From an uncultured Gemmatimonadales bacterium (GTDB lineage: Bacteria; Gemmatimonadota; Gemmatimonadetes; Palauibacterales; Palauibacteraceae): a stretch of DNA of 64,000 nucleotides. Shown one piece after another: positions 1 through 64,000 of this stretch. Both the position numbers and the translations under genes were made by a program. Below the pieces are notes generated by a model that was not told the origin of the DNA, did not search any database, and worked only from the letters and a program-made list of their open reading frames with translations. Where the stretch lies: assembly GCA_963783385.1 (NCBI GenBank), contig CAWANJ010000002.1, positions 348,739-412,738 of the forward strand. Reading direction: 5' to 3'. How positions within the stretch are numbered: the stretch's first letter is position 1; each line of letters opens with the position of its first letter.

Positions 1-532
1 GAGCGACGAGGAGGCCCTGCGCAGCGCCGGCCGGGTCATGAAGGAGACCGGGGCCGAGGCCGTCAAGCTGGAGGGGGGGCACGAGGCCGCGGTCTCCCGG
101 GTACGGGCGCTCGTGCGGGCCGGTATCCCGGTCATGGGCCACCTCGGCCTCACGCCCCAGTCCGTGCACAGCTTCGGTGGGTACGGGGTACGTGGACGGG
201 AGCCGGAGGAGGCCACGCGGCTGCGCCAGGAGGCGGCGGCGCTCGAGGAGGCTGGCTGCTTCGCCATCGTCCTCGAGCTCATGCCGACCGAGCTGGCCCG
301 GACGGTGAGCGAGGCCCTCCAGATCCCGACGATTGGCATCGGCGCGGGTCCGGGCTGCGACGGCCAGGTGCTGGTGCTTCCGGACATGCTGGGGCTCAAC
401 GAGGGGTTCGAGCCGAAGTTCCTCCGCCGGTTCGGCGCGCTCGGATCCGCGGTCCACGAGGCGGTTGACGCCTACGTGGAGGCGGTACGCGAGGGGACGT
501 ATCCGGATGCTTCGGAGAGCTATGACGGGTGA
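1..532 (+). CDS. panB: 3-methyl-2-oxobutanoate hydroxymethyltransferase (5' truncated by window edge)
   Basis: AVKLEGG, PVMGHLGLTPQS and IGIGAGPGCDGQVLV motifs; directly upstream of panC. Confidence 0.95.
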   Translation, partial: SDEEALRSAGRVMKETGAEAVKLEGGHEAAVSRVRALVRAGIPVMGHLGLTPQSVHSFGGYGVRGREPEEATRLRQEAAALEEAGCFAIVLELMPTELARTVSEALQIPTIGIGAGPGCDGQVLVLPDMLGLNEGFEPKFLRRFGALGSAVHEAVDAYVEAVREGTYPDASESYDG

Positions 533-1493
533 CGCGACGCGGTCGGTCGCCGTTTCGGGGCCGGACCCGGCCCCGGGACGGCCGGAGGCCGGTTCGCCCG
601 CCCGCCCACGCGTGGTCCGCGACCCCGAGGAAGCCAGGGAGGTCGCCCGGGCCCTGCGAGCCGAGCGCGGCAGCCTGGCCCTCGTCCCCACCATGGGCTT
701 CCTGCACGAGGGGCACCTGAGCCTGCTGGACCGGGCCGGCGAGCTGGCGGGCGCGGTGGCGATCTCGGTGTTCGTCAACCCGACGCAGTTCGGCCCGGGC
801 GAGGACTACGAGGCGTATCCGCGCGACCTGGAGCGGGACGCGCGGCTGGCCGCGCGCCGCGGGGCGGAGCTCGTGTTCGCGCCCGCGGCCGACGCCATGT
901 ACCCGGCGGGCCCTCCCGCCATCACGGTCGACCCGGGGCCGCTGGCCGACCGGCTGTGCGGCCTCAGCCGACCGGGCCACTTCCGGGGCGTGCTCACCGT
1001 CGTGCTCAAGCTGCTCCACGTCCTCGAGCCGGACGTGGCCGTGTTCGGGCTCAAGGACTTCCAGCAGTCGGTGCTCGTCCGCCGCATGACCGAGGAGCTG
1101 GACGTGCCCACCCGCATCGAGACGGCGTCCATCGTGCGGGAGGCGTCCGGCCTGGCCATGAGCTCGCGCAACAGCTACCTGTCGCCGTCCGAACGGCGGG
1201 TGGCGGAGTCGCTGTCGGCAGGCCTGCGGCGGGTGCGGGAGCGCTTCGCGGCGGGGGAGCGGGACCCCACGCTCCTGGCGTCGCTGGCCCAGGCCACCAT
1301 GGACGCGGCCGGGGCCGCGGTCGAGTACGCCGAGGTGGTCGACCCGCGGGAGCTCGAAGGAGTGGAGCAGGCGTCCGCGGAGGACGTGTGCGCGGTCGCC
1401 GCGCGCGTCGGGTCGACCCGGCTCATCGACAACGCGCCGCTCGGCGGGGAGAGCAGCCTGGACGCCCTCGGGCGTCCAGGGGCACCCGAGTGA
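522..1493 (+). CDS. panC: pantoate--beta-alanine ligase
   Basis: VPTMGFLHEGH, SVFVNPTQF, YPRDLE, RPGHF, FGLKDFQQ, AMSSRNSYL and RLIDN motifs; ATG at 522 overlaps the panB end. Confidence 0.95.
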   Translation: MTGDATRSVAVSGPDPAPGRPEAGSPARPRVVRDPEEAREVARALRAERGSLALVPTMGFLHEGHLSLLDRAGELAGAVAISVFVNPTQFGPGEDYEAYPRDLERDARLAARRGAELVFAPAADAMYPAGPPAITVDPGPLADRLCGLSRPGHFRGVLTVVLKLLHVLEPDVAVFGLKDFQQSVLVRRMTEELDVPTRIETASIVREASGLAMSSRNSYLSPSERRVAESLSAGLRRVRERFAAGERDPTLLASLAQATMDAAGAAVEYAEVVDPRELEGVEQASAEDVCAVAARVGSTRLIDNAPLGGESSLDALGRPGAPE

Positions 1494-1526
1494 CACGACG
1501 ATCCGATCGGAGAGCAGATAGAGACC

Positions 1527-1592
1527 ATGCGACGCACCCTGTTCAAGTCGAAGATCCACCGGGCCACCCTGACCGGGACGCCCGCCTCGTGA
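1527..1592 (+). pseudogene. panD: aspartate 1-decarboxylase remnant (21 codons, internal deletion)
   Basis: Translates MRRTLFKSKIHRATLTGTPAS*, matching the PanD N-terminal KSKIHRAT signature; sits in the panD position after panC. Confidence 0.85.
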
Positions 1593-2182
1593 CCGCCGCC
1601 CGCGCCGCCGCTCCTCACCCGCTGGTCGCGGCCGCGGGACGCGAAGGGCGCCTGCCGGAGTGGGCCCGCTGCGGAGAGAAGCGGCGGGCCCACATCGAGG
1701 GGGTGGCGGCCCTCATGTCCGAGTGGTCCGAGCGGCTGGGCCTGCCGGACCGGGAGCGCGTGCGCTGGGCGGCGGCCGCGCGGCTGCATGACGCCCTGCG
1801 TGACGCGTCGCCCGGCGAGCTCCGCCAGGAAGCGGCGCTCGACTGGCCCGCCGCCCTCCTGCACGGCCCCGCCTGCGCGGCGCGCCTGCGGGCGGAGGGC
1901 GTGGAGGACGGGGATCTCCTGGGGGCCGTGGCCTACCACACGGTCGGGCACCCGGAGTTCGGGCGGCTCGGCGAGTACCTCTACCTGGCCGACTTCCTGG
2001 AGCCGGGACGCTCCTACCTGCCGGAGGTGCGCGAGCGGCTCCGGGCCATCCTGCCCGCGGAGCGCCTCGAGGCGCTCCTGTCCGTCGTCGGCCTCAGGCT
2101 GGCCCACCGGCTCGAGGTGCGCGGCCCGATCCGTCCCGAGACGGTGGCCCTGTGGAACCGGCTGGTGGAAGAGGCCGCGTGA
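1589..2182 (+). CDS. HD-domain phosphohydrolase (YqeK-like)
   Basis: RRAH...ARLHDALR...LHGPA...YHTVG...YLADFLEPGR; GTG start overlaps the panD remnant stop. Confidence 0.8.
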   Translation: MTAARAAAPHPLVAAAGREGRLPEWARCGEKRRAHIEGVAALMSEWSERLGLPDRERVRWAAAARLHDALRDASPGELRQEAALDWPAALLHGPACAARLRAEGVEDGDLLGAVAYHTVGHPEFGRLGEYLYLADFLEPGRSYLPEVRERLRAILPAERLEALLSVVGLRLAHRLEVRGPIRPETVALWNRLVEEAA

Positions 2183-2694
2183 AGGGGCGCCTGGGGACGG
2201 TCGTCACGGTGGTCGTGCTCCTCGGCGTGGGCTTCCTGCTCGGCTCCTTCTGGCTCCAGTGGCGCGGAACCCGGCTCCGGCAGCCCGGCTCGGAGGTGGA
2301 GGGCACGCCGGTCACCGTTCCGGAGGGCTTCGCTTCCCGGGCCCGGGTCGAGGTCCTCAACGGCTCGGGGGAGCCGGGCGCGGCCGAGCGCGCCGCGAGC
2401 CGCCTGCGAGCCATGGGCTTCGACGTGGTCTACTTCGGCAACGCGCCCAGCTTCGGACACGCTCGCACGCGGGTCCTGGCGCGGTCGACCAACCGCGGCG
2501 CGGCCCGCCGGGTGGCGGATTCGATCGGCCTGGACAGCGCCATCTCCCGCCCGGACACCAGCCTCTACCTGGACGCCACCATCATCCTGGGGGACGACTG
2601 GCACCACCTGCTAGAGGTGCGCGCCCGGAGCGAGAAGCCATCGGGGCGACGGGCGAGTCTGCTCGACCGCATCCTGCACGCCGTCCATCGGTGA
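2179..2694 (+). CDS. LytR C-terminal domain membrane protein
   Basis: N-terminal TM helix, VEVLNGSG...GNA motif, C-terminal TIILGDD. Confidence 0.8.
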   Translation: MKGRLGTVVTVVVLLGVGFLLGSFWLQWRGTRLRQPGSEVEGTPVTVPEGFASRARVEVLNGSGEPGAAERAASRLRAMGFDVVYFGNAPSFGHARTRVLARSTNRGAARRVADSIGLDSAISRPDTSLYLDATIILGDDWHHLLEVRARSEKPSGRRASLLDRILHAVHR

Positions 2695-2749
2695 GGCCGG
2701 CTCGCGCGTCGGGGGCCGCCGCGCGTCGACGGCCCCCGCCAGGGGGTCC

Positions 2750-3832
2750 TCAGGATGCCGGGTCGCCGCGCTCCAGTCGGAGCTGGCCGCAGGCGGCCGC
2801 GATGTCCCGGCCGCGGGGCTCTCGCACCGCGGCGCTCACCCCGCGCCGGTGCAGGGTCCGGGCGAAGGCCTCCACCCGCTCCGGGGGGCTGGATCGCCAG
2901 GGCCGGTCGGGGATCGGGTTCCACGGGATCAGATTAATGAAGCACATGAGATCCGACGTGATATCCGCAAGGGAATCAGCGAGTTCTGTGCTGTCGTTGA
3001 TCCCCTCGATGAGGGTGTATTCGAAGGTCACGCGACGGCCCTTCCGGTCCAGGTACTCGCGCACCGCCTCCAGGAGCTCGGGCAGGGGGTAGCGTCGCTC
3101 GATCGGCATGAGCGCGGCCCGGAGCTCGGAGAGCGGCGCGTGCAGCGAGACCGCCAGGCCGAAGGGCTCCGGCCGACGGGCCAGCTCGAGGATCCCGGGC
3201 ACGAGGCCCACCGTCGACACGGTGATGCGTCGAGCGCCCACGCCGAAGCCCTCGTGCAGGACCTCGAGCGCCGCGAACACGGGGTCGGGATTGGCCAGGG
3301 GCTCGCCCATGCCCATGAACACCAGGTTGGTGATGGGCCGGCCCATCTCCTCGCGCGCGAAGCGGAGCGAGTCGCGGTACTGGGCCACGATCTCGGCCGC
3401 CGTGAGGTGGCGCCGGAAGCCGAAGGACCCGGTGGCGCAGAACCGGCAACCGAGCGCGCAGCCGGCCTGCGAGGACAGGCACAGCGTGAGTCGGTCCCCG
3501 GCGGGGATGAGGACGGACTCCACCTGCTCGCCGTCCTCCAGCCGCCACAGGTGCTTGACCGTGCCGTCGGACGAGCGCGCCGTCCACGCCGCCTCGAGCG
3601 GCGTGAGCTCGAACGCCGTGCCCAGCTCGGTGCGCAGCTCCGTGGGCAGCGTCGTCGCCTCGTCGAACGAGCGCGCCGCCTGCCCGTACACCCAGTGCTC
3701 CACCTGGTCGGCGCGGTAGGCGGGCTCTCCCCTCGCCTCGAGCCAGCTGGCCACGGCGCGGCGGAGCTCCTGAGGCGCGAGGCCGAGCAGGGCCGCGGGT
3801 CCGGTCGTTTCCGGGAGGGTTTTCTGGCTCAT
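2750..3832 (-). CDS. rlmN: 23S rRNA/tRNA A2503/A37 C2-methyltransferase (radical SAM)
   Basis: CLSSQAGCALGCRFC, FMGMGEP and DIAAACGQL motifs. Confidence 0.95.
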   Translation of the reverse strand: MSQKTLPETTGPAALLGLAPQELRRAVASWLEARGEPAYRADQVEHWVYGQAARSFDEATTLPTELRTELGTAFELTPLEAAWTARSSDGTVKHLWRLEDGEQVESVLIPAGDRLTLCLSSQAGCALGCRFCATGSFGFRRHLTAAEIVAQYRDSLRFAREEMGRPITNLVFMGMGEPLANPDPVFAALEVLHEGFGVGARRITVSTVGLVPGILELARRPEPFGLAVSLHAPLSELRAALMPIERRYPLPELLEAVREYLDRKGRRVTFEYTLIEGINDSTELADSLADITSDLMCFINLIPWNPIPDRPWRSSPPERVEAFARTLHRRGVSAAVREPRGRDIAAACGQLRLERGDPAS

Positions 3833-3983
3833 GGCTCGTCAATGAAGGGAAGCTGCGCCCGCTTGCTGCGGCCGATGGCCGCCGGTATACTCCGGAGCCG
3901 TAGTACGCGGAACCGGCCGGCTCCGTTCCTCGTTCCCCGCCCCCGCTTCCGGAGCTCCCCGGGAGGCCACCCTTCGTGAATCC

Positions 3984-4367
3984 GTGATTCGCAACGTGCG
4001 TCCGTGGCGCCTGGTCGCCGCCTGGGTGATCGTCATCCTCGTGGCCACGACGGTTCCGTTTCCGTCCGGAATCATCGAGACGGGCCCGTTCCCCTTCGAC
4101 AAGGTGGTCCACTTCGGGCTGTACGCGGTACTGGGATGGTCGGTGCACCGCGCCGTGAGGGCGGGGGGCGGACGGAGACCGCTGTCGATCCTGGCGGCGT
4201 GGGCCGTGGGACTCACCTTCGGCGCCCTGGACGAACTGCATCAGCACCTCGTTCCGGGGAGGGATCCTTCGGTGGCGGACTGGGCCGCGGACGCGGCGGG
4301 CTACACGGCCGCCTTCCTGGCCTCGTCCGTGCTCGCCAGGAGGAGCTCGAGAAAGGAGAAGAAGTGA
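3984..4367 (+). CDS. VanZ-family membrane protein
   Basis: DKVVHFGLYAVLG...DELHQHLVPGRDPSVADWAAD. Confidence 0.85.
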   Translation: MIRNVRPWRLVAAWVIVILVATTVPFPSGIIETGPFPFDKVVHFGLYAVLGWSVHRAVRAGGGRRPLSILAAWAVGLTFGALDELHQHLVPGRDPSVADWAADAAGYTAAFLASSVLARRSSRKEKK

Positions 4368-6221
4368 CGGGGGAGGCTGGAGGGCAGGTGGAGCGACCGA
4401 GCGAGGGCAGGGAAGCGACATCCTACCGGGACGCGCGCTGCGCGACGGCGGACCGCTCCTGGGTCGGCCGGACGGTGCGGCTGGCGGGCTGGGTGCACCG
4501 GCGGCGCGACCTGGGCGGCCTGCTGTTCGTGGACCTGCGGGACCGGAGCGGCCTCGTGCAGCTGGCGTTCGGCGAGGACTGGACGGAGGCCGACGCGCTC
4601 GAGCTGGCGCACGCCCTCGGGCCCGAGGACGTGGTCCGCGTCCAGGGAGAGGTGGAGCCGCGCCCCGAGGGGGCCCTCAACCCCGACATGGCCACCGGGG
4701 AGATCGAGGTGCACGTCCGCTGCCTGGAGCGCCTGTCGGAGGCCGACTCGCTCCCGATCCTGGTGGCGGTGCCTCCCGAGGAGAGCCTGCCCTCCGAGGA
4801 GCTCCGGCTCCGGCACCGGTACCTGGACCTGCGCCGCCCCGAGATGGTGCGGCACTTCGAGGTTCGCCACCGGGCGGTGGCCGGCGCCCGCGCGGCGCTG
4901 GACGCCGAGGGCTTCCTGGAGGTGGAGACGCCGCTCCTCACGCGGCGGACGCCCGAGGGGGCGCGCGACTATGTGGTCCCCAGCCGCCTGCACCACGGGG
5001 AGTTCTACGCCCTGCCGCAATCCCCGCAGCTCTACAAGCAGCTCCTCATGGTGTCGGGCTTCGACCGTTACTACCAGGTGGCGCGCTGCCTGAGGGACGA
5101 GGACCTCAGGGCCGACCGCCAGCCGGAGTTCAGCCAGATCGACGTCGAGATGTCCTTCGTCGGGGTGGACGACGTGCTCGGCGTCGGCGAGCGCATGCTG
5201 GCGGGCATGTGGCGCGAGGGGGTGGGGCTGGAGCTCGAGCTTCCCTTCCCGCGCATGACCCACGACGAGGCGATGGAGTCGTACGGGACCGACAAGCCGG
5301 ACCTGCGGATCCCGTGGCGGCTCGAGGACTTCACGGAGACGCTCGACGGGCACCGGCTTCCGGGTCGTGGACGGCGCCGTCGAGGCCGGGGGACGGGTTC
5401 GCGGCCTGGTCGCCAGGGACGGGGTGCGGCTCTCCCGCAGCGAGATCGACCGGCTGGCGGCGCGCGCCACCGAGTACGGGGCCGGCGGGCTCCTGTGGCT
5501 CAAGTCGGGCGAGGAGGGTTGGTCGGGGCCCATGGCCCGCTTCATCGACGAGGAGCGCGGAGGACGCCTGGCTTCGGAGCACGACGTGGAGACCGGCGAC
5601 CTCGTCCTCCTCGTGGTCGGCGGCGACGCCGAAACGTCCCGCCCCCTGGACGCGGTGCGGCGCGCAGCAGGGGAGGCACTGGACGCGGTGGACCGGAACG
5701 CGCATCGATGGCTGTGGGTCACGGACTTTCCCCTGTTCGAGCGCGACCCCGAGACGGGCCGGCCCGCGGCGGCGCATCACCCCTTCACCCTCCCCGCGAC
5801 CGACGATCCGGCCCGCATCCGCGAGGAACCCTTCAGCGTGAAGGCCAGCGCCTACGACGTGGTGTACAACGGGGTGGAGTTGTGCAGCGGCAGCATTCGT
5901 TGCCATGATCCGGAGCTCCAGAGAGCGATCCTGGCGACGCTGGGACTGGGGGCCGAGGAGATCGAGGAGCGCTTCGGCTTCCTCCTCGAGGCGTTCCGGT
6001 ACGGCGTGCCGCCGCACGGCGGGTACGCCCTGGGAGTGGATCGCACCGTGATGCTCATGCTGGGAGCCGACTCGATCCGCGAGGTCATCGCTTTTCCCAA
6101 GACGACGGCGGCACGCGGGCTCATGGAGGGTGCGCCCTCTCCGCTGGCCCCCGGGGAGCTCGAGGAGTTCGGGCTACGCTTCGCGGAGGGGCCGGGCGCT
6201 CCGCGAGGAGCGTCGTCGTGA
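4364..6221 (+). CDS. aspS: aspartate--tRNA ligase (apparent frameshift near 5350)
   Basis: GWVHRRRDLGG, EGARDY, YALPQSPQ, RDEDLRADRQPEF in the first frame; HHPFT, PPHGG and VIAFPKT in the second frame. Confidence 0.93.
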
Positions 6222-7214
6222 GCGACTCCTCGTCCGGGGCTCCCGTGGTGCGCACGCGTCTGTCCGCCGAGGGAGCCGATCAGCTTCTCCTGGCCGGGAT
6301 CAACGACGTCAACCTCTCGGCCCTCGCGGACCTGTTCGACTGCCAGGTCGTCCTCCGCAACGACGAGCTCATCCTCTCCGGCCCGGCGGAGGGCGTGGAG
6401 GCGTGCCGTTCCGTGGCCGAGCGCATGCTGGAGATGGCGCGTCTGCGCCGCTCCTTCGGCACCGAGGACATCCGGCGCATGGCCGCGATGGGAGCTTCCG
6501 GCTCCGAAAACGGCGGCGGGTGCGCCGCGCGAGGACGCGCTCGTCCTGCCCGGCGTCCAGAAGGTGATCCGGCCCAAGTCGGAGGGGCAGGGCGAGTACC
6601 TCCAGGCCATCCGCGACAACGACATCGCGGTCGGCATCGGTCCGGCCGGCACCGGGAAGACCTACCTGGCCGTGGCCATGGGGGTGGCCACGCTGTACCG
6701 CAAGCGGGTGCGCCGCATCATCCTCACCCGCCCGGCGGTGGAGGCCGGCGAGGCCCTGGGCTTCCTGCCCGGGGACATCCGCGAGAAGGTGGATCCGTAC
6801 CTGAGGCCGCTGTACGACGCGCTGGAGGACATGATGCCGCCGGACCGCGTGCGGCGGGCCATCGAGGAGCACACCATCGAGATCGCGCCGCTCGCCTACA
6901 TGCGCGGCCGGACCCTCTCGGACGCCTTCATCATCCTGGACGAGGCCCAGAACGCCACGACCTCCCAGATGAAGATGTTCCTCACCCGCCTGGGGCCGAA
7001 CTCGCGGACCGTCATCACGGGCGACAAGACGCAGATCGACCTGGCCCGTCCCGAGGACTCGGGCCTCCTGGAGATCGAGGAGATCCTCACCGGGATCGAG
7101 GGCATCGAGTTCATCTACCTCACGGACCGGGACGTCGTCCGCCACCGGCTCGTGAAGGAGATCATCCGGGCCTACGCGGAGAAGGGCGGCGAGACGGGCC
7201 GCCGGGAAGGATGA
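6218..7214 (+). CDS. phoH: PhoH-family ATPase (apparent frameshift near 6520)
   Basis: [28 protein letters not shown] and GDKTQID motifs. Confidence 0.9.
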
Positions 7215-7218
7215 GGCG

Positions 7219-9510
7219 GTGAGCCTCGGCTCGGCGGCCATCCGCTGGCGTCGCGCGCTGCGATCGCTCAGCGGCTCGCCCGGGAGTGACTGGCGCTCCC
7301 TGCTGGTGCACCACGGCGTCCGTGCCGGCTTCGTGCTGGGCGCGGCGCTGCTGCTGCCGTTCCTGTTCCCGCGCACGTCGCTTCCCAGCTACGCCCACCT
7401 CGAGGAGGGCATGGTCGCCCCCGAGGACGTCATCGCGCGGGTGCCCTTCCAGGTCATGAAGGATCCATCCGAGCTGGCGGCCGAGCGCGAGGAGGCCGCC
7501 AGCGGCGTGGCCCCCATCCTGGCCCTCGACCCCGCGGCCGCGGACTCGGCGGCCACCGACGCGATCCGACTGTTCACGCAGATGGACAGCGCCGCCCGGA
7601 CGCCCGGCGCCGACACCTCCTCCGTCCGGGGCGTGCTGGCCCAGGCCGGGGTGACGCCCACGGCCGCGCAGCTCCAGTACCTGGCCTCCTCGGGACGGCG
7701 GTCCCGGCTGCGGGACGCGCTCGTGTCGGCGTACCGGACCCTGTTGCCGCGGGGGGTGGTGAGCCGCGGCGAGCTCGGCGGCGTGACGGCCGGACAGGTG
7801 GTCGTGCGCAGCCAGAAGGGGGACCGGCTGGTGGCACGGGACTCCCTCATGACAACCGGCGGCTTCTACGAGCGTGCCGCGGCCCGCGAGTCGGAGGATC
7901 TCGGCCCCACGGGGCAGCAGCTCTTCCAGACGCTCCTCGTCCGCTACGTGCAGCCCACGCTGCGGCTGGACAACGCCGCCACCCGGGCCGCCCGCCAGCA
8001 GGCCCGGGACGCGGTGCGGGCGGTCGAGGGGTCGGTGCTGCAGGGCGAGCGCATCGTGGCGGCCCACGAGCGCGTGAGCCGGGCCCAGGTGCGGAAGCTC
8101 CGCGCCTACGAGGCGGAGCTGCGGCGCCAGGGCCATGTGACCGGCGGCTACACGCCGCTGCGCACGGCGGGCTCGGTGCTGTACGGCGTGCTGATCCTGG
8201 GCCTGCTGGCCGTCGTCCTCCTGTCGCTGCGGCCGCGCATCTACCGGGACGTGCGCGGCTTCGTCCTCGTGGTCGGTCTGGCCTTCACCGTGGTCGTGGC
8301 CGGCGGGTATGCGGCGACCGCCGCCATGCCGGCGGTCGCGGTGCCGGTGGCCTTCGCCGCGCTCGTGGTGGGCGCCCTGTACGACGGGCTCCTCGGCGTC
8401 GTCGTGGCGGCGGTGGTGGCGGCGCTGGCCGCCGGCCAGCCTCCGCTGGCCGGGTCGACGACGCCCTTCCTCACCTTCGTGGCCGGGGCCGCGGCGGCGA
8501 TGGGCGTGCGCGGGGTCCGGCGGCGATCGGACAGCTGGATTCTCCTGGCGGTGGTGACGGCCGCGTACGTGGTCGGCGCGTCGAGCCTCGCGTTGACGCG
8601 CTCCCTGCCGCTCCACTCCCTGCTGGTCACGGCGGGGTGGGGAGGGCTCAACGCCGCCCTGTCGACGGTGGTGGCCATGGGGCTGGCCGTGCCGGCGCTG
8701 GAGAGCTTCACGGGCATCATCACGGACCAGACCCTGCTCGAGCTCTCCGACCTGGACCGGCCGCTCCTGCGCAGGCTGTCGCGCGAGGCGCCCGGCACCT
8801 ACGCCCACTCGGTCGGAGCGGCCAACCTGGCCGAGGCGGCCTGCTCGGCCATCGGCGCCAACGCGCTGCTGGCGCGCGTGGGGGTGTACTATCACGACAT
8901 CGGCAAGATGGCCCGGCCGCAATTCTTCATCGAGAACCAGCCCCCGGGCCGCAACCCGCACGACCGCCTTGCGCCGGAGAAGAGCGTGGAGGTGCTGCGC
9001 GAGCACGTGCGCGAGGGGCTGCGCCTGGCCGAGGACGCCCGGCTGCCGGGGGCGATCCGCGACTTCATCGCGCAGCACCACGGGTCGCAGCGGATCAGCT
9101 TCTTCTTCGAGAAGGCGCGTCAGCAGGGCAAGGACCCGGACCCCGAGGCCTACCGGTACGAGGGCCCGAGGCCGCGCAGCAAGGAGACCACGGTCGTGAT
9201 GCTGGCCGACGCCGTCGAATCGGCCACCCGCACGCTCTCCGATCCGACGCCGTCCGGCATCCGGACCCTGATCGAGCGACTGACGCGGGGCCGTCTCGAA
9301 GAGGGCCAATTCGACGAGAGCCCGATCACGCTGGGGGAGCTGGTCCAGGTCAAGGAGGAGTTCGCCCGGGTGCTGATCGGCATGTACCATCGCAGGATCG
9401 ACTATCCCGGCTCCGACACGGCCCCGCCCGCGGCCCGGGAGGGGACGACCGGGGAGGTCGAGTCCGAGGACGGCCGTCCGGCGGAGCGTTCCCCGCGCGT
9501 AGGGACGTGA
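7219..9510 (+). CDS. 7TM-HDIG membrane phosphohydrolase (PgpH/YqfF-like)
   Basis: Extracytoplasmic domain, multiple TM helices, APGTYAHS, YYHDIGK, FFIENQ and MLADAVES; phoH-HD-ybeY synteny. Confidence 0.9.
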   Translation: MSLGSAAIRWRRALRSLSGSPGSDWRSLLVHHGVRAGFVLGAALLLPFLFPRTSLPSYAHLEEGMVAPEDVIARVPFQVMKDPSELAAEREEAASGVAPILALDPAAADSAATDAIRLFTQMDSAARTPGADTSSVRGVLAQAGVTPTAAQLQYLASSGRRSRLRDALVSAYRTLLPRGVVSRGELGGVTAGQVVVRSQKGDRLVARDSLMTTGGFYERAAARESEDLGPTGQQLFQTLLVRYVQPTLRLDNAATRAARQQARDAVRAVEGSVLQGERIVAAHERVSRAQVRKLRAYEAELRRQGHVTGGYTPLRTAGSVLYGVLILGLLAVVLLSLRPRIYRDVRGFVLVVGLAFTVVVAGGYAATAAMPAVAVPVAFAALVVGALYDGLLGVVVAAVVAALAAGQPPLAGSTTPFLTFVAGAAAAMGVRGVRRRSDSWILLAVVTAAYVVGASSLALTRSLPLHSLLVTAGWGGLNAALSTVVAMGLAVPALESFTGIITDQTLLELSDLDRPLLRRLSREAPGTYAHSVGAANLAEAACSAIGANALLARVGVYYHDIGKMARPQFFIENQPPGRNPHDRLAPEKSVEVLREHVREGLRLAEDARLPGAIRDFIAQHHGSQRISFFFEKARQQGKDPDPEAYRYEGPRPRSKETTVVMLADAVESATRTLSDPTPSGIRTLIERLTRGRLEEGQFDESPITLGELVQVKEEFARVLIGMYHRRIDYPGSDTAPPAAREGTTGEVESEDGRPAERSPRVGT

Positions 9511-9986
9511 CGGGGGCGATCCGGATCGAGATCGCCGGCCTCGAGGACTGGCCGTCCCTCGAGGGGGCGCGGCCCGCCCTGGAGAGGGGGGTCCGCCTGG
9601 CCCTCGACTCGGCCGCCGAGCCGCTCCGCGGTGAGGTCTCCGTGGCGTGCCTCGACGCGGACGCCATGGCGGAGCTCAACCGGCGGTGGCTGAAGCGGGA
9701 GGGTCCGACCGACGTGATCGCCTTCGACCTGGGCGAGCCCGGCGCCGACGGCGTCCGCGAGCTGGTCGGCGACGTGTACGTGTGCCCCGATGTGGCCGTG
9801 GCGGCGTCCGCCGCGCCCGGTGGCCCGGAGGCCCCGGAGGAAGTCGTCCGTCTGGCCATCCATGGCGTACTGCACGTCCTCGGGCACGACCATCCCGAGG
9901 ACCAGACGCGCTGGGCGTGTCCCATGTACCGGCTTCAGGAGAGCCTCCTGGCCCGTGCCCTGGAGGCCGACGCCCCGCAGGCCTGA
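9507..9986 (+). CDS. ybeY: rRNA maturation RNase YbeY
   Basis: LNRRW...PTDVIAF...GDVY...HGVLHVLGHDH. Confidence 0.92.
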   Translation: MTGAIRIEIAGLEDWPSLEGARPALERGVRLALDSAAEPLRGEVSVACLDADAMAELNRRWLKREGPTDVIAFDLGEPGADGVRELVGDVYVCPDVAVAASAAPGGPEAPEEVVRLAIHGVLHVLGHDHPEDQTRWACPMYRLQESLLARALEADAPQA

Positions 9987-10001
9987 GACGGGAGGCGCCC
10001 G

Positions 10002-10652
10002 ATGCTGAGCCGACTGCGACGCTACCTGATCACGGGGCTCATCGTGGTGGCCCCGATCGGGGTGACCGTGTTGGTGCTCGTGTGGCTGTTCGAGCACCTG
10101 GACGCGATCCTGGGTCAGTGGCTGCCCGTGCCGGTCCGCTTCCCCGGGGTGGGCTTCCTGGCGCTCCTCGTCATCCTCCTGTTCGTGGGCTGGATGCTGC
10201 GCTGGGCCGCGGGCCGGCGGCTGCTCAGGTGGTGGAACCGCATCCTGTCCCGGCTGCCGCTCACCCGCCGGCTGTACAACGCCTCGTCCCAGATCGTGCA
10301 GTCGCTGCTGGACCGGGACGAGAACATCTTCCAGAGCGTGGCGCTGATCGAGTACCCCTCCCCGGGGTCGTACGCGATCGTGTTGGTGACGGCTCCAGCG
10401 CCGAGCTCGGTGGGTAACCTGCATCCCGGAGCGGACCTGGTGAGCGCGTTCCTGCCGACCACGCCCAACCCCACGACCGGCTACCTGCTCCTGGTGCCAG
10501 CCGAGCGGCTCAAGATCGTGGACATGACCGTCGAGGACGCCATGAAGTTCATCATCTCCGCCGGCGTGGTGGCGCCCGAGCCCGACCAGCCCCGCATGCG
10601 AGGCCTCGACGTCGAGCGGCTCATCCGCGAGGCCGGGAAGCGCCGCCCGTGA
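10002..10652 (+). CDS. DUF502 membrane protein
   Basis: ITGL..VAP N-terminus, IEYPSPG, FLPTTPNPTTGY and FIISAG. Confidence 0.88.
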   Translation: MLSRLRRYLITGLIVVAPIGVTVLVLVWLFEHLDAILGQWLPVPVRFPGVGFLALLVILLFVGWMLRWAAGRRLLRWWNRILSRLPLTRRLYNASSQIVQSLLDRDENIFQSVALIEYPSPGSYAIVLVTAPAPSSVGNLHPGADLVSAFLPTTPNPTTGYLLLVPAERLKIVDMTVEDAMKFIISAGVVAPEPDQPRMRGLDVERLIREAGKRRP

Positions 10653-11996
10653 CCGATCCGCGGAACCCGGAGGAGATGCTGTCGACAGCATCCCATCTGC
10701 TCGCCTCCGGGGATGACGAGAGCCTCCGCGAATACGGGGTCTCGCTGCACCCCAGCGACCTGGCGGACCTCCTCGAGCACCTGGAGGAGGGGGACCGGGT
10801 GCGGCTGCTGTCCCTCCTCCCGGCCGGGCCGGCCTCGGACGCGCTGGCCGAGATGGAGGACGTGGAGCAGCCCGGCGCGCTCCTGGCCCGGCTGGAGCCC
10901 GAGCGCATCGCCGAGCTCGTCTCGGAGCTGGCCGACGACGACGCAGCGGACCTGATCGGCGAGCTCGAGCCGGAGGACCAGGCCCGGGTGCTGGCCTCCG
11001 TGGACGACCCGGTCGAGATCGAGGAGCTCCTCCACTACCCGCCGGAGACGGCCGGCGGGATCATGACGCGGGAGATGGTGGCCGTCTCCTCGGCCCTCAC
11101 GGCCGGAGCCGCCCTGGCGTCCATCCGGCGCCAGGCGTCGCAGGTGGACGAGTTCTTCACGATCTTCGTGGTGGACCCGGCCGGCCGCCTCCAGGGCGTG
11201 GTCCCCCTGCAGGGCCTCGTGCTGAGCGATCCGGACCGGCCCATCACGGAGCTGGTGGAGGAGCCCCCCGCCGTGGTTCCGGTCCACATGGACCAGGAGG
11301 AGGTGGGCCGGATCCTGTCGCGCTACAACCTGGTGTCCATCGGCGTGCTGGACCCGCTGGGTCGTCTGGTGGGCCGCGTGACCTTCGACGACGTGATCGA
11401 CGTCATCGAGGCCGAGACCACCGAGGACATCCTGCGCTTCGCCTCGGTGTCCGAGGAGGAGGAGCTGCGGGGCTCCATGCGCGATGCGGTGCGGAGCCGG
11501 CTGCCGTGGCTGCTCGATCAACTTCGTCACGGCGGTCATGGCCGCCGCCGTCGTCTATCTGTTCCAGGGCACGATCCGCCAGCTCGTGCTCCTGGCGGTG
11601 GCCATGCCGATCATCGCGGGCATGGGGGGCAACGCCGGGACGCAGGCGCTCGCGGTCACCGTGCGGCGCATCGCGCTCTCGGACGAGACGACCCGGGAGC
11701 TGTGGAGCGTGGTGGGGAAGGAGCTCCTGGTCGGGCTCATCAACGGGCTGGTGCTGGGGCTGATCGGGGCGCTGGCGGGCGTCCTCCTGGCGGGGAGGCC
11801 CCTGTTCGGGCTCGTCGTGCTCCTGGCCATGTGGGGGAACCTGGTGGTGGCCGGGTTCGCCGGCGCCTTCATCCCCATCTTCCTGGAGAGCGTCGGCGTG
11901 GATCCGGCCGTGGCCTCCTCGATCTTCGTCACCACCTTCACCGATCTGTGCGGCTTCTTCCTGCTCCTGGGGCTGGCCACGGTCGTGCTGCTCTGA
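10649..11996 (+). CDS. mgtE: magnesium transporter MgtE (apparent frameshift near 11515)
   Basis: LHPSDLAD, CBS pair (TAGGIMT), RLPWL, MGGNAGTQ and DPAVAS..TTFTD. Confidence 0.92.
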
Positions 11997-12072
11997 AAGG
12001 GCCGTCTCGGGCCGGGACGGTGGGGGCCGGGCGTTTGCCGTGTCCGGAGCGGGGCGCCAACTTGGAGCCGCG

Positions 12073-13215
12073 ATGAGTACGAGGACGGAGGACGGGACGG
12101 AGGCGCCGCGTACGCGGCGCGAGGCCGACGCGGGCGGCGAGGAGCTGCCCGAACGGTTCGCCGCCGTGGTTCGCCGCTTCCGGGCCGGGGATCCGCGCGG
12201 ACTCGCCCGGGCCATCACCCTGGTGGAGAACGAGATTCCCGGCTTCGAGCGCCTGCTGGACGCGCTGCACGAGGGGGTGGGCCGCGCCCGCCGCATCGGG
12301 ATCACGGGTCCTCCCGGGGCGGGCAAGTCGACCCTGACCGCGGCCCTGGCGCGCCTGTTCCGCGCGCGCGGGCTCACGATCGGCATCGTGGCGGTGGACC
12401 CGACCAGCCCGTTCACGGGCGGCGCCCTGCTCGGGGACCGGGTGCGGATGACCGACCTGGCCACCGAGGAGGGGATCTTCATCCGCTCCATGGCGAGCCG
12501 GGGCTCCCTGGGGGGGATGGCGACCGCCAGCCGCGAGGCCGCCGACCTCATGGACGGGTTTGGGTTCGACCGCATCCTGCTCGAGACGGTGGGCGTGGGC
12601 CAGTCGGAGCTCGAGGTCGCCCAGGCGTGCGACACGGCCGTGGTCGTGCTGGTGCCCGAGTCGGGCGACGGCATCCAGGCCATGAAGGCCGGCCTCATGG
12701 AGGTGGCGGACCTGTTCGTGATCAACAAGGCGGACCGCCCCGGGGCCGACCGGCTGGCGGCCGAGATCGCCATCATGCAGCGCATCCGGGCCGGCCGGAC
12801 GCCGGGCGGCGGGACGGGCCACCACGGGGCGGGTGCGGCCGGCGGCGGCGAGTCGGACGGGGCCGCCGACGGTGACGAGCCGGCCCGCTCCGGCGGCCGC
12901 GAGGCTCCGGTGCTGCAGACGGCCGCCTCGAAGGGCGAGGGGATCGAGGCGCTGGCCGGCGCGCTGGATGAGCATTTCGGGTTCCTGCAGGAGGGTGGGG
13001 CGCTGGAGCGCCGCCGCCGCGAGCATCTGGTCGAGCACGCCCGCTCCGTGCTCCGCCGGCGCTACGAGCGCCGGGCGGATGCGATGTGGAGGGAGCGCGG
13101 ACCCGAGGTCGAGAAGGCGCTGGGTGCCGGCCGGCTGAGCCCGTACGCGGCCGCCGACGCGGTCGAAGACGGGGCCTCCGACGCCGTCGAGGAGCGCTCC
13201 CGGGAGGCCGACTGA
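12073..13215 (+). CDS. meaB: B12-mutase-associated GTPase MeaB/ArgK
   Basis: GITGPPGAGKST, AVDPTSPFTGGALLGDRVRM, ETVGVGQSE and INKAD. Confidence 0.93.
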   Translation: MSTRTEDGTEAPRTRREADAGGEELPERFAAVVRRFRAGDPRGLARAITLVENEIPGFERLLDALHEGVGRARRIGITGPPGAGKSTLTAALARLFRARGLTIGIVAVDPTSPFTGGALLGDRVRMTDLATEEGIFIRSMASRGSLGGMATASREAADLMDGFGFDRILLETVGVGQSELEVAQACDTAVVVLVPESGDGIQAMKAGLMEVADLFVINKADRPGADRLAAEIAIMQRIRAGRTPGGGTGHHGAGAAGGGESDGAADGDEPARSGGREAPVLQTAASKGEGIEALAGALDEHFGFLQEGGALERRRREHLVEHARSVLRRRYERRADAMWRERGPEVEKALGAGRLSPYAAADAVEDGASDAVEERSREAD

Positions 13216-13327
13216 GTCCTGGCGGGCCGGGAACGCCGGGCACCGGGAACCGTATAGCTAGTGGGCCGCCGCCGGGTCTCTTCCCGGTACCGGGCGGCCG
13301 GGTGCACACCAGGCTGGGAGCCACCCC

Positions 13328-15052
13328 ATGGGAAGCGTGATGGACGATACCCGGTCCCGGGAGGCGCTCGAGCGCGAGCTCGAGGCCCGGGAGAGCGAGG
13401 TCGAGGCGCTGCGCGCGGAGCTCGCGCGCTGGCGCGAGGCCTACGAGGCCGTCCCCAAGCGGGGCGACGCGGCCGGCTTCACGACCGTGTCGGGCCGGAG
13501 GGTGGCGCCCCTGTACACGCCGCTGGACCGGGACGGGTTCGACTACGCGCGGGACCTGGGCTTCCCGGGCGAGTTCCCGTTCACGCGGGGCCCCTACCAC
13601 AGCATGTACCGCACCCGGCTGTGGACCATGCGGCAGTTCTCCGGCTTCGCCACCGCCGAGGAGACGAACGAGCGCTACAAGTTCCTGCTCGAGCGCGGCC
13701 AGACCGGGCTCTCCGTCGCCTTCGACTTCCCGACCCTCATGGGCTACGACTCCGACGACCGCCTGTCGGAGGGCGAGGTGGGGAAGTGCGGCGTGGCGAT
13801 CACGAGCCTGGCCGACATGGAGACGCTGTTCGACGGCATCCCGCTGAGCGACGTGTCGGTGTCGATGACCATCAACGGGCCGGCCATCATGCTGTACTGC
13901 TTCCTGCTGGTGGCGGCCGAGAAGCAGGGGGTGCCGTTCGAGGAGGTCCAGGGCACGATCCAGAACGACATCCTCAAGGAGTACATGGCGCAGCACGCCT
14001 GGATCTACCCGCCCGAGCCGGCCCTCAAGCTCATCGTCGACACGTTCGAGTGGTCCGCCGAGCACGCGCCGAAGTTCAACACGATCTCGATCTCCGGCTA
14101 CCACATCCGGGAGGCCGGCGCCACGGCCGCCCAGGAGCTGGCCTACACCCTGAAGAACGGCTTCACCTACGTGGAGCGGGGGATCGAGCGCGGGCTGGAC
14201 GTGGACGCCTTCGCCCCGCGGCTGTCCTTCTTCTGGGACGTCCACAACGACTTCTTCGAGGAGATCGCCAAGTTCCGGGCGGCGCGCCGCATCTGGGCCC
14301 GTCACCTGCGCGAGGTCTACGGGGCGCGTGAGCCCGAGAGCTGGCGGCTCAGGACGCACGCGCAGACGGCCGGCGTGACGCTCACCGCCCAGCAGCCCGT
14401 GAACAACGTGGCCCGGGTGGCCTACCAGGCCATGGCCGCGGTCCTGGGCGGCACGCAGTCCCTGCACACCAACGCCCTCGACGAGACGCTCGCCCTCCCC
14501 ACCGAGCAGGCGGTGCGCGTGGCGCTCCGCACCCAGCAGATCCTCGCCTACGAGACCGGGGTCGCCCACTCGATCGACCCCCTGGCCGGCTCCTACTATC
14601 TGGAGCGGCTCACCGACGAGCTCGAGGAGGAGGCCGAGGAGATCTTCCGGGAGATCGACTCCCTGGGCGGCGTCGTCTCCGGGATCGAGAACGGTTACTT
14701 CCAGTCCCAGATCGCCGCCTCCTCGCGCCGCTTCCAGGCCGAGGCCGAGTCCGGCGACCGGGTCGTGGTCGGGGTGAACGAGTTCGTGGAGGATGAGGAG
14801 TCGCCGATCGAGATCCTCAAGATCGGCGAGGAGGCGGCGGCCAAGCAGCAGGAGCGACTGGCCGCCGTGCGCGAGCGCCGCGACGGGGCCGAGGTGGAGC
14901 GCCTCCTGGACCGGCTGGGCGAGGCGGCCCGCGCCGACGAGAACCTCATGCCCCCCATGCTGGACGCCGTCCGCGCCTACGCCACCCTGGGCGAGATCCG
15001 GGCCACGCTGGAGGCGGTGTACGGCCGCTTCCAGGAGCCGGTGAGCTTCTGA
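13328..15052 (+). CDS. B12-dependent acyl-CoA mutase large (substrate-binding) subunit, isobutyryl-CoA-mutase-type signature
   Basis: [39 protein letters not shown] and QSLHTN; no B12-binding domain (split mutase). Confidence 0.92.
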
Positions 15053-15095
15053 TCGGTCAGCGGCCCCAGCCCCAAGGCCTCAGCCCATTCCGCCG

Positions 15096-15735
15096 CTACT
15101 CCGAGGCTCGCCGTGCGCAGAAGTAGCCGTTGGGTGTCGGTGGTCTCCAGAAGCCGACAGCCCATGTGCCCTTGAGGCCCGTGGAATCGGCTGCCCATAC
15201 GACCCAATCGGGAGCTCGCCGCGGCCGGACGCTTCCGCTCCGTTCGATCTCTCCTTGTTCCAAGAAGACGGTGCCGTCCCTTCCCCGCGAACCTACCAGC
15301 TGCTTGGACACCTCCACCGATTGAACAATGCGGGCCGTTGCCGGCTGTAGCGAATCGGCCTCACCTCTGTCCAGGGCGAGATCAGTTTGTCCTTCGACGA
15401 GCCAGGAGAGACCCTTGAGTATTTCAGGGCCTTCGCGTGACCAACGCTCGAGGGTCAAATGGCCAGACACATCGGAGCCTTTCTGCTCACCCGCCGCGAT
15501 GTGCATCGTCAGTTCATATGTTCCGGGTAGCCACCCAATCTCGACGACCGAGGCCGCGAGCGTATCCGGTGGACCACAAGCTCGGATATCCGCCGCTGCC
15601 TCCTTTCGTGAATTCTCTTGCCTTGACGGGATACAGGCGATCGCCGACGCTGCCATCACCGACGCTGACGATACAGACCAGGCTGCGCCTTACGAACAGG
15701 TTTCTGCCGCCCTCGCGTTCGTCCTTGAGCTTCAT
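15096..15735 (-). CDS. putative immunity lipoprotein for cassette J (probable frameshift near 15660; ORF 15096-15659)
   Basis: Immediately downstream of the tip; hydrophobic N-terminus ending AIAC; paralog of 17337-17903 (CxPPDT, GxLTLE, GTW, GYFCAxR). Confidence 0.65.
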
Positions 15736-15750
15736 GATTTTCTGAGCGCC

Positions 15751-17053
15751 TCATTGTGGCCAGGAACAAGTCGTCCAACTGGAATCGGTAGGGGTGTAAA
15801 CATAGAGCGAACCGGAGATGATTATGTGGGTCGTGTGCCGAGCCTTTGTCGTGAATGTATCTCGAAGGCTTGGAGCGCCGCCGCCCCAATGCGTATGAAA
15901 GTCTCCAGAGGCGCCTGCGTAGAAGGGCACGTGCACAGTGTCTCCTCCTGGTATCCCAGAAACGGTTACGTGCAATGGATCGCTCCACGGAGCCCCGTAC
16001 CAGCCGCCGAATTCCTGCCTGTTTAGCCACGACCGCCTGTAGAGCTTACCTGCCTGCTCGAGGAAGCTCGCGTTGAATTGACAATTGAACGTGTCGGCCC
16101 GAGCAGCCGCGGCTGCTCCACCCCCCGGAGGTCCAAACGCGGCAAAGCCGGAATTGGGGCCCGCACCGTCACCGACTCCCCCGAGGCCGGTCGCTGACGA
16201 GCCGCCATAGCCACCGACGGCCCCCGCACCGCCGCCACCGCCCTGGACGAGGACCTTGAGCTCCGTCGCCTCATCGCACCACGGATAGGGGGTCCAGGTG
16301 AAGTGGCAGTCGAGGTCAGAGGGATCCGTCCCGTTGACCGGACTGTTCCCCACGTAGGCGTACGGGTTGATCCCGGCCGCGAGCCCGAGCGGGTCCTCGC
16401 TGAGGAAGCGTCCGAGCTCGGGGTCGTAGGAGCGGGCCCCCATGGCGTAGAGACCCTCGTGCCAGTCGAGCATCTGGCCGGCGTAGCGCAGCCAGTTGGA
16501 CACCGTGGTCGAGCCGTGCTGGGCGTTCCCCCAGGGGTCGTAGCGGTAGTCGTTGGCCACGCCCGAGGCGCCGAACAGCCCGAGGACGGAGCCGAGGTCG
16601 TCGGTGGCCAGGTAGTGGGTCTGGGCGTCGCTGCGGACGCTGTGGGGCCGGGAGCCGCCGTCCCAGAGGTAGTGCAGCACGTAGCCGGTCTTGCCGCGCT
16701 CGACGCGGCGGCCGAAGCCGTCGTACTCGTAGCGCCACACGGTATCGCCGTCGGCGAGGCTGTCGAGCCGGCCGCTGGGGCTCCAGTAGAAGCTCTCGTC
16801 GACCCCGTTTCCGGACTTGGAGGTGAGCCGGCCGGCGGCGTCCCACGTGAGGCTGTAGCCGGCGAAGGAGCTCGGCCGATCGGCCGTGTCGATGACGGCG
16901 CCGTGGTCGGTGCGGTTTCCCACGGCATCGTAGGCGTAGAGCGCCGAGTCGGCGACGGGGTAACCCGAATTGAAGGTGCAGTTGTTCACTTCGATCGAGC
17001 CGGGTGTGCAGGTGACGCCCGCGTTGGCCACGCGGTCCACGTACCCGGTGAGC
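15751..17053 (-). pseudogene. orphan Rhs cassette J: core fragment plus JAB/MPN-like toxin tip
   Basis: Core ends PVNGTDPSD; 22-aa in-frame core deletion; tip has EFGGWY...HTHWGGGAPSLRD. Confidence 0.85.
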
Positions 17054-17336
17054 TCCTCAGCCGCTGGCCGAGTTTTCGCGACCTCCGGCCCGGTAAGGAG
17101 CCGTCAGGCAACCCGCGCTCGCCAGCCCAAGGGCGAGAGAGTGGATGTCTCCAGACTGCGTACAGCCGGGTGTCTCTTTACACAAATGGTCGTCCCGGTC
17201 CCGTGGACGAATGGAGCCACATCCGCTCCTGCTGAATTATGGAGGACGTGTCTCGGACCGCGGCCATGCGCAGCAAAGAAGGCGAAATTTCAGTGGCCGA
17301 CCGGCTTCGGCGCCTCGGGCGTGAACGCTAGTCTCG

Positions 17337-17903
17337 TCAGGATTCCGGCAGGCGCCAAGCACAGAAGTACCCGGCTGGAACAGGTCTAACATTGGTGCCC
17401 GCAGACCATGTACCAGTGAACCCAGTTCGGTCACCGTTTTGCACGTCCAGATCCACTCCCTGATCGACGGCCATAGCATTGAGACGGGCCCCTCCAACCA
17501 CGATAAAGAACCGTCCGCGATCCTTGAAGACCAGCACGCCAGGATGCTCTGGGTCCTTCGACGAGGGTTCTGGTGATCCAATTGGAACGTTCCCGAGCCG
17601 CGTTAGTGGTGCCTCCATCCAGCCGGCGGCCGCCCAGCCAAATCTCCTTGCTCGCGCACTGACCTCAAGTGTAAGCCGGCCCTGCACGATCGTATCTCGA
17701 CGGGCTCCTTGCGTCACATGCAACTCGATAACAAAAACACCCACGAGATTGGCAAATTCGGCATCCGGAGTTGATGTTGTGTCGGGCGGCTGGCACTTAC
17801 TCTGTGTCATGTCCCGGTTCGAATGTGCCATGTCACATTGGCCGCCCACAATAATGAGGCAGCTTAGCATCAGAACCATTAGGTGAGTAGCTAGCAATTT
17901 CAT
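17337..17903 (-). CDS. putative exported immunity protein for cassette I
   Basis: Signal-peptide-like MKLLATHLMVLMLSCLIIVGG; paralog of the 15096 gene; directly downstream of the tip. Confidence 0.7.
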   Translation of the reverse strand: MKLLATHLMVLMLSCLIIVGGQCDMAHSNRDMTQSKCQPPDTTSTPDAEFANLVGVFVIELHVTQGARRDTIVQGRLTLEVSARARRFGWAAAGWMEAPLTRLGNVPIGSPEPSSKDPEHPGVLVFKDRGRFFIVVGGARLNAMAVDQGVDLDVQNGDRTGFTGTWSAGTNVRPVPAGYFCAWRLPES

Positions 17904-18940
17904 CGTGCACCTTGGACGGCCCAATTACTCTGTGCAAGCCGTGGACACGACCGCGTGGTTCGAGTCAGTGCGGCCATCCACAAGCTGTGGTGGACATGTC
18001 ACCAGGGGTGACCACATAAATGGTGTCGTTGGGCCCGAATATGGCCATTGTAGTTTGATATCTACGCACCCATACGATATCCGCCCCGCTAGGTCCAGGG
18101 TTTCCCCCGAGCCACCGCGGTACAATATGCGCGTGCCAGTTGCCGGAGCTTCCAGGATGAGGCAAGAGGTAGCCGCTCGTCATTGACGGATCTTGGATTG
18201 TATTTCGCAGTGGTCTGTCCCATGGGGGGCCATACCAGCCTCCGCGTTCAGTCGATGCAGCGTTCGAGTTGTTCCACTCCTCGTTTCCTTGTCGCAGGAA
18301 ACCAGGACTGAAGCTGCAGTCAAACGTGTCAGCAGCAGCGGTCGCCGCGAACCCTCCGCCGCCCGGAAGTCCAAAGGCGGCAAAGCCGGAATTGGGGCCC
18401 GCACCGTCACCGGCTCCCCCGAGGCCGGTCGCTGACGAGCCGCCATAGCCACCCACGGGACCCGCGCCGCCGCCACCGCCCTGGACGAGGACCTTGAGCT
18501 CCGTCGCCTCATCGCACCACGGATAGGGGGTCCAGGTAAAGTAACAGTCCAGGCCAGAGGGATCCGTCCCGTTGACCGGACTGTCCCCCACGTAGGCGTA
18601 GGGGTTGATCCCGGCCGCGAGCCCGAGCGGGTCCTCGCTGAGGAAGCGTCCGAGCTCGGGGTCGTAGGAGCGGGCGCCCATGGCGTAGAGGCCCTCGTGC
18701 CAGTCGAGCATCTGGCCGGCCCAGCGCAGCCAGTTGGACACGGTGGTCGAGCCGTGCTGGGCGCTCCCCCAGGGGTCGTAGCGGTAGTCGTTGGCCACGC
18801 CCGAGGCGCCGAACAGCCCGAGGACGGAGCCGAGTGTCAATGGACGCCAAGTCTCACGATGTTAGCGGACGCACAGATTTACGACCCTGCTCCTGCTGGT
18901 GATCGTTCACCTCCGGGTTCGGGTGTGCCGGGACGGGTGC

Positions 18941-19723
18941 TCATTTCAGGAGCCGCTCGAGGTCACGGAGCCGGTAGCTCCTTCCCTTGATGTTGAGGAC
19001 GTGGCAGTGGTGAAGCAGGCGGTCGAGGAGGGCGGTGGCCATGACCTCGTCGCCGGCCAGCACCTCGGGCCAGTCCTTGACGGCCTTGTTGGTGGTGATG
19101 AGGATCGAGCCCTTCTGGTAGCGGTAACTGACGAGGCGGAAGAGGAGGCTGGCCTCGAGCCGGGTCATGGGCTGGAAGCCGACCTCGTCGATGATCAAGA
19201 GCGCGACGTTCATGTACTTCTTGGCGCGCAGCCGTCGGGGCGGCACGTCGGCGTCCTTCTTCAGGCTGTGGAGGAGGTCCTCGAGCCGGAAGAAGGCGAC
19301 CGAGAAGCCGCTCTCGACCGCCTTGACGCCCAGGGCGACCCCGAGGTGAGTCTTGCCGACGCCAGGCGGGCCCTGGATGAGGAGCGTCTCTCGCTCGCGG
19401 ATCCAGGCGCCGGTGGCCAGCGTCTCGATGCGGCTGCGCTCGAGGGAGGGCTGGAAGGCCCAGTCGAAGTCGGCCAGCGTGTAGCCGGTCGGGAGCCCCG
19501 AGAGGCGGAGCGAGGTCTTGATGCGCCGTTCCTCGCGCTGGCGGATCTCGGCCTCCAGGAGCCGGTCCAGGAAGCGGTGGGGCGGCACGTTCGACTTGAC
19601 TGCTTCGGAGAGGAGCTCGCCCAGCCGCTCGGCCGCATGCGTGAAACCGAGCTGGACGAGAGCCTCCTGCGTCCGGTCGACGTCCAGCCGCCCCTTGCGG
19701 GCCGACGTCTGCGGGGCGCTCAC
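18941..19723 (-). CDS. istB: IS21 helper ATPase IstB
   Basis: GPPGVGKTHL, LLIIDEVGF, ITTNK and ALLDRLLHH. Confidence 0.95.
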   Translation of the reverse strand: MSAPQTSARKGRLDVDRTQEALVQLGFTHAAERLGELLSEAVKSNVPPHRFLDRLLEAEIRQREERRIKTSLRLSGLPTGYTLADFDWAFQPSLERSRIETLATGAWIRERETLLIQGPPGVGKTHLGVALGVKAVESGFSVAFFRLEDLLHSLKKDADVPPRRLRAKKYMNVALLIIDEVGFQPMTRLEASLLFRLVSYRYQKGSILITTNKAVKDWPEVLAGDEVMATALLDRLLHHCHVLNIKGRSYRLRDLERLLK

Positions 19724-20991
19724 CGGGCCACCTCCGCCAGCGCGGCATACAGATCCACGGGCCGGGCCTCGACGGGCAGGAGGTAGATCTCCTGGAGCTT
19801 CCGGCCCATGCGGCCCAGCGGCGGCGGCGGGAGGACGCGGCCTGTGGCCTCGCCCTCGAAGCAGTCCGGGTCCATGAGGAGCCGCTCGGGCGTGTGCCGC
19901 GGGTAGGCCTTGACCACCCGGCCCTCGGCCCAGATCTGGACGACCCCGGCGCAGCCGCGCACCTCGACCGCCTGGCCGGCCAGGGCGAAGGGAACCGCGT
20001 ACTGACGGCCCTCGAAGGCCACCAGGCAGTCCCGGTCCACCCACCGGGTGACCGCCACGTCGAAGGGCTCGGGCAGGATCGGGAGCGGCCGGAGCCGCTC
20101 GAGCTCCCGGCGCCAGCTCTCGTGGACCGTGGCTCCGGTGGCCGGGCACACCGCCGTGCGCGCCCACCGGTCGATCCTCTCGTCCGTCCAGGCCTGCAGC
20201 TCGTCGAGGCCGCCGAAGCGGCGGCCCGCCGGATCCAGCCGCCTCCGCCCCAGCCTCACCTTGGCCTCCGCCTTCCCCTTGGCCTGCGGCTCCCGCGGCC
20301 CGCACGCGTCGATGTGGAAGCCGACCGTCTGCGCGTAGGCCCGGTAGGTGGGATGGATCGTCCCCCAGGCCCCCGCGCCGCGGCTCAGCGCCGTCTTCAC
20401 GTTGTCGATGCGGTTCACCGCCGCCACGCCCTCCAGGCGCCGGTAGGCCTCGTTGTGGCAGGAGAGCCAGGAGACCTGGTCCTCCCGCCGGCTCCACACC
20501 GCCGCCGGACGGCGGCTGTGCGAGAGCGTCATCCAGAACAGGTGCAGGGGCTCGGGCCCCTCGCCCACGTCCACCCGCGCGATACTCCGCCCAGTCCGTC
20601 TGCGTCTGCGCCCCCGGAGGCGTCTCCACCCGCCGGTAGGTCCTGAGCTTCGGCCGGGATACCGCGCCCTGGCACGTACCGCAGCACCGAGCGGTAGGAG
20701 CCCCGGTAGCCGTACTCCGCCGCCAGGTGCTCCCAGAGCTCCTGGACGTTCACCGGCCGCTGTCTGCTCCTCCCGGTCGGCGAACCAGTGCTCGATCACC
20801 CCGGCCAGCCGCTCGGCCCTGTAGGGCCGCTTCGAGCGACCGTCCTCGGCTCCCTCGGCCTGCCGCCTCAGGTGGTAGCGCACCGTGCCCTCGGTCACCC
20901 CCAGGGTACGCGCGATCTCGCAGTGGTTCTGCCTCTTCTCGGCCAGCACCCCGATCGTCACGGTCTCCTCCCTGCGAAGTCTCCTGGCCAT
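19720..20991 (-). CDS. istA: IS21 transposase IstA (several compensating frameshifts around 20580-20760)
   Basis: N-terminal HTH; ETPPGAQTQTDW in an alternate frame; LSHSR, IDNVKTA and PQAKGKAE. Confidence 0.9.
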   Translation of the reverse strand: MARRLRREETVTIGVLAEKRQNHCEIARTLGVTEGTVRYHLRRQAEGAEDGRSKRPYRAERLAGVIEHWFADREEQTAAGERPGALGAPGGGVRLPGLLPLGAAVRARARYPGRSSGPTGGWRRLRGRRRRRTGRSIARVDVGEGPEPLHLFWMTLSHSRRPAAVWSRREDQVSWLSCHNEAYRRLEGVAAVNRIDNVKTALSRGAGAWGTIHPTYRAYAQTVGFHIDACGPREPQAKGKAEAKVRLGRRRLDPAGRRFGGLDELQAWTDERIDRWARTAVCPATGATVHESWRRELERLRPLPILPEPFDVAVTRWVDRDCLVAFEGRQYAVPFALAGQAVEVRGCAGVVQIWAEGRVVKAYPRHTPERLLMDPDCFEGEATGRVLPPPPLGRMGRKLQEIYLLPVEARPVDLYAALAEVAR

Positions 20992-21260
20992 CGGGGGCAC
21001 CCTCCTTCGAGCTCGAGGTTCGAAGGTCTCGGTACCCCCGCCACTCCGCAGGGTCGTAAATCTGTGCGTCCGCTAAGGAGAAAAAGAACCCGTCCCGGCA
21101 CACCGAGGTCGTCGGTGGCCAGGTAGTAGGTCTCCTCGTCGGCGCGCAGGCTGTGGGGCAGGGCGCCGCCGGGGAAGTAGGCGTAGGTGGCCTTGAGCGC
21201 GGTGGCCCCGGCGTAGACGGCGAACAGGGAGCTTCCGCGCCATTGACAGTACTGTGCTGT

Positions 21261-21515
21261 TCAGGGGTACCGGAGCCCTATAAGCGCCGCCGAAGAAGGA
21301 GAATGAGCCGACCAGCCCAGAGCATTCCCAGCGCTGTCGAGATCAGAATGCCAGACGCCAAACGAGTGCGATATCGCCCCGTCAAGGCCGAAGGCCAGAA
21401 AGCCGACCGCGCTCACTGATGCGCGCAGCAGGGGAGTCATGGGGCGGTTGAGCTTCCTCCAGGTTCGCTCGAGCCGAGAAATCCTCTGGTCCTCGGAATT
21501 CACTGGTAGAATCAA
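21261..21515 (-). CDS. putative small membrane immunity protein for cassette H
   Basis: Start overlaps the tip stop codon; hydrophobic segment ASVSAVGFLAFGL. Confidence 0.5.
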   Translation of the reverse strand: MILPVNSEDQRISRLERTWRKLNRPMTPLLRASVSAVGFLAFGLDGAISHSFGVWHSDLDSAGNALGWSAHSPSSAALIGLRYP

Positions 21516-22405
21516 TGGTTTAGAGAACAGAATGCCGCCGTAAAGCCAAGGTGGCCAGCTAGCATACCAAGATCGATTGCTAGTCCGACATCACTGGCCT
21601 TCATCAAAGTGGCGCGCACAATCCGAGTCGAGTTCATGAAATGACCGGCCTCCCATGCCGCTGAGAGCGGCATGTCAAGGCCGGGCATACGCAGCGCTCT
21701 TGGAAGGGCAACCACTCCAAGTAGGCTTCCACTGATATAGCTACCTACCGTCGCATCGAAGGAAAGAGCCGCCGCTTCGCCTATGTCGTTTATGCCCTCC
21801 TCGAAGAGCTGTCTTCCCCTGCGGTAGCAGTCGCCGAAGGATGGATCCGACCTTGACAAACCGCGATCTCCGACGCCGGTGGCGGCGGGCAGCTGTGCCC
21901 CAGCGAGACTGCTGCTGTGCAGCGCGCTCCCGGAAGGCCGCGACGTCCCGTTCGCGAGGGCCGCGGTGAGCACGGTCAATAAGTTGCCGAAGGACCAGCC
22001 GCCGCCGCTCCCCTCCACTGCGACAAAGAGACCCGATGACCAGCATGGGTCGTCCCACGTGCCGCACTCGAGATCGGTGCCCATTGGATCGACGAAGTTG
22101 ACCGGGCTGTTCCCCACGTAGGCGTAGGGGTTGATGCCGGCCGCGAGCCCGAGCGGATCCTCGCTGAGGAAGCGTCCGAGCTCGGGGTCGTAGGAGCGGG
22201 CGCCCATGGCGTAGAGGCCCTCGTGCCAGTCGAGCATCTGGCCGGCCCAGCGCAGCCCGTTGGACACGGTGGTCGAGCCGTGCTGGGCGCTCCCCCAGGG
22301 GTCGTAGCGGTAGTCGTTGACCACGCCCGAGGCGCCGAACAGCCCGAGGACGGAGCCGAGGTCGTCGGTGGCCAGGTAGTAGGTCTCCTCGTCGCTGCGG
22401 AGGCT
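21512..22405 (-). pseudogene. orphan Rhs cassette H: short core plus hydrophobic toxin tip
   Basis: Core from SLRSDEETYY to PVNFVDPMG, then a unique tip. Confidence 0.85.
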
Positions 22406-22431
22406 CGTGAACTTCTCTTCCGTACATAAGG

Positions 22432-22635
22432 TCACGACTTGAAGCGCCGCCGAGCCGACTTCTCTCGCTCGGTTCGAGACCAGGAACTCGAACCACCAAC
22501 GATACCGAAGAGGACGGATAGAGACACGAGGCCTACGGTATCTCCCGTACTCCACTGCCTTGAGCCCAGATGCGCCAAGAACATCGTTCCAAACACAGGC
22601 ACGGCGACAAGAATCTCGGTGCATGCTGCGCCCAC
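22432..22635 (-). CDS. possible small 2-TM protein or extra immunity remnant
   Basis: 67-aa ORF with two hydrophobic stretches, located between immunity G and cassette H. Confidence 0.3.
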   Translation of the reverse strand: MGAACTEILVAVPVFGTMFLAHLGSRQWSTGDTVGLVSLSVLFGIVGGSSSWSRTEREKSARRRFKS

Positions 22636-22643
22636 TGGCGCTG

Positions 22644-23168
22644 CTACGTCCGGGGCGTGTCCGCGCCCCGAAGGGAAGCCGCGCGTCCGCGGTCATCCAG
22701 GGTATGGATGGGTGCTTCGGGTGCCGAGTGCAACGACCGTCGGTGCTCGATTGTGAGGCGCACAGCAATGAGCCCGAGCGTCACAATTATCAGCGCCCCA
22801 AGGCTGAGATCGTACGTGGCCATGACAAATGAGTATGCGGGCACAACGGTATACAGGAGAAGAATGTGGAGCGGGATTCCCCCGGTCCCGCCTTTCAGGC
22901 TCAATGTAGCGAGCATGGCGACCGGTCCGGCGAGATAGATCCCGACCAGCATCCAGACGCTCTGTCGGAATTTGTGATTCCAGAACCAGTCTCCAGCAAG
23001 GTAAGCTAAGCCGGAGGAAGCGGGGAGGAGCAAGGTGACCAGCCACAAAGGCTCAGTCGTTCGGAAGATGACCGAAATGAGCAAGTCGGGCAGCCAAAAC
23101 CCGGCTGCGCCGAGCGCCACGGCAGCCAGAACCCGATAGTACCGCCTCATTTTGTGACTCTTAGGCAT
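22644..23168 (-). CDS. putative polytopic membrane immunity protein for cassette G
   Basis: ATG 4 nt after the tip stop; about 5 hydrophobic segments. Confidence 0.7.
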   Translation of the reverse strand: MPKSHKMRRYYRVLAAVALGAAGFWLPDLLISVIFRTTEPLWLVTLLLPASSGLAYLAGDWFWNHKFRQSVWMLVGIYLAGPVAMLATLSLKGGTGGIPLHILLLYTVVPAYSFVMATYDLSLGALIIVTLGLIAVRLTIEHRRSLHSAPEAPIHTLDDRGRAASLRGADTPRT

Positions 23169-23172
23169 GCAC

Positions 23173-24351
23173 TCATCCCTCCACCCAGCAGTAAACATGC
23201 TCTCCGATGCCGTACCGCGCGTCGAACCAACTGACCGACTGCGCCGCTCCACGGAGCACGGGGTTGGCAGAAGCTACATCAGTTAACACCGGAACGTACT
23301 TCCCATTCGAGTAGAACTGGAGGAGGCAACCCCGAATCGAATTCAACCTGGGCGTATCCTCTATGTGTTTGCAGATCCAGCCGAGATCCGCTCTGCCGGT
23401 GGAGTCATAGATTCTGCATGCGCCCGGCGGCTTTGAGGGCCACCAGTGCTCGGTGCGTCCCGTGTCAGCCCGAGCAGCCGCACTGGCTCCTCCGCCCGGA
23501 GTCCCGAACGCAGCGAAAGCGGAATTGGGGCCCGCACCGTCACTGTCGCCCCCGAGGCCGGTCGCTGACGAGCCGCCATAGCCACCGACGGCCCCCGCAC
23601 CGCCGCCACCGCCCTGGACGAGGACCTTGAGCTCCGTCGCCTCATCGCACCACGGATAGGGGGTCCAGGTGAAGTAGCAGTCGAGGCCAGAGGGATCCGT
23701 CCCGTTCGTCGGACTGTTCCCCACATAGGCATACGGATTGATCCCCGCCGAGAGCCCGAGCGGGTCCTCGCTGAGGAAGCGTCCGAGCTCGGGGTCGTAG
23801 GAGCGGGCGCCCATGGCGTAGAGGCCCTCGTGCCAGTCGAGCATCGAGCCGGCCCAGCGCAGCCAGTTGGACACGGTGGTCGAGCCGTGCTGGGCGTTCC
23901 CCCAGGGGTCGTAGCGGTAGTCGTTGGCCACGCCCGAGGCGCCGAACAGCCCGAGGACGGAGCCGAGGTCGTCGGTGGCCAGGTAGTAGGTCTCCGCGTC
24001 GGCGCGCAGGCTGTGGGGCAGGGCGCCGCCGGGGAAGTAGGCGTAGGTGGCCTTGAGCGCGGTGGCCCCGGCGTAGACGGCGAACAGGGAGCTTCCGTCC
24101 CACAGGAAGTGGAGGACGTAGCCGGTCTTGCCGCGCTCGACGCGGCGGCCGAAGCCGTCGTACTCGTAGCGCCACACGGTGTCGCCGTCGGCGATACTGT
24201 CGAGCCGGCCCGTGGGGCTCCAGTAGAAGCTCTCGTCGACCCCGCTTCCGGACTTGGAGGTGAGCCGGCCGGCGGCGTCCCAGGTGAGGCTGTAGCCGGC
24301 GAAGGAGCTCGGCCGGTCGGCCGTGTCGATCACGGCGCCGTGGTCGGTGCG
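23173..24351 (-). pseudogene. orphan Rhs cassette G: core fragment plus Cys-rich toxin tip
   Basis: Core from RTDHGAVIDT to PTNGTDPSG; tip has IRGCLL...EHVYCW. Confidence 0.85.
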
Positions 24352-24354
24352 GCG

Positions 24355-24619
24355 CGAGTTCGTCGAGGGGGAGACTCCGATCGCGGTCCTAAACGCGGGC
24401 GGGGAGGCGGCCCGCAAGCGGGAGGAGCGCCTGGCCTGCCTCCGCGCCGCGACGGCGCCGAGGTGAAGCCTACTGGGCCGCCTCGGCGAGCTGGCCTGAG
24501 CCGACGGGACCCTCGTGCCCCCCATGCTGGACACCGTGCGCGCCTTCGCCACCCTGGGTGAGATTCGCGCCACGCTGCAGGCGGTGTACGCCAGCTTCCC
24601 GGAGCCGCTGACCTTCTGA
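24355..24619 (+). pseudogene. degenerate direct repeat of the mutase 3' end (14779-15052)
   Basis: Colinear match, e.g. CCCCCCATGCTGGAC, GCCACCCTGGG, GCCACGCTG.AGGCGGTGTACG and the final TTCTGA, with indels. Confidence 0.9.
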
Positions 24620-24714
24620 ACTCTCCGGCTTGAGGCTCTGTCTCTGGTCCATTGCGTGACAGGTACCTGGGTAACGGAAGCGGCGCTTCAGGCGGCATTG
24701 GAAGACAACGCCGC

Positions 24715-25218
24715 TCACTCCTGCCCGGAGCGCTCAGACGAGTTGCCGTTTGCTTCTCGGTCCTCCCGTACGAGCCCGCGGTGACGCTTCCACCCGTACC
24801 TGAACGCCAGGCCATAGAAGGCACCGACCATTGCCCAGGCACCGAGAATGACCGCTGCGTGTGGGCGCAACCACCAGGAACCAAACCAGCTTATAGAAGT
24901 TAGCGCGAATACGAGGACAGTAGCCACGGAGCCGACTAGAGCCGACCCAAGCCACGACGCAGTCGCGATGGGCCGTAACAGTCCCACGCACATGCCGGCA
25001 GTCACGCCACCGAGCAGGTAGAACCCGAGCACCCATCCCCAAGAGATGCGTCGTAGGCCTCCGAGTTGCTGCACCTCGGTCGTCAGTTCCGCCAACGGAT
25101 CAGCTCCGATGGCCTTGCCCACGGCTACGACCAGACTCGCGATCGTTCCTAGGACAACCGCCCATACTATGCCCCACTTCAGGCCCCAGCGGAGGTCCTC
25201 TGTCCAGGACCTAGCCAT
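24715..25218 (-). CDS. putative 4-TM immunity protein for cassette E
   Basis: Four hydrophobic helices; directly downstream of the tip. Confidence 0.7.
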   Translation of the reverse strand: MARSWTEDLRWGLKWGIVWAVVLGTIASLVVAVGKAIGADPLAELTTEVQQLGGLRRISWGWVLGFYLLGGVTAGMCVGLLRPIATASWLGSALVGSVATVLVFALTSISWFGSWWLRPHAAVILGAWAMVGAFYGLAFRYGWKRHRGLVREDREANGNSSERSGQE

Positions 25219-25275
25219 TATCCTCGACCGTCCCGTCCCAAAGTGCACGAGAAGGATGAGCTTCGGCTTTCGCCA

Positions 25276-25857
25276 CTAGCCGCCCGTGCACGCTTGAAAT
25301 GCGTCCCAGATCCTTGCGACGGTTCCAACGACCGGTAGAAGGCGAAGGAGCGTGCCTCCCGTTCCGTGGCCGCTCGTCACCGTAAGCCCAGTCTTCGCTG
25401 ACGCCACTTCGGCGATTGCGGGGTCAGCCGTCACTAACCTGACACCAGTACTGACTGCTGAGGAAATGGTAGTCTGCAGGCCAGCCGCTTTGATCAAGGC
25501 AGCCGGAGGAGCTACCGCATCGGCCACGGACCAGCCCCGCGCCAGATTGGTGGTCACATCGCCGACGAATGCCGTACCTACTTCACCTCCCAAGGCGGCA
25601 CCACGGAGTGCAATGCCCGTTCCTGCACTCGCGATCACCAGCCCATCCAAAGCAGCCGACAACAGAGCGTCTCCAATGGCATGACCGCAATTGGTGCTAG
25701 CCGCGCGGAACGCACCGGCTGTAGATAGCGCAGCGTCCCCACCGACGCCTCCGGCAGCAGCGGCACCCTGCAGAGCCCCGAGGAACCAATCGGACCCCCG
25801 CGTGCCGACGGAGCCCATGAAGTTGCGACCGCCATACGACGAGCCCGACGCGACGTC
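25276..25857 (-). pseudogene. core-less toxin tip E (Gly/Ala-rich hydrophobic), truncated by the IS21 fragment
   Basis: Open frame up to the IS end; same Cys...Cys-C-terminus layout as the other tips; followed by a TM gene. Confidence 0.7.
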
Positions 25858-26254
25858 TGTCAATGGACGCCAAGTCTCACGATGTTAGCGGACGCCTACT
25901 TTTACGACCCTGCTCCTGCTCCTGATGGTTCACCTCCGGGTTCGGGTGTGCCGGGACGGGCCCTCATTTCATGAGCCGCTCGAGGTCCCGGAGCCGGTAG
26001 CTCCTGCCCTTGATGTTGAGGACGTGGCAGTGGTGGAGCAGCCGGTCGAGGAGGGCGGTGGCCATGACCTCGTCGCCGGCCAGGACCTCGGGCCAGTCCT
26101 TGACGGCCTTGTTGGTGGTGATGAGGATCGAGCCTTTCTGGTAGCGGTAGCTCACGAGGCGAAAGAGGAGACTGGCCTCGAGCCGGGTGAGCGGCTGGAA
26201 GCCGACCTCGTCGATGATCAGCAGGGCCACGTTCATGTACTTCTTGGCGCGCAG
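25858..26254 (-). mobile_element. IS21-family fragment (istB 3' part plus right end), diverged iso-copy
   Basis: Starts TGTCAATGGACGCCAAGTCTCACGATGTTAGCGGACGC, as at 18835; istB C-terminus at 25964-26254 with scattered substitutions. Confidence 0.92.
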
Positions 26255-26860
26255 GCTGGCCTGGCAAGATCGCGAGGCGGTCAATCACCGCGCCATCTCA
26301 CTGTGAGACCCAGCGGCCGGCTCCATCGCAAGAAGGCGTCGACACAGAGACGCGTTAGAGCCAAGGGGCCCGATGCGACAGCCCACGAACAGCGCTCTTC
26401 TGCCTTCATGTGCACGAAGGAACCACCGATCATCTTGAAGAAGTCCAAGTCTAGTGCATTGACAGCGGAGTCCACTTGTGCCGGCCGACACACGCATCCC
26501 GCCCGGCCATAAAGACCGTCTTTGCCGAGAGCGCAATCCGGGCCCAAACCAACGGAGTCGCCTCCTTTCGGTCCTATCGCACATTCGGGTCAAAGACCCG
26601 ACGGACTCCCTACTTTCGCAGACTGACCACTCGCAACGTCGCAACTCCCCAGACAACAGGCTATCATAGGGAATCAACTCCGCGACATACCCCCAGGGCT
26701 TCGCGATTGGCACGCCTCGTCCCCCAGCTGAATCCCCTTGGCTGCACGCACGGCGCTGACGAGCCTGCTGACCGCACGCAACGCCCTTCTATCGTGTGAC
26801 ATACATGGGTGCGCCCCCAGACGGCTCCCTGCCGTTGTCCATAGGGAATGCTCGCTCGGC

Positions 26861-27358
26861 CTATCCAATTCCCACAAAGACGCCGACAATCATGACACCC
26901 ATTGCGAGGCCGATTAGCAGTCGAGAGACGACCTGGAACTTCCTGCCCTCGGGGGCGAAAGCCGATAGCGGTGCGAAGAGAGTCCGTGTCCGAAACCTGT
27001 GCCTCGTTTCAGCGTCAGGAATATAGCGAAGACCGAAATGTGCAAGAACACTTCCAGCCAAGCCAAGTATGCCTGCCACTCCGATAATAGGCCACAGCCG
27101 TGGTGGGAGGCTGCTCGTCGCTCCCGCGAGGAAGTGCGCATACAATATGAGTAGAGCCACGCCTAGGAACGCAAATGCAAGAGTCTTATAGAGCAGGCCA
27201 GTTGGCTGATACTGCGACAACGGTGCCCAAAAGCCCTTCCTTCGAAGCGATTCTCGCCCGTCGCCGTCCCTCGCATGGTAACTCGCCAGCCAATTGGCCA
27301 CGTTGGCGGCGATCACAGCGGCGATTATGCCTATAGTGGGCCAGTCCAAGCTCTCCAT
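26861..27358 (-). CDS. putative 4-TM immunity protein for cassette B, internally duplicated
   Basis: TM-loop-TM unit occurs twice (WAPLSQYQPTG / FAPLSAFAPEG). Confidence 0.72.
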   Translation of the reverse strand: MESLDWPTIGIIAAVIAANVANWLASYHARDGDGRESLRRKGFWAPLSQYQPTGLLYKTLAFAFLGVALLILYAHFLAGATSSLPPRLWPIIGVAGILGLAGSVLAHFGLRYIPDAETRHRFRTRTLFAPLSAFAPEGRKFQVVSRLLIGLAMGVMIVGVFVGIG

Positions 27359-27380
27359 CCGTCTCTCCCGTGCTTCGCAG

Positions 27381-28343
27381 CTAGAAGGCGAAACACCCGG
27401 TGTGTCCGCCGAACGACGTCATGTTCACGAAGAGACCCGCTCCACCTCCTGCGTTGAAACCAGTGCCGGAGAACTTGTGGTTGAGGAAGACGGCATTGGC
27501 CCCAAAGTCGCCGTAGCTTCCTTCCAGTTCGATGCTGCCGCCGCCACCGGCCTTGAAGCTCAATGCCACCAAGTCGTCAACGCCACCTGTCTGCACCGAC
27601 ACTTCGGCTCCACCCTCCGCTCCATAGCCGAAGGATGGGCCACCATGCCAATACAGAGCATATGTATGAGAATGTGTGTTGTCCGAGCCAATAGCCAGCC
27701 CGCCTTCTAGGTTTCCACCAAAGCCCTGAGCGTAGATAGTGCCCGCGCCGACACTGTATGTGCCATTGAGAGAGATGGACTCCGTTACGCCTGTGGCGCA
27801 GGTGGTCCGATGCGGAAGGTGTTTCTTGATGAAGGCTGCCGCCTTCACAGCGAAGCCACCGAAATCACCTTGGCTGAGCATGCCTGCCGTCACCGCCAGG
27901 GAATTCCACATGCTGCCAAGGGAGATGCTCTCTGCAAGGGCAAAGGCATAGGCGGCTCCGCCCCACCGAGACTCGACCGGGACGTGGAGTCCTTGCACTC
28001 GATGGACCGGGCAGTCCCATGCGCCCGCGGTGCAGGTGGGCTCGAGCCCACTCGGATCGGTCCCATTGACCGGACTGTCCCCCACGTAGGCGTACGGATT
28101 GATCCCCGCCGAGAGCCCGAGCGGGTCCTCGCTGATGAAGCGCCCCAGCCCGGGATCGTAGTACCGGGCCCGCACGTAGGAGAGGCCGGTATGCTTGTTC
28201 CACGCGAGGCCGGCGTAGCGCAGCGGGTTGGTCACCGAGCCCGTGGCCACCTGCGGCTCGCCCCACGGATCGTAGCGGTCCTGGTTCTGGACGCCCGAGC
28301 CGTCGAACAGGCCCTCGACCGAGCCGAGGTCGTCGGTGGCGTA
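27381..28343 (-). pseudogene. orphan Rhs cassette B: divergent core end plus Gly-rich beta-type toxin tip
   Basis: YATDDLGS...ARYYDPGLGRFISEDP...PVNGTDPSG; the core differs from the other copies. Confidence 0.85.
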
Positions 28344-28577
28344 GCTCAGCTGGACTTCCCTCGCGTCCCGACCGACGCTAGCGTTCAGATCGAGAACTCC
28401 AGTCGAATGCCGCAGAGGTGCGGTCGCCAACCCGAGACCCACGCCACCTCCGAAGACCTAAGCCACCGCGTCAGCGATGACCTCCAGACGGCGTGAGGGT
28501 GGCCTCGCGTCGCCGTGCGACAATCGGCCCGAACGTGGCGCAATCCAGCTCACTATGTCCGGAGCGGGTGGAAATCC

Positions 28578-29165
28578 CTACAGGGCCTCCCCGTGCGAAT
28601 CGGATTCCCACCTGACAGGAATGTGGCGAGCTATAGCTTCAAGAGCTTTCCTGTCCAGCTTGCTGGCAATGCTGTTGATGGACAAGAAGCCAGCTCTTTC
28701 AAGCAGCATACGCCCTCCCGCAGGCTCGAAGCGAAGCACGACCCACCGCAGAATCATGTAGCGCTCCTGAACGCATACACTTCGGTACCGCTCCCAGGGA
28801 AGGAAGAGGCCACCTCCCACAATACCATACTGACCAATACGGTATGACAGCAGTTCCCACCTGCGGATGCCGTGAATCATGAACCAAGTCGAAGCCACGA
28901 GGGCGAGCAACAGGCCGTACTCTGATAGTGCATGCGTCCATCCGCCTCGACCATTGAGAGCCTGACGCAGCAGATTCACTCCTACCAAGGCTAAGAGGAT
29001 CAGCGACGCGGACTCGCACAGCACGAGCAGCGCATTCCATATCCCCCGGAGTCGAACGGTAACCTCCACCTCGCCAACTCGGCCTTCAGCACTGGAAAGC
29101 CTTGCGGCCAATACGAATGCTGCCGGAGAGATGGCCAATAGCCACATGATAATGTCCGAAAGCAT
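28578..29165 (-). CDS. putative membrane immunity protein for Rhs A
   Basis: Downstream of Rhs A; three TM segments followed by a soluble tail. Confidence 0.7.
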   Translation of the reverse strand: MLSDIIMWLLAISPAAFVLAARLSSAEGRVGEVEVTVRLRGIWNALLVLCESASLILLALVGVNLLRQALNGRGGWTHALSEYGLLLALVASTWFMIHGIRRWELLSYRIGQYGIVGGGLFLPWERYRSVCVQERYMILRWVVLRFEPAGGRMLLERAGFLSINSIASKLDRKALEAIARHIPVRWESDSHGEAL

Positions 29166-29219
29166 GATCTTACCAGGTTTGAGTTTCCGAACAGCCGAAG
29201 GCGGGCATGAATGTCGGCT

Positions 29220-31520
29220 TCACTGAAGACAGGCCGCAGTCGGATTGGGAGTTCCAGTGAGTTCATTAGAGACATAGGCCGTGGTAGCGGCCTCGCCGAG
29301 CGCACTTAGGAGCATCACACGCGGTTCATAAATATAGGATATGCCACTGAAGACCAAGCCGACGAATGCACCTACCTTCGCTCTCTTCTTCCGAGAGGGC
29401 GAAACGTCCGCGGCGTCTATGTCCCGCCACGTGGCTCGAGCAGCTTGAACATCAAAGAACAGATTTAGCACGGTGCCCGGCCCAGGAAAGGCTTGGAAAG
29501 GTGCGAGATCGAGGACCTCGTAGAGGGCCCGACCGCAAGGATCGTCTAGGGCATCTGCCGGCTTGCTCACGCCTGCGCGGCCTCCGCTTCCACCCACTGT
29601 CGCTGCGGGGTCGGGGCCAAATCCTATTGGCTGCTGCCTTCCCCGATGTCCGAAGTTCTTAGTAAAACCAGACGTGCGGGGCGTATCAAACGGCCACGCT
29701 CCACTCGTGCCGCTGGACTCGACCCACACCCACGCGATTCCGCCGTGGTCGCACACCAAGTGGAGCCCGTCGTCCATTTGGATCAGGATGCAATTTACCG
29801 GATCCATCCCCGACGGATCGGTCCCGTTCACCGGGCTGTTCCCCACGTAGGCGTAGGGGTTGATGCCGGCCGCGAGCCCGAGCGGATCCTCGCTGATGAA
29901 GCGTCCGAGCTCGGGGTCGTAGGAGCGGGCGCCCATGGCGTAGAGGCCCTCGTGCCAGTCGAGCATCGAGCCGGCCCAGCGCAGCCAGTTGGACACGGTG
30001 GTCGAGCCGTGCTGGGCGTTCCCCCAGGGGTCGTAGCGGTAGTCGTTGGCCACGCCCGAGGCGCCGAACAGCCCGAGGACGGAGCCGAGGTCGTCGGTGG
30101 CCAGGTAGTAGGTCTCCGCGTCGGCGCGCAGGCTGTGGGGCGGGGCGCCGCCGGGGAAGTAGGCGTAGGTGGCCTTGAGCGCGGTGGCCCCGGCGTAGAC
30201 GGCGAACAGGGAGCTTCCGTCCCACAGGAAGTGGAGGACGTAGCCGGTCTTGCCGCGCTCGACGCGGCGGCCGAAGCCGTCGTACTCGTAGCGCCACACG
30301 GTGTCGCCGTCGGCGATACTGTCGAGGCGGCCCGTGGGGCTCCAGTAGAAGCTCTCGTCGACCCCGTTCCCGGACTTGGAGGTGAGCCGGCCGGCGGCGT
30401 CCCAGGTGAGGCTGTAGCCGGCGAAGGAGCTCGGCCGGTCGGCCGTGTCGATCACGGCGCCGTGGTCGGTGCGATTCCCCACCGCGTCGTAGGCGTAGAG
30501 CGCCGAGTCGGCGACCGTGTAGCCCGAGTTGAAGCTGCAGTCGTTGGGATCGATCGAGCCCGGCGTGCAGGTCACCCCCGCGTTGGCCACGCGGTCCACG
30601 TAGCTGGTGAGCCGGCTCTCACTGTCGTACGTATAGGCCCGGCTCGTGTCCTCGCTCGCCCCCCGGTAGACCGCGGTCCGCCGGCCGAGCGAGTCCTCGC
30701 TGAACGCCTGCCCGAACTTCGCCTCGAGGACGGAGCTGCTCCACGAGAGGGACCCCGTCCGGTGGGAGGAGGCCACGCCGCGCCACAGCGTGTCGCCGGT
30801 CGGGTAGATCACTTTCGTGGTCTGGCGGTCCGCGTCGTAGGCGAAGGTCGTCGCCTGCCCCCCGGCGTCGATGAGGGAGTCCAGCCGGCCCTGGTCGTCG
30901 TACCGGTAGCCCACCGAATCGGTCCACGGGGTCGTCGCGGCGATCTCGGCCCGGCGGCCCTCCCCGTCGTACCGGCTGTGCAGGACGTAGCGGGTAGAGC
31001 CCCGGCGGGTGATCTGGTCCACCACGCGGCCCGCGGCGTCGTAGGTCACCGTGTCCGTGCTCGCGGCGTTGGAGGCGGCGACGAACAGGCCGTCGGGATC
31101 CGTCGTGAACGTGGTGGTGTCGCCCCCCTCGGCGCGCCACGCCAGTTGGCCCAGGGCGTCGTAGCCGAAGCCCACGGTCTGACCGACCCGGTTCGTCCAG
31201 CTCGTGATCCGTCCGTTCGCATCGTAGGCGTACGCGTCGGCGTGGCCGGCGGGATCGGTGCGCCCGGTGATCCAGCCCAGGGCGTTCCGGTCGAACGAAT
31301 AGGTCTGTCCGAGGGCGTCGGTCACTCCCGTGACGTAGAGCGAGTCGTACGACAGGCGCGTGGTGTCCCCCAGGGGGCCGACCGTGAGGGTCACCCGGTT
31401 CAGCGTGTCGTAGGCCGTGGTGGCGGTGTGACCGTCGGCGTCGGTGACCTGGACGGTCCGGCCGTGATCGTCGTAGGCGTAGCGCGTGGTCCTCGCCTCG
31501 CTCGACAGCGTCGAGTCCAC
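29220..31520 (-). CDS. Rhs/YD-repeat protein A with C-terminal toxin tip (short; no N-terminal delivery domain seen)
   Basis: Many YD repeats, ARSYDPELGRFISEDP, PVNGTDPSG and a variable tip. Confidence 0.92.
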   Translation of the reverse strand: MDSTLSSEARTTRYAYDDHGRTVQVTDADGHTATTAYDTLNRVTLTVGPLGDTTRLSYDSLYVTGVTDALGQTYSFDRNALGWITGRTDPAGHADAYAYDANGRITSWTNRVGQTVGFGYDALGQLAWRAEGGDTTTFTTDPDGLFVAASNAASTDTVTYDAAGRVVDQITRRGSTRYVLHSRYDGEGRRAEIAATTPWTDSVGYRYDDQGRLDSLIDAGGQATTFAYDADRQTTKVIYPTGDTLWRGVASSHRTGSLSWSSSVLEAKFGQAFSEDSLGRRTAVYRGASEDTSRAYTYDSESRLTSYVDRVANAGVTCTPGSIDPNDCSFNSGYTVADSALYAYDAVGNRTDHGAVIDTADRPSSFAGYSLTWDAAGRLTSKSGNGVDESFYWSPTGRLDSIADGDTVWRYEYDGFGRRVERGKTGYVLHFLWDGSSLFAVYAGATALKATYAYFPGGAPPHSLRADAETYYLATDDLGSVLGLFGASGVANDYRYDPWGNAQHGSTTVSNWLRWAGSMLDWHEGLYAMGARSYDPELGRFISEDPLGLAAGINPYAYVGNSPVNGTDPSGMDPVNCILIQMDDGLHLVCDHGGIAWVWVESSGTSGAWPFDTPRTSGFTKNFGHRGRQQPIGFGPDPAATVGGSGGRAGVSKPADALDDPCGRALYEVLDLAPFQAFPGPGTVLNLFFDVQAARATWRDIDAADVSPSRKKRAKVGAFVGLVFSGISYIYEPRVMLLSALGEAATTAYVSNELTGTPNPTAACLQ

Positions 31521-31608
31521 GCCCGTCTCACGACGGGCGCGTCGTTTCGAATCGCGCCTCTACTTGGAGCCGGCCGACGATCGGCTCGAGACTCATACCG
31601 ATACGATA

Positions 31609-31637
31609 CGGATAGCAGACTCGGGCGAAATAGTCAA
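31609..31637 (-). promoter_or_regulatory. candidate sigma70-type promoter for the Rhs array
   Basis: TTGACT-17 nt-TATCCG with extended -10 TG, about 90 nt upstream of the Rhs A start in an AT-richer spacer. Confidence 0.35.
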
Positions 31638-31969
31638 GGCTCTCGGAGGCGTTTTTTCGATTCCTGACTCCACAACACGCATGGTGACATAGGCTTATGA
31701 ATGACGGACACGGCGGTGGTATCGGCCATCGGCGCGACCGATTCGCGAAATGAACGGGTCTTGCGCCCCGGGGGACGCGACGCCAGCCGCACGGTTCGGG
31801 GTCGGATCGACCCGGGGGCCACGAGGTCACCACGGCGCGAGGGCCCGGGTGGAGAGACCTGCCCGCTCCCTCGACGGAGCGCCCCTCGAAGCCCTACCTT
31901 GCTGGGCTGGAAGCGGAGACGACACGGCGCGGCCGCGGGCCGCGCCTGGACGATAGCATCGGGACGCTC

Positions 31970-32392
31970 ATGGCCGAACGAAAGATCCGGGTCCTGGTGG
32001 CCAAGCCCGGCCTGGACGGACACGACCGCGGCGCCAAGGTGATCGCCGCCTCCCTGCAGGACGCCGGCATGGAGGTCATCTACACGGGCCTGCACCAGAC
32101 GCCCGAGCAGATCGCCTCGACGGCGCTCCAGGAGGACGTCGACGTGGTGGCCCTGTCGATCCTGTCCGGGGCGCACATGACGCTGTTCCCCCGCGTGAAG
32201 AAGGAGCTGGAGGAGCGGGGGCTGGACGACGTCCTCATCACGGGGGGCGGCATCATCCCGAAGGAGGACATCGAGGCGCTCGGGGAGCAGGGCATCGGGC
32301 GGCTATTCGGGCCGGGGAGCCCGACGACGGACGCGATCGACTACATCCGCTCCTGGTACGAGGAGAACCGCGCGGGCGTCGGGGACGCATGA
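31970..32392 (+). CDS. B12-binding small subunit of acyl-CoA mutase
   Basis: [20 protein letters not shown] and GGGIIP. Confidence 0.95.
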
Positions 32393-34005
32393 GCCCCGAG
32401 GGCGGAGGCCCCCTCCGGGCTCTGGCCGCGGAGGTCCGTGCCCTCGAAGAGCGCCTGGAGCGGGGCGGCGGCGACAAGCGCATCGAGCGCCAGCACTCGA
32501 AGGACAAGCTCACGGCGCGCGAGCGGGTCGAGCTCCTGGTGGATCCGGGCGGCTGCTTCCTCGAGATCGGCCTCCTGGTGGCCTACGACCGCTACGACGG
32601 GGAGGCTCCGGGCGCCGGCGTGGTGACCGGTGTCGCCGAGGTCGAGGGCCGCGAGGTGGTCGTGGTGGCCAACGACGCCACCGTGAAGGCGGGCTCGTGG
32701 TGGCCGGAGACGATCACCAAGATCCTCCGGGCCCAGGAGATCGCCATGCGCTGCCGGGTCCCCATCGTCTACCTGGTGGACTCGGCCGGCGTGAACCTTC
32801 CCTACCAGGGGGGCGTGTTCCCGGGGCAGTACGGCGCCAGCCGCATCTTCTACTACAACTCGATCATGCGGCACTACCTGGAGGTGCCGCAGCTCTCGGC
32901 CGTCATGGGGCCCTGCATCGCGGGCGGCGCCTACCTGCCGGCCCTCTCCGACGTGATCGTCATGGTGGAGGGCTCGAGCTTCATGGGGCTGGGCGGGCCC
33001 AATCTGGTGAAGGGGGCCACGGGGCAGGAGGTGGAGGCCGAGGAGCTGGGCGGAGCCCTCACGCACAACGCCATCAGCGGCGTGGCGCACTACCGGGTCG
33101 AGGACGACCGCGCCTGCATCGCCCGGCTCCGTGAGCTCGTGTCCGAGCTGCCGCCGGCCGAGCGGTTGGAGCCGTCGGCCGCCGCGGCCCCCCCGGCCCG
33201 CGACCCGTCGGACGCCTACGACCTCTTCCCCGAGAACCACCGGCAGCCCTACCGCATGGAGGACGTGCTCGACACGATCCTCGACGAGAGCTCGCTGGAG
33301 GAGTTCCAGGCCGACTTCGCCCGCGAGATGCTGACGGGGGTGGGGAGCCTGATGGGCCACCGGGTCGGCGTCATCGCCAACCGGCGAGGGATGTTCAAGG
33401 CGAAGGACGGCGGGGCGCCGCGCTTCGGCGGCATCGTGTACGCGGACAGCGCCGAGAAGGTGGCCTACTTCATGGACACCTGCGACCGGCACCGGATTCC
33501 GCTGCTGTTCGTGCAGGACGTGAGCGGCTTCATGGTCGGGACGGAGGCCGAGCACTCGGGGATCATCCGGGCCGGCGCGCGCATGGTGGAGTCCATGGCC
33601 TGCGCCCGCGTGCCCAAGATCGTCCTCACCCTGAACCACGCCTCGGGGGCCGGTTACTACGCCATGGCGGGGCAGGGCTTCGACCCCGACTTCATCTTCA
33701 CCTGGCCCTCGGGGCGCATGGGCGTCATGGAGGGCGAGTCGGCCGTGCGCGCCATTTACGGGCCCAGGCTGGACGCGGCGGCCGCCAGCGGCGAGGCGCT
33801 CGACGACGACACGCAAGAGGCCATCGAGCACACGCGCCAGGAGTACGAGCGCCAGCTCGACGCCCGCTACGCGGCGGCCCGCGGCTTCGTGGACGCCATC
33901 ATCTACCCGGAGGAGACCCGCGACGTGCTCGAGTTCGCGCTGCGCACCGCGCTCAACAACCCGGCGCCCCACATCGGGGCCTTCACGCTCCCCGACAATG
34001 CGTAG
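32389..34005 (+). CDS. acyl-CoA carboxylase carboxyltransferase (MccB/AtuC-like)
   Basis: [33 protein letters not shown] and QDVSGFMVG. Confidence 0.9.
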
Positions 34006-34032
34006 GCGGCGGACGCGCTCCAGGGGGCGCGC

Positions 34033-35413
34033 GTGAGCCGCTCGATCCGGGTCGCTTCCGGACAGGGTTTCTGGGGCGATTGGCAGGAGGCGCCCAAGCT
34101 CCAGGTGCGCCGGGGGCCGATCGACTACCTGATGCTCGACTACCTGGCCGAGATCACCATGTCGATCCTCCAGAAGCAGAAGGAGAGGGATCCGTCCGCC
34201 GGCTACGCCCGCGACTTCGTGCCGCTGATGGCCGAGCTGGCCCCCGAGCTGATCGAGCGGGGCGTCCGCGTGGCCAGCAACGCGGGCGGCGTGAACCCGG
34301 AGGGCTGCCGCGAGGCGCTGGTCGAGGCCCTCGCGGGCACGAGCCTCTCCCGGCCGCTGCGGATCGCCACGGTGGCCGGGGACGACCTCTCGGGCCGGCT
34401 GGACGATCTCCTGGCCGCCGGCCACGAGCTCCGCAACATGGAGACGGGCGAGCCGCTGGCGGCCGTGCGGGACCGGGTGCAGTCGGCCAATGCCTACCTG
34501 GGCGCCGCGCCCATCGTGGAGGCCCTGGAGGGCGGGGCCGACGTGATCGTCACGGGCCGCTCCACCGACACGGCGCTCACCTACGCCCCCATGATGCACG
34601 AGCTCGGCTGGGGGGCCGAAGACTGGGACCGGATCGCGGCCGGGATCGTGGCCGGCCACATCAACGAGTGCGGCGCCCAGGCGGCGGGCGGGAACACCCT
34701 GTACGACTGGCGCTCGGTGGACCTCGTGGAGCCGGGCTACCCGATCGTCGAGATGGACGAGGGCGGGAGCTTCGTCGTGACCAAGCACCCGGACCTCGGC
34801 GGGCGGGTCACGTGGGCCACGGTCACCGAGCAGCTCGTGTACGAGATGGGGGACCCCACCGAGTACATCACCCCGGACGCGATCGCCGACTTCACCACCA
34901 TCCACCTCTCGGACGAGGGCGGGGACCGGGTGCGGGTGTCGGGGGTCGAGGGCCGGCCGCGCACCGACCGGCTCAAGGTGTCCATCGCCTACCACGCCGG
35001 CTGGAAGGCCACCGGGACCCTCACCTACGCGTGGCCCGACGCCCTCGACAAGGCGCGGCGGGCGGACGAGGTCCTCCGCGGACGGCTGGCCGGCCTCGGC
35101 CTGTCCTTCGACGAGATCCGGACCGAGTTCGTGGGCGCGGGGGCATGCCACGGGCCGCGCCTGGCCGGACCGCCCGCGCCGGACCTGCCGGAGGTGGAGC
35201 TGCGGGTGTCGGTGCGCGGGCCCGACCGCGACCCGGTCGAGCGCTTCACGCGCGAGATCGCGCCCCTCATCCTGGCCGGGCCGCCCGTCGGTCACCGGCT
35301 TCGCGGGCGGGCGCCCGCGGGTGCAGGAGGTGATGGCCTACTGGCCCGCGCTCGTCGACCGGGACGTGGTGGAGCGGGACGTGCGCGTCGAGATCGTGGA
35401 GGCGGGAGCGTGA
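34033..35413 (+). CDS. AtuA/DUF1446 family protein (apparent frameshift near 35285)
   Basis: [38 protein letters not shown] and EQLVYE.GDP. Confidence 0.88.
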
Positions 35414-35429
35414 TCGCCGGGGAGGGAGC

Positions 35430-35798
35430 GTGAAGGTCCAGCTGCGCGAGGTCGCGTTCGCCCGCTCGGGCGACAAGGGCGACACGGCCAACGTGGGCCT
35501 CATCGCCATGACGGACTCCGTGTATCCCATTCTCGTGAAGGAAGTCACGGCCGATCGTGTGAAGGAACACTTCAGGGGCGTGTGCCGGGGCGAGGTGGAG
35601 CGCTTCGAGCTCCCCAACCTCGGCGCCCTGAACTTCCTGCTGCACGAGTCGCTGGGCGGAGGCGGCACCGTGTCCCTCATGCTCGACGCGCAGGGGAAGA
35701 CGTTCTCGACGGCCATGCTGCGGCTCGAGGTCGAGGTGCCCGACCAGGTGCTGGAGGAGGCCCGGGCGGCCCGCGCGATAGACGGGAGGTCGGCGTGA
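35430..35798 (+). CDS. AtuA C-terminal-like small protein
   Basis: [13 protein letters not shown]...RFELPNL..LNF...LGGGG...DAQGK. Confidence 0.88.
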
Positions 35799-36565
35799 GC
35801 GACTACGAGCACATCCGGGTGGAGCGGGAGCCGGAGGCCGGGACGGCGTGGATCGTCCTCGACGACCCGGACCGCCGCAACGCGCTCAACGCCCACCTCG
35901 TGGCCGAGCTGAAGACCGCGCTCCGGGCGCTGGACGCCGAGGAGGGGGTGCGGGCCATCGGGCTGCGCGGGGCGGGGCCGGACTTCTGCGCCGGCGCCGA
36001 CCTCCGCGAGGTGCGGGCCACCATGGACGAGGGCGCCCTGGCCAGCCTGGAGGACGCCGACGCGCTCGGCGAGCTGTTCGTCCTCCTCCGGCGGCTGTCG
36101 CGGCCCGTGGTGGCCGCCGTGCGCGGCCGGGCGCTGGCGGGAGGCTGCGGGCTGGCCACCGCCTGCGACCTGATCGTCGCCGCCGAGGACGCCGAGTTCG
36201 GCTACCCGGAGGTGCGGCTCGGCTTCGTGCCCGCCATGGTCATGGCGCTGCTCAGGCGCTCTCTGGGCGAGAAGCGCGCCTTCGAGCTGGCCGCGCTCGG
36301 GGACCGGTTCGGGGCGGCGCGCGCCCACGAGCTCGGACTGGTGGCCCGGCTCCTGCCGGCGCAGGGCTTCGAGGAGGAGGCGCGCGCGTACGTGGCGGAG
36401 CTGGCGTCGCGCAGCGGTTCGGCCGTGCGCCTCACCAAGCGGCTCCTGTACGGCCTGGACGGCGTGGGCTTCGAAGATGCCATCCGGGCCGGGGCCGACG
36501 TGAACGCGCTGGCGCGGCTCACGGATGACTGCCGGGCGGGCGTCGACCGGTTCCTGTCGCGCTGA
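35795..36565 (+). CDS. enoyl-CoA hydratase/isomerase (methylglutaconyl-CoA hydratase-like)
   Basis: RNAL, FCAGADL, ALAGGCGL and FGYPEVRLG. Confidence 0.88.
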   Translation: MSDYEHIRVEREPEAGTAWIVLDDPDRRNALNAHLVAELKTALRALDAEEGVRAIGLRGAGPDFCAGADLREVRATMDEGALASLEDADALGELFVLLRRLSRPVVAAVRGRALAGGCGLATACDLIVAAEDAEFGYPEVRLGFVPAMVMALLRRSLGEKRAFELAALGDRFGAARAHELGLVARLLPAQGFEEEARAYVAELASRSGSAVRLTKRLLYGLDGVGFEDAIRAGADVNALARLTDDCRAGVDRFLSR

Positions 36566-36572
36566 GGGTGCC

Positions 36573-36971
36573 GTGACCCTGCCGCTGCTCGTCCTCCTGT
36601 CCGTGATCGAGATGGCCCTGTGGCTGGCGGCGGGGCTGTGGCGGGGCGTGCCCTGGGTGACCGAGGTGGCCATGGTCATGACGACGGCGCAGGGAATCGG
36701 GGCCGGGCTCCTGTGGCGGCGATTCTGGCACGGCAAGCCGTCGAGGGCGATCTTCGGCGCCGGCGGCCGCTTCGTGGGCTTCGAGGCGGCGGTCGTGTTC
36801 GGCGCCGCGGAGGCCCACGCGGTGGGCACGGGATTCGGCACGGGGGAGCCCTGGCTCGGGGCCCTCATGCTGGCGCCGCCGGTGGCGCTCGCGGGGTTCG
36901 CGCTCCGCGGCGCCCTGCGGATGGAGAGGCGGAACAGGCTGGAGGTCGAGGGTGAGCGACAGGGCGACTAG
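36573..36971 (+). CDS. hypothetical membrane protein
   Basis: Hydrophobic ORF in operon context. Confidence 0.55.
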   Translation: MTLPLLVLLSVIEMALWLAAGLWRGVPWVTEVAMVMTTAQGIGAGLLWRRFWHGKPSRAIFGAGGRFVGFEAAVVFGAAEAHAVGTGFGTGEPWLGALMLAPPVALAGFALRGALRMERRNRLEVEGERQGD

Positions 36972-37635
36972 CGGGGGACCGGGCGCCGGGCGTCCGGAGA
37001 GGACGGTCCGGAGCCTGGTGGCGTGGGCGGTGGCCATGGTCACGTGGCTGGGCGGCCTGTGGATCATCAAGGACCTCGGAGGCCGCACGGCCGTGACCGG
37101 AGGCCTGCTCCTCCTGGTCGTGGCCCTGGCGGCGCTGGGGATCGCCGTGGCCGGCCACGCCTACGGTCCCGATGCGGAGGGCCCGCTCGACCTCAGCACC
37201 CGCCTCGGCGTCGGCGTCCTGGGAGGGGCGCTGGGAGGGCTGGCGGCCATCGCCGCGCTGTGGATCCTGGGCGTGGTGCGGATTCCCGACCTCCTCGGGG
37301 TGGCGCTCGGCAACCACATCGAGGCCACCCGATGGCTGGTGGGCGCGTGGAACGGGGCCATCTGGGGCCTCTTGCTCGGCGTCGCCTACCCGCTCGTGCC
37401 CGGACGCGGGCCCATGACCCGGAGCGTGGCGTTCGGCCTCGTGCCGGCCCTGTGGACGCTGCTCCGGGTGCTGCCGTCGCGGGGCCTGGGCGTGTTCGGG
37501 GTCCATCTCGGCTCGCTCGCCTTCCTCATCGTTGTGTTCCTGAACCTCGTCTGGGGGCTGGTGACGGGCGGTTGCCTGTCGTGGGCCGAGTCTTCGGATC
37601 TGGCGCCGGTCGACCGGCTGCCGGGCGAGGCGTGA
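36952..37635 (+). CDS. hypothetical polytopic membrane protein
   Basis: About six TM segments; host-like codon usage. Confidence 0.7.
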   Translation: MSDRATSGGPGAGRPERTVRSLVAWAVAMVTWLGGLWIIKDLGGRTAVTGGLLLLVVALAALGIAVAGHAYGPDAEGPLDLSTRLGVGVLGGALGGLAAIAALWILGVVRIPDLLGVALGNHIEATRWLVGAWNGAIWGLLLGVAYPLVPGRGPMTRSVAFGLVPALWTLLRVLPSRGLGVFGVHLGSLAFLIVVFLNLVWGLVTGGCLSWAESSDLAPVDRLPGEA

Positions 37636-37644
37636 GCCGGCGAC

Positions 37645-37851
37645 GTGGGAAACGGCGTCGGCTCGCACCGCTGGTGGCTCGGACTCCAGCTCCTGCTGGG
37701 AGGGCTCGGCCTGGTGGCGTGGGTGGCAGGCGCCCTCTTCCTGCACGAGGACTTCCTGAGCGGCCTCGGCCTGGGGCTGCTGATCGGCGGCCTCCTCCTC
37801 CGCTTCGGTCGCCGGGCGGCGCGGGAGGATGCGGCGGAGGGCGGCGGATGA
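37645..37851 (+). CDS. small 2-TM protein
   Basis: Two hydrophobic helices; stop overlaps the next ATG. Confidence 0.55.
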   Translation: MGNGVGSHRWWLGLQLLLGGLGLVAWVAGALFLHEDFLSGLGLGLLIGGLLLRFGRRAAREDAAEGGG

Positions 37852-38979
37852 CGCGGCGGATCGCGGGCACGCTGGCGGCCCTTGCCCTGTCCATCCTGGC
37901 GATGGCCACGGGCCCCGCGCGCGGCGCGGCGCAGGTGGCCGGGGCGTCGCCGGACAGCGCCCGAGCTCCGGCAGCGACGCCCGCTGCCGTGGGCAGCACG
38001 GTGTTCGGCTGGGCGCTCCTGGCCTACGACGCCAGCAGCGGGGAGCTGGGGATCGTGGCCGCCTCGGACCGGTTCTCGGCCGGGTCCGGCGTGCCCTACC
38101 TGGACCGCCGCGTGGGCGCCGTGGCGGTGCTCGGTCGGCTGGACGCCGCCCTGGGACACTCGGTGCTGGGGTCGCTGCGGGGCGGCGCCACGCCGCAGGG
38201 CGTGGTGGGAGCCGGAGCGGCGGACCCGGACTCGGCGGCGGGCGGCGCCGCCCAGGTGGGCGCGCTCACGCCCGCCTGCCAGATGGCCGCGCGCACCTCT
38301 CCCGGCCTGGTGCCGTGGAGCGGCTCGTCCATCGGGCGGATCGGGCGCCAGCTGCTGGCTGCTGATGGGCACGGGGCTCTCCGACAGCACGCTCCTGCCG
38401 CGGCTGGCCGCCGCCTACGGCCGCTCCGGGGGCGACCTTCTGGACCGCTTCCTGGCCGTGCTGGACGCCGCGGGCCGCTCCGAGGAGGACGCGCCCCGCA
38501 GCCGCTCGGCCGTCCTGTGGATCACGGCGCCTCCGGGATCGTCCCCTCCGCTGGGCCGCGGGGAGCTGCGGCTGCAGGTGGAAGACGTGCAGCGTCCCTC
38601 GGATGCGCTGCGCGAGGTGGCCGACGCCGGGCGCGCCGACGCGCTCGCCTCGCGGGCGGCCGTCGCGGTGGACCGGGCCGACTACCAGGCGGCTCTCGAT
38701 CTGTCGAAGCGGGCGCTCGACGTGGAGCCCGCCACGGCCCTCGCGTGGCTGGCCCGCGGGCGGGCGCTGCTCTTCCTGAACCGGGCGGACGAGGCCGAGC
38801 AGGCCTTCCAGCGCATGCTCGAGGTGGACCCGTGGCTCCTGCACGTGCTCGGGAACCCGGCCACCGGCCGGATCCGGCAGGGCGTGATCCCGTACCGGCC
38901 GCGTCTCCTCCAGCGACTGGACGTGTACCGGAGGGCGTTCTGGCCGGACGTGACCTTCCCGGCCGACTCCGCCAGGTGA
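37848..38979 (+). CDS. exported DUF1028-like (Ntn-fold) plus TPR protein (apparent frameshift near 38350)
   Basis: Signal peptide, LAYD..SGELGIVAAS..F..GS.VP, RSAVL, LQVED..P and TPR-like C-terminus. Confidence 0.65.
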
Positions 38980-39026
38980 CACGGGCGGCTTGAGACCCGG
39001 GTGATGGCCGGGGGCTTCGTGACCCC

Positions 39027-40468
39027 ATGGGCCGCACCCCCACCCTTGCCGACGCCGTCCGGGTCCTCCGCCGCCACTGGGGCCACCCGGGCTTCCGGCC
39101 CGCTCAGGAGCCGGTGGTGCGGGCCGTGCTCGCCGGCCGGGACGTCCTCGCCGTGCTTCCCACCGGCGGTGGAAAATCGGTCTGCTTCCAGGTGCCGGCC
39201 CTCCTGCACCCGGGGCTGACGCTCGTCCTCTCCCCCTCATCAGCCTCATGGAGGACCAGGTCTCCGGCGCCGAGCGTCGGGGGATCCCTGCGGCCGCCCT
39301 CACGTCGGCCACGCCGAGCCGCGAGCGCGAGCGCACGCGCGCCGCCCTGGCCGCAGGTCGCCTGCGGCTCCTGTACGTCTCCCCGGAGCGGCTCGAGGCG
39401 CCCGGCTTCGCGCGCTGGCTCGAAGGGGTGCGCGTCGCCCGCATGGCGGTGGACGAGGCACACTGCATCTCGGAATGGGGACACGACTTTCGCCCCTCGT
39501 ACCGGCGCATCGCGCGGGCGTGGAGCGCGGTGGCGCGGACCCGGCCGCCGATCGCCGCGTTCACCGCCACGGCGACCCCCGCCACCCGCCGGGACATCGC
39601 CGATGTGCTGGAGCTGCGCGACCCGGCCGTGTTCGCGTCCTCCGTGGACCGGCCCAACCTGCGCTGGTCGGCGGTGCGCGTACGCACGCTCCAGGAGGCC
39701 GCCGTGCGCGTGCTGGAGGCCGTACGCGCCGCCGCGGGGGCGGTCGTGGTGTACGCTCCCACCCGCAGCCGCGCCGTCCGGGTCGCGGAGGCGCTCCGCC
39801 GCCTCGGGGTGGGCGCGTCCGCGTACCACGCCGGCCTCCCCGACGACGTCAGGGAGCGGGTGCAGGGGGAGTTCCTGGCGGGCGCGGTGCAGGTGGTGTG
39901 CGCGACCAGCGCCTTCGGTATGGGCGTGGACCATCCCGAGGTGCGGCGCGTGGTGCACCTGGGCATCCCCGGCTCGCTGGAAGCCTACGTCCAGGAGGCG
40001 GGGCGGGCGGGCCGCGACGGGCGGACGGCCGAATGCATCCTGGTGTCGCACGTCGGGGACGAGGCGCTCCAGCGCGGCTTCATCGAGCGAGCCTGGCCGC
40101 GCCCGCGCCTCCTCTACCGGGTGTGGGACGCCATGCGGCCGGGCGAGCCGGCCGACCCGGACGCGATCCGCGCTCGCCTTCGCTCGCCTCCCGCCGCCGA
40201 GGCGGTCGCGGCCGCCCTCCGCCTGCTCGCCGAGTTCGGGTGCGTGCGACCCGCCGCCGGGTCCGAGGGATGGCGACGCGGTCCCGCCTTTCTGCGGCGG
40301 AGGATCGATCCGGCGGCCGCGCGCTGGGGTCGACGCCGCGCCCGCGACCGGCTGGACGCCATGCGCCGCTATGTCGCCACCCGGGAATGTCGCCGCGCCG
40401 TCGTGGCGCGCTGGTTCGGAGATCCGGCTCCGACCTGCGCCGGCTGCGACCGGTGTCAACCCGACTGA
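39027..40468 (+). CDS. recQ: RecQ-family helicase (apparent frameshift near 39240)
   Basis: LPTGGGKS, YVSPERL, VDEAHCISEWGHDFRP, QEAGRAGRDG and C-terminal CRR...CAGCDRC. Confidence 0.88.
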
Positions 40469-40667
40469 TGCACGCGACGACCGACCCCGCAGGCCCCCGA
40501 GACCGCTCGTCCGAGTCTCGAGCGCCGCCCTCCGCGCCCGTCCACTATTTCACCGCCCGTTAGAGCTCCCTACATTGTAAGGCTGAACGTGGACCGCGCG
40601 CCGCCGGCCTCCGGGCGGCGCGTCTCAGACCCGGTGAGTTACGAACACGCGACGGGATCGCCCATAG

Positions 40668-41891
40668 ATGAACGAGTACGACGGCTACCTCGAGGACCAC
40701 CACTACATGCTCCGCGACATGGTCAGGGAGTTCGCGGAGTCCGAGATCGCTCCCGTGGCCGCCCGCTTCGACGAGGAGGAACGCTTCCCGTGGGAGAACG
40801 GGGCCAAGATGGCCGAGCTCGGGCTGTTCGGGATCTCGATGCCCGAGGTCTACGGCGGCGCGGGCATGGACCTCCTCTCCTCGGTGGTGGCCGTGGAGGA
40901 GCTGGCCCGGATCGACGCCAGCCACTCGATCATGGTCGGGGCCCACACCTCCCTGTGCTGCACCCCGATCTCCCGGCACGGCACCGACGAGCAGAAGGAG
41001 AAGTACCTCACGCCGCTGGCCAGCGGCGTGGTCCTCGGGGGCTTCGGCCTCACCGAGCCCGGCGCGGGCTCCGACGCGGGCGGCACCACGACCACGGCCG
41101 TGAAGACGGGCGGCCACTACGTGCTCAACGGTCGCAAGACCTTCATCACGCACGGCGGGGTGGGGGAAGTCCTCGTGCTGGCGGCGCGCACCTCCCCGGC
41201 GGAGAGCGGCACGCACGGCATCACCGCCTTCATCCTCACCAAGGAGACGTGCGACCTGGAGGAGGCCATGCGGGTGGGCTTCGGCCACAGCGACCAGCTC
41301 GAGCCCATGCCGGGCCTCGAGGTGGGCCAGAAGCTGCGCAAGCTCGGCTGGAACGCCTCCGACACGCGCGAGCTCATCCTCGAGGACGTCGAGGTGCCGG
41401 AGGAGAACGTGCTGGGCGAGGTGGACCGCGGATTCCGCATCTTCCTGGACACCCTGGACGGTGGACGGGTGGGGGTGGCGGCGCACGCGGTCGGTATCGC
41501 GCAGGGGGCTTTCGACCTGGCGGTGCGCTACACGAACGAGCGCGAGCAATTCGGCTCCAGGATCAACCAGTTCCAGGGCGTGCGCTTCATGCTGGCCGAG
41601 ATGGCCACCCGCATCCACGCGGCCCGGCTCATGACGTACGAGTCGGCGCGGCTGCGCCAGGCGGGCCGGCGGCACAAGAAGGAGGCCTCCATGGCCAAGC
41701 TGTTCGCCTCCGAGACGGCCATGGACGTGACCATCAAGGCCGTCCAGCTGCACGGCGGCTACGGCTACACGCGCGAATACGCGGTCGAGCGCATGATGAG
41801 GGACGCGAAGATCACCGAGATCGGCGAGGGGACGAGCGAGATCCAGAAGATCGTGATCGCCCGCGAGCTGCTCCGCGGCCTCGAGGACTGA
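40668..41891 (+). CDS. acyl-CoA dehydrogenase (short/branched-chain type)
   Basis: [24 protein letters not shown] and IGEGTSEIQ. Confidence 0.93.
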
Positions 41892-41915
41892 GGCGGAGCC
41901 GGGGCGGGGATCATC

Positions 41916-43436
41916 ATGCGACGTGAAATCGTCATCAACGTGGCGGGCCAAGAGACCCGCGTAGCCATCCTCGAGGACGGCAAGCTCGTCGAGTTCATGC
42001 ACGAGCGGCCCGAGCAGGAGCGGATGGTCGGGGACCTGTACCTGGGGAAGGTGGAGGCCGTCCTCCCCGGAATCCAGGCCGCCTTCGTGGACATCGGATC
42101 GGAGAAGAGCGCCTTCCTCCACGCCTCGGACCTGCGCGAGCGGGACGAGGACGACGAGGAGGAGGAGTCCGGGAACGGCCGCGGACGGCGCTACCCGGCC
42201 ATCCAGGACGTGGTGTCCCGCGGCCAGGAGATCCTCGTCCAGGTCACCAAGGAGCCGATCGGGACCAAGGGTTCGCGCGTCACCAGCCAGGTGTCCCTGC
42301 CCGGACGCTTCCTCGTCTACATCCCGCACAGCTCCCACGTCGGCGTGAGCCGCAAGATCGAGGACCGCGACGAGAGGGCCCGACTCAAGAAGCTGGGTCG
42401 GGAGATCCTCGGGGAGGGGAACGGCGGGATCATCATCCGGACCGTGGGCGAGGAGCTCACCCGGGAGGCATTCGAGCAGGAGCTCAAGTCGCTGCGGAAG
42501 TCCTGGGACAAGGTCCAGCGGCGCGCTCGCAGCATGAAGGCGCCCGCTCTCGTGTACCAGGAAGCCACGCTGACCTCGGGGATCATCCGGGATCTGTTCA
42601 CCGAGAAGGTGGACCTGCTCACGGTGGACGCGCCCGAGGTGGCGCAGGAGGTGCGTTCCTACCTGGGGCAGGTGAGCCCGGAGCTGCTGGACCGCGTCAA
42701 GGTGTACCGGGACTCGGAGCCGATCTTCGACGCGTTCGGCGTCGAGGACGAGCTCCGCCGGGCCTTCCAGCGGAAGGTGGAGCTCCCGTCGGGTGGCCAC
42801 ATCGTCATCGATCCGACCGAGGCGCTGGTGGCCATCGACGTGAACACCGGGCGCTACACGGGCAAGAAGGACCCGGCCGAGACCATCCTGCGCACGAACA
42901 TGGATGCGGCGCGCGAGATCGCCCGCCAGCTCCGGCTGCGCGACATCGGCGGCATCATCGTGTGCGACTTCATCGACATGGACGAGCAGGAGTACCGCGA
43001 CCGGGTGCTCCACGAGATGAAGACGCACGTGGGCCGCGACCGGGCGCGCTCCAAGGTGTTCGGGATCTCGGAGCTGGGCCTCCTGCAGATGAGCCGCCAG
43101 CGCGTGCGGCCCAGCCTGTACCAGGCGATGACCCAGCCGTGCCCGGTGTGCGAAGGTACGGGCCGGGTCCTGTCACCCGAAACCGTGGTGCGGAGGATCG
43201 AGCGCGCGGTGCGGCGGGCCGGTACCTCGGGTGAGTCGCGCGACCTCACCGTCCGGGTGCATCCCGAGGTGGCGCTCTATCTGCTGGAGGAGGAGCCCGC
43301 CTTCCTGCACCAGCTCCGCGAGGAGGCGGGGATCGCCCTCGACATCCGGGACGACCCGCTCATGCGGGTGGATGAGTTCCGCCTGCTGGCCTCTCCGGCC
43401 GACCAGGACGTGACTTCCCGGTACGCGGTGGCCTGA
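41916..43436 (+). CDS. ribonuclease Rne/Rng family
   Basis: S1 domain (AAFVDIG), [17 protein letters not shown] and [15 protein letters not shown]. Confidence 0.93.
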
Positions 43437-43459
43437 GCGCCGGAGCCGCGAGCCCAACG

Positions 43460-43489
43460 TTGACGAGTACCCGCTAGCCGCCCTATCTT
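43460..43489 (+). promoter_or_regulatory. candidate sigma70 promoter of rplU-rpmA
   Basis: TTGACG-18 nt-TATCTT about 45 nt upstream of rplU. Confidence 0.55.
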
Positions 43490-43532
43490 TGTCGGCTCCG
43501 AACGAACCTAGAGGAACGAAGGCGAGCCGAGC

Positions 43533-44141
43533 ATGTACGCGATATTCGAGGCCAAGGGCAAGCAGTGGCGCGCCGAGCCCGGCGCGACCCTGCGGCTGCC
43601 GAGTCTGGACGCCGAGCCGGGCGACAGGGTGGTGTTCGACGACGTCCTCCTGGCCGACCAGGACGGCGAGGTCATCATCGGCCGACCCTCTCTGGAGGGG
43701 TCCGCGGTGGCCACCGAGGTGCTGCGCCACGGCAAGGGCGAAAAGATCGTCGTCTTCAAGATGAAGCGGCGCAAGAACTACCGCCGCAAGCAGGGCCACC
43801 GGCAGGCCTACACCGAGGTGGTGGTCGTGGACATCACCCTGGGCGGGGGCGAAGCCGCGACCAGGCCGAAGAAGGCCGCGAAGACCGAGGCCCCCGAGGC
43901 CGAGAAGAAGGCGGAGACTCCGAAGGCCGAGAAGAAGGTCGAGGCGCCGACGGCCGAGAAGCCGGCTCCGAAGAAGGAGGCCGTCGCGGAGGCCATCGCC
44001 GAGGCGGAGATCACCCCCGCCGCGGCCGAGCTGGCGGCCGAGAACGGCATCGACGTCTCCTCGATCGAGGGCACCGGCAAGGACGGCCGGGTTCTCAAGT
44101 CGGACGTGGAGAAGGCGATCAAGGAACGGGACGAGGGATAA
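43533..44141 (+). CDS. rplU: 50S ribosomal protein L21 with Ala/Lys/Glu linker and C-terminal E3-binding-like domain
   Basis: MYAIF..GKQ...[17 protein letters not shown]; tail [15 protein letters not shown]...[13 protein letters not shown]. Confidence 0.95.
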
Positions 44142-44145
44142 TCCG

Positions 44146-44403
44146 ATGGCGCACAAGAAGGGACTCGGCTCGACCCGTAACGGTCGTGACAGCAAGCCCA
44201 AGTACCTGGGCGTCAAGAAGTACGGCGGCGAGCGCGTGCGGGCCGGCAACATCCTCGTCCGGCAGCGAGGCACGCCCATCCACCCGGGCCGCAACGTGGG
44301 CCGGGGCAAGGACGACACGCTGTTCGCGCTCGAGGACGGGGTGGTGACCTTCGCCACCCGGCGTGGTGGGCGGAAGTTCGTGAGCGTGCTGCCCGAGGCC
44401 TGA
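44146..44403 (+). CDS. rpmA: 50S ribosomal protein L27
   Basis: [16 protein letters not shown]...RQRGT...[11 protein letters not shown]. Confidence 0.97.
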
Positions 44404-44475
44404 CCGGGCGTCGACACGGAGCCCGGCCTGTCGGGCCGGGCAGGGGCTGCTCCGCCATCGAGCGGAGGAACGAAA

Positions 44476-44499
44476 CGGGGGCGCCACGAGGCGCCCCCG
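44476..44499. terminator. hairpin between convergent genes
   Basis: CGGGGGCGCC-ACGA-GGCGCCCCCG, a perfect 10-bp stem; weak U-tracts. Confidence 0.55.
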
Positions 44500-44543
44500 C
44501 TGTCGTTTGCGGGGTGGGGCGGAAGCGCGGGGCGTGCGGCCTG

Positions 44544-46505
44544 CTAGAGAACGGACGCGGGCCGGGGCCGCGTGGCCCGCCAGGCAGCCGCGCTCGCCCT
44601 CCCCAGGGCGAGCGTGGCGAGCCCCACCGCCAGCCCCAGCATCGAGACCGCCGGGAGCGGCGTCACGCCCCGGACCAGGAGAGGCAGGGCCCGCTCGAGG
44701 CCCGCCACGACCACGGCCCCGGCCGCCGCGCCCATCGCCACCAGCTTCCCGGCGTCCGCCGCGACGAGCCGGGCGATGTGGAGCCGCCGGGCCCCCAGGG
44801 CGCGGCGGAGTCCGAGCTCGGCCCGGCGTGCCCGCACCCGGGCGGCCAGCGTGGCGGCCACGGCGTGGACCGCCAGCAGCAGGCACACGAGGGCGAGGGC
44901 GGTCGTGAGGCCGGCCAGCCAGCCCACCACCCGGACGCGGCCGTCCAGGAGACCGGACAGCGTGCCGAGCACCGTCGCGCGGCTCCCCGGCGCCGCGTCG
45001 GCCACGGCGCGAAGGGCGGCCTCCCCCGATGCCCGCGGATCGTGCCCCGGCTCCACGCGGAACGCGACGTCGGCCTCGGACGGGGGATGGTCGAGGGCCG
45101 AGACGTACAGGGTGGGCACGGCGGCGCCCCCGGTGCCGAGGCCGACGGGGTGCGGGACCTCCACCGTCCCCGCCACGGGGACGCCGGGTTCCAGCTTCGG
45201 CGTCTGGTCGGGCAGCCACAACCTCCGGCCCTCGGGGTCGCGTCCCTGGAACAGGCGGCTCCGGAAGGCACGGTCCACCAGCGCGGTCCCCGCGGCCGGA
45301 CTGTCCGGGGCCGGGCCCGGCGGTGCCTGGTCCCCCCGGCCGCTCCGCGCCGTCCCGTCGAGCGCCCTTCTCCCCTGCAGCAGGTCGAAGAAGCCGGGTC
45401 CCACGGCCTCGTAGCGCACGAGCCCGAACATCAGGCCGGCGGCCAGGCCGCCGGCCGAGCACCAGGGGCAGTCGGCCGCCGCCCGGTCCACGGGGCCGAG
45501 GCCGAGGAGGGCGCCAGGGGAGGACACGGAGGCCTGGCTCACGCCGGGAAGCGCCAGGAGCCGGCGGCGGACGTCCGTCCACACCCTCGCCGAGACGGGC
45601 CCCGCGGGCAGTCGGACCCGGAGGAGAAGCGTGTCCGTGGCATCGGGGTAGGCCCGGGCGTCGGCCGCCACCGCCGGAGCGCCGCGCACGAGAAGCAGCG
45701 CCGCCACCGTCACGACCACGGCGGCGCCGACCTGGGCCGCGGCGAGCAGCCAGCCTGCCGTGCCGCCCGCGCCCGCCGAGAGGCCCGTGCCTCCGCCGGT
45801 CCGAGGGCCCGCCAGGTCGCCGATGCGCCGGGCCGGGTGCCTGAGGATCTCGCGGCGGGCCGCTCCGGGGAGAGCGACGACCACCACGGCGGCGAGGACC
45901 GCCACCAGCAACAGCGCGGCCGGGAGCCCGGCGGGGGCGCCCCAAGCGTGCGCGCCGGTCCCGAAGGCGAGCAGGGGAGGCGCCAGGCGGCGGAGCGCCA
46001 CCCGTCCGGCCCAGCCGAGCGGGAGCGCAATCGCGGCCGCCGTGGCCGCCATTGTGAGGCCCTGCACGGCCCGCTCGCGCCGGAGGCGCCGCTCGCTGGC
46101 CCCGAGCGCGGCGCGCAGCGCCCACTCCGACTGGCGCTCCGCCGCGTCGGACAGGAGAGAGAGGCCCAGGTGGAGGACGCCTGCGGCCAGCGCCAGGAGC
46201 GCCAGGCCGCCGGCCACCCACAGCGCGGCCGACAGGGCGCTCCCCTGCAGCGCCGCCGCCGTGCGGAGATCGGGGCTCCACCCCCCGAACCAGCCCCCGT
46301 CGGGGGGCGTGGCGGCGCGCACCGCCCACGCCAGTCGGGGCGGCCACCAGGAGGCGAGGGCCAGGAGCCCGAGGATCGAGCCGCTGGCGCCCGCCGCCAG
46401 CCCGAGGGCGACGGCGGCGGTCCGCGGTCCGGCCGGGGCGCGCCGCCGGCCGCCGATTCGGCTACTCGCCGGTGAAGTGGGCCTCCCTCTTGCCCAGGAA
46501 CGCAT
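44544..46505 (-). CDS. MacB/FtsX-like duplicated ABC permease (start uncertain)
   Basis: Two copies of the permease motif (ERQSEWALRAALGA; RRAELGLRRALGA) with TM bundles. Confidence 0.7.
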   Translation of the reverse strand: MRSWARGRPTSPASSRIGGRRRAPAGPRTAAVALGLAAGASGSILGLLALASWWPPRLAWAVRAATPPDGGWFGGWSPDLRTAAALQGSALSAALWVAGGLALLALAAGVLHLGLSLLSDAAERQSEWALRAALGASERRLRRERAVQGLTMAATAAAIALPLGWAGRVALRRLAPPLLAFGTGAHAWGAPAGLPAALLLVAVLAAVVVVALPGAARREILRHPARRIGDLAGPRTGGGTGLSAGAGGTAGWLLAAAQVGAAVVVTVAALLLVRGAPAVAADARAYPDATDTLLLRVRLPAGPVSARVWTDVRRRLLALPGVSQASVSSPGALLGLGPVDRAAADCPWCSAGGLAAGLMFGLVRYEAVGPGFFDLLQGRRALDGTARSGRGDQAPPGPAPDSPAAGTALVDRAFRSRLFQGRDPEGRRLWLPDQTPKLEPGVPVAGTVEVPHPVGLGTGGAAVPTLYVSALDHPPSEADVAFRVEPGHDPRASGEAALRAVADAAPGSRATVLGTLSGLLDGRVRVVGWLAGLTTALALVCLLLAVHAVAATLAARVRARRAELGLRRALGARRLHIARLVAADAGKLVAMGAAAGAVVVAGLERALPLLVRGVTPLPAVSMLGLAVGLATLALGRASAAAWRATRPRPASVL

Positions 46506-47241
46506 CGACGCCCTCCTCCATGTCCTTGGTCGAGAACAGGAGCGCGAACCAGCCTCGCTCGAATTTGAGGCCCTCCTCCAGCGGCATGCGGCGGGCGGCC
46601 AGCACGCTCTCCTTGGCGGCCTGCAGGGCGATCGGCCCCTTGGAGGCGATCTTCCGGGCCAGCTCCAGGGTGCGCTCCCGGAGCTGGTCGGCCGGGACCA
46701 CCTCGTCGACCAGGCCGATGCGGCCGGCCTCCTCGGCGCCGACCATCTCGCCCGAGAGAATGAGCTTGAGGGCCCGGCCCTCGCCCACCAGGCGCGGCAG
46801 CCTCTGGGTGCCGCCGCCGCCCGGAATGATGCCCAGGTTGATCTCCGGCTGGCCCAGTCGGGCCCGGTCCGAGGCCATGCGGATGTCGCAGGCCATGGAC
46901 AGCTCGCAGCCGCCGCCCAGGCAGTAGCCGTTGATCATGGCGATGACGGGCTTGGGGAAGTTCTCCATCGCCGAGTAGATGTTGCCGCGCACCATGGCAC
47001 GGTGCTGCTGCGCCGGCGTCTTGCCCTCGAACTCCTTGATGTCGGCGCCCGCGATGAAGGCCTTCTCTCCCGCGCCGGTGAGGACGACCACGCGAACGGC
47101 GTCGTCGTCCCGCAGCGCGTCGAGCGCTCCCAGCAGGGCACAGCGCACCTCGCCGTTGAGCGCGTTCAGCTTGTCGGGGCGGTTCACGGTGAGGAGGGCC
47201 ACGCCTCCGTCCAGCTTCTCGACCTTCAGCACGTCGCTCAT
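46462..47241 (-). CDS. enoyl-CoA hydratase (crotonase/PaaF-like)
   Basis: NRPDKLNAL, FIAGADI, LGGGCEL and GQPEINLGIIPGGGGTQRL. Confidence 0.93.
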   Translation of the reverse strand: MSDVLKVEKLDGGVALLTVNRPDKLNALNGEVRCALLGALDALRDDDAVRVVVLTGAGEKAFIAGADIKEFEGKTPAQQHRAMVRGNIYSAMENFPKPVIAMINGYCLGGGCELSMACDIRMASDRARLGQPEINLGIIPGGGGTQRLPRLVGEGRALKLILSGEMVGAEEAGRIGLVDEVVPADQLRERTLELARKIASKGPIALQAAKESVLAARRMPLEEGLKFERGWFALLFSTKDMEEGVDAFLGKREAHFTGE

Positions 47242-47255
47242 GATTCTATCTCCTC

Positions 47256-48131
47256 TCACCACTCGTAGAAGCCCCGGCCGGACTTCCGGCCCAGCTTGCC
47301 CTCCTCCACCATGCTCTCCAGGAGCTCGGGCGGCCGGAACCGCTCCCCGAGCTCGCTGTGCAGGTAGCGGGCGATCTCGAGCCGCACGTCGAGGCCCACC
47401 AGGTCGGTGAGCCGCAGCGGGCCCATGGGATGCCGGTAGCCCAGCACCATGGCCGTGTCGATGTCCTCCGGGCTGGCCACGCCCTCCTCGACCATGCGGA
47501 TGGCCTCGAGGCCGAGCGCGATCCCGAGTCGGGAGGAGGCGAACCCGGGCGAGTCGTGCACCACGATCGGGGTCTTGCCCAGCCGCTCGGCGAAGTCGCG
47601 CGCCCGCTCGATCGCCTGCGGGGCGCTGCGGTCGCCCTGCACGACCTCGACCAGGGCCATGATGTGGACCGGGTTGAAGAAGTGCATACCGACCACGCGC
47701 TCGGCGCCCGGGACGGACTCGGCCAGGGCCGTGATCGACAGGGAGGACGTGTTGGAGGCCAGGAGGGCGGCGGGTCCGGCCGCCTCGGCGGCCTCCGTCA
47801 GGACCTGCCGCTTTAGCTCGAGGCGCTCCGGGACCGCCTCGACCACGATCGCGGCTCCGGCGGCCGCCGCCGCGAGATCCGTCGTGACCGAGAGGCGGGC
47901 CAGGGTCCCCTCGCGGACGCCGGGCTCCAGCTTTCCGAGCTCGATGCCCTTGTCGAGGTTCCGCTCCACCCTGGCGCGGGCCGCGTCCAGCACGCCCCGG
48001 TCGATGTCGTAGAGGCGTGTCTCGTAGCCCGCCAGCGCCGCCACGTGGGCGATGCCGTGCCCCATGGTGCCCGCGCCGAGGACCGCGACGGGTCCGGGCG
48101 GCTCGATCCTGACGTCGTCTTCGTGCTCCAT
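47256..48131 (-). CDS. 3-hydroxyacyl-CoA dehydrogenase
   Basis: GAGTMGHGIA, EAVPE, ASNTSSL, GMHFFNP and HPMGPL. Confidence 0.93.
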   Translation of the reverse strand: MEHEDDVRIEPPGPVAVLGAGTMGHGIAHVAALAGYETRLYDIDRGVLDAARARVERNLDKGIELGKLEPGVREGTLARLSVTTDLAAAAAGAAIVVEAVPERLELKRQVLTEAAEAAGPAALLASNTSSLSITALAESVPGAERVVGMHFFNPVHIMALVEVVQGDRSAPQAIERARDFAERLGKTPIVVHDSPGFASSRLGIALGLEAIRMVEEGVASPEDIDTAMVLGYRHPMGPLRLTDLVGLDVRLEIARYLHSELGERFRPPELLESMVEEGKLGRKSGRGFYEW

Positions 48132-48141
48132 GTGTCCGCTC

Positions 48142-48663
48142 TCAGTCCTCGATCTGCTCTTCGGGCGGGCTCCGCCAGTCCACCGGCTTGCGGCGCACCA
48201 CCTCGACCGCATCGAACCCCAGCTCGTCGGCGATGGCGTTGCCGATCACGTTTCCGGCCGACGTGTACAGGCGGATCTCCATGAACTCCTCCTCGCGGGC
48301 CCAGCGCAGGGCGGCCGTCAGGAGACGCTTGAGGTTGCCGCGCCGCCGTGCGTCGGGCCGCACGAACGGGGTCTGGATGCGCGCGTAGCGGGGCGGCATG
48401 AAGTACGGCAGGTTCTCTTCGGCGAAGCAGGTCACCATGCCGTCCAGGCCCCCATCGGGCCGCTCCAGGACGAACACGGCGGATTCGGGCCCTTCGATGT
48501 GCCGGCGGAAGACCTCGCGACGCTTCTCGAGCCCCCGCTTCGCCAGGCGGTAGGCCGGGTTGTCCCGGTGCAGGCGCAGGTAGTGCGACCACAGCGCGAG
48601 GACCTCCTCCAGGTCGTCGAGCGTGGCGTTCCGGAGGATGGCCTCGTCACGCATGGGAGCCAT
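48142..48663 (-). CDS. GNAT-family acetyltransferase
   Basis: IRxATxDD-like N-terminus, FVRPDARRRG acetyl-CoA motif and LGF. Confidence 0.75.
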   Translation of the reverse strand: MAPMRDEAILRNATLDDLEEVLALWSHYLRLHRDNPAYRLAKRGLEKRREVFRRHIEGPESAVFVLERPDGGLDGMVTCFAEENLPYFMPPRYARIQTPFVRPDARRRGNLKRLLTAALRWAREEEFMEIRLYTSAGNVIGNAIADELGFDAVEVVRRKPVDWRSPPEEQIED

Positions 48664-49551
48664 CCTCCCCGTCCTCCCCGTCCGGCCCGGAGGGCCGGCC
48701 CCCGAACCGGGGCGGCCGCTTCTCGACGAAGGCGCGCACTCCCTCGAGAGCGTCCTCCGAGCGGAAGCACGCCTCCTGCGCCCGGACCTCGTAGTCCAGC
48801 ATCGTGTCGAGGTCGGCGCCCCACGTCTGGCGCAGGGCCTCCTTGGCGAGCCGGATCGGAAGGGCGGGCTTGGCGGCCAGCCGCTCGGCCAGTTCTTCCA
48901 CCTCCTCTTCCAGCCGCTCGTGCGGCACCACCCGGTTCACAAGCCCGATGCGCTCCGCCTCGGCCGCGTCCACCATGTCGGCCAGGAAGAAGAGCTCGGC
49001 GGCGCGCGCCGGGCCCACCAGCCGGGGCAGGAACCACGTCCCGCCCCAGTCGGGGTGGAGCCCGATCCGGTTGAACGTCTGCCCGATCGAGGCGCGCTCG
49101 GAGGCGATGCGGAGGTCGCAGGCCAGGGCGAGGTTGGCGCCCCCGCCCGCCGCGGGACCGTTGAGGGCCGCGATGACGGGCTTGGGCATGCGCGTGATGG
49201 CCATGGTCACCCGGCGGCCCGCCTCGACCAGGGCGCGCGCCTCCTCGAAGCGCTCCCCCTCGACCATGTCCGTCATGTAGCCGACGTCGGCCCCGGCGCA
49301 GAACGCGCGCCCGGCCCCGGTGATGATCACGACGCGCACCGCGTCGTCGCCGCCCAGGCGCTCGAGCACCTCGCCGATCCGGTCCCGCATGTCCCCGACG
49401 AAGGCGTTCAGCTTGTCGGGGCGGTTCAGCGTCACCCGGCCAATGGGGCCGTCGACCCGGACGAGGATGTGCTCGGACCCGTCCATGGCGGCCAAAGTGG
49501 CGTCCGGCCCGGAGCCCGCAGCGTCCGGCGCGCCGCCCGCCCCGCCGCTCA

Positions 49552-49552
<1 letters not shown>
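48647..49552 (-). CDS. enoyl-CoA hydratase/isomerase (PaaG-like)
   Basis: NRPDKLNA, FCAGAD, GPAAGGGANLALACD and IGLHPDWGG. Confidence 0.88.
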
Positions 49553-50770
<1,218 letters not shown>

Positions 50771-50825
50771 TCACCTCGCCTCCTCGCGGCTCACTGCATC
50801 TATCCGGGGCACGGGGCGGCGCCGC

Positions 50826-52259
50826 TCAGTCGAGCGCCACCCACACGCTCTTGGTCTCCGTGTACTGCTCCAGGGCGTACCGGCCCAGGTCGCGTCCGAA
50901 GCCCGACTGCTTCACGCCCCCGAACGGCGAGGCCGAGTCGTAGCGGTTGTAGGTATTCACCCACACGGTCCCGGCCTGGACCTCGCGCGCGAAGCGGTGC
51001 GCCTTGCCCACGTCCCGCGTCCACACACCGGCGGCCAGCCCGTAGATGGTCTGGTTGGCCTGCCGGATCGCGTCCTCGACGCCTTCGAACTCGAGCACGG
51101 CGACCACCGGGCCGAAGATCTCCTCGCTGGCGATCTTCATGCCAATGTCCACGTCGTCGAACACGGTCGCCTCGACGAAGTAGCCCCGTCCGTCCACCGA
51201 GGCGGCCTCGCCCCCGGCCCGCAGCGTCGCGCCCTCCTCGCGGCCGGCCTCGATGTAGGAGAGCACCCTGTCGCGCTGCTCCTTCGAGACGAGGGCGCCC
51301 AGGCGGGTCTTGGGGTGCGTGGGATCCCCGGGCACCATCTTCGCCGTGCGCTCGAGGAGCTTCTCCATGAAGGCGTCCTTGACCGAGCGCTCCACGTACA
51401 GCCGGGAGCCGGCCGCGCACACCTCGCCTTTGCCGTAGAAGATCCCGGTGGTCGCGCCCCGCGCCGCCGCGTCCAGGTCCGCGTCCGCGAACACGACGTT
51501 GGGCGACTTCCCGCCCAGCTCGAGGGTGACGTTCTTCACGGTGGCGGCCGCCTCGCGCATGATGAGCTTCCCGGTCTCCACCGAGCCCGTGAACGAGATC
51601 TTGTCGACGCCCGGGTGCTCGACCAGCGCCTGGCCGGTCACGGGCCCGCGGCCGGGGATCACGTTGAGGACGCCGGCGGGGATGCCGGCCTCCAGGGCCA
51701 GCTCCCCCAGGAGGAGGGCGGTGAGCGGCGTCTCCTCGGCGGGCTTGAGGAGGACCGCGTTTCCGCACGCCAGGGCCGGGGCCACCTTCCAGGCGGCCAT
51801 CGACAGCGGGAAGTTCCACGGGATGATGGCTCCCACCACCCCCACCGGCTGGCGCAGCGTGTAGTTGAGGAAGGGGCCCGACACCGGGATCGTCTCGCCC
51901 CCCAGCTTGTCGGCCCACCCGCCGTAGTAGCGGAAGTTCTGCACCACGGAGGGCAGGTCCACCTTCGCGGACTCGAAGGACGGCTTGCCGTTGTCGAGCG
52001 TCTCGACCTCCGCCAGCTCCGCGGCGCGCTCCTCCAGGAGGTCGCCCAGCCGCCACAGGAGGAGGGAGCGCGCGTGCGGGTCCAGGTCGCGCCACGCCGG
52101 CAGGGCCTCCCGGGCGGAGCGCACCGCGGCGTCCACCTGGTCGGGGCCGGCCTCGTGCACCTCGGCCAGGGTCTCCTCCGTGGCCGGGTTGACGTCGGTG
52201 AAGCGATCCGCGCCCTCGACCCACTCGCCCCCGATGAGCAGCTTGGTCCTCAGCTCCAT
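50826..52259 (-). CDS. aldehyde dehydrogenase
   Basis: PWNFP, FTGS, LELGGKS, GEVCAAG, EEIFGP and PFGGVKQSG. Confidence 0.94.
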
Positions 52260-52268
52260 CGCCTTCCT

Positions 52269-52308
52269 TCCATCCCTGTGACGCTCACCGTCCATCCCTG
52301 TGACGCTC
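52269..52308. repeat. 18-bp direct repeat x2, period 22
   Basis: TCCATCCCTGTGACGCTC at 52269 and 52291. Confidence 0.85.
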
Positions 52309-52324
52309 CGGCGTGGCGCCCCGG

Positions 52325-53113
52325 TCAGATGCCCGTGAACTCCGGCTTGCGCTTCTCGACGTAGGCCGAGAGGCCTTCCTTGGCGTCCGAGGACTGGAAG
52401 AGCTGCTGCTGGAGCTCGCGCTCGATGGCCAGTCCCGCCGAGAAGGGCACCTCGCAGCCGCTGCACACGGCGCGCTTGATGCGGCCCACGGCCTTGGAGG
52501 CGCGGTGGGGCGGGGTGAAGCCGCGCGCGTACTCCAGCACCTGGTCCATGAAGCCCTCGGCCTCGAACACCTTGTTCACCAGGCCCATCTCCTGCGCCTC
52601 ATCGAACCCGAACGTGCGGCCCTCGGCCATGAGCTCGATCGCCTTCGACTTGCCCAGCAGGCGCCCGAGCCTCTGCGTGCCGCCCGTGCCCGGCAGCACG
52701 CCCAGGGTGACCTCGGGGAGGCCGATCTTGCCCCCGTCCTTCCTGGCGATCCTCAGGTCGCAGGCCAGGGCGATCTCCAGACCGCCGCCGACGGTGTGGC
52801 CGTTGAGGGCCGCGATGACCAGCATCGGGCTCTGCTCGAGCCGGTTCAGCGTCTCGTTGGCGTGCAGGCAGAAGAAGTACTTGAAGTGGGGGTCGGCCTG
52901 CTGGAGCATCCGGATGTCGGCGCCGGCCGAGAAGAACTTGTCGCCGGCCCCGCGCAGCACCAGCACGTGGACGTCCTCGTCGAAGCGGGCCGCGAGGATG
53001 GCCTCGTCCAGCTGCAGCATCATCTCGTGCGTGTACGTGTTGGCCGGCGGGTCGTCCAGCGTGATGACGCCGACTCCGTCCGTGGCCTCGTAGTGGATCA
53101 GCTTGTCCGCCAT
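52325..53113 (-). CDS. enoyl-CoA hydratase/isomerase
   Basis: FSAGADI, GGGLEIALACD and GLPEVTLGVLPGTGGTQRL. Confidence 0.9.
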   Translation of the reverse strand: MADKLIHYEATDGVGVITLDDPPANTYTHEMMLQLDEAILAARFDEDVHVLVLRGAGDKFFSAGADIRMLQQADPHFKYFFCLHANETLNRLEQSPMLVIAALNGHTVGGGLEIALACDLRIARKDGGKIGLPEVTLGVLPGTGGTQRLGRLLGKSKAIELMAEGRTFGFDEAQEMGLVNKVFEAEGFMDQVLEYARGFTPPHRASKAVGRIKRAVCSGCEVPFSAGLAIERELQQQLFQSSDAKEGLSAYVEKRKPEFTGI

Positions 53114-53334
53114 CCTGGGCTCCCTGTTCGCGTTCGATGCTTCGTTCCCGTCGGGTCCTCGTCGCGTGGCCGTGGCCCGGGGTGGTCGATGAAACCGTGG
53201 GTGTGCAGACGCGGTGCCAGCGCGGCGGACCATGCCCGGAGTCGGCTGGCCCGAAAGTAGGGCGACGCCCGCGCCGGCGACAGGATGACGGCGTCACGCT
53301 TGGCTTCCGGGCTGGCCGGGGTTAGCGTGAGGCC

Positions 53335-54705
53335 ATGCTCTCACGATCGGTGGATCCGTTCGGGTCCCGCGACGGGCGCGATTTCCTCGTGCGCTCCGTC
53401 CTCTCCGCGGTGCTGGCCCTATGCTGGCCGGCGCTCGCGGTCGCCGCGCCGCCGCCGGCCTCCGTCGCCGCGCCGCCCGCCGGCGACACGGTCGTCGTGC
53501 TTCCGGTCCGCGGACCCATCACGCTCGGGCTCGTCCCCTTCGTGAACCGCGTGCTGCGCGAGGCGGCCTCCTCGAAGGCGGCCGGCGTGCTGCTGGAGAT
53601 GGACTCGCCGGGCGGGCGCCTGGACGCCGCGTGGGACGTGGCCACCGCCATCCGCGACGCCGACGTCCCCGTGTGGGCCTACGTGGAGGGACGGGCCCTG
53701 GGGCCGGCGGCCCTCGTGGCGCTGTCGGCGCGCCGCCTGTACGTGGGGCCGGCCGCGGTGGTGGGAGACCTGGGCCCGAAAGGATCCGCCGGGGACCGGG
53801 CGGCCGACGCCGTGGGCGCCGAGCTGCGCTCGCTGGCCGAGGCGCACGGATACGATCCGTCCGTCACGGGCGTCGGTCCGGGCACCCTGACGGCCACCGA
53901 GGCCGTCCGGGCCGGGGTGGCGTCGGGCCCGGCGGACGGAATGCCGTCGGTGCTGGCCGCGGTCGGCGTCCCCGGGGCGCCCGTGCGCACCGCCTCGCCG
54001 GGGTGGTTCGACCGGACGGTGACCTTCCTGGCGGCGCCGCTCCTCGCGCCCGTCCTCCTGGCGCTCGGCTTCCTGGGGCTGCTGGTCGAGATCAAGCACC
54101 CGACGCTGGGAGCGGCGGCGGGTCTGGGCGTCGTGTCGCTGATCCTGTTCTTCGGCTCCCGCTACCTGGTGGAGCTGGCCGGGACAACCGACCTGCTGCT
54201 GGTGGGCTCCGGCGTGGTGCTGATCGGGCTCGAGGTCTTCGTCGTGCCCGGCCTCGGGGTGCCGGGGGTGCTGGGGCTCGCGGCCCTCCTGGCCGGGACG
54301 TTCCTCAGCCTGCTCGGCCACTTCCCGACCGGCTCCGACATGCTGCGGGCCAGCGGACTCGTGGCCACCGCGGCGCTCCTCGTCCTGGCCCTGGCCTACG
54401 CGGTCGTCCGGCACATCCCGCACAGCCGCGCGCTCGGGATGCTGGGGGCTGCCGACGAGGGCGGCCGGGCCGCCGGCATCCTGGCCTCGACGCGCCGGGA
54501 GGACCTGGTCGGCGTGGTGGGCGAGGCCCTCACGGACCTCCGTCCGGCGGGGACCGCCGCCTTCCGGGGCGAGAAGCTGGACGTGGTCAGCGAGGGCCCC
54601 TTCATCGAGCGCGGCACGCCGGTCGTCGTGGTGCGCTCGGAGGGCTACCGGCACGTGGTCCGCGCCGCCGGGGAGACCGCGCCCTCCGCCGGGCCGACCG
54701 CCTGA
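53335..54705 (+). CDS. NfeD-family membrane protein (YqeZ-like)
   Basis: DSPGG ClpP-like domain, TM bundle and C-terminal TDLRPAG OB domain; precedes floA. Confidence 0.85.
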   Translation: MLSRSVDPFGSRDGRDFLVRSVLSAVLALCWPALAVAAPPPASVAAPPAGDTVVVLPVRGPITLGLVPFVNRVLREAASSKAAGVLLEMDSPGGRLDAAWDVATAIRDADVPVWAYVEGRALGPAALVALSARRLYVGPAAVVGDLGPKGSAGDRAADAVGAELRSLAEAHGYDPSVTGVGPGTLTATEAVRAGVASGPADGMPSVLAAVGVPGAPVRTASPGWFDRTVTFLAAPLLAPVLLALGFLGLLVEIKHPTLGAAAGLGVVSLILFFGSRYLVELAGTTDLLLVGSGVVLIGLEVFVVPGLGVPGVLGLAALLAGTFLSLLGHFPTGSDMLRASGLVATAALLVLALAYAVVRHIPHSRALGMLGAADEGGRAAGILASTRREDLVGVVGEALTDLRPAGTAAFRGEKLDVVSEGPFIERGTPVVVVRSEGYRHVVRAAGETAPSAGPTA

Positions 54706-54750
54706 ACCGAAGTCGAACAGCATCCTACCGATAGAGGAGGAACGGATTCC

Positions 54751-55734
54751 ATGGATCCAGCCGCGATGCCCATCCTGATCCTGGTGCTCGCCTTCATCGT
54801 CCTGAGCTTCGTGTTCTGGGCGGTCCCCATCCGCCTGTGGATCGCCGCCATCTCGGCCGGAGCGCCGGTGGGGATCGGGGAGCTGGTGGGCATGCGGCTG
54901 CGCAAGGTGAGTCCGCGGGCGATCGTTCCGCCGCTCATCACGGCCACCAAGGCCGGCCTCGGCCTGACCACCAAGGAGCTCGAGACGCACTTCATGTCGG
55001 GCGGGAACGTGGAGCGGGTGGTCACCGCGCTGGTGAGCGCCGACAAGGCCAACATCGACCTCCCCTTCCAGCAGGCGGCCGCCATCGACCTGGCAGGGCG
55101 CGACGTGCTCGAGGCCGTGAAGGTGTCCGTAAACCCCAAGGTCATCCAGACGCCCAAGGTGGCGGCCATGGCCAAGGACGGGATCCAGCTCATCGCGATC
55201 GCGCGGGTCACCGTGCGCGCCAACGTGAACCGCCTGGTGGGTGGGGCCGGGGAGGAGACCATCCTGGCGCGGGTGGGGGAGGGGATCGTGAGCACGATCG
55301 GTTCGAGCGAGAGCCACAAGCAGGTGCTCGAGAACCCCGACCGGATCTCCAAGACCGTCCTGCAGAAGGGGCTCGACTCGGGGACCGCCTACGAGATCCT
55401 CTCCATCGACATCGCCGACGTGGACGTGGGGAAGAACATCGGCGCCGAGCTCCAGACCCACCAGGCGGAGGCCGACAAGCAGATCGCCCAGGCCAAGGCC
55501 GAGGAACGGCGCGCCATGGCCGTGGCCCTGGAGCAGGAGAACCGGGCCCGGGTCGAGGAGATGCGGGCCGACGTCGTGAAGTCGGAGGCCGAGGTACCGC
55601 GCGCCATGGCCGAGGCGCTGCGGAACGGCAACCTGGGCGTCATGGACTACATGAAGTACCTGAACGTGCGGAGCGACACGCGCATGCGCGACGCGCTCGC
55701 GGGCGGCGAGGACGCCGAGCGGCCGGCCGGTTGA
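54751..55734 (+). CDS. floA: flotillin-like protein FloA (YqfA)
   Basis: [37 protein letters not shown] and GNLGVMDY. Confidence 0.93.
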
Positions 55735-55738
55735 GCCG

Positions 55739-56308
55739 ATGAGCGGGCTCGTCGTCTGGCTGATCATCATCGTGTTCTTCGTGTCCATGAACCGGGTGTT
55801 CGGGGCGGTGGGCCGGGGCATGACCGGCGAGGAAGGGACGGAGGAGGGCGGCGGCCCCGGTCCGGGCGGGCGCTCCGGCTCCGGCAGTCGCGGGTCGCTC
55901 CGGCAGGAGCTCGTGCGGCAGCTCGCCGAGGCCGCCGAGCGCGAGGCGCGCGCCCGCTCCGGAGAGCGGCAGGAGAGCGAGATCCGCTGGAGGCCGGGGC
56001 TGGGCGGCGGGGCCCCGCTCGGGGTGGCGACCGGCGGACGGCCGGAGGAAGGGGAGCGGCGCTGGCGGAGGGGTCGGGGCCGGGAGCCTGGAGGTCGGCT
56101 GGGGCCCGCTCGCGAAGTCCCGGTCGGCCGGCGCCGTCGCGGGCGGGCCGTCGCCGCCGGGGCAGGTCTCGCCGCCGGGTCCGGGCGCGCCGCGACCCTG
56201 CCGGCGTGGCCCGAGCGAACGGCGCTGCAGCGAGCGGTCCTGTACGAGGCGATCCTGGGTCCCCCGCTGTCGCTGCGGGGAGAGCGGGAGGGGCCGCTGG
56301 GGCCCTGA
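55739..56308 (+). CDS. YqfB-like protein
   Basis: N-terminal TM, C-terminal LQRAVLYEAILGPPLSLR; third gene of the nfeD-floA operon. Confidence 0.65.
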   Translation: MSGLVVWLIIIVFFVSMNRVFGAVGRGMTGEEGTEEGGGPGPGGRSGSGSRGSLRQELVRQLAEAAEREARARSGERQESEIRWRPGLGGGAPLGVATGGRPEEGERRWRRGRGREPGGRLGPAREVPVGRRRRGRAVAAGAGLAAGSGRAATLPAWPERTALQRAVLYEAILGPPLSLRGEREGPLGP

Positions 56309-56320
56309 CTCCGGGCGCCG

Positions 56321-58062
56321 GCGTCTCCGCGGAGACGCGGGGTGTCGCGAACCGTCCCCATGGGGGCGGTCTCCCGACATGGACCCGCTCCCCAGGCTCC
56401 GCTCCCGGCCCGGGCAGGGGGCTCTGACAGCCGTCAGGGTCGCACGCCTCTACAGCCCCGCTTCCGTGGCCCGGAACCACACGTCGTCGGGGACGTCGCG
56501 CTCCCACTTCCAGCGAGCGCAGGCTGTGAGGGGTCCCGGATCGGCGCCGTGGAGGCGGTTGGCGCGGACGAGGGCGCTTAGCCGGGCCGCCGGGGTGGGG
56601 GCCGGGCCGGAGCGCGGCGGTCCTGGCGCCTTGCCCGTGCGCTGCGAGCCGCTCCGGTGCGTCTTCGCTCGCCGTCCCGCGCCCGGCACGACAGCCCCTC
56701 TTCCCGCTCCGCGTCCAGGTGCACGCCGCCGCGCGGGTCCCGGAACACGGCCCGGCCCTTCCCCCACCACTCGAGCCGCCAGCCGCCCTCGTGGACGAGC
56801 CGGTGGTGATAGCGGCACAGGAGGACGCAGTTGTCCAGGCTGGTCTCGCCGCCGTCCGCCCAGTGGGTGACGTGGTGGGCGTCGGTGAAGCGGAGGCCGC
56901 AGCCCGGGAAGCGGCAGCCGCGGTCGCGGACCTCGAGCGCCCGGCGCAGCGCCGGCGGGATGGTGCGGGTGCGGCGGCCCACGGAGAGGACGGAGCCGGC
57001 GGGGGCCGGGGCGCCAGGCGCCGGCCCGCGACTCGAGCCGCTCGCCGGCTCATGCGGTGGGACGTGGGTCACCCGTATCAACGCGGCGTCACAGGCGAGC
57101 CGGCGGGACGTCTCCGCGGAGACGCGGGTGCCGTCCTCGAGCTCGGAGCGGCCGGACTCCCGGTCCTCGGACAGGGTGTCCGCGTCCACGTGCAGCAGCA
57201 CCTGGTAGCGCTCGGCCCGGGTGCCGCTGATCGGACGCTCGGAGGCGGAGGCTCCGCTCCCGTCCGCGGCTTCGTCCTCGCCGCGAGTCCCGAACCCCGC
57301 CGCCAGCGCCCGCTCGGCCAGGAGCCCGAGAGCGTCGGCCCGCCGGCGGGCCGCCTCCCGGCCGGTGTCCGGCTCGGCGCGGCACGTCCCCGCGGGGACG
57401 TGCGCGGGCGGTTCCGCGGAACCGCCGGTGGCCGCGTCCGCCTCCGGGGCCCGGGACCGCTCCTCGCCGTCCGCCTTCCGCTCCTCCCTGTAGAGCGCGT
57501 CGCTGGCCGCCTCGATCGCCCGCATGAGGAGGGCGCCGACCTCCGGCTCAAGCCGGCCCCGGATGACGTACATGCCCTCGTCGTCGGGGAACACCGAGAG
57601 CCGCCGCAGGCGGCGGACCTCCTCGGCCCGGGCCGCCTCGTCCTGGCGGCTCCCCCTCTTCCAGGCGCGCACCACGCGCTCGAGCCGGGCGGCGGTCACC
57701 CCCTCGGCCAGCTCCAGCAGGTCGGCCTCGCTCTCCGGGTCGGCCACGCGGGTCAGGGCGCGCACCTTGGAGAAGGAGAGCCGGCCCCGGCTCATGGACG
57801 CGCTCGTCTGGGGGAGCTCCTCCAGCGCCCTCGCCACCCGCACGTGCTCGCGCGCCGTGCGCGGGTCCATGCCGGTGCGCCACGCCAGCCACTCGGCGCA
57901 GCCCCGGTGGCCGGCCGCCTCCCAGCCCCCGAGCCGGTCGAAGCGGGCGATCAGGGTGAGCAGCCGGTGGGTGGCCGCGTGGATGTGGGCCGCCAGGGTG
58001 GCGATCTCGTCGCCGAGCTCGTCGAGGAGGTCGGGGTCGGGTGACGTCCCCGCGGAGACGTC
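56321..58062. repeat. family of five CCGCGG-centred palindromes
   Basis: 56321-56338, 57109-57124, 57382-57403 and 57407-57426 are perfect; 58043-58062 has one mismatch. Confidence 0.8.
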
Positions 58063-58134
58063 TCCGGCCGCTCGGCCCCGCTCCCCATACTCGACCTCCG
58101 CCACCTCCCGCAGCGCCAGCACCGTCGCTCCCAT
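56450..58134 (-). CDS. DUF222 plus HNH endonuclease (likely frameshift near 56700; annotated ORF stops at 56578)
   Basis: CAEWLAWRTG, LSFSKVRALTRVA, RDRGCRFPGC...DAHHVTHWADGGET.LDNCVLLCRYHH. Confidence 0.85.
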
Positions 58135-58532
58135 CGTCCGCCTCCCATCCCGCACCCACGCCCCGGCCCTCCGGGCCCCGCCACGAGGCCCGAAAGGCCC
58201 CGTAACTCGTACCTCTCCAATATAATCGGCCGATTTCCGGCCTCCGGAGGCGGCGGCTGCGGGATCAACGGCGGGCTGGAGGAGGCGCGAAGGGGAGGGG
58301 CGGGCCGGCGGCCGGGAGAGGGGGCGTCAGGGTGGGCGAGGGGCACCTGAGGAGCGGGGTCCGGCCCTCAGCTCGACCGTCAACGGAATCCTGTCAAGGC
58401 CCCACCGACCAGTTGAATGACCGGCCGGTCCCGGCCCCCACTCGATTTCGAGCCGTCCGGCCGGTGCGCCCTTCGACCTCGAGCCGAGCCGCCGGTTCGA
58501 TCACCGCCAGGGATCATGGGGCGGGCGACGCA

Positions 58533-58778
58533 TCACTCCAGGTCGTCCAGAAACAGCGAGCGCGGAGGCCGTGTCGGTCGTGAGGACCGGCTCCCGTCCA
58601 GCAGCCGCTGGAGCTCCTCCGCGCTGAGCTCGAAGGGATCGTCGATCCGGGGCGGCGGCGTGACCCGGACCTCCTTCCCGTCGTTCCCGCGCAGCGGCCG
58701 GAACGTCCACGCGCTGTCCGAGAGGTCCCGGATCTCCCAGCCGCCGCCGTCACGGTCCCGGAACTTGCGGTAGCCCAC
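58533..58778 (-). CDS. small hypothetical protein
   Basis: GGAGGAGG RBS before GTG; YRKFRDRDG..WE...ELSAEELQRLLD. Confidence 0.7.
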   Translation of the reverse strand: MGYRKFRDRDGGGWEIRDLSDSAWTFRPLRGNDGKEVRVTPPPRIDDPFELSAEELQRLLDGSRSSRPTRPPRSLFLDDLE

Positions 58779-58821
58779 GGCCGCACCTCCTCCTGTCGCC
58801 CTCGCGCCCCGGTCCCGGGCC

Positions 58822-61800
58822 TCAGCCGCCGGCCGGGTCCGTGCCGGCCGGCCCCGATGCCTCCGCCGGCACCACCACCGGCGGCACGCCGTAGCGGCGC
58901 AGGAGCTCGTTGAAGCCCGACACGCCGTCGGTGAGGGCCCGCTCGACCTCGGCCCGGATCGGCTCAAGCTCGGCGTTCAGGTCCGCGAAGCGCGTCCTCG
59001 AGCCCTCGCTGGGCCGCCCGTACGCGTCGTGGATGTGTCCGTACAGGAAGTCGAAGTGGTTGTCGATGCGGGGCGGGTAGTTGATCCCGTCCTCGCCCGT
59101 GCGGATGGTGTCGTTGTGGAGCTCGCCGGCCAGCGACGACAGCGTCGACCGCAGGGAGTCGGCCGCCATCTTCACCCGGCTGTTCACCGAGTCGGGGAAG
59201 TCGCCGTGCGCCACGCGATCCGAGGCCTGCCCCACCTGCTCGCGCGCCGAGCGCAGGGCCCGCACCGCGTCGTGGATGGCGGTGACCGAGTCGCGGACCT
59301 GGGTGGCCAGGTCGAACTCGGCCTGCAGGTCCTCCGGGGTCACGTCCGTGTAGCGCGGGTCCTTGCGCACGTCGAAGCTCCGGTCGAGGCTCCAGCCGTC
59401 GCCCTTCACCCGGACCGTGTAGGTGCCCGGGACGGCCCACGGCCCACCCGTGTAGCCCAGGTCCATGACCGCGCCCTTCACCAGGTGGGGGCCCGGGTAG
59501 TGGAGGTCCCACTCCAGCCGGTTCTCGCCGGCGTGGAGGTCCAGGGAGTGCGTGGCCCAGGACGCGAAGTCCCCGCTCTCCGCCGCGGCGCCGCTCTGGC
59601 CCGCGGTCGCGAAGTCGCTCTCTTCGCCGCCTTCGGACGACCCGGCGCCTCGGCCCGAGCGGCCCTTCCGGGCGGTCGACCAGCGCGCCGCCACCCGGCC
59701 CTGCGGGTCCACGACCTCCATGCTCACCTCACCGGCCGGCGCACTCGCCAGGTACAGGTCGAACACGGCCGGCCCCGGCGGCGACTCGGGCGCCTCGGAG
59801 CCGCGGAAGCCGCGGAAGCTGGCGCGGTAGGCGGGGCGGGGCTCGAACAGGTAGTGATCGGCCTTCGCCACCGCGCCGGTGAGCTGCCGGAGCGGGGTCA
59901 CGTCGTCCAGGATCCAGAAGCTCCGCCCCTGGGTGGCCAGCACCAGGTCCGAGCCGTGCACCGTGAGGTCGGTGACCGGCACCGGCGGCAGGTTCTGCTG
60001 CAGCGTCTGCCAGTGGGCCCCGTCGTCGAAGGAGACGTACATCCCGAACTCGGTGCCCGCGTACAGCAGCCCCGCCCGCACCGGGTCCTCCCGCACCACC
60101 CGCACCGGGTCTCCCGCCGGGATGCCCCGGGTGCCGTCGGCGATCCGGGTCCAGTGGGCCCCCCAGTCCTTCGTCTCGTAGACGTAGGGATGCCAGTCGT
60201 CCATCCGGTAGCGGTAGGCAGTGACGTACGCCTGGCCCGCCTGGTGGGGCGAGGGGGCGATCACGTTGACGGTGGAGTAGGCCGGAAGCCCCGGGGGCGT
60301 GACGTCCTTCCAGGTCTTGCCCCCGTCGCGCGTCAGGTGCACGAGCCCGTCGTCCGAGCCCGCCCACAGCACGTCCGGCGACTCGGTCCCCTCGGCCAGC
60401 GCGAAGATCGTCCCGTAGATCTCGACGCCCGTGTGGTCGTGCTGCACGGGCCCGCCCGGGATCGCCTGCGTGGTGGTGTCGTGGCGCGTGAGGTCGGGGC
60501 TGATGGCCGTCCACGTGCGGCCCTCGTCCGTGCTCTTCAGCAGCACCTGGGCGGCGTGGTAGACGACGCTGGAGTCGAACCTCGACATGAGGATGGGCGC
60601 GTTCCACTGGAACCGGTACTTGAGGTCCTTGGGCGCCACCCCGTCGGTGAGCTCGGGGTAGGCGATCACGTCACGCACCTTGCCCGTGGTGCGGTCCACC
60701 CGGTCGATCACGCCCAGGTAACTTCCCGAGTAGACCAGGTCCGGGTGGTCGGGGTCGAGCGCGAGGTAGCCGCTCTCGCCGCCCGCCAGGTCCAGCCACT
60801 GCGTCTGCGGCGAGATGCCGCCGCTCGACCAGGCCGGCACGCTGATCGTGCCCAGGTCCTGCTGCGCGCCGTACAGGCGGTAGGGAAAGCCGTTGTCGAC
60901 GGTCACCCGGTAGAACTGCGCCGTGGGCTGGTTGAGGAGCGTCGACCACGTTTTCCCGCCATCCGTGGTCACGTGCGCGCCGCCGTCGTTCCCCTCGATC
61001 ATCACCTTCGGCTCGGAAGGGTCGATCCACAGCGAGTGGTTGTCGCCGTGCCGGGTGCGCACCCGCTGCCACGTCTTCCCCGCGTCGTCCGAGCGCCAGA
61101 AGCCCACGTTGGGGATGTAGACGGTGTTCGGGTCCTGCGGGTCGGCGATGATGCGCGAGTAGTACCAGCCGCGCTGGGTGAGCTCGTGGTCGGAGCTCAC
61201 GTGCCTCCAGCTCTTCCCGGCGTCGTCCGAGCGCCAGATGCCGCCGTCTGGCTCCTTCGCCGTGATCACCGCGTACACGCGGTCCGGGTCGGCCGGCGAC
61301 ACGGCCACCCCGATCTTCCCGAGGAGGCCGTCCGGCAGGCCGCCCGAGAGCTTCGTCCAGTGGTCTCCGCCGTCGGTGGACTTCCAGATGCCGCCCTCGC
61401 GGGAGCCGTCCACGATCGTCCATGGCTTGCGCTCGGATGTCCACGCGGCGGCGTACAGGACCCGGGGGTTGTCGGGATCCATCGACAGGTCGGCCACCCC
61501 GGTCGAGTCGGAGATGAACAGGACCTTCTTCCAGGTCGTCCCGCCGTCCTCGGAGCGGAACACGCCGCGGGTCGGGTTGGGGCCGAAGGGATGGCCGAGG
61601 GCGGCCACGTACACGCGGTCCGGGTCGTTCGGGTCCACCCGCACGGCCCCGATCGACCCGGCGTCCTCCAGGCCCACGCGGGTCCACGTCTTCCCGGCGT
61701 CGGTCGACCGGTACAGCCCGTCGCCGGTCGACACGTTGCCGCGCCACGCCCACGAGCCGGTGCCCACGTACACGACGTTGGCGTCCGAGGAGGCCACGGC

Positions 61801-62154
61801 GATGGCGCCGATGGAGCCCATCCCGAACCCGCCGTCCGAGACGTTCGACCAGGACAGACCCGTGTTGGTGGTCTTCCACACGCCTCCGCCCGTGGCGCCC
61901 ATGTAGAAGGTGCGGTGGTCCCCGTGGGGGACCCCGGCCACGGCGGTCACCCGGCCGCCGCGGTAGGGCCCTACCATGCGGTAGTCGAGGCCGGCGTACA
62001 GCGCCGTGTCGTAGACCGGCTGCCCGGCCGGGTGGGGCGCCACGCGGGCCGTCTCCTGGGCGGAGGCCCGGGCCGGCGGCAGGGCCGTCAGGAAGGCTAG
62101 GGCCGCGGCCAGCGGGAGCGCCGCGACGGTGCGTCGGACGAGGGAGGAGGTCAT
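58822..62154 (-). CDS. exported BNR/VPS10-like beta-propeller glycosyl hydrolase-like protein
   Basis: Signal peptide, GPYRGGRV, many S/TxDxGxTW Asp-boxes and VLATQGRSFWILDD. Confidence 0.9.
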   Translation of the reverse strand: MTSSLVRRTVAALPLAAALAFLTALPPARASAQETARVAPHPAGQPVYDTALYAGLDYRMVGPYRGGRVTAVAGVPHGDHRTFYMGATGGGVWKTTNTGLSWSNVSDGGFGMGSIGAIAVASSDANVVYVGTGSWAWRGNVSTGDGLYRSTDAGKTWTRVGLEDAGSIGAVRVDPNDPDRVYVAALGHPFGPNPTRGVFRSEDGGTTWKKVLFISDSTGVADLSMDPDNPRVLYAAAWTSERKPWTIVDGSREGGIWKSTDGGDHWTKLSGGLPDGLLGKIGVAVSPADPDRVYAVITAKEPDGGIWRSDDAGKSWRHVSSDHELTQRGWYYSRIIADPQDPNTVYIPNVGFWRSDDAGKTWQRVRTRHGDNHSLWIDPSEPKVMIEGNDGGAHVTTDGGKTWSTLLNQPTAQFYRVTVDNGFPYRLYGAQQDLGTISVPAWSSGGISPQTQWLDLAGGESGYLALDPDHPDLVYSGSYLGVIDRVDRTTGKVRDVIAYPELTDGVAPKDLKYRFQWNAPILMSRFDSSVVYHAAQVLLKSTDEGRTWTAISPDLTRHDTTTQAIPGGPVQHDHTGVEIYGTIFALAEGTESPDVLWAGSDDGLVHLTRDGGKTWKDVTPPGLPAYSTVNVIAPSPHQAGQAYVTAYRYRMDDWHPYVYETKDWGAHWTRIADGTRGIPAGDPVRVVREDPVRAGLLYAGTEFGMYVSFDDGAHWQTLQQNLPPVPVTDLTVHGSDLVLATQGRSFWILDDVTPLRQLTGAVAKADHYLFEPRPAYRASFRGFRGSEAPESPPGPAVFDLYLASAPAGEVSMEVVDPQGRVAARWSTARKGRSGRGAGSSEGGEESDFATAGQSGAAAESGDFASWATHSLDLHAGENRLEWDLHYPGPHLVKGAVMDLGYTGGPWAVPGTYTVRVKGDGWSLDRSFDVRKDPRYTDVTPEDLQAEFDLATQVRDSVTAIHDAVRALRSAREQVGQASDRVAHGDFPDSVNSRVKMAADSLRSTLSSLAGELHNDTIRTGEDGINYPPRIDNHFDFLYGHIHDAYGRPSEGSRTRFADLNAELEPIRAEVERALTDGVSGFNELLRRYGVPPVVVPAEASGPAGTDPAGG

Positions 62155-64000
62155 GGGCTCTCCGGAGATGATGAGGTTCGATCCGGGACGACGACCGCAG
62201 GGACGTCGTGGTCGGACAGGAGACGGTCCAGCGCCGGCAGTGCCCCGTGCAGGGCGCGGTCCAGCCGGGCCCGCACCGCCGTCCACCCGGCTTCCAGGTC
62301 CCGGAAGCGTCGGCGCTCCCCGGCGGTCGGCGGCGCGTCGGCGCTGATCACCGTTCCGGCCAGGTGGGCGTAGTAGGTCCACAGCTTCGACTCGAAGTTG
62401 ATCGGGTCCTGTCCCGACTCGCTCCGGGTCTGGATGAGGGCGTCCTCGACCGCGCCGAGGCTGTCCGTCAGCGCCGAGGCGGCCGCGGAGATCGACGCGC
62501 TGTCGGCCGCCGGCAGCGAGCCCGCGTCCGCGGCCCGCTTCACCGCCGCGTGGGCCTGCGAGCGCACGTCGCGCAGCGTGCGGAGCGCGTCGTGGATGGC
62601 CTGGATCCGGTCACGGATCGCCTCGAGGAGATCGAATTGGGCGGCGAGCTCCGAGCGCGTCGCGTGGATCCGCGGGTCTTCCTTCACCCGGAAGGTGCGG
62701 GTCCGGCTCCAGCCGTCCGCCGACAGCGTGGCCCGGTAGCTCCCGGATACGGCAGGCGGGCCGCCCGCGTAGCCGTAGTAGACCACGGCATCCGGGACGA
62801 GCCGCGGCCCGGGGTAGAGGAGGTCCCAGGTGAAGCGGTGCGCGCCCGCGCCGGAAGGCAGCGACGACGAGTCGCTCCGGAACGACCGCACGGTGTGGCC
62901 GGAGGAGTCGGCGATCGTGAGCGTGACCGGCCCGCGGGGCGCGCGGGGGAAGAACCAGTCGAGGATCGCGCCCTCGGGCGGCGGCTCGGGCGCCGCCGGG
63001 CGGCCGTAACCCTGAGCCCGCGTGCGCCACGCGTCCCGGGGCTGGAAGAACACCCGGCCATCGGGCGCCGCCGCCCGGCGGGCCAGCTCCGCGTCGATCT
63101 GCCGCAGCGGCGTCACGTCGTCCAGGATCCAGAAGCTCCGGCCCTGCGTGGCCACCACCAGGTCGGTGCCGTGCACGGCCAGGTCCGTGACCGGGACAAT
63201 GGGGAGGTCCAGCTGCAGCGTCTGCCAGTGCTCGCCGTCGTCGAAGGAGACGTACATCCCGAACTCGGTCCCGGCGTACAGGAGCCCGGCCCGCTCCGGG
63301 TCCTCGCGCACCACCCGCACCGGGTCGTCGGCCGGGATGCCGCGCGTGCCGTCGGCGATTCGCGTCCAGTGCGCCCCGTAGTCCTCCGTCCGGTAGGCGT
63401 AGGGCCGGAAGTCGTCCAGCCGGTAGCGGTAGACGGTGAGGTGGTCCTGGCCGGCGGCGTGGGCGGAGGGCTCGATCCGTTGACCGTGGACAGGCGCGGG
63501 AGACCCGGGCGTCGTGACGTGCGCTTCCTGCTAACGCCTCCGTCCTCGTGACGTGGACGAGCCCGTCGTCGGGGCCGGCCCACAGGACCAGCGAGTCGCG
63601 CGGATCGGCCAGCGAGAACAGGGTGGCGTAGGTCTCGACCCCCGTTGTGATGTCGTGCTGCACGGGGCCGCCCGGGTAGCCCATGATGACGGAGTGGATT
63701 TCGATGCCGGGTCAGGTCGGGGGCTGATCGCCGTGCAGGTGTGCCCGCGGTCCGAGCTCCGCAGCACCATCTGGGCGCCGTAGTAGAGGACGGCCGGGTC
63801 GTGCGAGGCGACAATGAGGGGCGGATTCCAGTTAAAGCGATACTTAGGTCACGGATCGCACGCCCATCCTGCATCTGTGGATATGGGTTTACGTTCTCGG
63901 CCTGCCGCGTGCGCGCGTCGAAGCGGTACAGGTCGCCGCTGTCGCGGCCGCCATCACAGATGCGGGGTCGCGCAGGTCGACGACGACCGAGCCGCTCTCG
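62151..64000 (-). CDS. second BNR/VPS10-like paralog (5' part outside the window; many frameshifts beyond ~63450)
   Basis: VREDPERAGLLYAGTEFG and VATQGRSFWILDD shared with the neighbour; stop overlaps the neighbour ATG. Confidence 0.82.

Follow-up and report, generated by a model that had tools for sequence, protein, structure and literature searches.

Polymorphic toxins of the Rhs/YD-repeat type, together with their orphan tip-immunity cassettes, have been catalogued (Zhang et al. 2012, PMC3482391). In bacterial teneurin-like proteins (BiTLP), many members carry Sec-type signal peptides, and a small C-terminal domain is cleaved but retained within the YD shell; that domain damages membranes and is toxic only if sent to the periplasm (PMC13018210). 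Tse1 of Pseudomonas aeruginosa is an antibacterial toxin that acts in the periplasm, and one disulfide, C7-C148, joins its two ends (PMC12302283). CdiA-CT combines an N-terminal entry domain containing a predicted Cys pair with a separable toxin, and membrane ionophores are common among these toxins (PMC11630599).

The window analyzed here, meaning the whole 64,000-nucleotide stretch from an uncultured Gemmatimonadales bacterium, contains an Rhs array. Like the catalogued Rhs toxins, the array has YD repeats and a conserved core end that terminates in DPxG, after which come a hypervariable tip (about 170 to 240 residues) and an immunity gene; orphan core-end/tip/immunity cassettes, interspersed with IS elements, lie farther downstream in both (PMC3482391). 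Unlike those toxins, tips of the window type obey a four-Cys rule with a fixed hairpin-linker-toxin plan, and the fronts of intact relatives are Sec-like rather than PAAR or VgrG linked. The features of the array are as follows.

31522 to 31531, no strand: junction of a deletion of about 2.46 kb (blastn, window 31200-31900 against L010)
29220 to 31520, minus strand: main rhs gene, N-terminally truncated (766 aa), with YD-repeat core and tip A at 29223-29807 (Pfam RHS_repeat, E 9.7e-36; Cys map)
28578 to 29165, minus strand: putative tip A immunity gene for a membrane protein, directly downstream of tip A (two hydrophobic segments, Kyte-Doolittle)
27381 to 28442, minus strand: orphan cassette B, core end and tip B at 27384-28046 (tblastn to A core, 63% over 116 aa; Cys map)
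26861 to 27358, minus strand: putative tip B immunity gene (four hydrophobic segments)
25964 to 26284, minus strand: IS21 istB fragment beside the truncated E cassette (Pfam IstB_IS21, E 4.2e-34, profile positions 138-234 only)
25276 to 25863, minus strand: tip E, N-terminally truncated (97% identity to the full tip of L028 from alignment column 31; Cys map)
24715 to 25248, minus strand: putative tip E immunity gene (four hydrophobic segments)
23173 to 24354, minus strand: orphan cassette G, core end and six-Cys tip G at 23176-23685 (tblastn to A core, 97% over 225 aa; Pfam RHS_repeat; Cys map)
22644 to 23168, minus strand: putative tip G immunity gene (four hydrophobic segments)
21512 to 22405, minus strand: orphan cassette H, core end and tip H at 21515-22078 (tblastn to A core, 88% over 115 aa; Cys map)
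21102 to 21242, minus strand: 47-residue Rhs core fragment beside the IS21 copy (tblastn, 94% to A residues 433-479)
18941 to 21000, minus strand: IS21-family element between cassettes H and I (istA 19720-21000, istB within 18941-19750)
17965 to 18840, minus strand: orphan cassette I, core end and tip I at 17968-18552, predicted JAB/MPN-like fold (tblastn; Cys map; alignment; AF2/structure match)
17337 to 17924, minus strand: putative tip I immunity gene (one N-terminal hydrophobic segment; aligned with the tip J immunity gene)
15751 to 17079, minus strand: orphan cassette J, core end and tip J at 15754-16314, predicted JAB/MPN-like fold (tblastn; alignment; AF2; VIA-align)
15096 to 15745, minus strand: putative tip J immunity gene (alignment with its G003 counterpart, a lipoprotein)

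Truncation of the main rhs gene was apparent from the syntenic gene of G003. The sequences flanking the deletion match L010 at 12999-13331 and 15795-16173 with a 10-base overlap in the window. The deleted segment comprised the upstream region, the signal-peptide-like part and about 750 codons from the beginning of rhs. Tip E is without its core end and Cys hairpin but retains the opening and closing Cys; that it is truncated, as an earlier sequence-only reading of this DNA had stated, was borne out by the full-length E tips of L028 and L030, which open with a 23-residue Cys-closed hairpin absent from the window copy. The E immunity protein follows the E tip in L028 as well. Downstream of tip H, no intact immunity gene was found. 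The tip J immunity gene carries an extra G near 15660 that shifts its ATG start and signal peptide out of the reading frame. The start of the tip G immunity gene was taken as the ATG just past the G stop codon, chosen by reading the translation. Pfam matched the IS21 element to rve and Mu-transpos_C_2 (istA) and to IstB_IS21 (istB, E 2.3e-71) and matched no family to the putative immunity proteins of tips A and B. We conclude that the locus is a decayed array, with IS21 sequences, a frameshift and a main gene that lacks its front half. With the signal peptide and about half of the shell missing from the main rhs gene, the array cannot deliver as it stands and can now serve at most as a reservoir of cassettes and immunity genes. 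The inability to deliver had been overlooked in the sequence-only reading.

To describe the tips, Cys residues were numbered from the first residue after DPxG. Cys are found at 6, 19, 91 and 193 of the 195 residues of tip A; at 5, 12, 83 and 218 of 221 in tip B; at 59 and 192 of 195 in truncated tip E; at 3, 13, 90, 105, 120 and 166 of 170 in tip G; at 5, 12, 84 and 184 of 188 in tip H; at 3, 13, 79 and 191 of 195 in tip I; and at 3, 13, 78 and 183 of 187 in tip J. Thus, the last Cys lies 2 to 4 residues before the C terminus in all seven minus-strand tips (15751-29810). The map reproduced what the sequence-only reading had reported: a Cys-Cys loop after DPxG in every intact tip (A, B, G, H, I and J), then a Gly-rich linker, a Cys opening the toxin domain and a near-terminal Cys, with even Cys counts throughout (4, 4, 2, 6, 4, 4 and 4) and a further core pair, VTC...DC/NC. 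The core pair was located at residues 318 and 328 of A and at 11 and 21 of orphan J. The same reading had called the seven tips mostly unrelated. The Cys pattern held in all seven, but they are not seven independent cases: the first ~75 residues, comprising loop and linker, are common to tips G, I and J, and the toxin domains of I and J are homologous (41% identity), which leaves six toxins and four N-terminal loops that are independent. Given each tip's own composition, the chance of a Cys within the last five positions was 0.05 to 0.17 per tip, for a joint value of 7.6e-7 over the six unrelated toxins. We conclude that the Cys observation is confirmed, and it is wider than first described.

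Among close metagenome and genome relatives, a Cys lies no more than 9 residues from the end in 13 of 16 toxin families, and nearly all have four Cys in the same order. In a wider set, 134 tips on related Rhs cores from metagenomes and MAGs were grouped into 108 BLAST clusters, which may still share folds although BLAST-unrelated; both loop and terminal Cys occurred in 57, the loop without the terminal Cys in 14, the terminal Cys without the loop in 10, and neither feature in 27. By comparison, 106 of 112 control tips from Pseudomonas Rhs proteins were without any Cys. A positional rule common to unrelated toxins, one part of the earlier interpretation, gains independent support from these data; the four-Cys layout is absent from the Pseudomonas control. 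The share of tips with the pattern dropped with core similarity, from 27/35 to 11/32 to 9/28, and the recurrence could thus partly reflect shared descent of the N-terminal module. Cys counts were even in 84 of the 96 tips bearing either feature and odd in 12; the odd counts, like the five Cys in the J tip of G003 itself, speak against strict pairing within tips. In the strict four-Cys tips (n = 46), the linker spans 16 to 106 residues (median, 63) and the closing Cys is followed by 0 to 13 residues (median, 4).

Conservation within families was consistent with the rule. Both bracket Cys of the J family are invariant down to 38% identity; in the E family, the opening Cys is invariant down to 37% identity and the closing Cys is found in 4 of 4 sequences, one alignment column off in L029. 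Tip B has a homologue in L031 and L034. The bracket also surrounds recognizable domains in relatives, namely, an M23 peptidase (1391-1496) between Cys 1360 and 1500 and an Ntox44 domain (1401-1492) between Cys 1369 and 1495. No bracketing terminal Cys was found in the nuclease tips Tox-REase-7, which has no Cys near its end, and HNH, in which the final Cys belong to CxxC pairs. Some tips carry the bracket only (P0014, T20_L036, P0069 and P0124) and others the loop only (P0007, P0013, P0077 and P0088), and one toxin family may occur with and without the loop (P0002/P0014, P0001/T20_L036 and J/P0124). The two modules thus travel separately, which argues for Cys pairing inside each. No published description of the Cys-bracketed tip rule was found in the literature; the word "disulfide" is absent from 300,000 of the 357,715 characters of PMC3482391, and the parts of the BiTLP account used here state no positional Cys rule across tips (PMC13018210).

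Based on the even Cys counts, the separately travelling pairs and their conservation, we infer that the Cys pair into two disulfides. Every tip of this Rhs clade would open, after the DPxG self-cleavage site, with a short beta-hairpin closed by two Cys, continue through a flexible linker rich in Gly, Ser and Ala, and end in a toxin domain of about 100 to 135 residues that has a Cys among its first residues and another near its C terminus. Both pairs would be oxidized in the periplasm by a DsbA/VKOR system, with one disulfide stapling the hairpin and the other joining the head and tail of the toxin domain. Closure may serve stability, fast refolding after release, or protease resistance. A domain closed in this way would be hard to thread through a narrow pore and is thus a poor fit with unfolding-dependent import. 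The proposed bond resembles that of Tse1 in joining the two ends of a toxin, but Tse1 is a single amidase made in the cytoplasm and carried by T6SS/Hcp, and its bond is reported to be redox active rather than structural (PMC12302283). CdiA-CT likewise has an N-terminal Cys-pair accessory module ahead of a separable toxin domain, but CDI entry domains are helical bundles instead of a short beta-hairpin with a long Gly-rich linker, delivery is by two-partner secretion, and no head-to-tail toxin bracket is described in the portions of that account used here (PMC11630599).

Secretion context was assessed with crude hydrophobicity scans, which underlie the signal-peptide and membrane-segment calls. 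Among complete relatives of the class, this crude test found Sec-like N termini in 25 of 35, against 1 of 107 controls. The G003 protein has a signal-like segment, for which the assembly offers no in-frame start codon. Proteins whose tips have neither Cys feature often look Sec exported too (13 of 20), and thus export alone does not explain the Cys rule. The source genome, which is 92% complete, yielded no TssC, PAAR or Hcp; it encodes six DsbA-family matches, one VKOR, Omp85 and secretins. The earlier suggestion that the toxins are exported and are not T6SS cargo therefore gains support, and the data support a prediction that intact relatives are Sec exported rather than T6SS delivered. Like BiTLP, the relatives combine Sec-type signals with a YD shell, a cleaved domain and a Cys near the domain end; unlike BiTLP, in which a single Cys bonds to the plug (PMC13018210), the window tips probably pair their Cys within the tip, and NHL or FN-plug domains were not detected, Pfam giving only RHS_repeat on the G003 protein.

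The immunity proteins provide an indication of where the toxins act. The window has six clear examples, four polytopic and two lipoprotein-like, and at least two hydrophobic segments were found in the downstream open reading frame at 9 of 19 related loci versus 0 of 14 proteobacterial loci. Because polytopic membrane immunity proteins occur with them, toxins A, B, E and H may act on the membrane from the periplasmic side. Tip G, too, is paired with a membrane immunity protein. The model of tip E was of low confidence (pLDDT, 42.2). The I/J toxin was modeled by AF2 with a pLDDT of 79.3 and a pTM of 0.76, and its top structure matches were all JAB/MPN proteins, the best (VIA-align, 5ld9_A) having a Z score of 10.3 and an rmsd of 3.1 Å over 107 aligned residues. 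Like JAB/MPN (JAMM) proteins such as Pyrococcus furiosus JAMM1 (5ld9) and Cap3 (9ild), to which 107 of its 118 residues align, the I/J toxin keeps an invariant Glu, HxH and Asp in the expected order; unlike them, it is predicted to be exported, is flanked by two Cys and is paired with a lipoprotein. No sequence-level match to the I/J toxin was found in Pfam or NCBIfam. The tip I immunity protein has a lipoprotein-like N terminus and conserved Cys near both ends. We conclude that tips I and J are a predicted JAB/MPN-fold metallopeptidase, which would act from the periplasmic side and be neutralized by a lipoprotein. Envelope action, also proposed earlier, is strengthened by the membrane and lipoprotein immunity proteins, the I/J fold with its lipoprotein partner, and the bracketed M23 peptidase of a relative.

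The terminal Cys could instead act as a redox tether, held in a mixed disulfide with the shell, plug or carrier until the opening Cys attacks, frees the cleaved toxin and leaves an intramolecular disulfide that is a switch and not a structural staple. Such bonds have precedent, as C2216 of the BiTLP C-terminal domain is disulfide linked to plug residue C719 (PMC13018210) and the two Cys of the reportedly redox-active Tse1 bond, C7 and C148, oppositely affect loading and release (PMC12302283), and terminal positions that are independent of fold suit a delivery role over a fold-specific one. We consider a tether unlikely, as shell and N-terminal Cys are paired locally with no obvious spare, the predominantly even counts within tips (84/96) suit closed internal pairs, and the pattern is retained in orphan cassettes despite different cores. 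Slightly less probable still is oxidation in the victim, whereby a reduced, unfolded tip is threaded into the target periplasm and the target's DsbA closes the pairs, folding and trapping the toxin. Some incoming periplasm-acting T6SS effectors do need target-cell DsbA for toxicity (PMC5792426). With Cys at both extremes, closure would have to wait until the entire domain had arrived. The disordered threading segments of colicins resemble the long Gly-rich linker of the tips. The producer's periplasm is itself oxidizing, with DsbA and VKOR present, however, and a reduced tip would need shielding in an exported protein otherwise rich in local Cys pairs, which lie 4 to 15 residues apart in the N-terminal regions and shells of relatives.

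Two readings without disulfides are far less probable. Four Cys could bind a metal ion at a Zn(Cys)4-type site and so link the hairpin with the two ends of the toxin domain, and exactly four Cys in 46 tips, with an even count by construction, would fit; a metal site is nevertheless highly improbable, as bracket-only (10 clusters) and loop-only (14 clusters) tips are common, members of one toxin family may have or lack the loop, and the two pairs are kept apart by a flexible linker (median, 63 residues). Exported proteins rarely keep Cys4 sites in an oxidizing periplasm. Least probable of all is that the terminal Cys is a MYXO-CTERM-like sorting signal or a CaaX-like lipidation box, the latter being matched in its four-residue spacing by the window tails CFAF and CTGG. 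The Cys-to-end spacing varies from 0 to 13, no hydrophobic helix, basic cluster or shared motif follows the Cys, the terminal Cys co-occurs with a partner at the domain start, and no conserved processing enzyme was seen encoded at this locus.

The interpretation given by the sequence-only reading is, overall, partly supported. We favor, with a probability of about 0.6, the reading that the locus is a decayed Rhs array of a diderm soil bacterium, with Sec-exported kin and disulfide-closed tips that act on the periplasmic side. The recurrence of the same four Cys sites whatever the toxin, in this bacterium and in many relatives from soil bacteria, points to disulfide-locked, exported toxins that attack the cell envelope of rivals.

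Seven Rhs toxin tips (A, B, E, G, H, I and J; a tip being the residues after the DPxG motif that ends the core) lie on the minus strand of the window, in an array flanked by methylmalonyl-CoA mutase genes. No further Rhs sequence was found in the rest of the assembly, designated G000 (3.54 Mb, 71% G+C, 9 contigs, 92% complete).

Features of the Rhs array and its flanks
13328-15052: methylmalonyl-CoA mutase gene, one array flank (Pfam)
minus strand: five orphan cassettes (B, G, H, I and J), in which a tip follows a piece of the core end
18941-21000: IS21 element between H and I
19720-21000: IS21 istA (Pfam rve and Mu-transpos_C_2)
18941-20629: stretch giving the istB match of IS21 (IstB_IS21, E 2.3e-71)
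minus strand: 47-residue scrap of Rhs core, within the array beside IS21
25964-26284: second istB fragment, adjoining E
minus strand: E, a tip-only remnant
29220-31520, minus strand: core gene with tip A
31970-32392: B12-binding partner of methylmalonyl-CoA mutase, other array flank (Pfam)

RHS_repeat (Pfam) was matched on A (E 9.7e-36), G (2.6e-5) and J (2.2e-6), and on five stretches of the full-length protein from G003, a genome of the same genus. Six core ends, aligned as A1, share 89% mean column identity and terminate in DPSG, DPMG or DPSD, immediately past which the tips diverge; self-cleavage at PxxxxDPxG is predicted. With YD repeats and a conserved core end before a variable tip, the array proteins appear by sequence to be Rhs/YD-repeat toxins. 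TEN_YD-shell (Pfam) scored 15.9 bits on G against a cut-off of 50, PF25023 is precomputed for most relatives among the matches listed, and Pfam gave no NHL or FN domain on the G003 protein. The nearest named Rhs relatives, among the matches listed (best 120 of 1059), come from MAGs of Gemmatimonadaceae and Longimicrobiaceae.

Comparison with G003 indicated that the array has decayed. At 31522-31531 the window lacks 2.46 kb, comprising the upstream region, a signal-like segment and approximately the first 750 codons of rhs, and the flanks of the deletion junction overlap by 10 bases. The N-terminal region that would direct export and plug the shell is thereby deleted from the window copy and retained in the syntenic G003 gene, and the array as assembled cannot export a toxin. 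Moreover, the putative J immunity gene has one G more than in G003, near 15660, which sets its ATG and signal peptide in a different frame from the mature lipoprotein part and is either a true frameshift or an assembly error. The element at 18941-21000 belongs to the IS21 family and has both the istA transposase and the istB ATPase, and the E cassette is cut beside the second istB fragment; the IS21 pair and the fragment against E suggest that the array took shape through IS-mediated rearrangements. The Rhs island also lies between the two mutase subunit genes in G003 (contig L010, 8621-10345 and 16023-16667), and thus the site was occupied before G000 and G003 split. Metagenome contigs have differing cassette orders and are likewise J-terminal.

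The sequence-only reading had described one cysteine layout in seven mostly unrelated tips, and each element of that layout was recovered. Every intact tip has a cysteine pair directly after DPxG, with both residues inside the first 19 (the loop), and E has lost its pair. Another cysteine opens the toxin domain at residues 78-91 after DPxG (59 in truncated E) and the last cysteine lies 2-4 residues from the end in all seven tips; we refer to this opening and closing pair as the bracket. Cysteine counts are even throughout (4, 4, 2, 6, 4, 4 and 4), and the pair reported in the core was also found. The claim of unrelated tips held for six toxins, which we take as the independent sample because G, I and J have their loop and linker in common and the toxin domains of I and J are homologues (41% identity). 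Calculated from the composition of the individual tips, the probability that a cysteine falls among the last five residues is 0.05-0.17 per tip and 7.6e-7 jointly for the six. In full-length E tips, the first 23 residues form a segment that a cysteine closes at either end.

To survey relatives, the A1 core ends were used as a query over public genomes and metagenomes, which returned 14 and 33 loci, respectively. G003 was the sole close relative in the genome scan, and the 13 distant loci (12 from Proteobacteria and one from a Planctomycetota) served as a contrast set. The loci contained 50 complete tips, 42 of them distinct, in 27 toxin families. A cysteine lay at most 9 residues from the end in 13/16 families with close cores, nearly all of these with four cysteines in the same order, versus 3/11 families with distant, nearly all proteobacterial cores, most tips of which are cysteine-free. 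When the core-end sequence of the full-length syntenic gene in G003 was searched against proteins, it gave 1059 matches; the best 120, pooled with the locus tips, provided 134 tips (100-260 residues) that fell into 108 clusters unrelated by BLAST.

Cysteine features in the 134-tip pool
loop and terminal cysteine: 57 clusters, 68 tips
loop only: 14 clusters, 15 tips
terminal cysteine only: 10 clusters, 13 tips
neither feature: 27 clusters, 38 tips

Comparison of related tips with control Rhs tips, the check proposed for the layout, came out in its favor: both features occurred together in over half of the related clusters, while of 112 usable Pseudomonas Rhs tips (8 clusters) 106 were cysteine-free, none had a loop and 2 had a terminal cysteine. 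In the pool, the cysteine count was even in 84/96 tips with a loop or terminal cysteine and exactly four in 46 tips. Among those 46, the loop had a median of 20 residues (6-36), the linker 63 (16-106; 22% Gly versus 14% in the toxin part), the bracket span 109.5 (23-147) and the tail 4. The share of relatives with both features fell with core similarity, from 27/35 to 11/32 to 9/28 (best 120 of 1059). Four of the 120 relatives were dropped for an unrecognizable core-end motif and a further 24 for the 100-260 residue range (21 for a range of 100-320), mostly long DUF6531-type proteins in which the motif was probably placed at the wrong site; of 120 controls, 3 lacked the motif and 5 were out of range. 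Several DUF6531-bearing relatives (P0021, P0030, P0036, P0037, P0040, P0045, P0089 and others) have 500-1000 residues past the core-end motif, with many evenly spaced cysteine pairs and cysteine-rich ends; either the motif is misplaced or the large cysteine-rich C-terminal regions are real.

Loop and bracket behave as separate modules. Related tips include some with only the bracket (P0014, T20_L036, P0069 and P0124) and others with only the loop (P0007, P0013, P0077 and P0088), and a single toxin family can occur with and without the loop (P0002/P0014, P0001/T20_L036 and J/P0124). Conversely, one loop type is found on the differing toxins of G, I, J, T09 and T22, and two loop types are attached to the E toxin family. 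Both bracket cysteines are invariant in the J family down to 38% identity; in the E family (four sequences, 37% identity), the opening cysteine is invariant and the closing cysteine is present in all, one column off in the member from locus L029. Because loop and bracket occur apart and the cysteines are conserved in the J and E families, each module bears its own pair, and we infer that the loop cysteines pair with each other and the bracket cysteines likewise. In relatives, M23 peptidase and Ntox44 domains each sit between a cysteine approximately 31 residues before and another 3-4 residues after the domain. A Tox-REase-7 tip has no cysteine near its end, and the last cysteines of an HNH tip belong to its own CxxC pairs rather than to a bracket.

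Other roles for the cysteines were considered. A Cys4 metal site was rejected, as loop-only and bracket-only tips exist and the same toxin family occurs with and without a loop. A cysteine-based C-terminal sorting signal found no support in the 0-13 residues (median 4) that follow the last cysteine, where a hydrophobic stretch is absent, and a MYXO-CTERM-like signal was rejected on the short tail without hydrophobic helix or basic tail. The first cysteine was rejected as an intein-type cleavage nucleophile, since it stands at no fixed distance from DPxG (2 to 9 or more residues).

The N termini of the relatives and the gene content of G000 argue for a route other than type VI secretion, as the sequence-only reading had proposed. 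By a crude hydrophobicity test among the best 120 of 1059 matches, Sec-like N termini were present in 25/35 complete relatives of the four-cysteine class versus 1/107 controls; the same test also found them in 13/20 relatives without the pattern. PAAR (PF05488), TssC (PF05943) and Hcp (PF05638) had no matches in G000, at 92% completeness, and the genome encodes six DsbA-family matches, one VKOR, Omp85 proteins and two secretins. Further local cysteine pairs occur in the N-terminal region and shell of relatives, as would be expected if these proteins fold outside the cytoplasm. At the syntenic site, G003 has a single Rhs gene, whose 1561-codon open frame carries a J-type tip, together with a gene for a lipoprotein. 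A signal-peptide-like segment stands at the head of that frame, which lacks an in-frame start codon (L010 15590-15700, minus strand). Directly upstream is a run of ten C, perhaps a homopolymer error of the assembly, and just past it an ATG in another frame.

Small ORFs downstream of 6/7 tips are putative immunity genes. Hydrophobic segments number 2-4 in four of the candidate products; the other two, encoded after I and J (17337-17924 and 15096-15659), are lipoprotein-like paralogues with 29% identity, each with a cysteine near the mature start (CGPPDT/CQPPDT) and another 6-7 residues from the end (YFCA). No intact immunity gene follows tip H: 21261-21515 holds an ORF of 84 codons in which no membrane segment is clear, followed by the 47-residue core scrap and IS21, and loss of the H immunity gene is possible. 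At related loci, the ORF 3' of the tip has at least two hydrophobic segments in 9/19 cases and a lipobox in 4 more, versus at least two hydrophobic segments in 0/14 at distant, mostly proteobacterial loci. These membrane and lipoprotein candidates, the bracketed M23 domain of a relative and a JAB/MPN-fold model of the J toxin support the earlier proposal of action on the envelope.

The J toxin model (AF2) had a pLDDT of 79.3 and a pTM of 0.76, with the other four models at 45.7-60.7. VIA-align placed 107 residues on 5ld9_A, Pyrococcus furiosus JAMM1 (Z 10.3, rmsd 3.1 Å), with MPN proteins in all of the top 25 rows, and the top Foldseek matches were JAB/MPN proteins only (best E 6.6e-3, probability 0.99). 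The model thus predicts an MPN fold of the JAB/MPN (JAMM) metallopeptidase type for the I and J toxins. E32, H71, H73 and D83 do not vary among four sequences; the Ser position of the E...HxH...S-x-x-D zinc-site motif does, and the spacing departs from the textbook JAMM motif. Pfam and NCBIfam assigned no family to the seven tips, nor did Pfam to the six tested immunity candidates; the J toxin returned chance-level rows in a search of PDB sequences (best E 0.37); and HMMER with the same toxin against 1.84 billion representatives gave five matches, of which P0124 and P0122 (the I cassette of the window itself) were usable and three repetitive proteins were left out. The best ESM Atlas score for the G toxin, 0.79, was under the lead level. 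The AF2 model of the full E tip was of low confidence (pLDDT 42.2), with a hairpin at residues 2-25 followed by helices, and the predicted complex of J toxin and putative immunity protein (score 0.02) was uninformative either way.

The most likely reading is Sec export, a disulfide-stapled tip and action from the periplasmic side. Intact members would be exported by Sec and fold in the oxidizing periplasm, where disulfides would staple the hairpin of each tip and, beyond a flexible linker, close its toxin domain head to tail, and the toxins would attack membrane or wall from the periplasmic side. A cysteine bond could instead hold the toxin and serve as the release step. Such a tether is described for a bacterial teneurin-like protein, BiTLP (PMC13018210), and a redox role is proposed for the Pseudomonas aeruginosa toxin Tse1 (PMC12302283); each concerns one protein, whereas the rule here extends across many tips and spans unrelated toxins, and we regard a release tether as unlikely. 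Slightly less probable again is closure of the disulfides by the DsbA of the victim, for which another study (PMC5792426) offers a precedent. The closest precedents are single proteins and not a rule across tips. Full-text literature searches found no account of this layout, and the word "disulfide" is absent from 300,000 of the 357,715 characters of a 2012 polymorphic toxin survey (PMC3482391). Supplementary data of the teneurin-like protein papers may hold tip alignments that bear on novelty.

Beyond Sec export of stapled, periplasm-acting tips, the four cysteines may constitute a redox-gated delivery code of a Sec-exported Rhs class in Gemmatimonadota, Acidobacteriota and neighbors, a proposal that we hold tentatively and rate as less likely than not. 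Any fold might then be plugged in, given a cysteine at each end and, ahead of it, a stapled hairpin and a disordered linker of colicin type, and redox events at the cysteines might gate both exit from the shell and fixation in the periplasm of a rival. The chemistry could be closure by DsbA of the victim or a tether to the shell that contact resolves. If true, this would be a thiol-gated Rhs toxin route between diderm bacteria that is independent of type VI secretion.

The two fixed cysteine pairs offer a concrete handle on how Sec-exported Rhs toxins leave the shell and reach rivals, one that can be mutated, trapped or reduced. As the rule spans dozens of toxins without detectable sequence similarity, it can aid annotation by marking the start and end of the toxin domain in tips without a family, and it predicts envelope action for tips that match none. 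It reveals a large pool of uncharacterized candidate envelope toxins and membrane immunity proteins in little-studied soil phyla, of which the predicted exported JAB/MPN-fold peptidase with its lipoprotein partner is one example.
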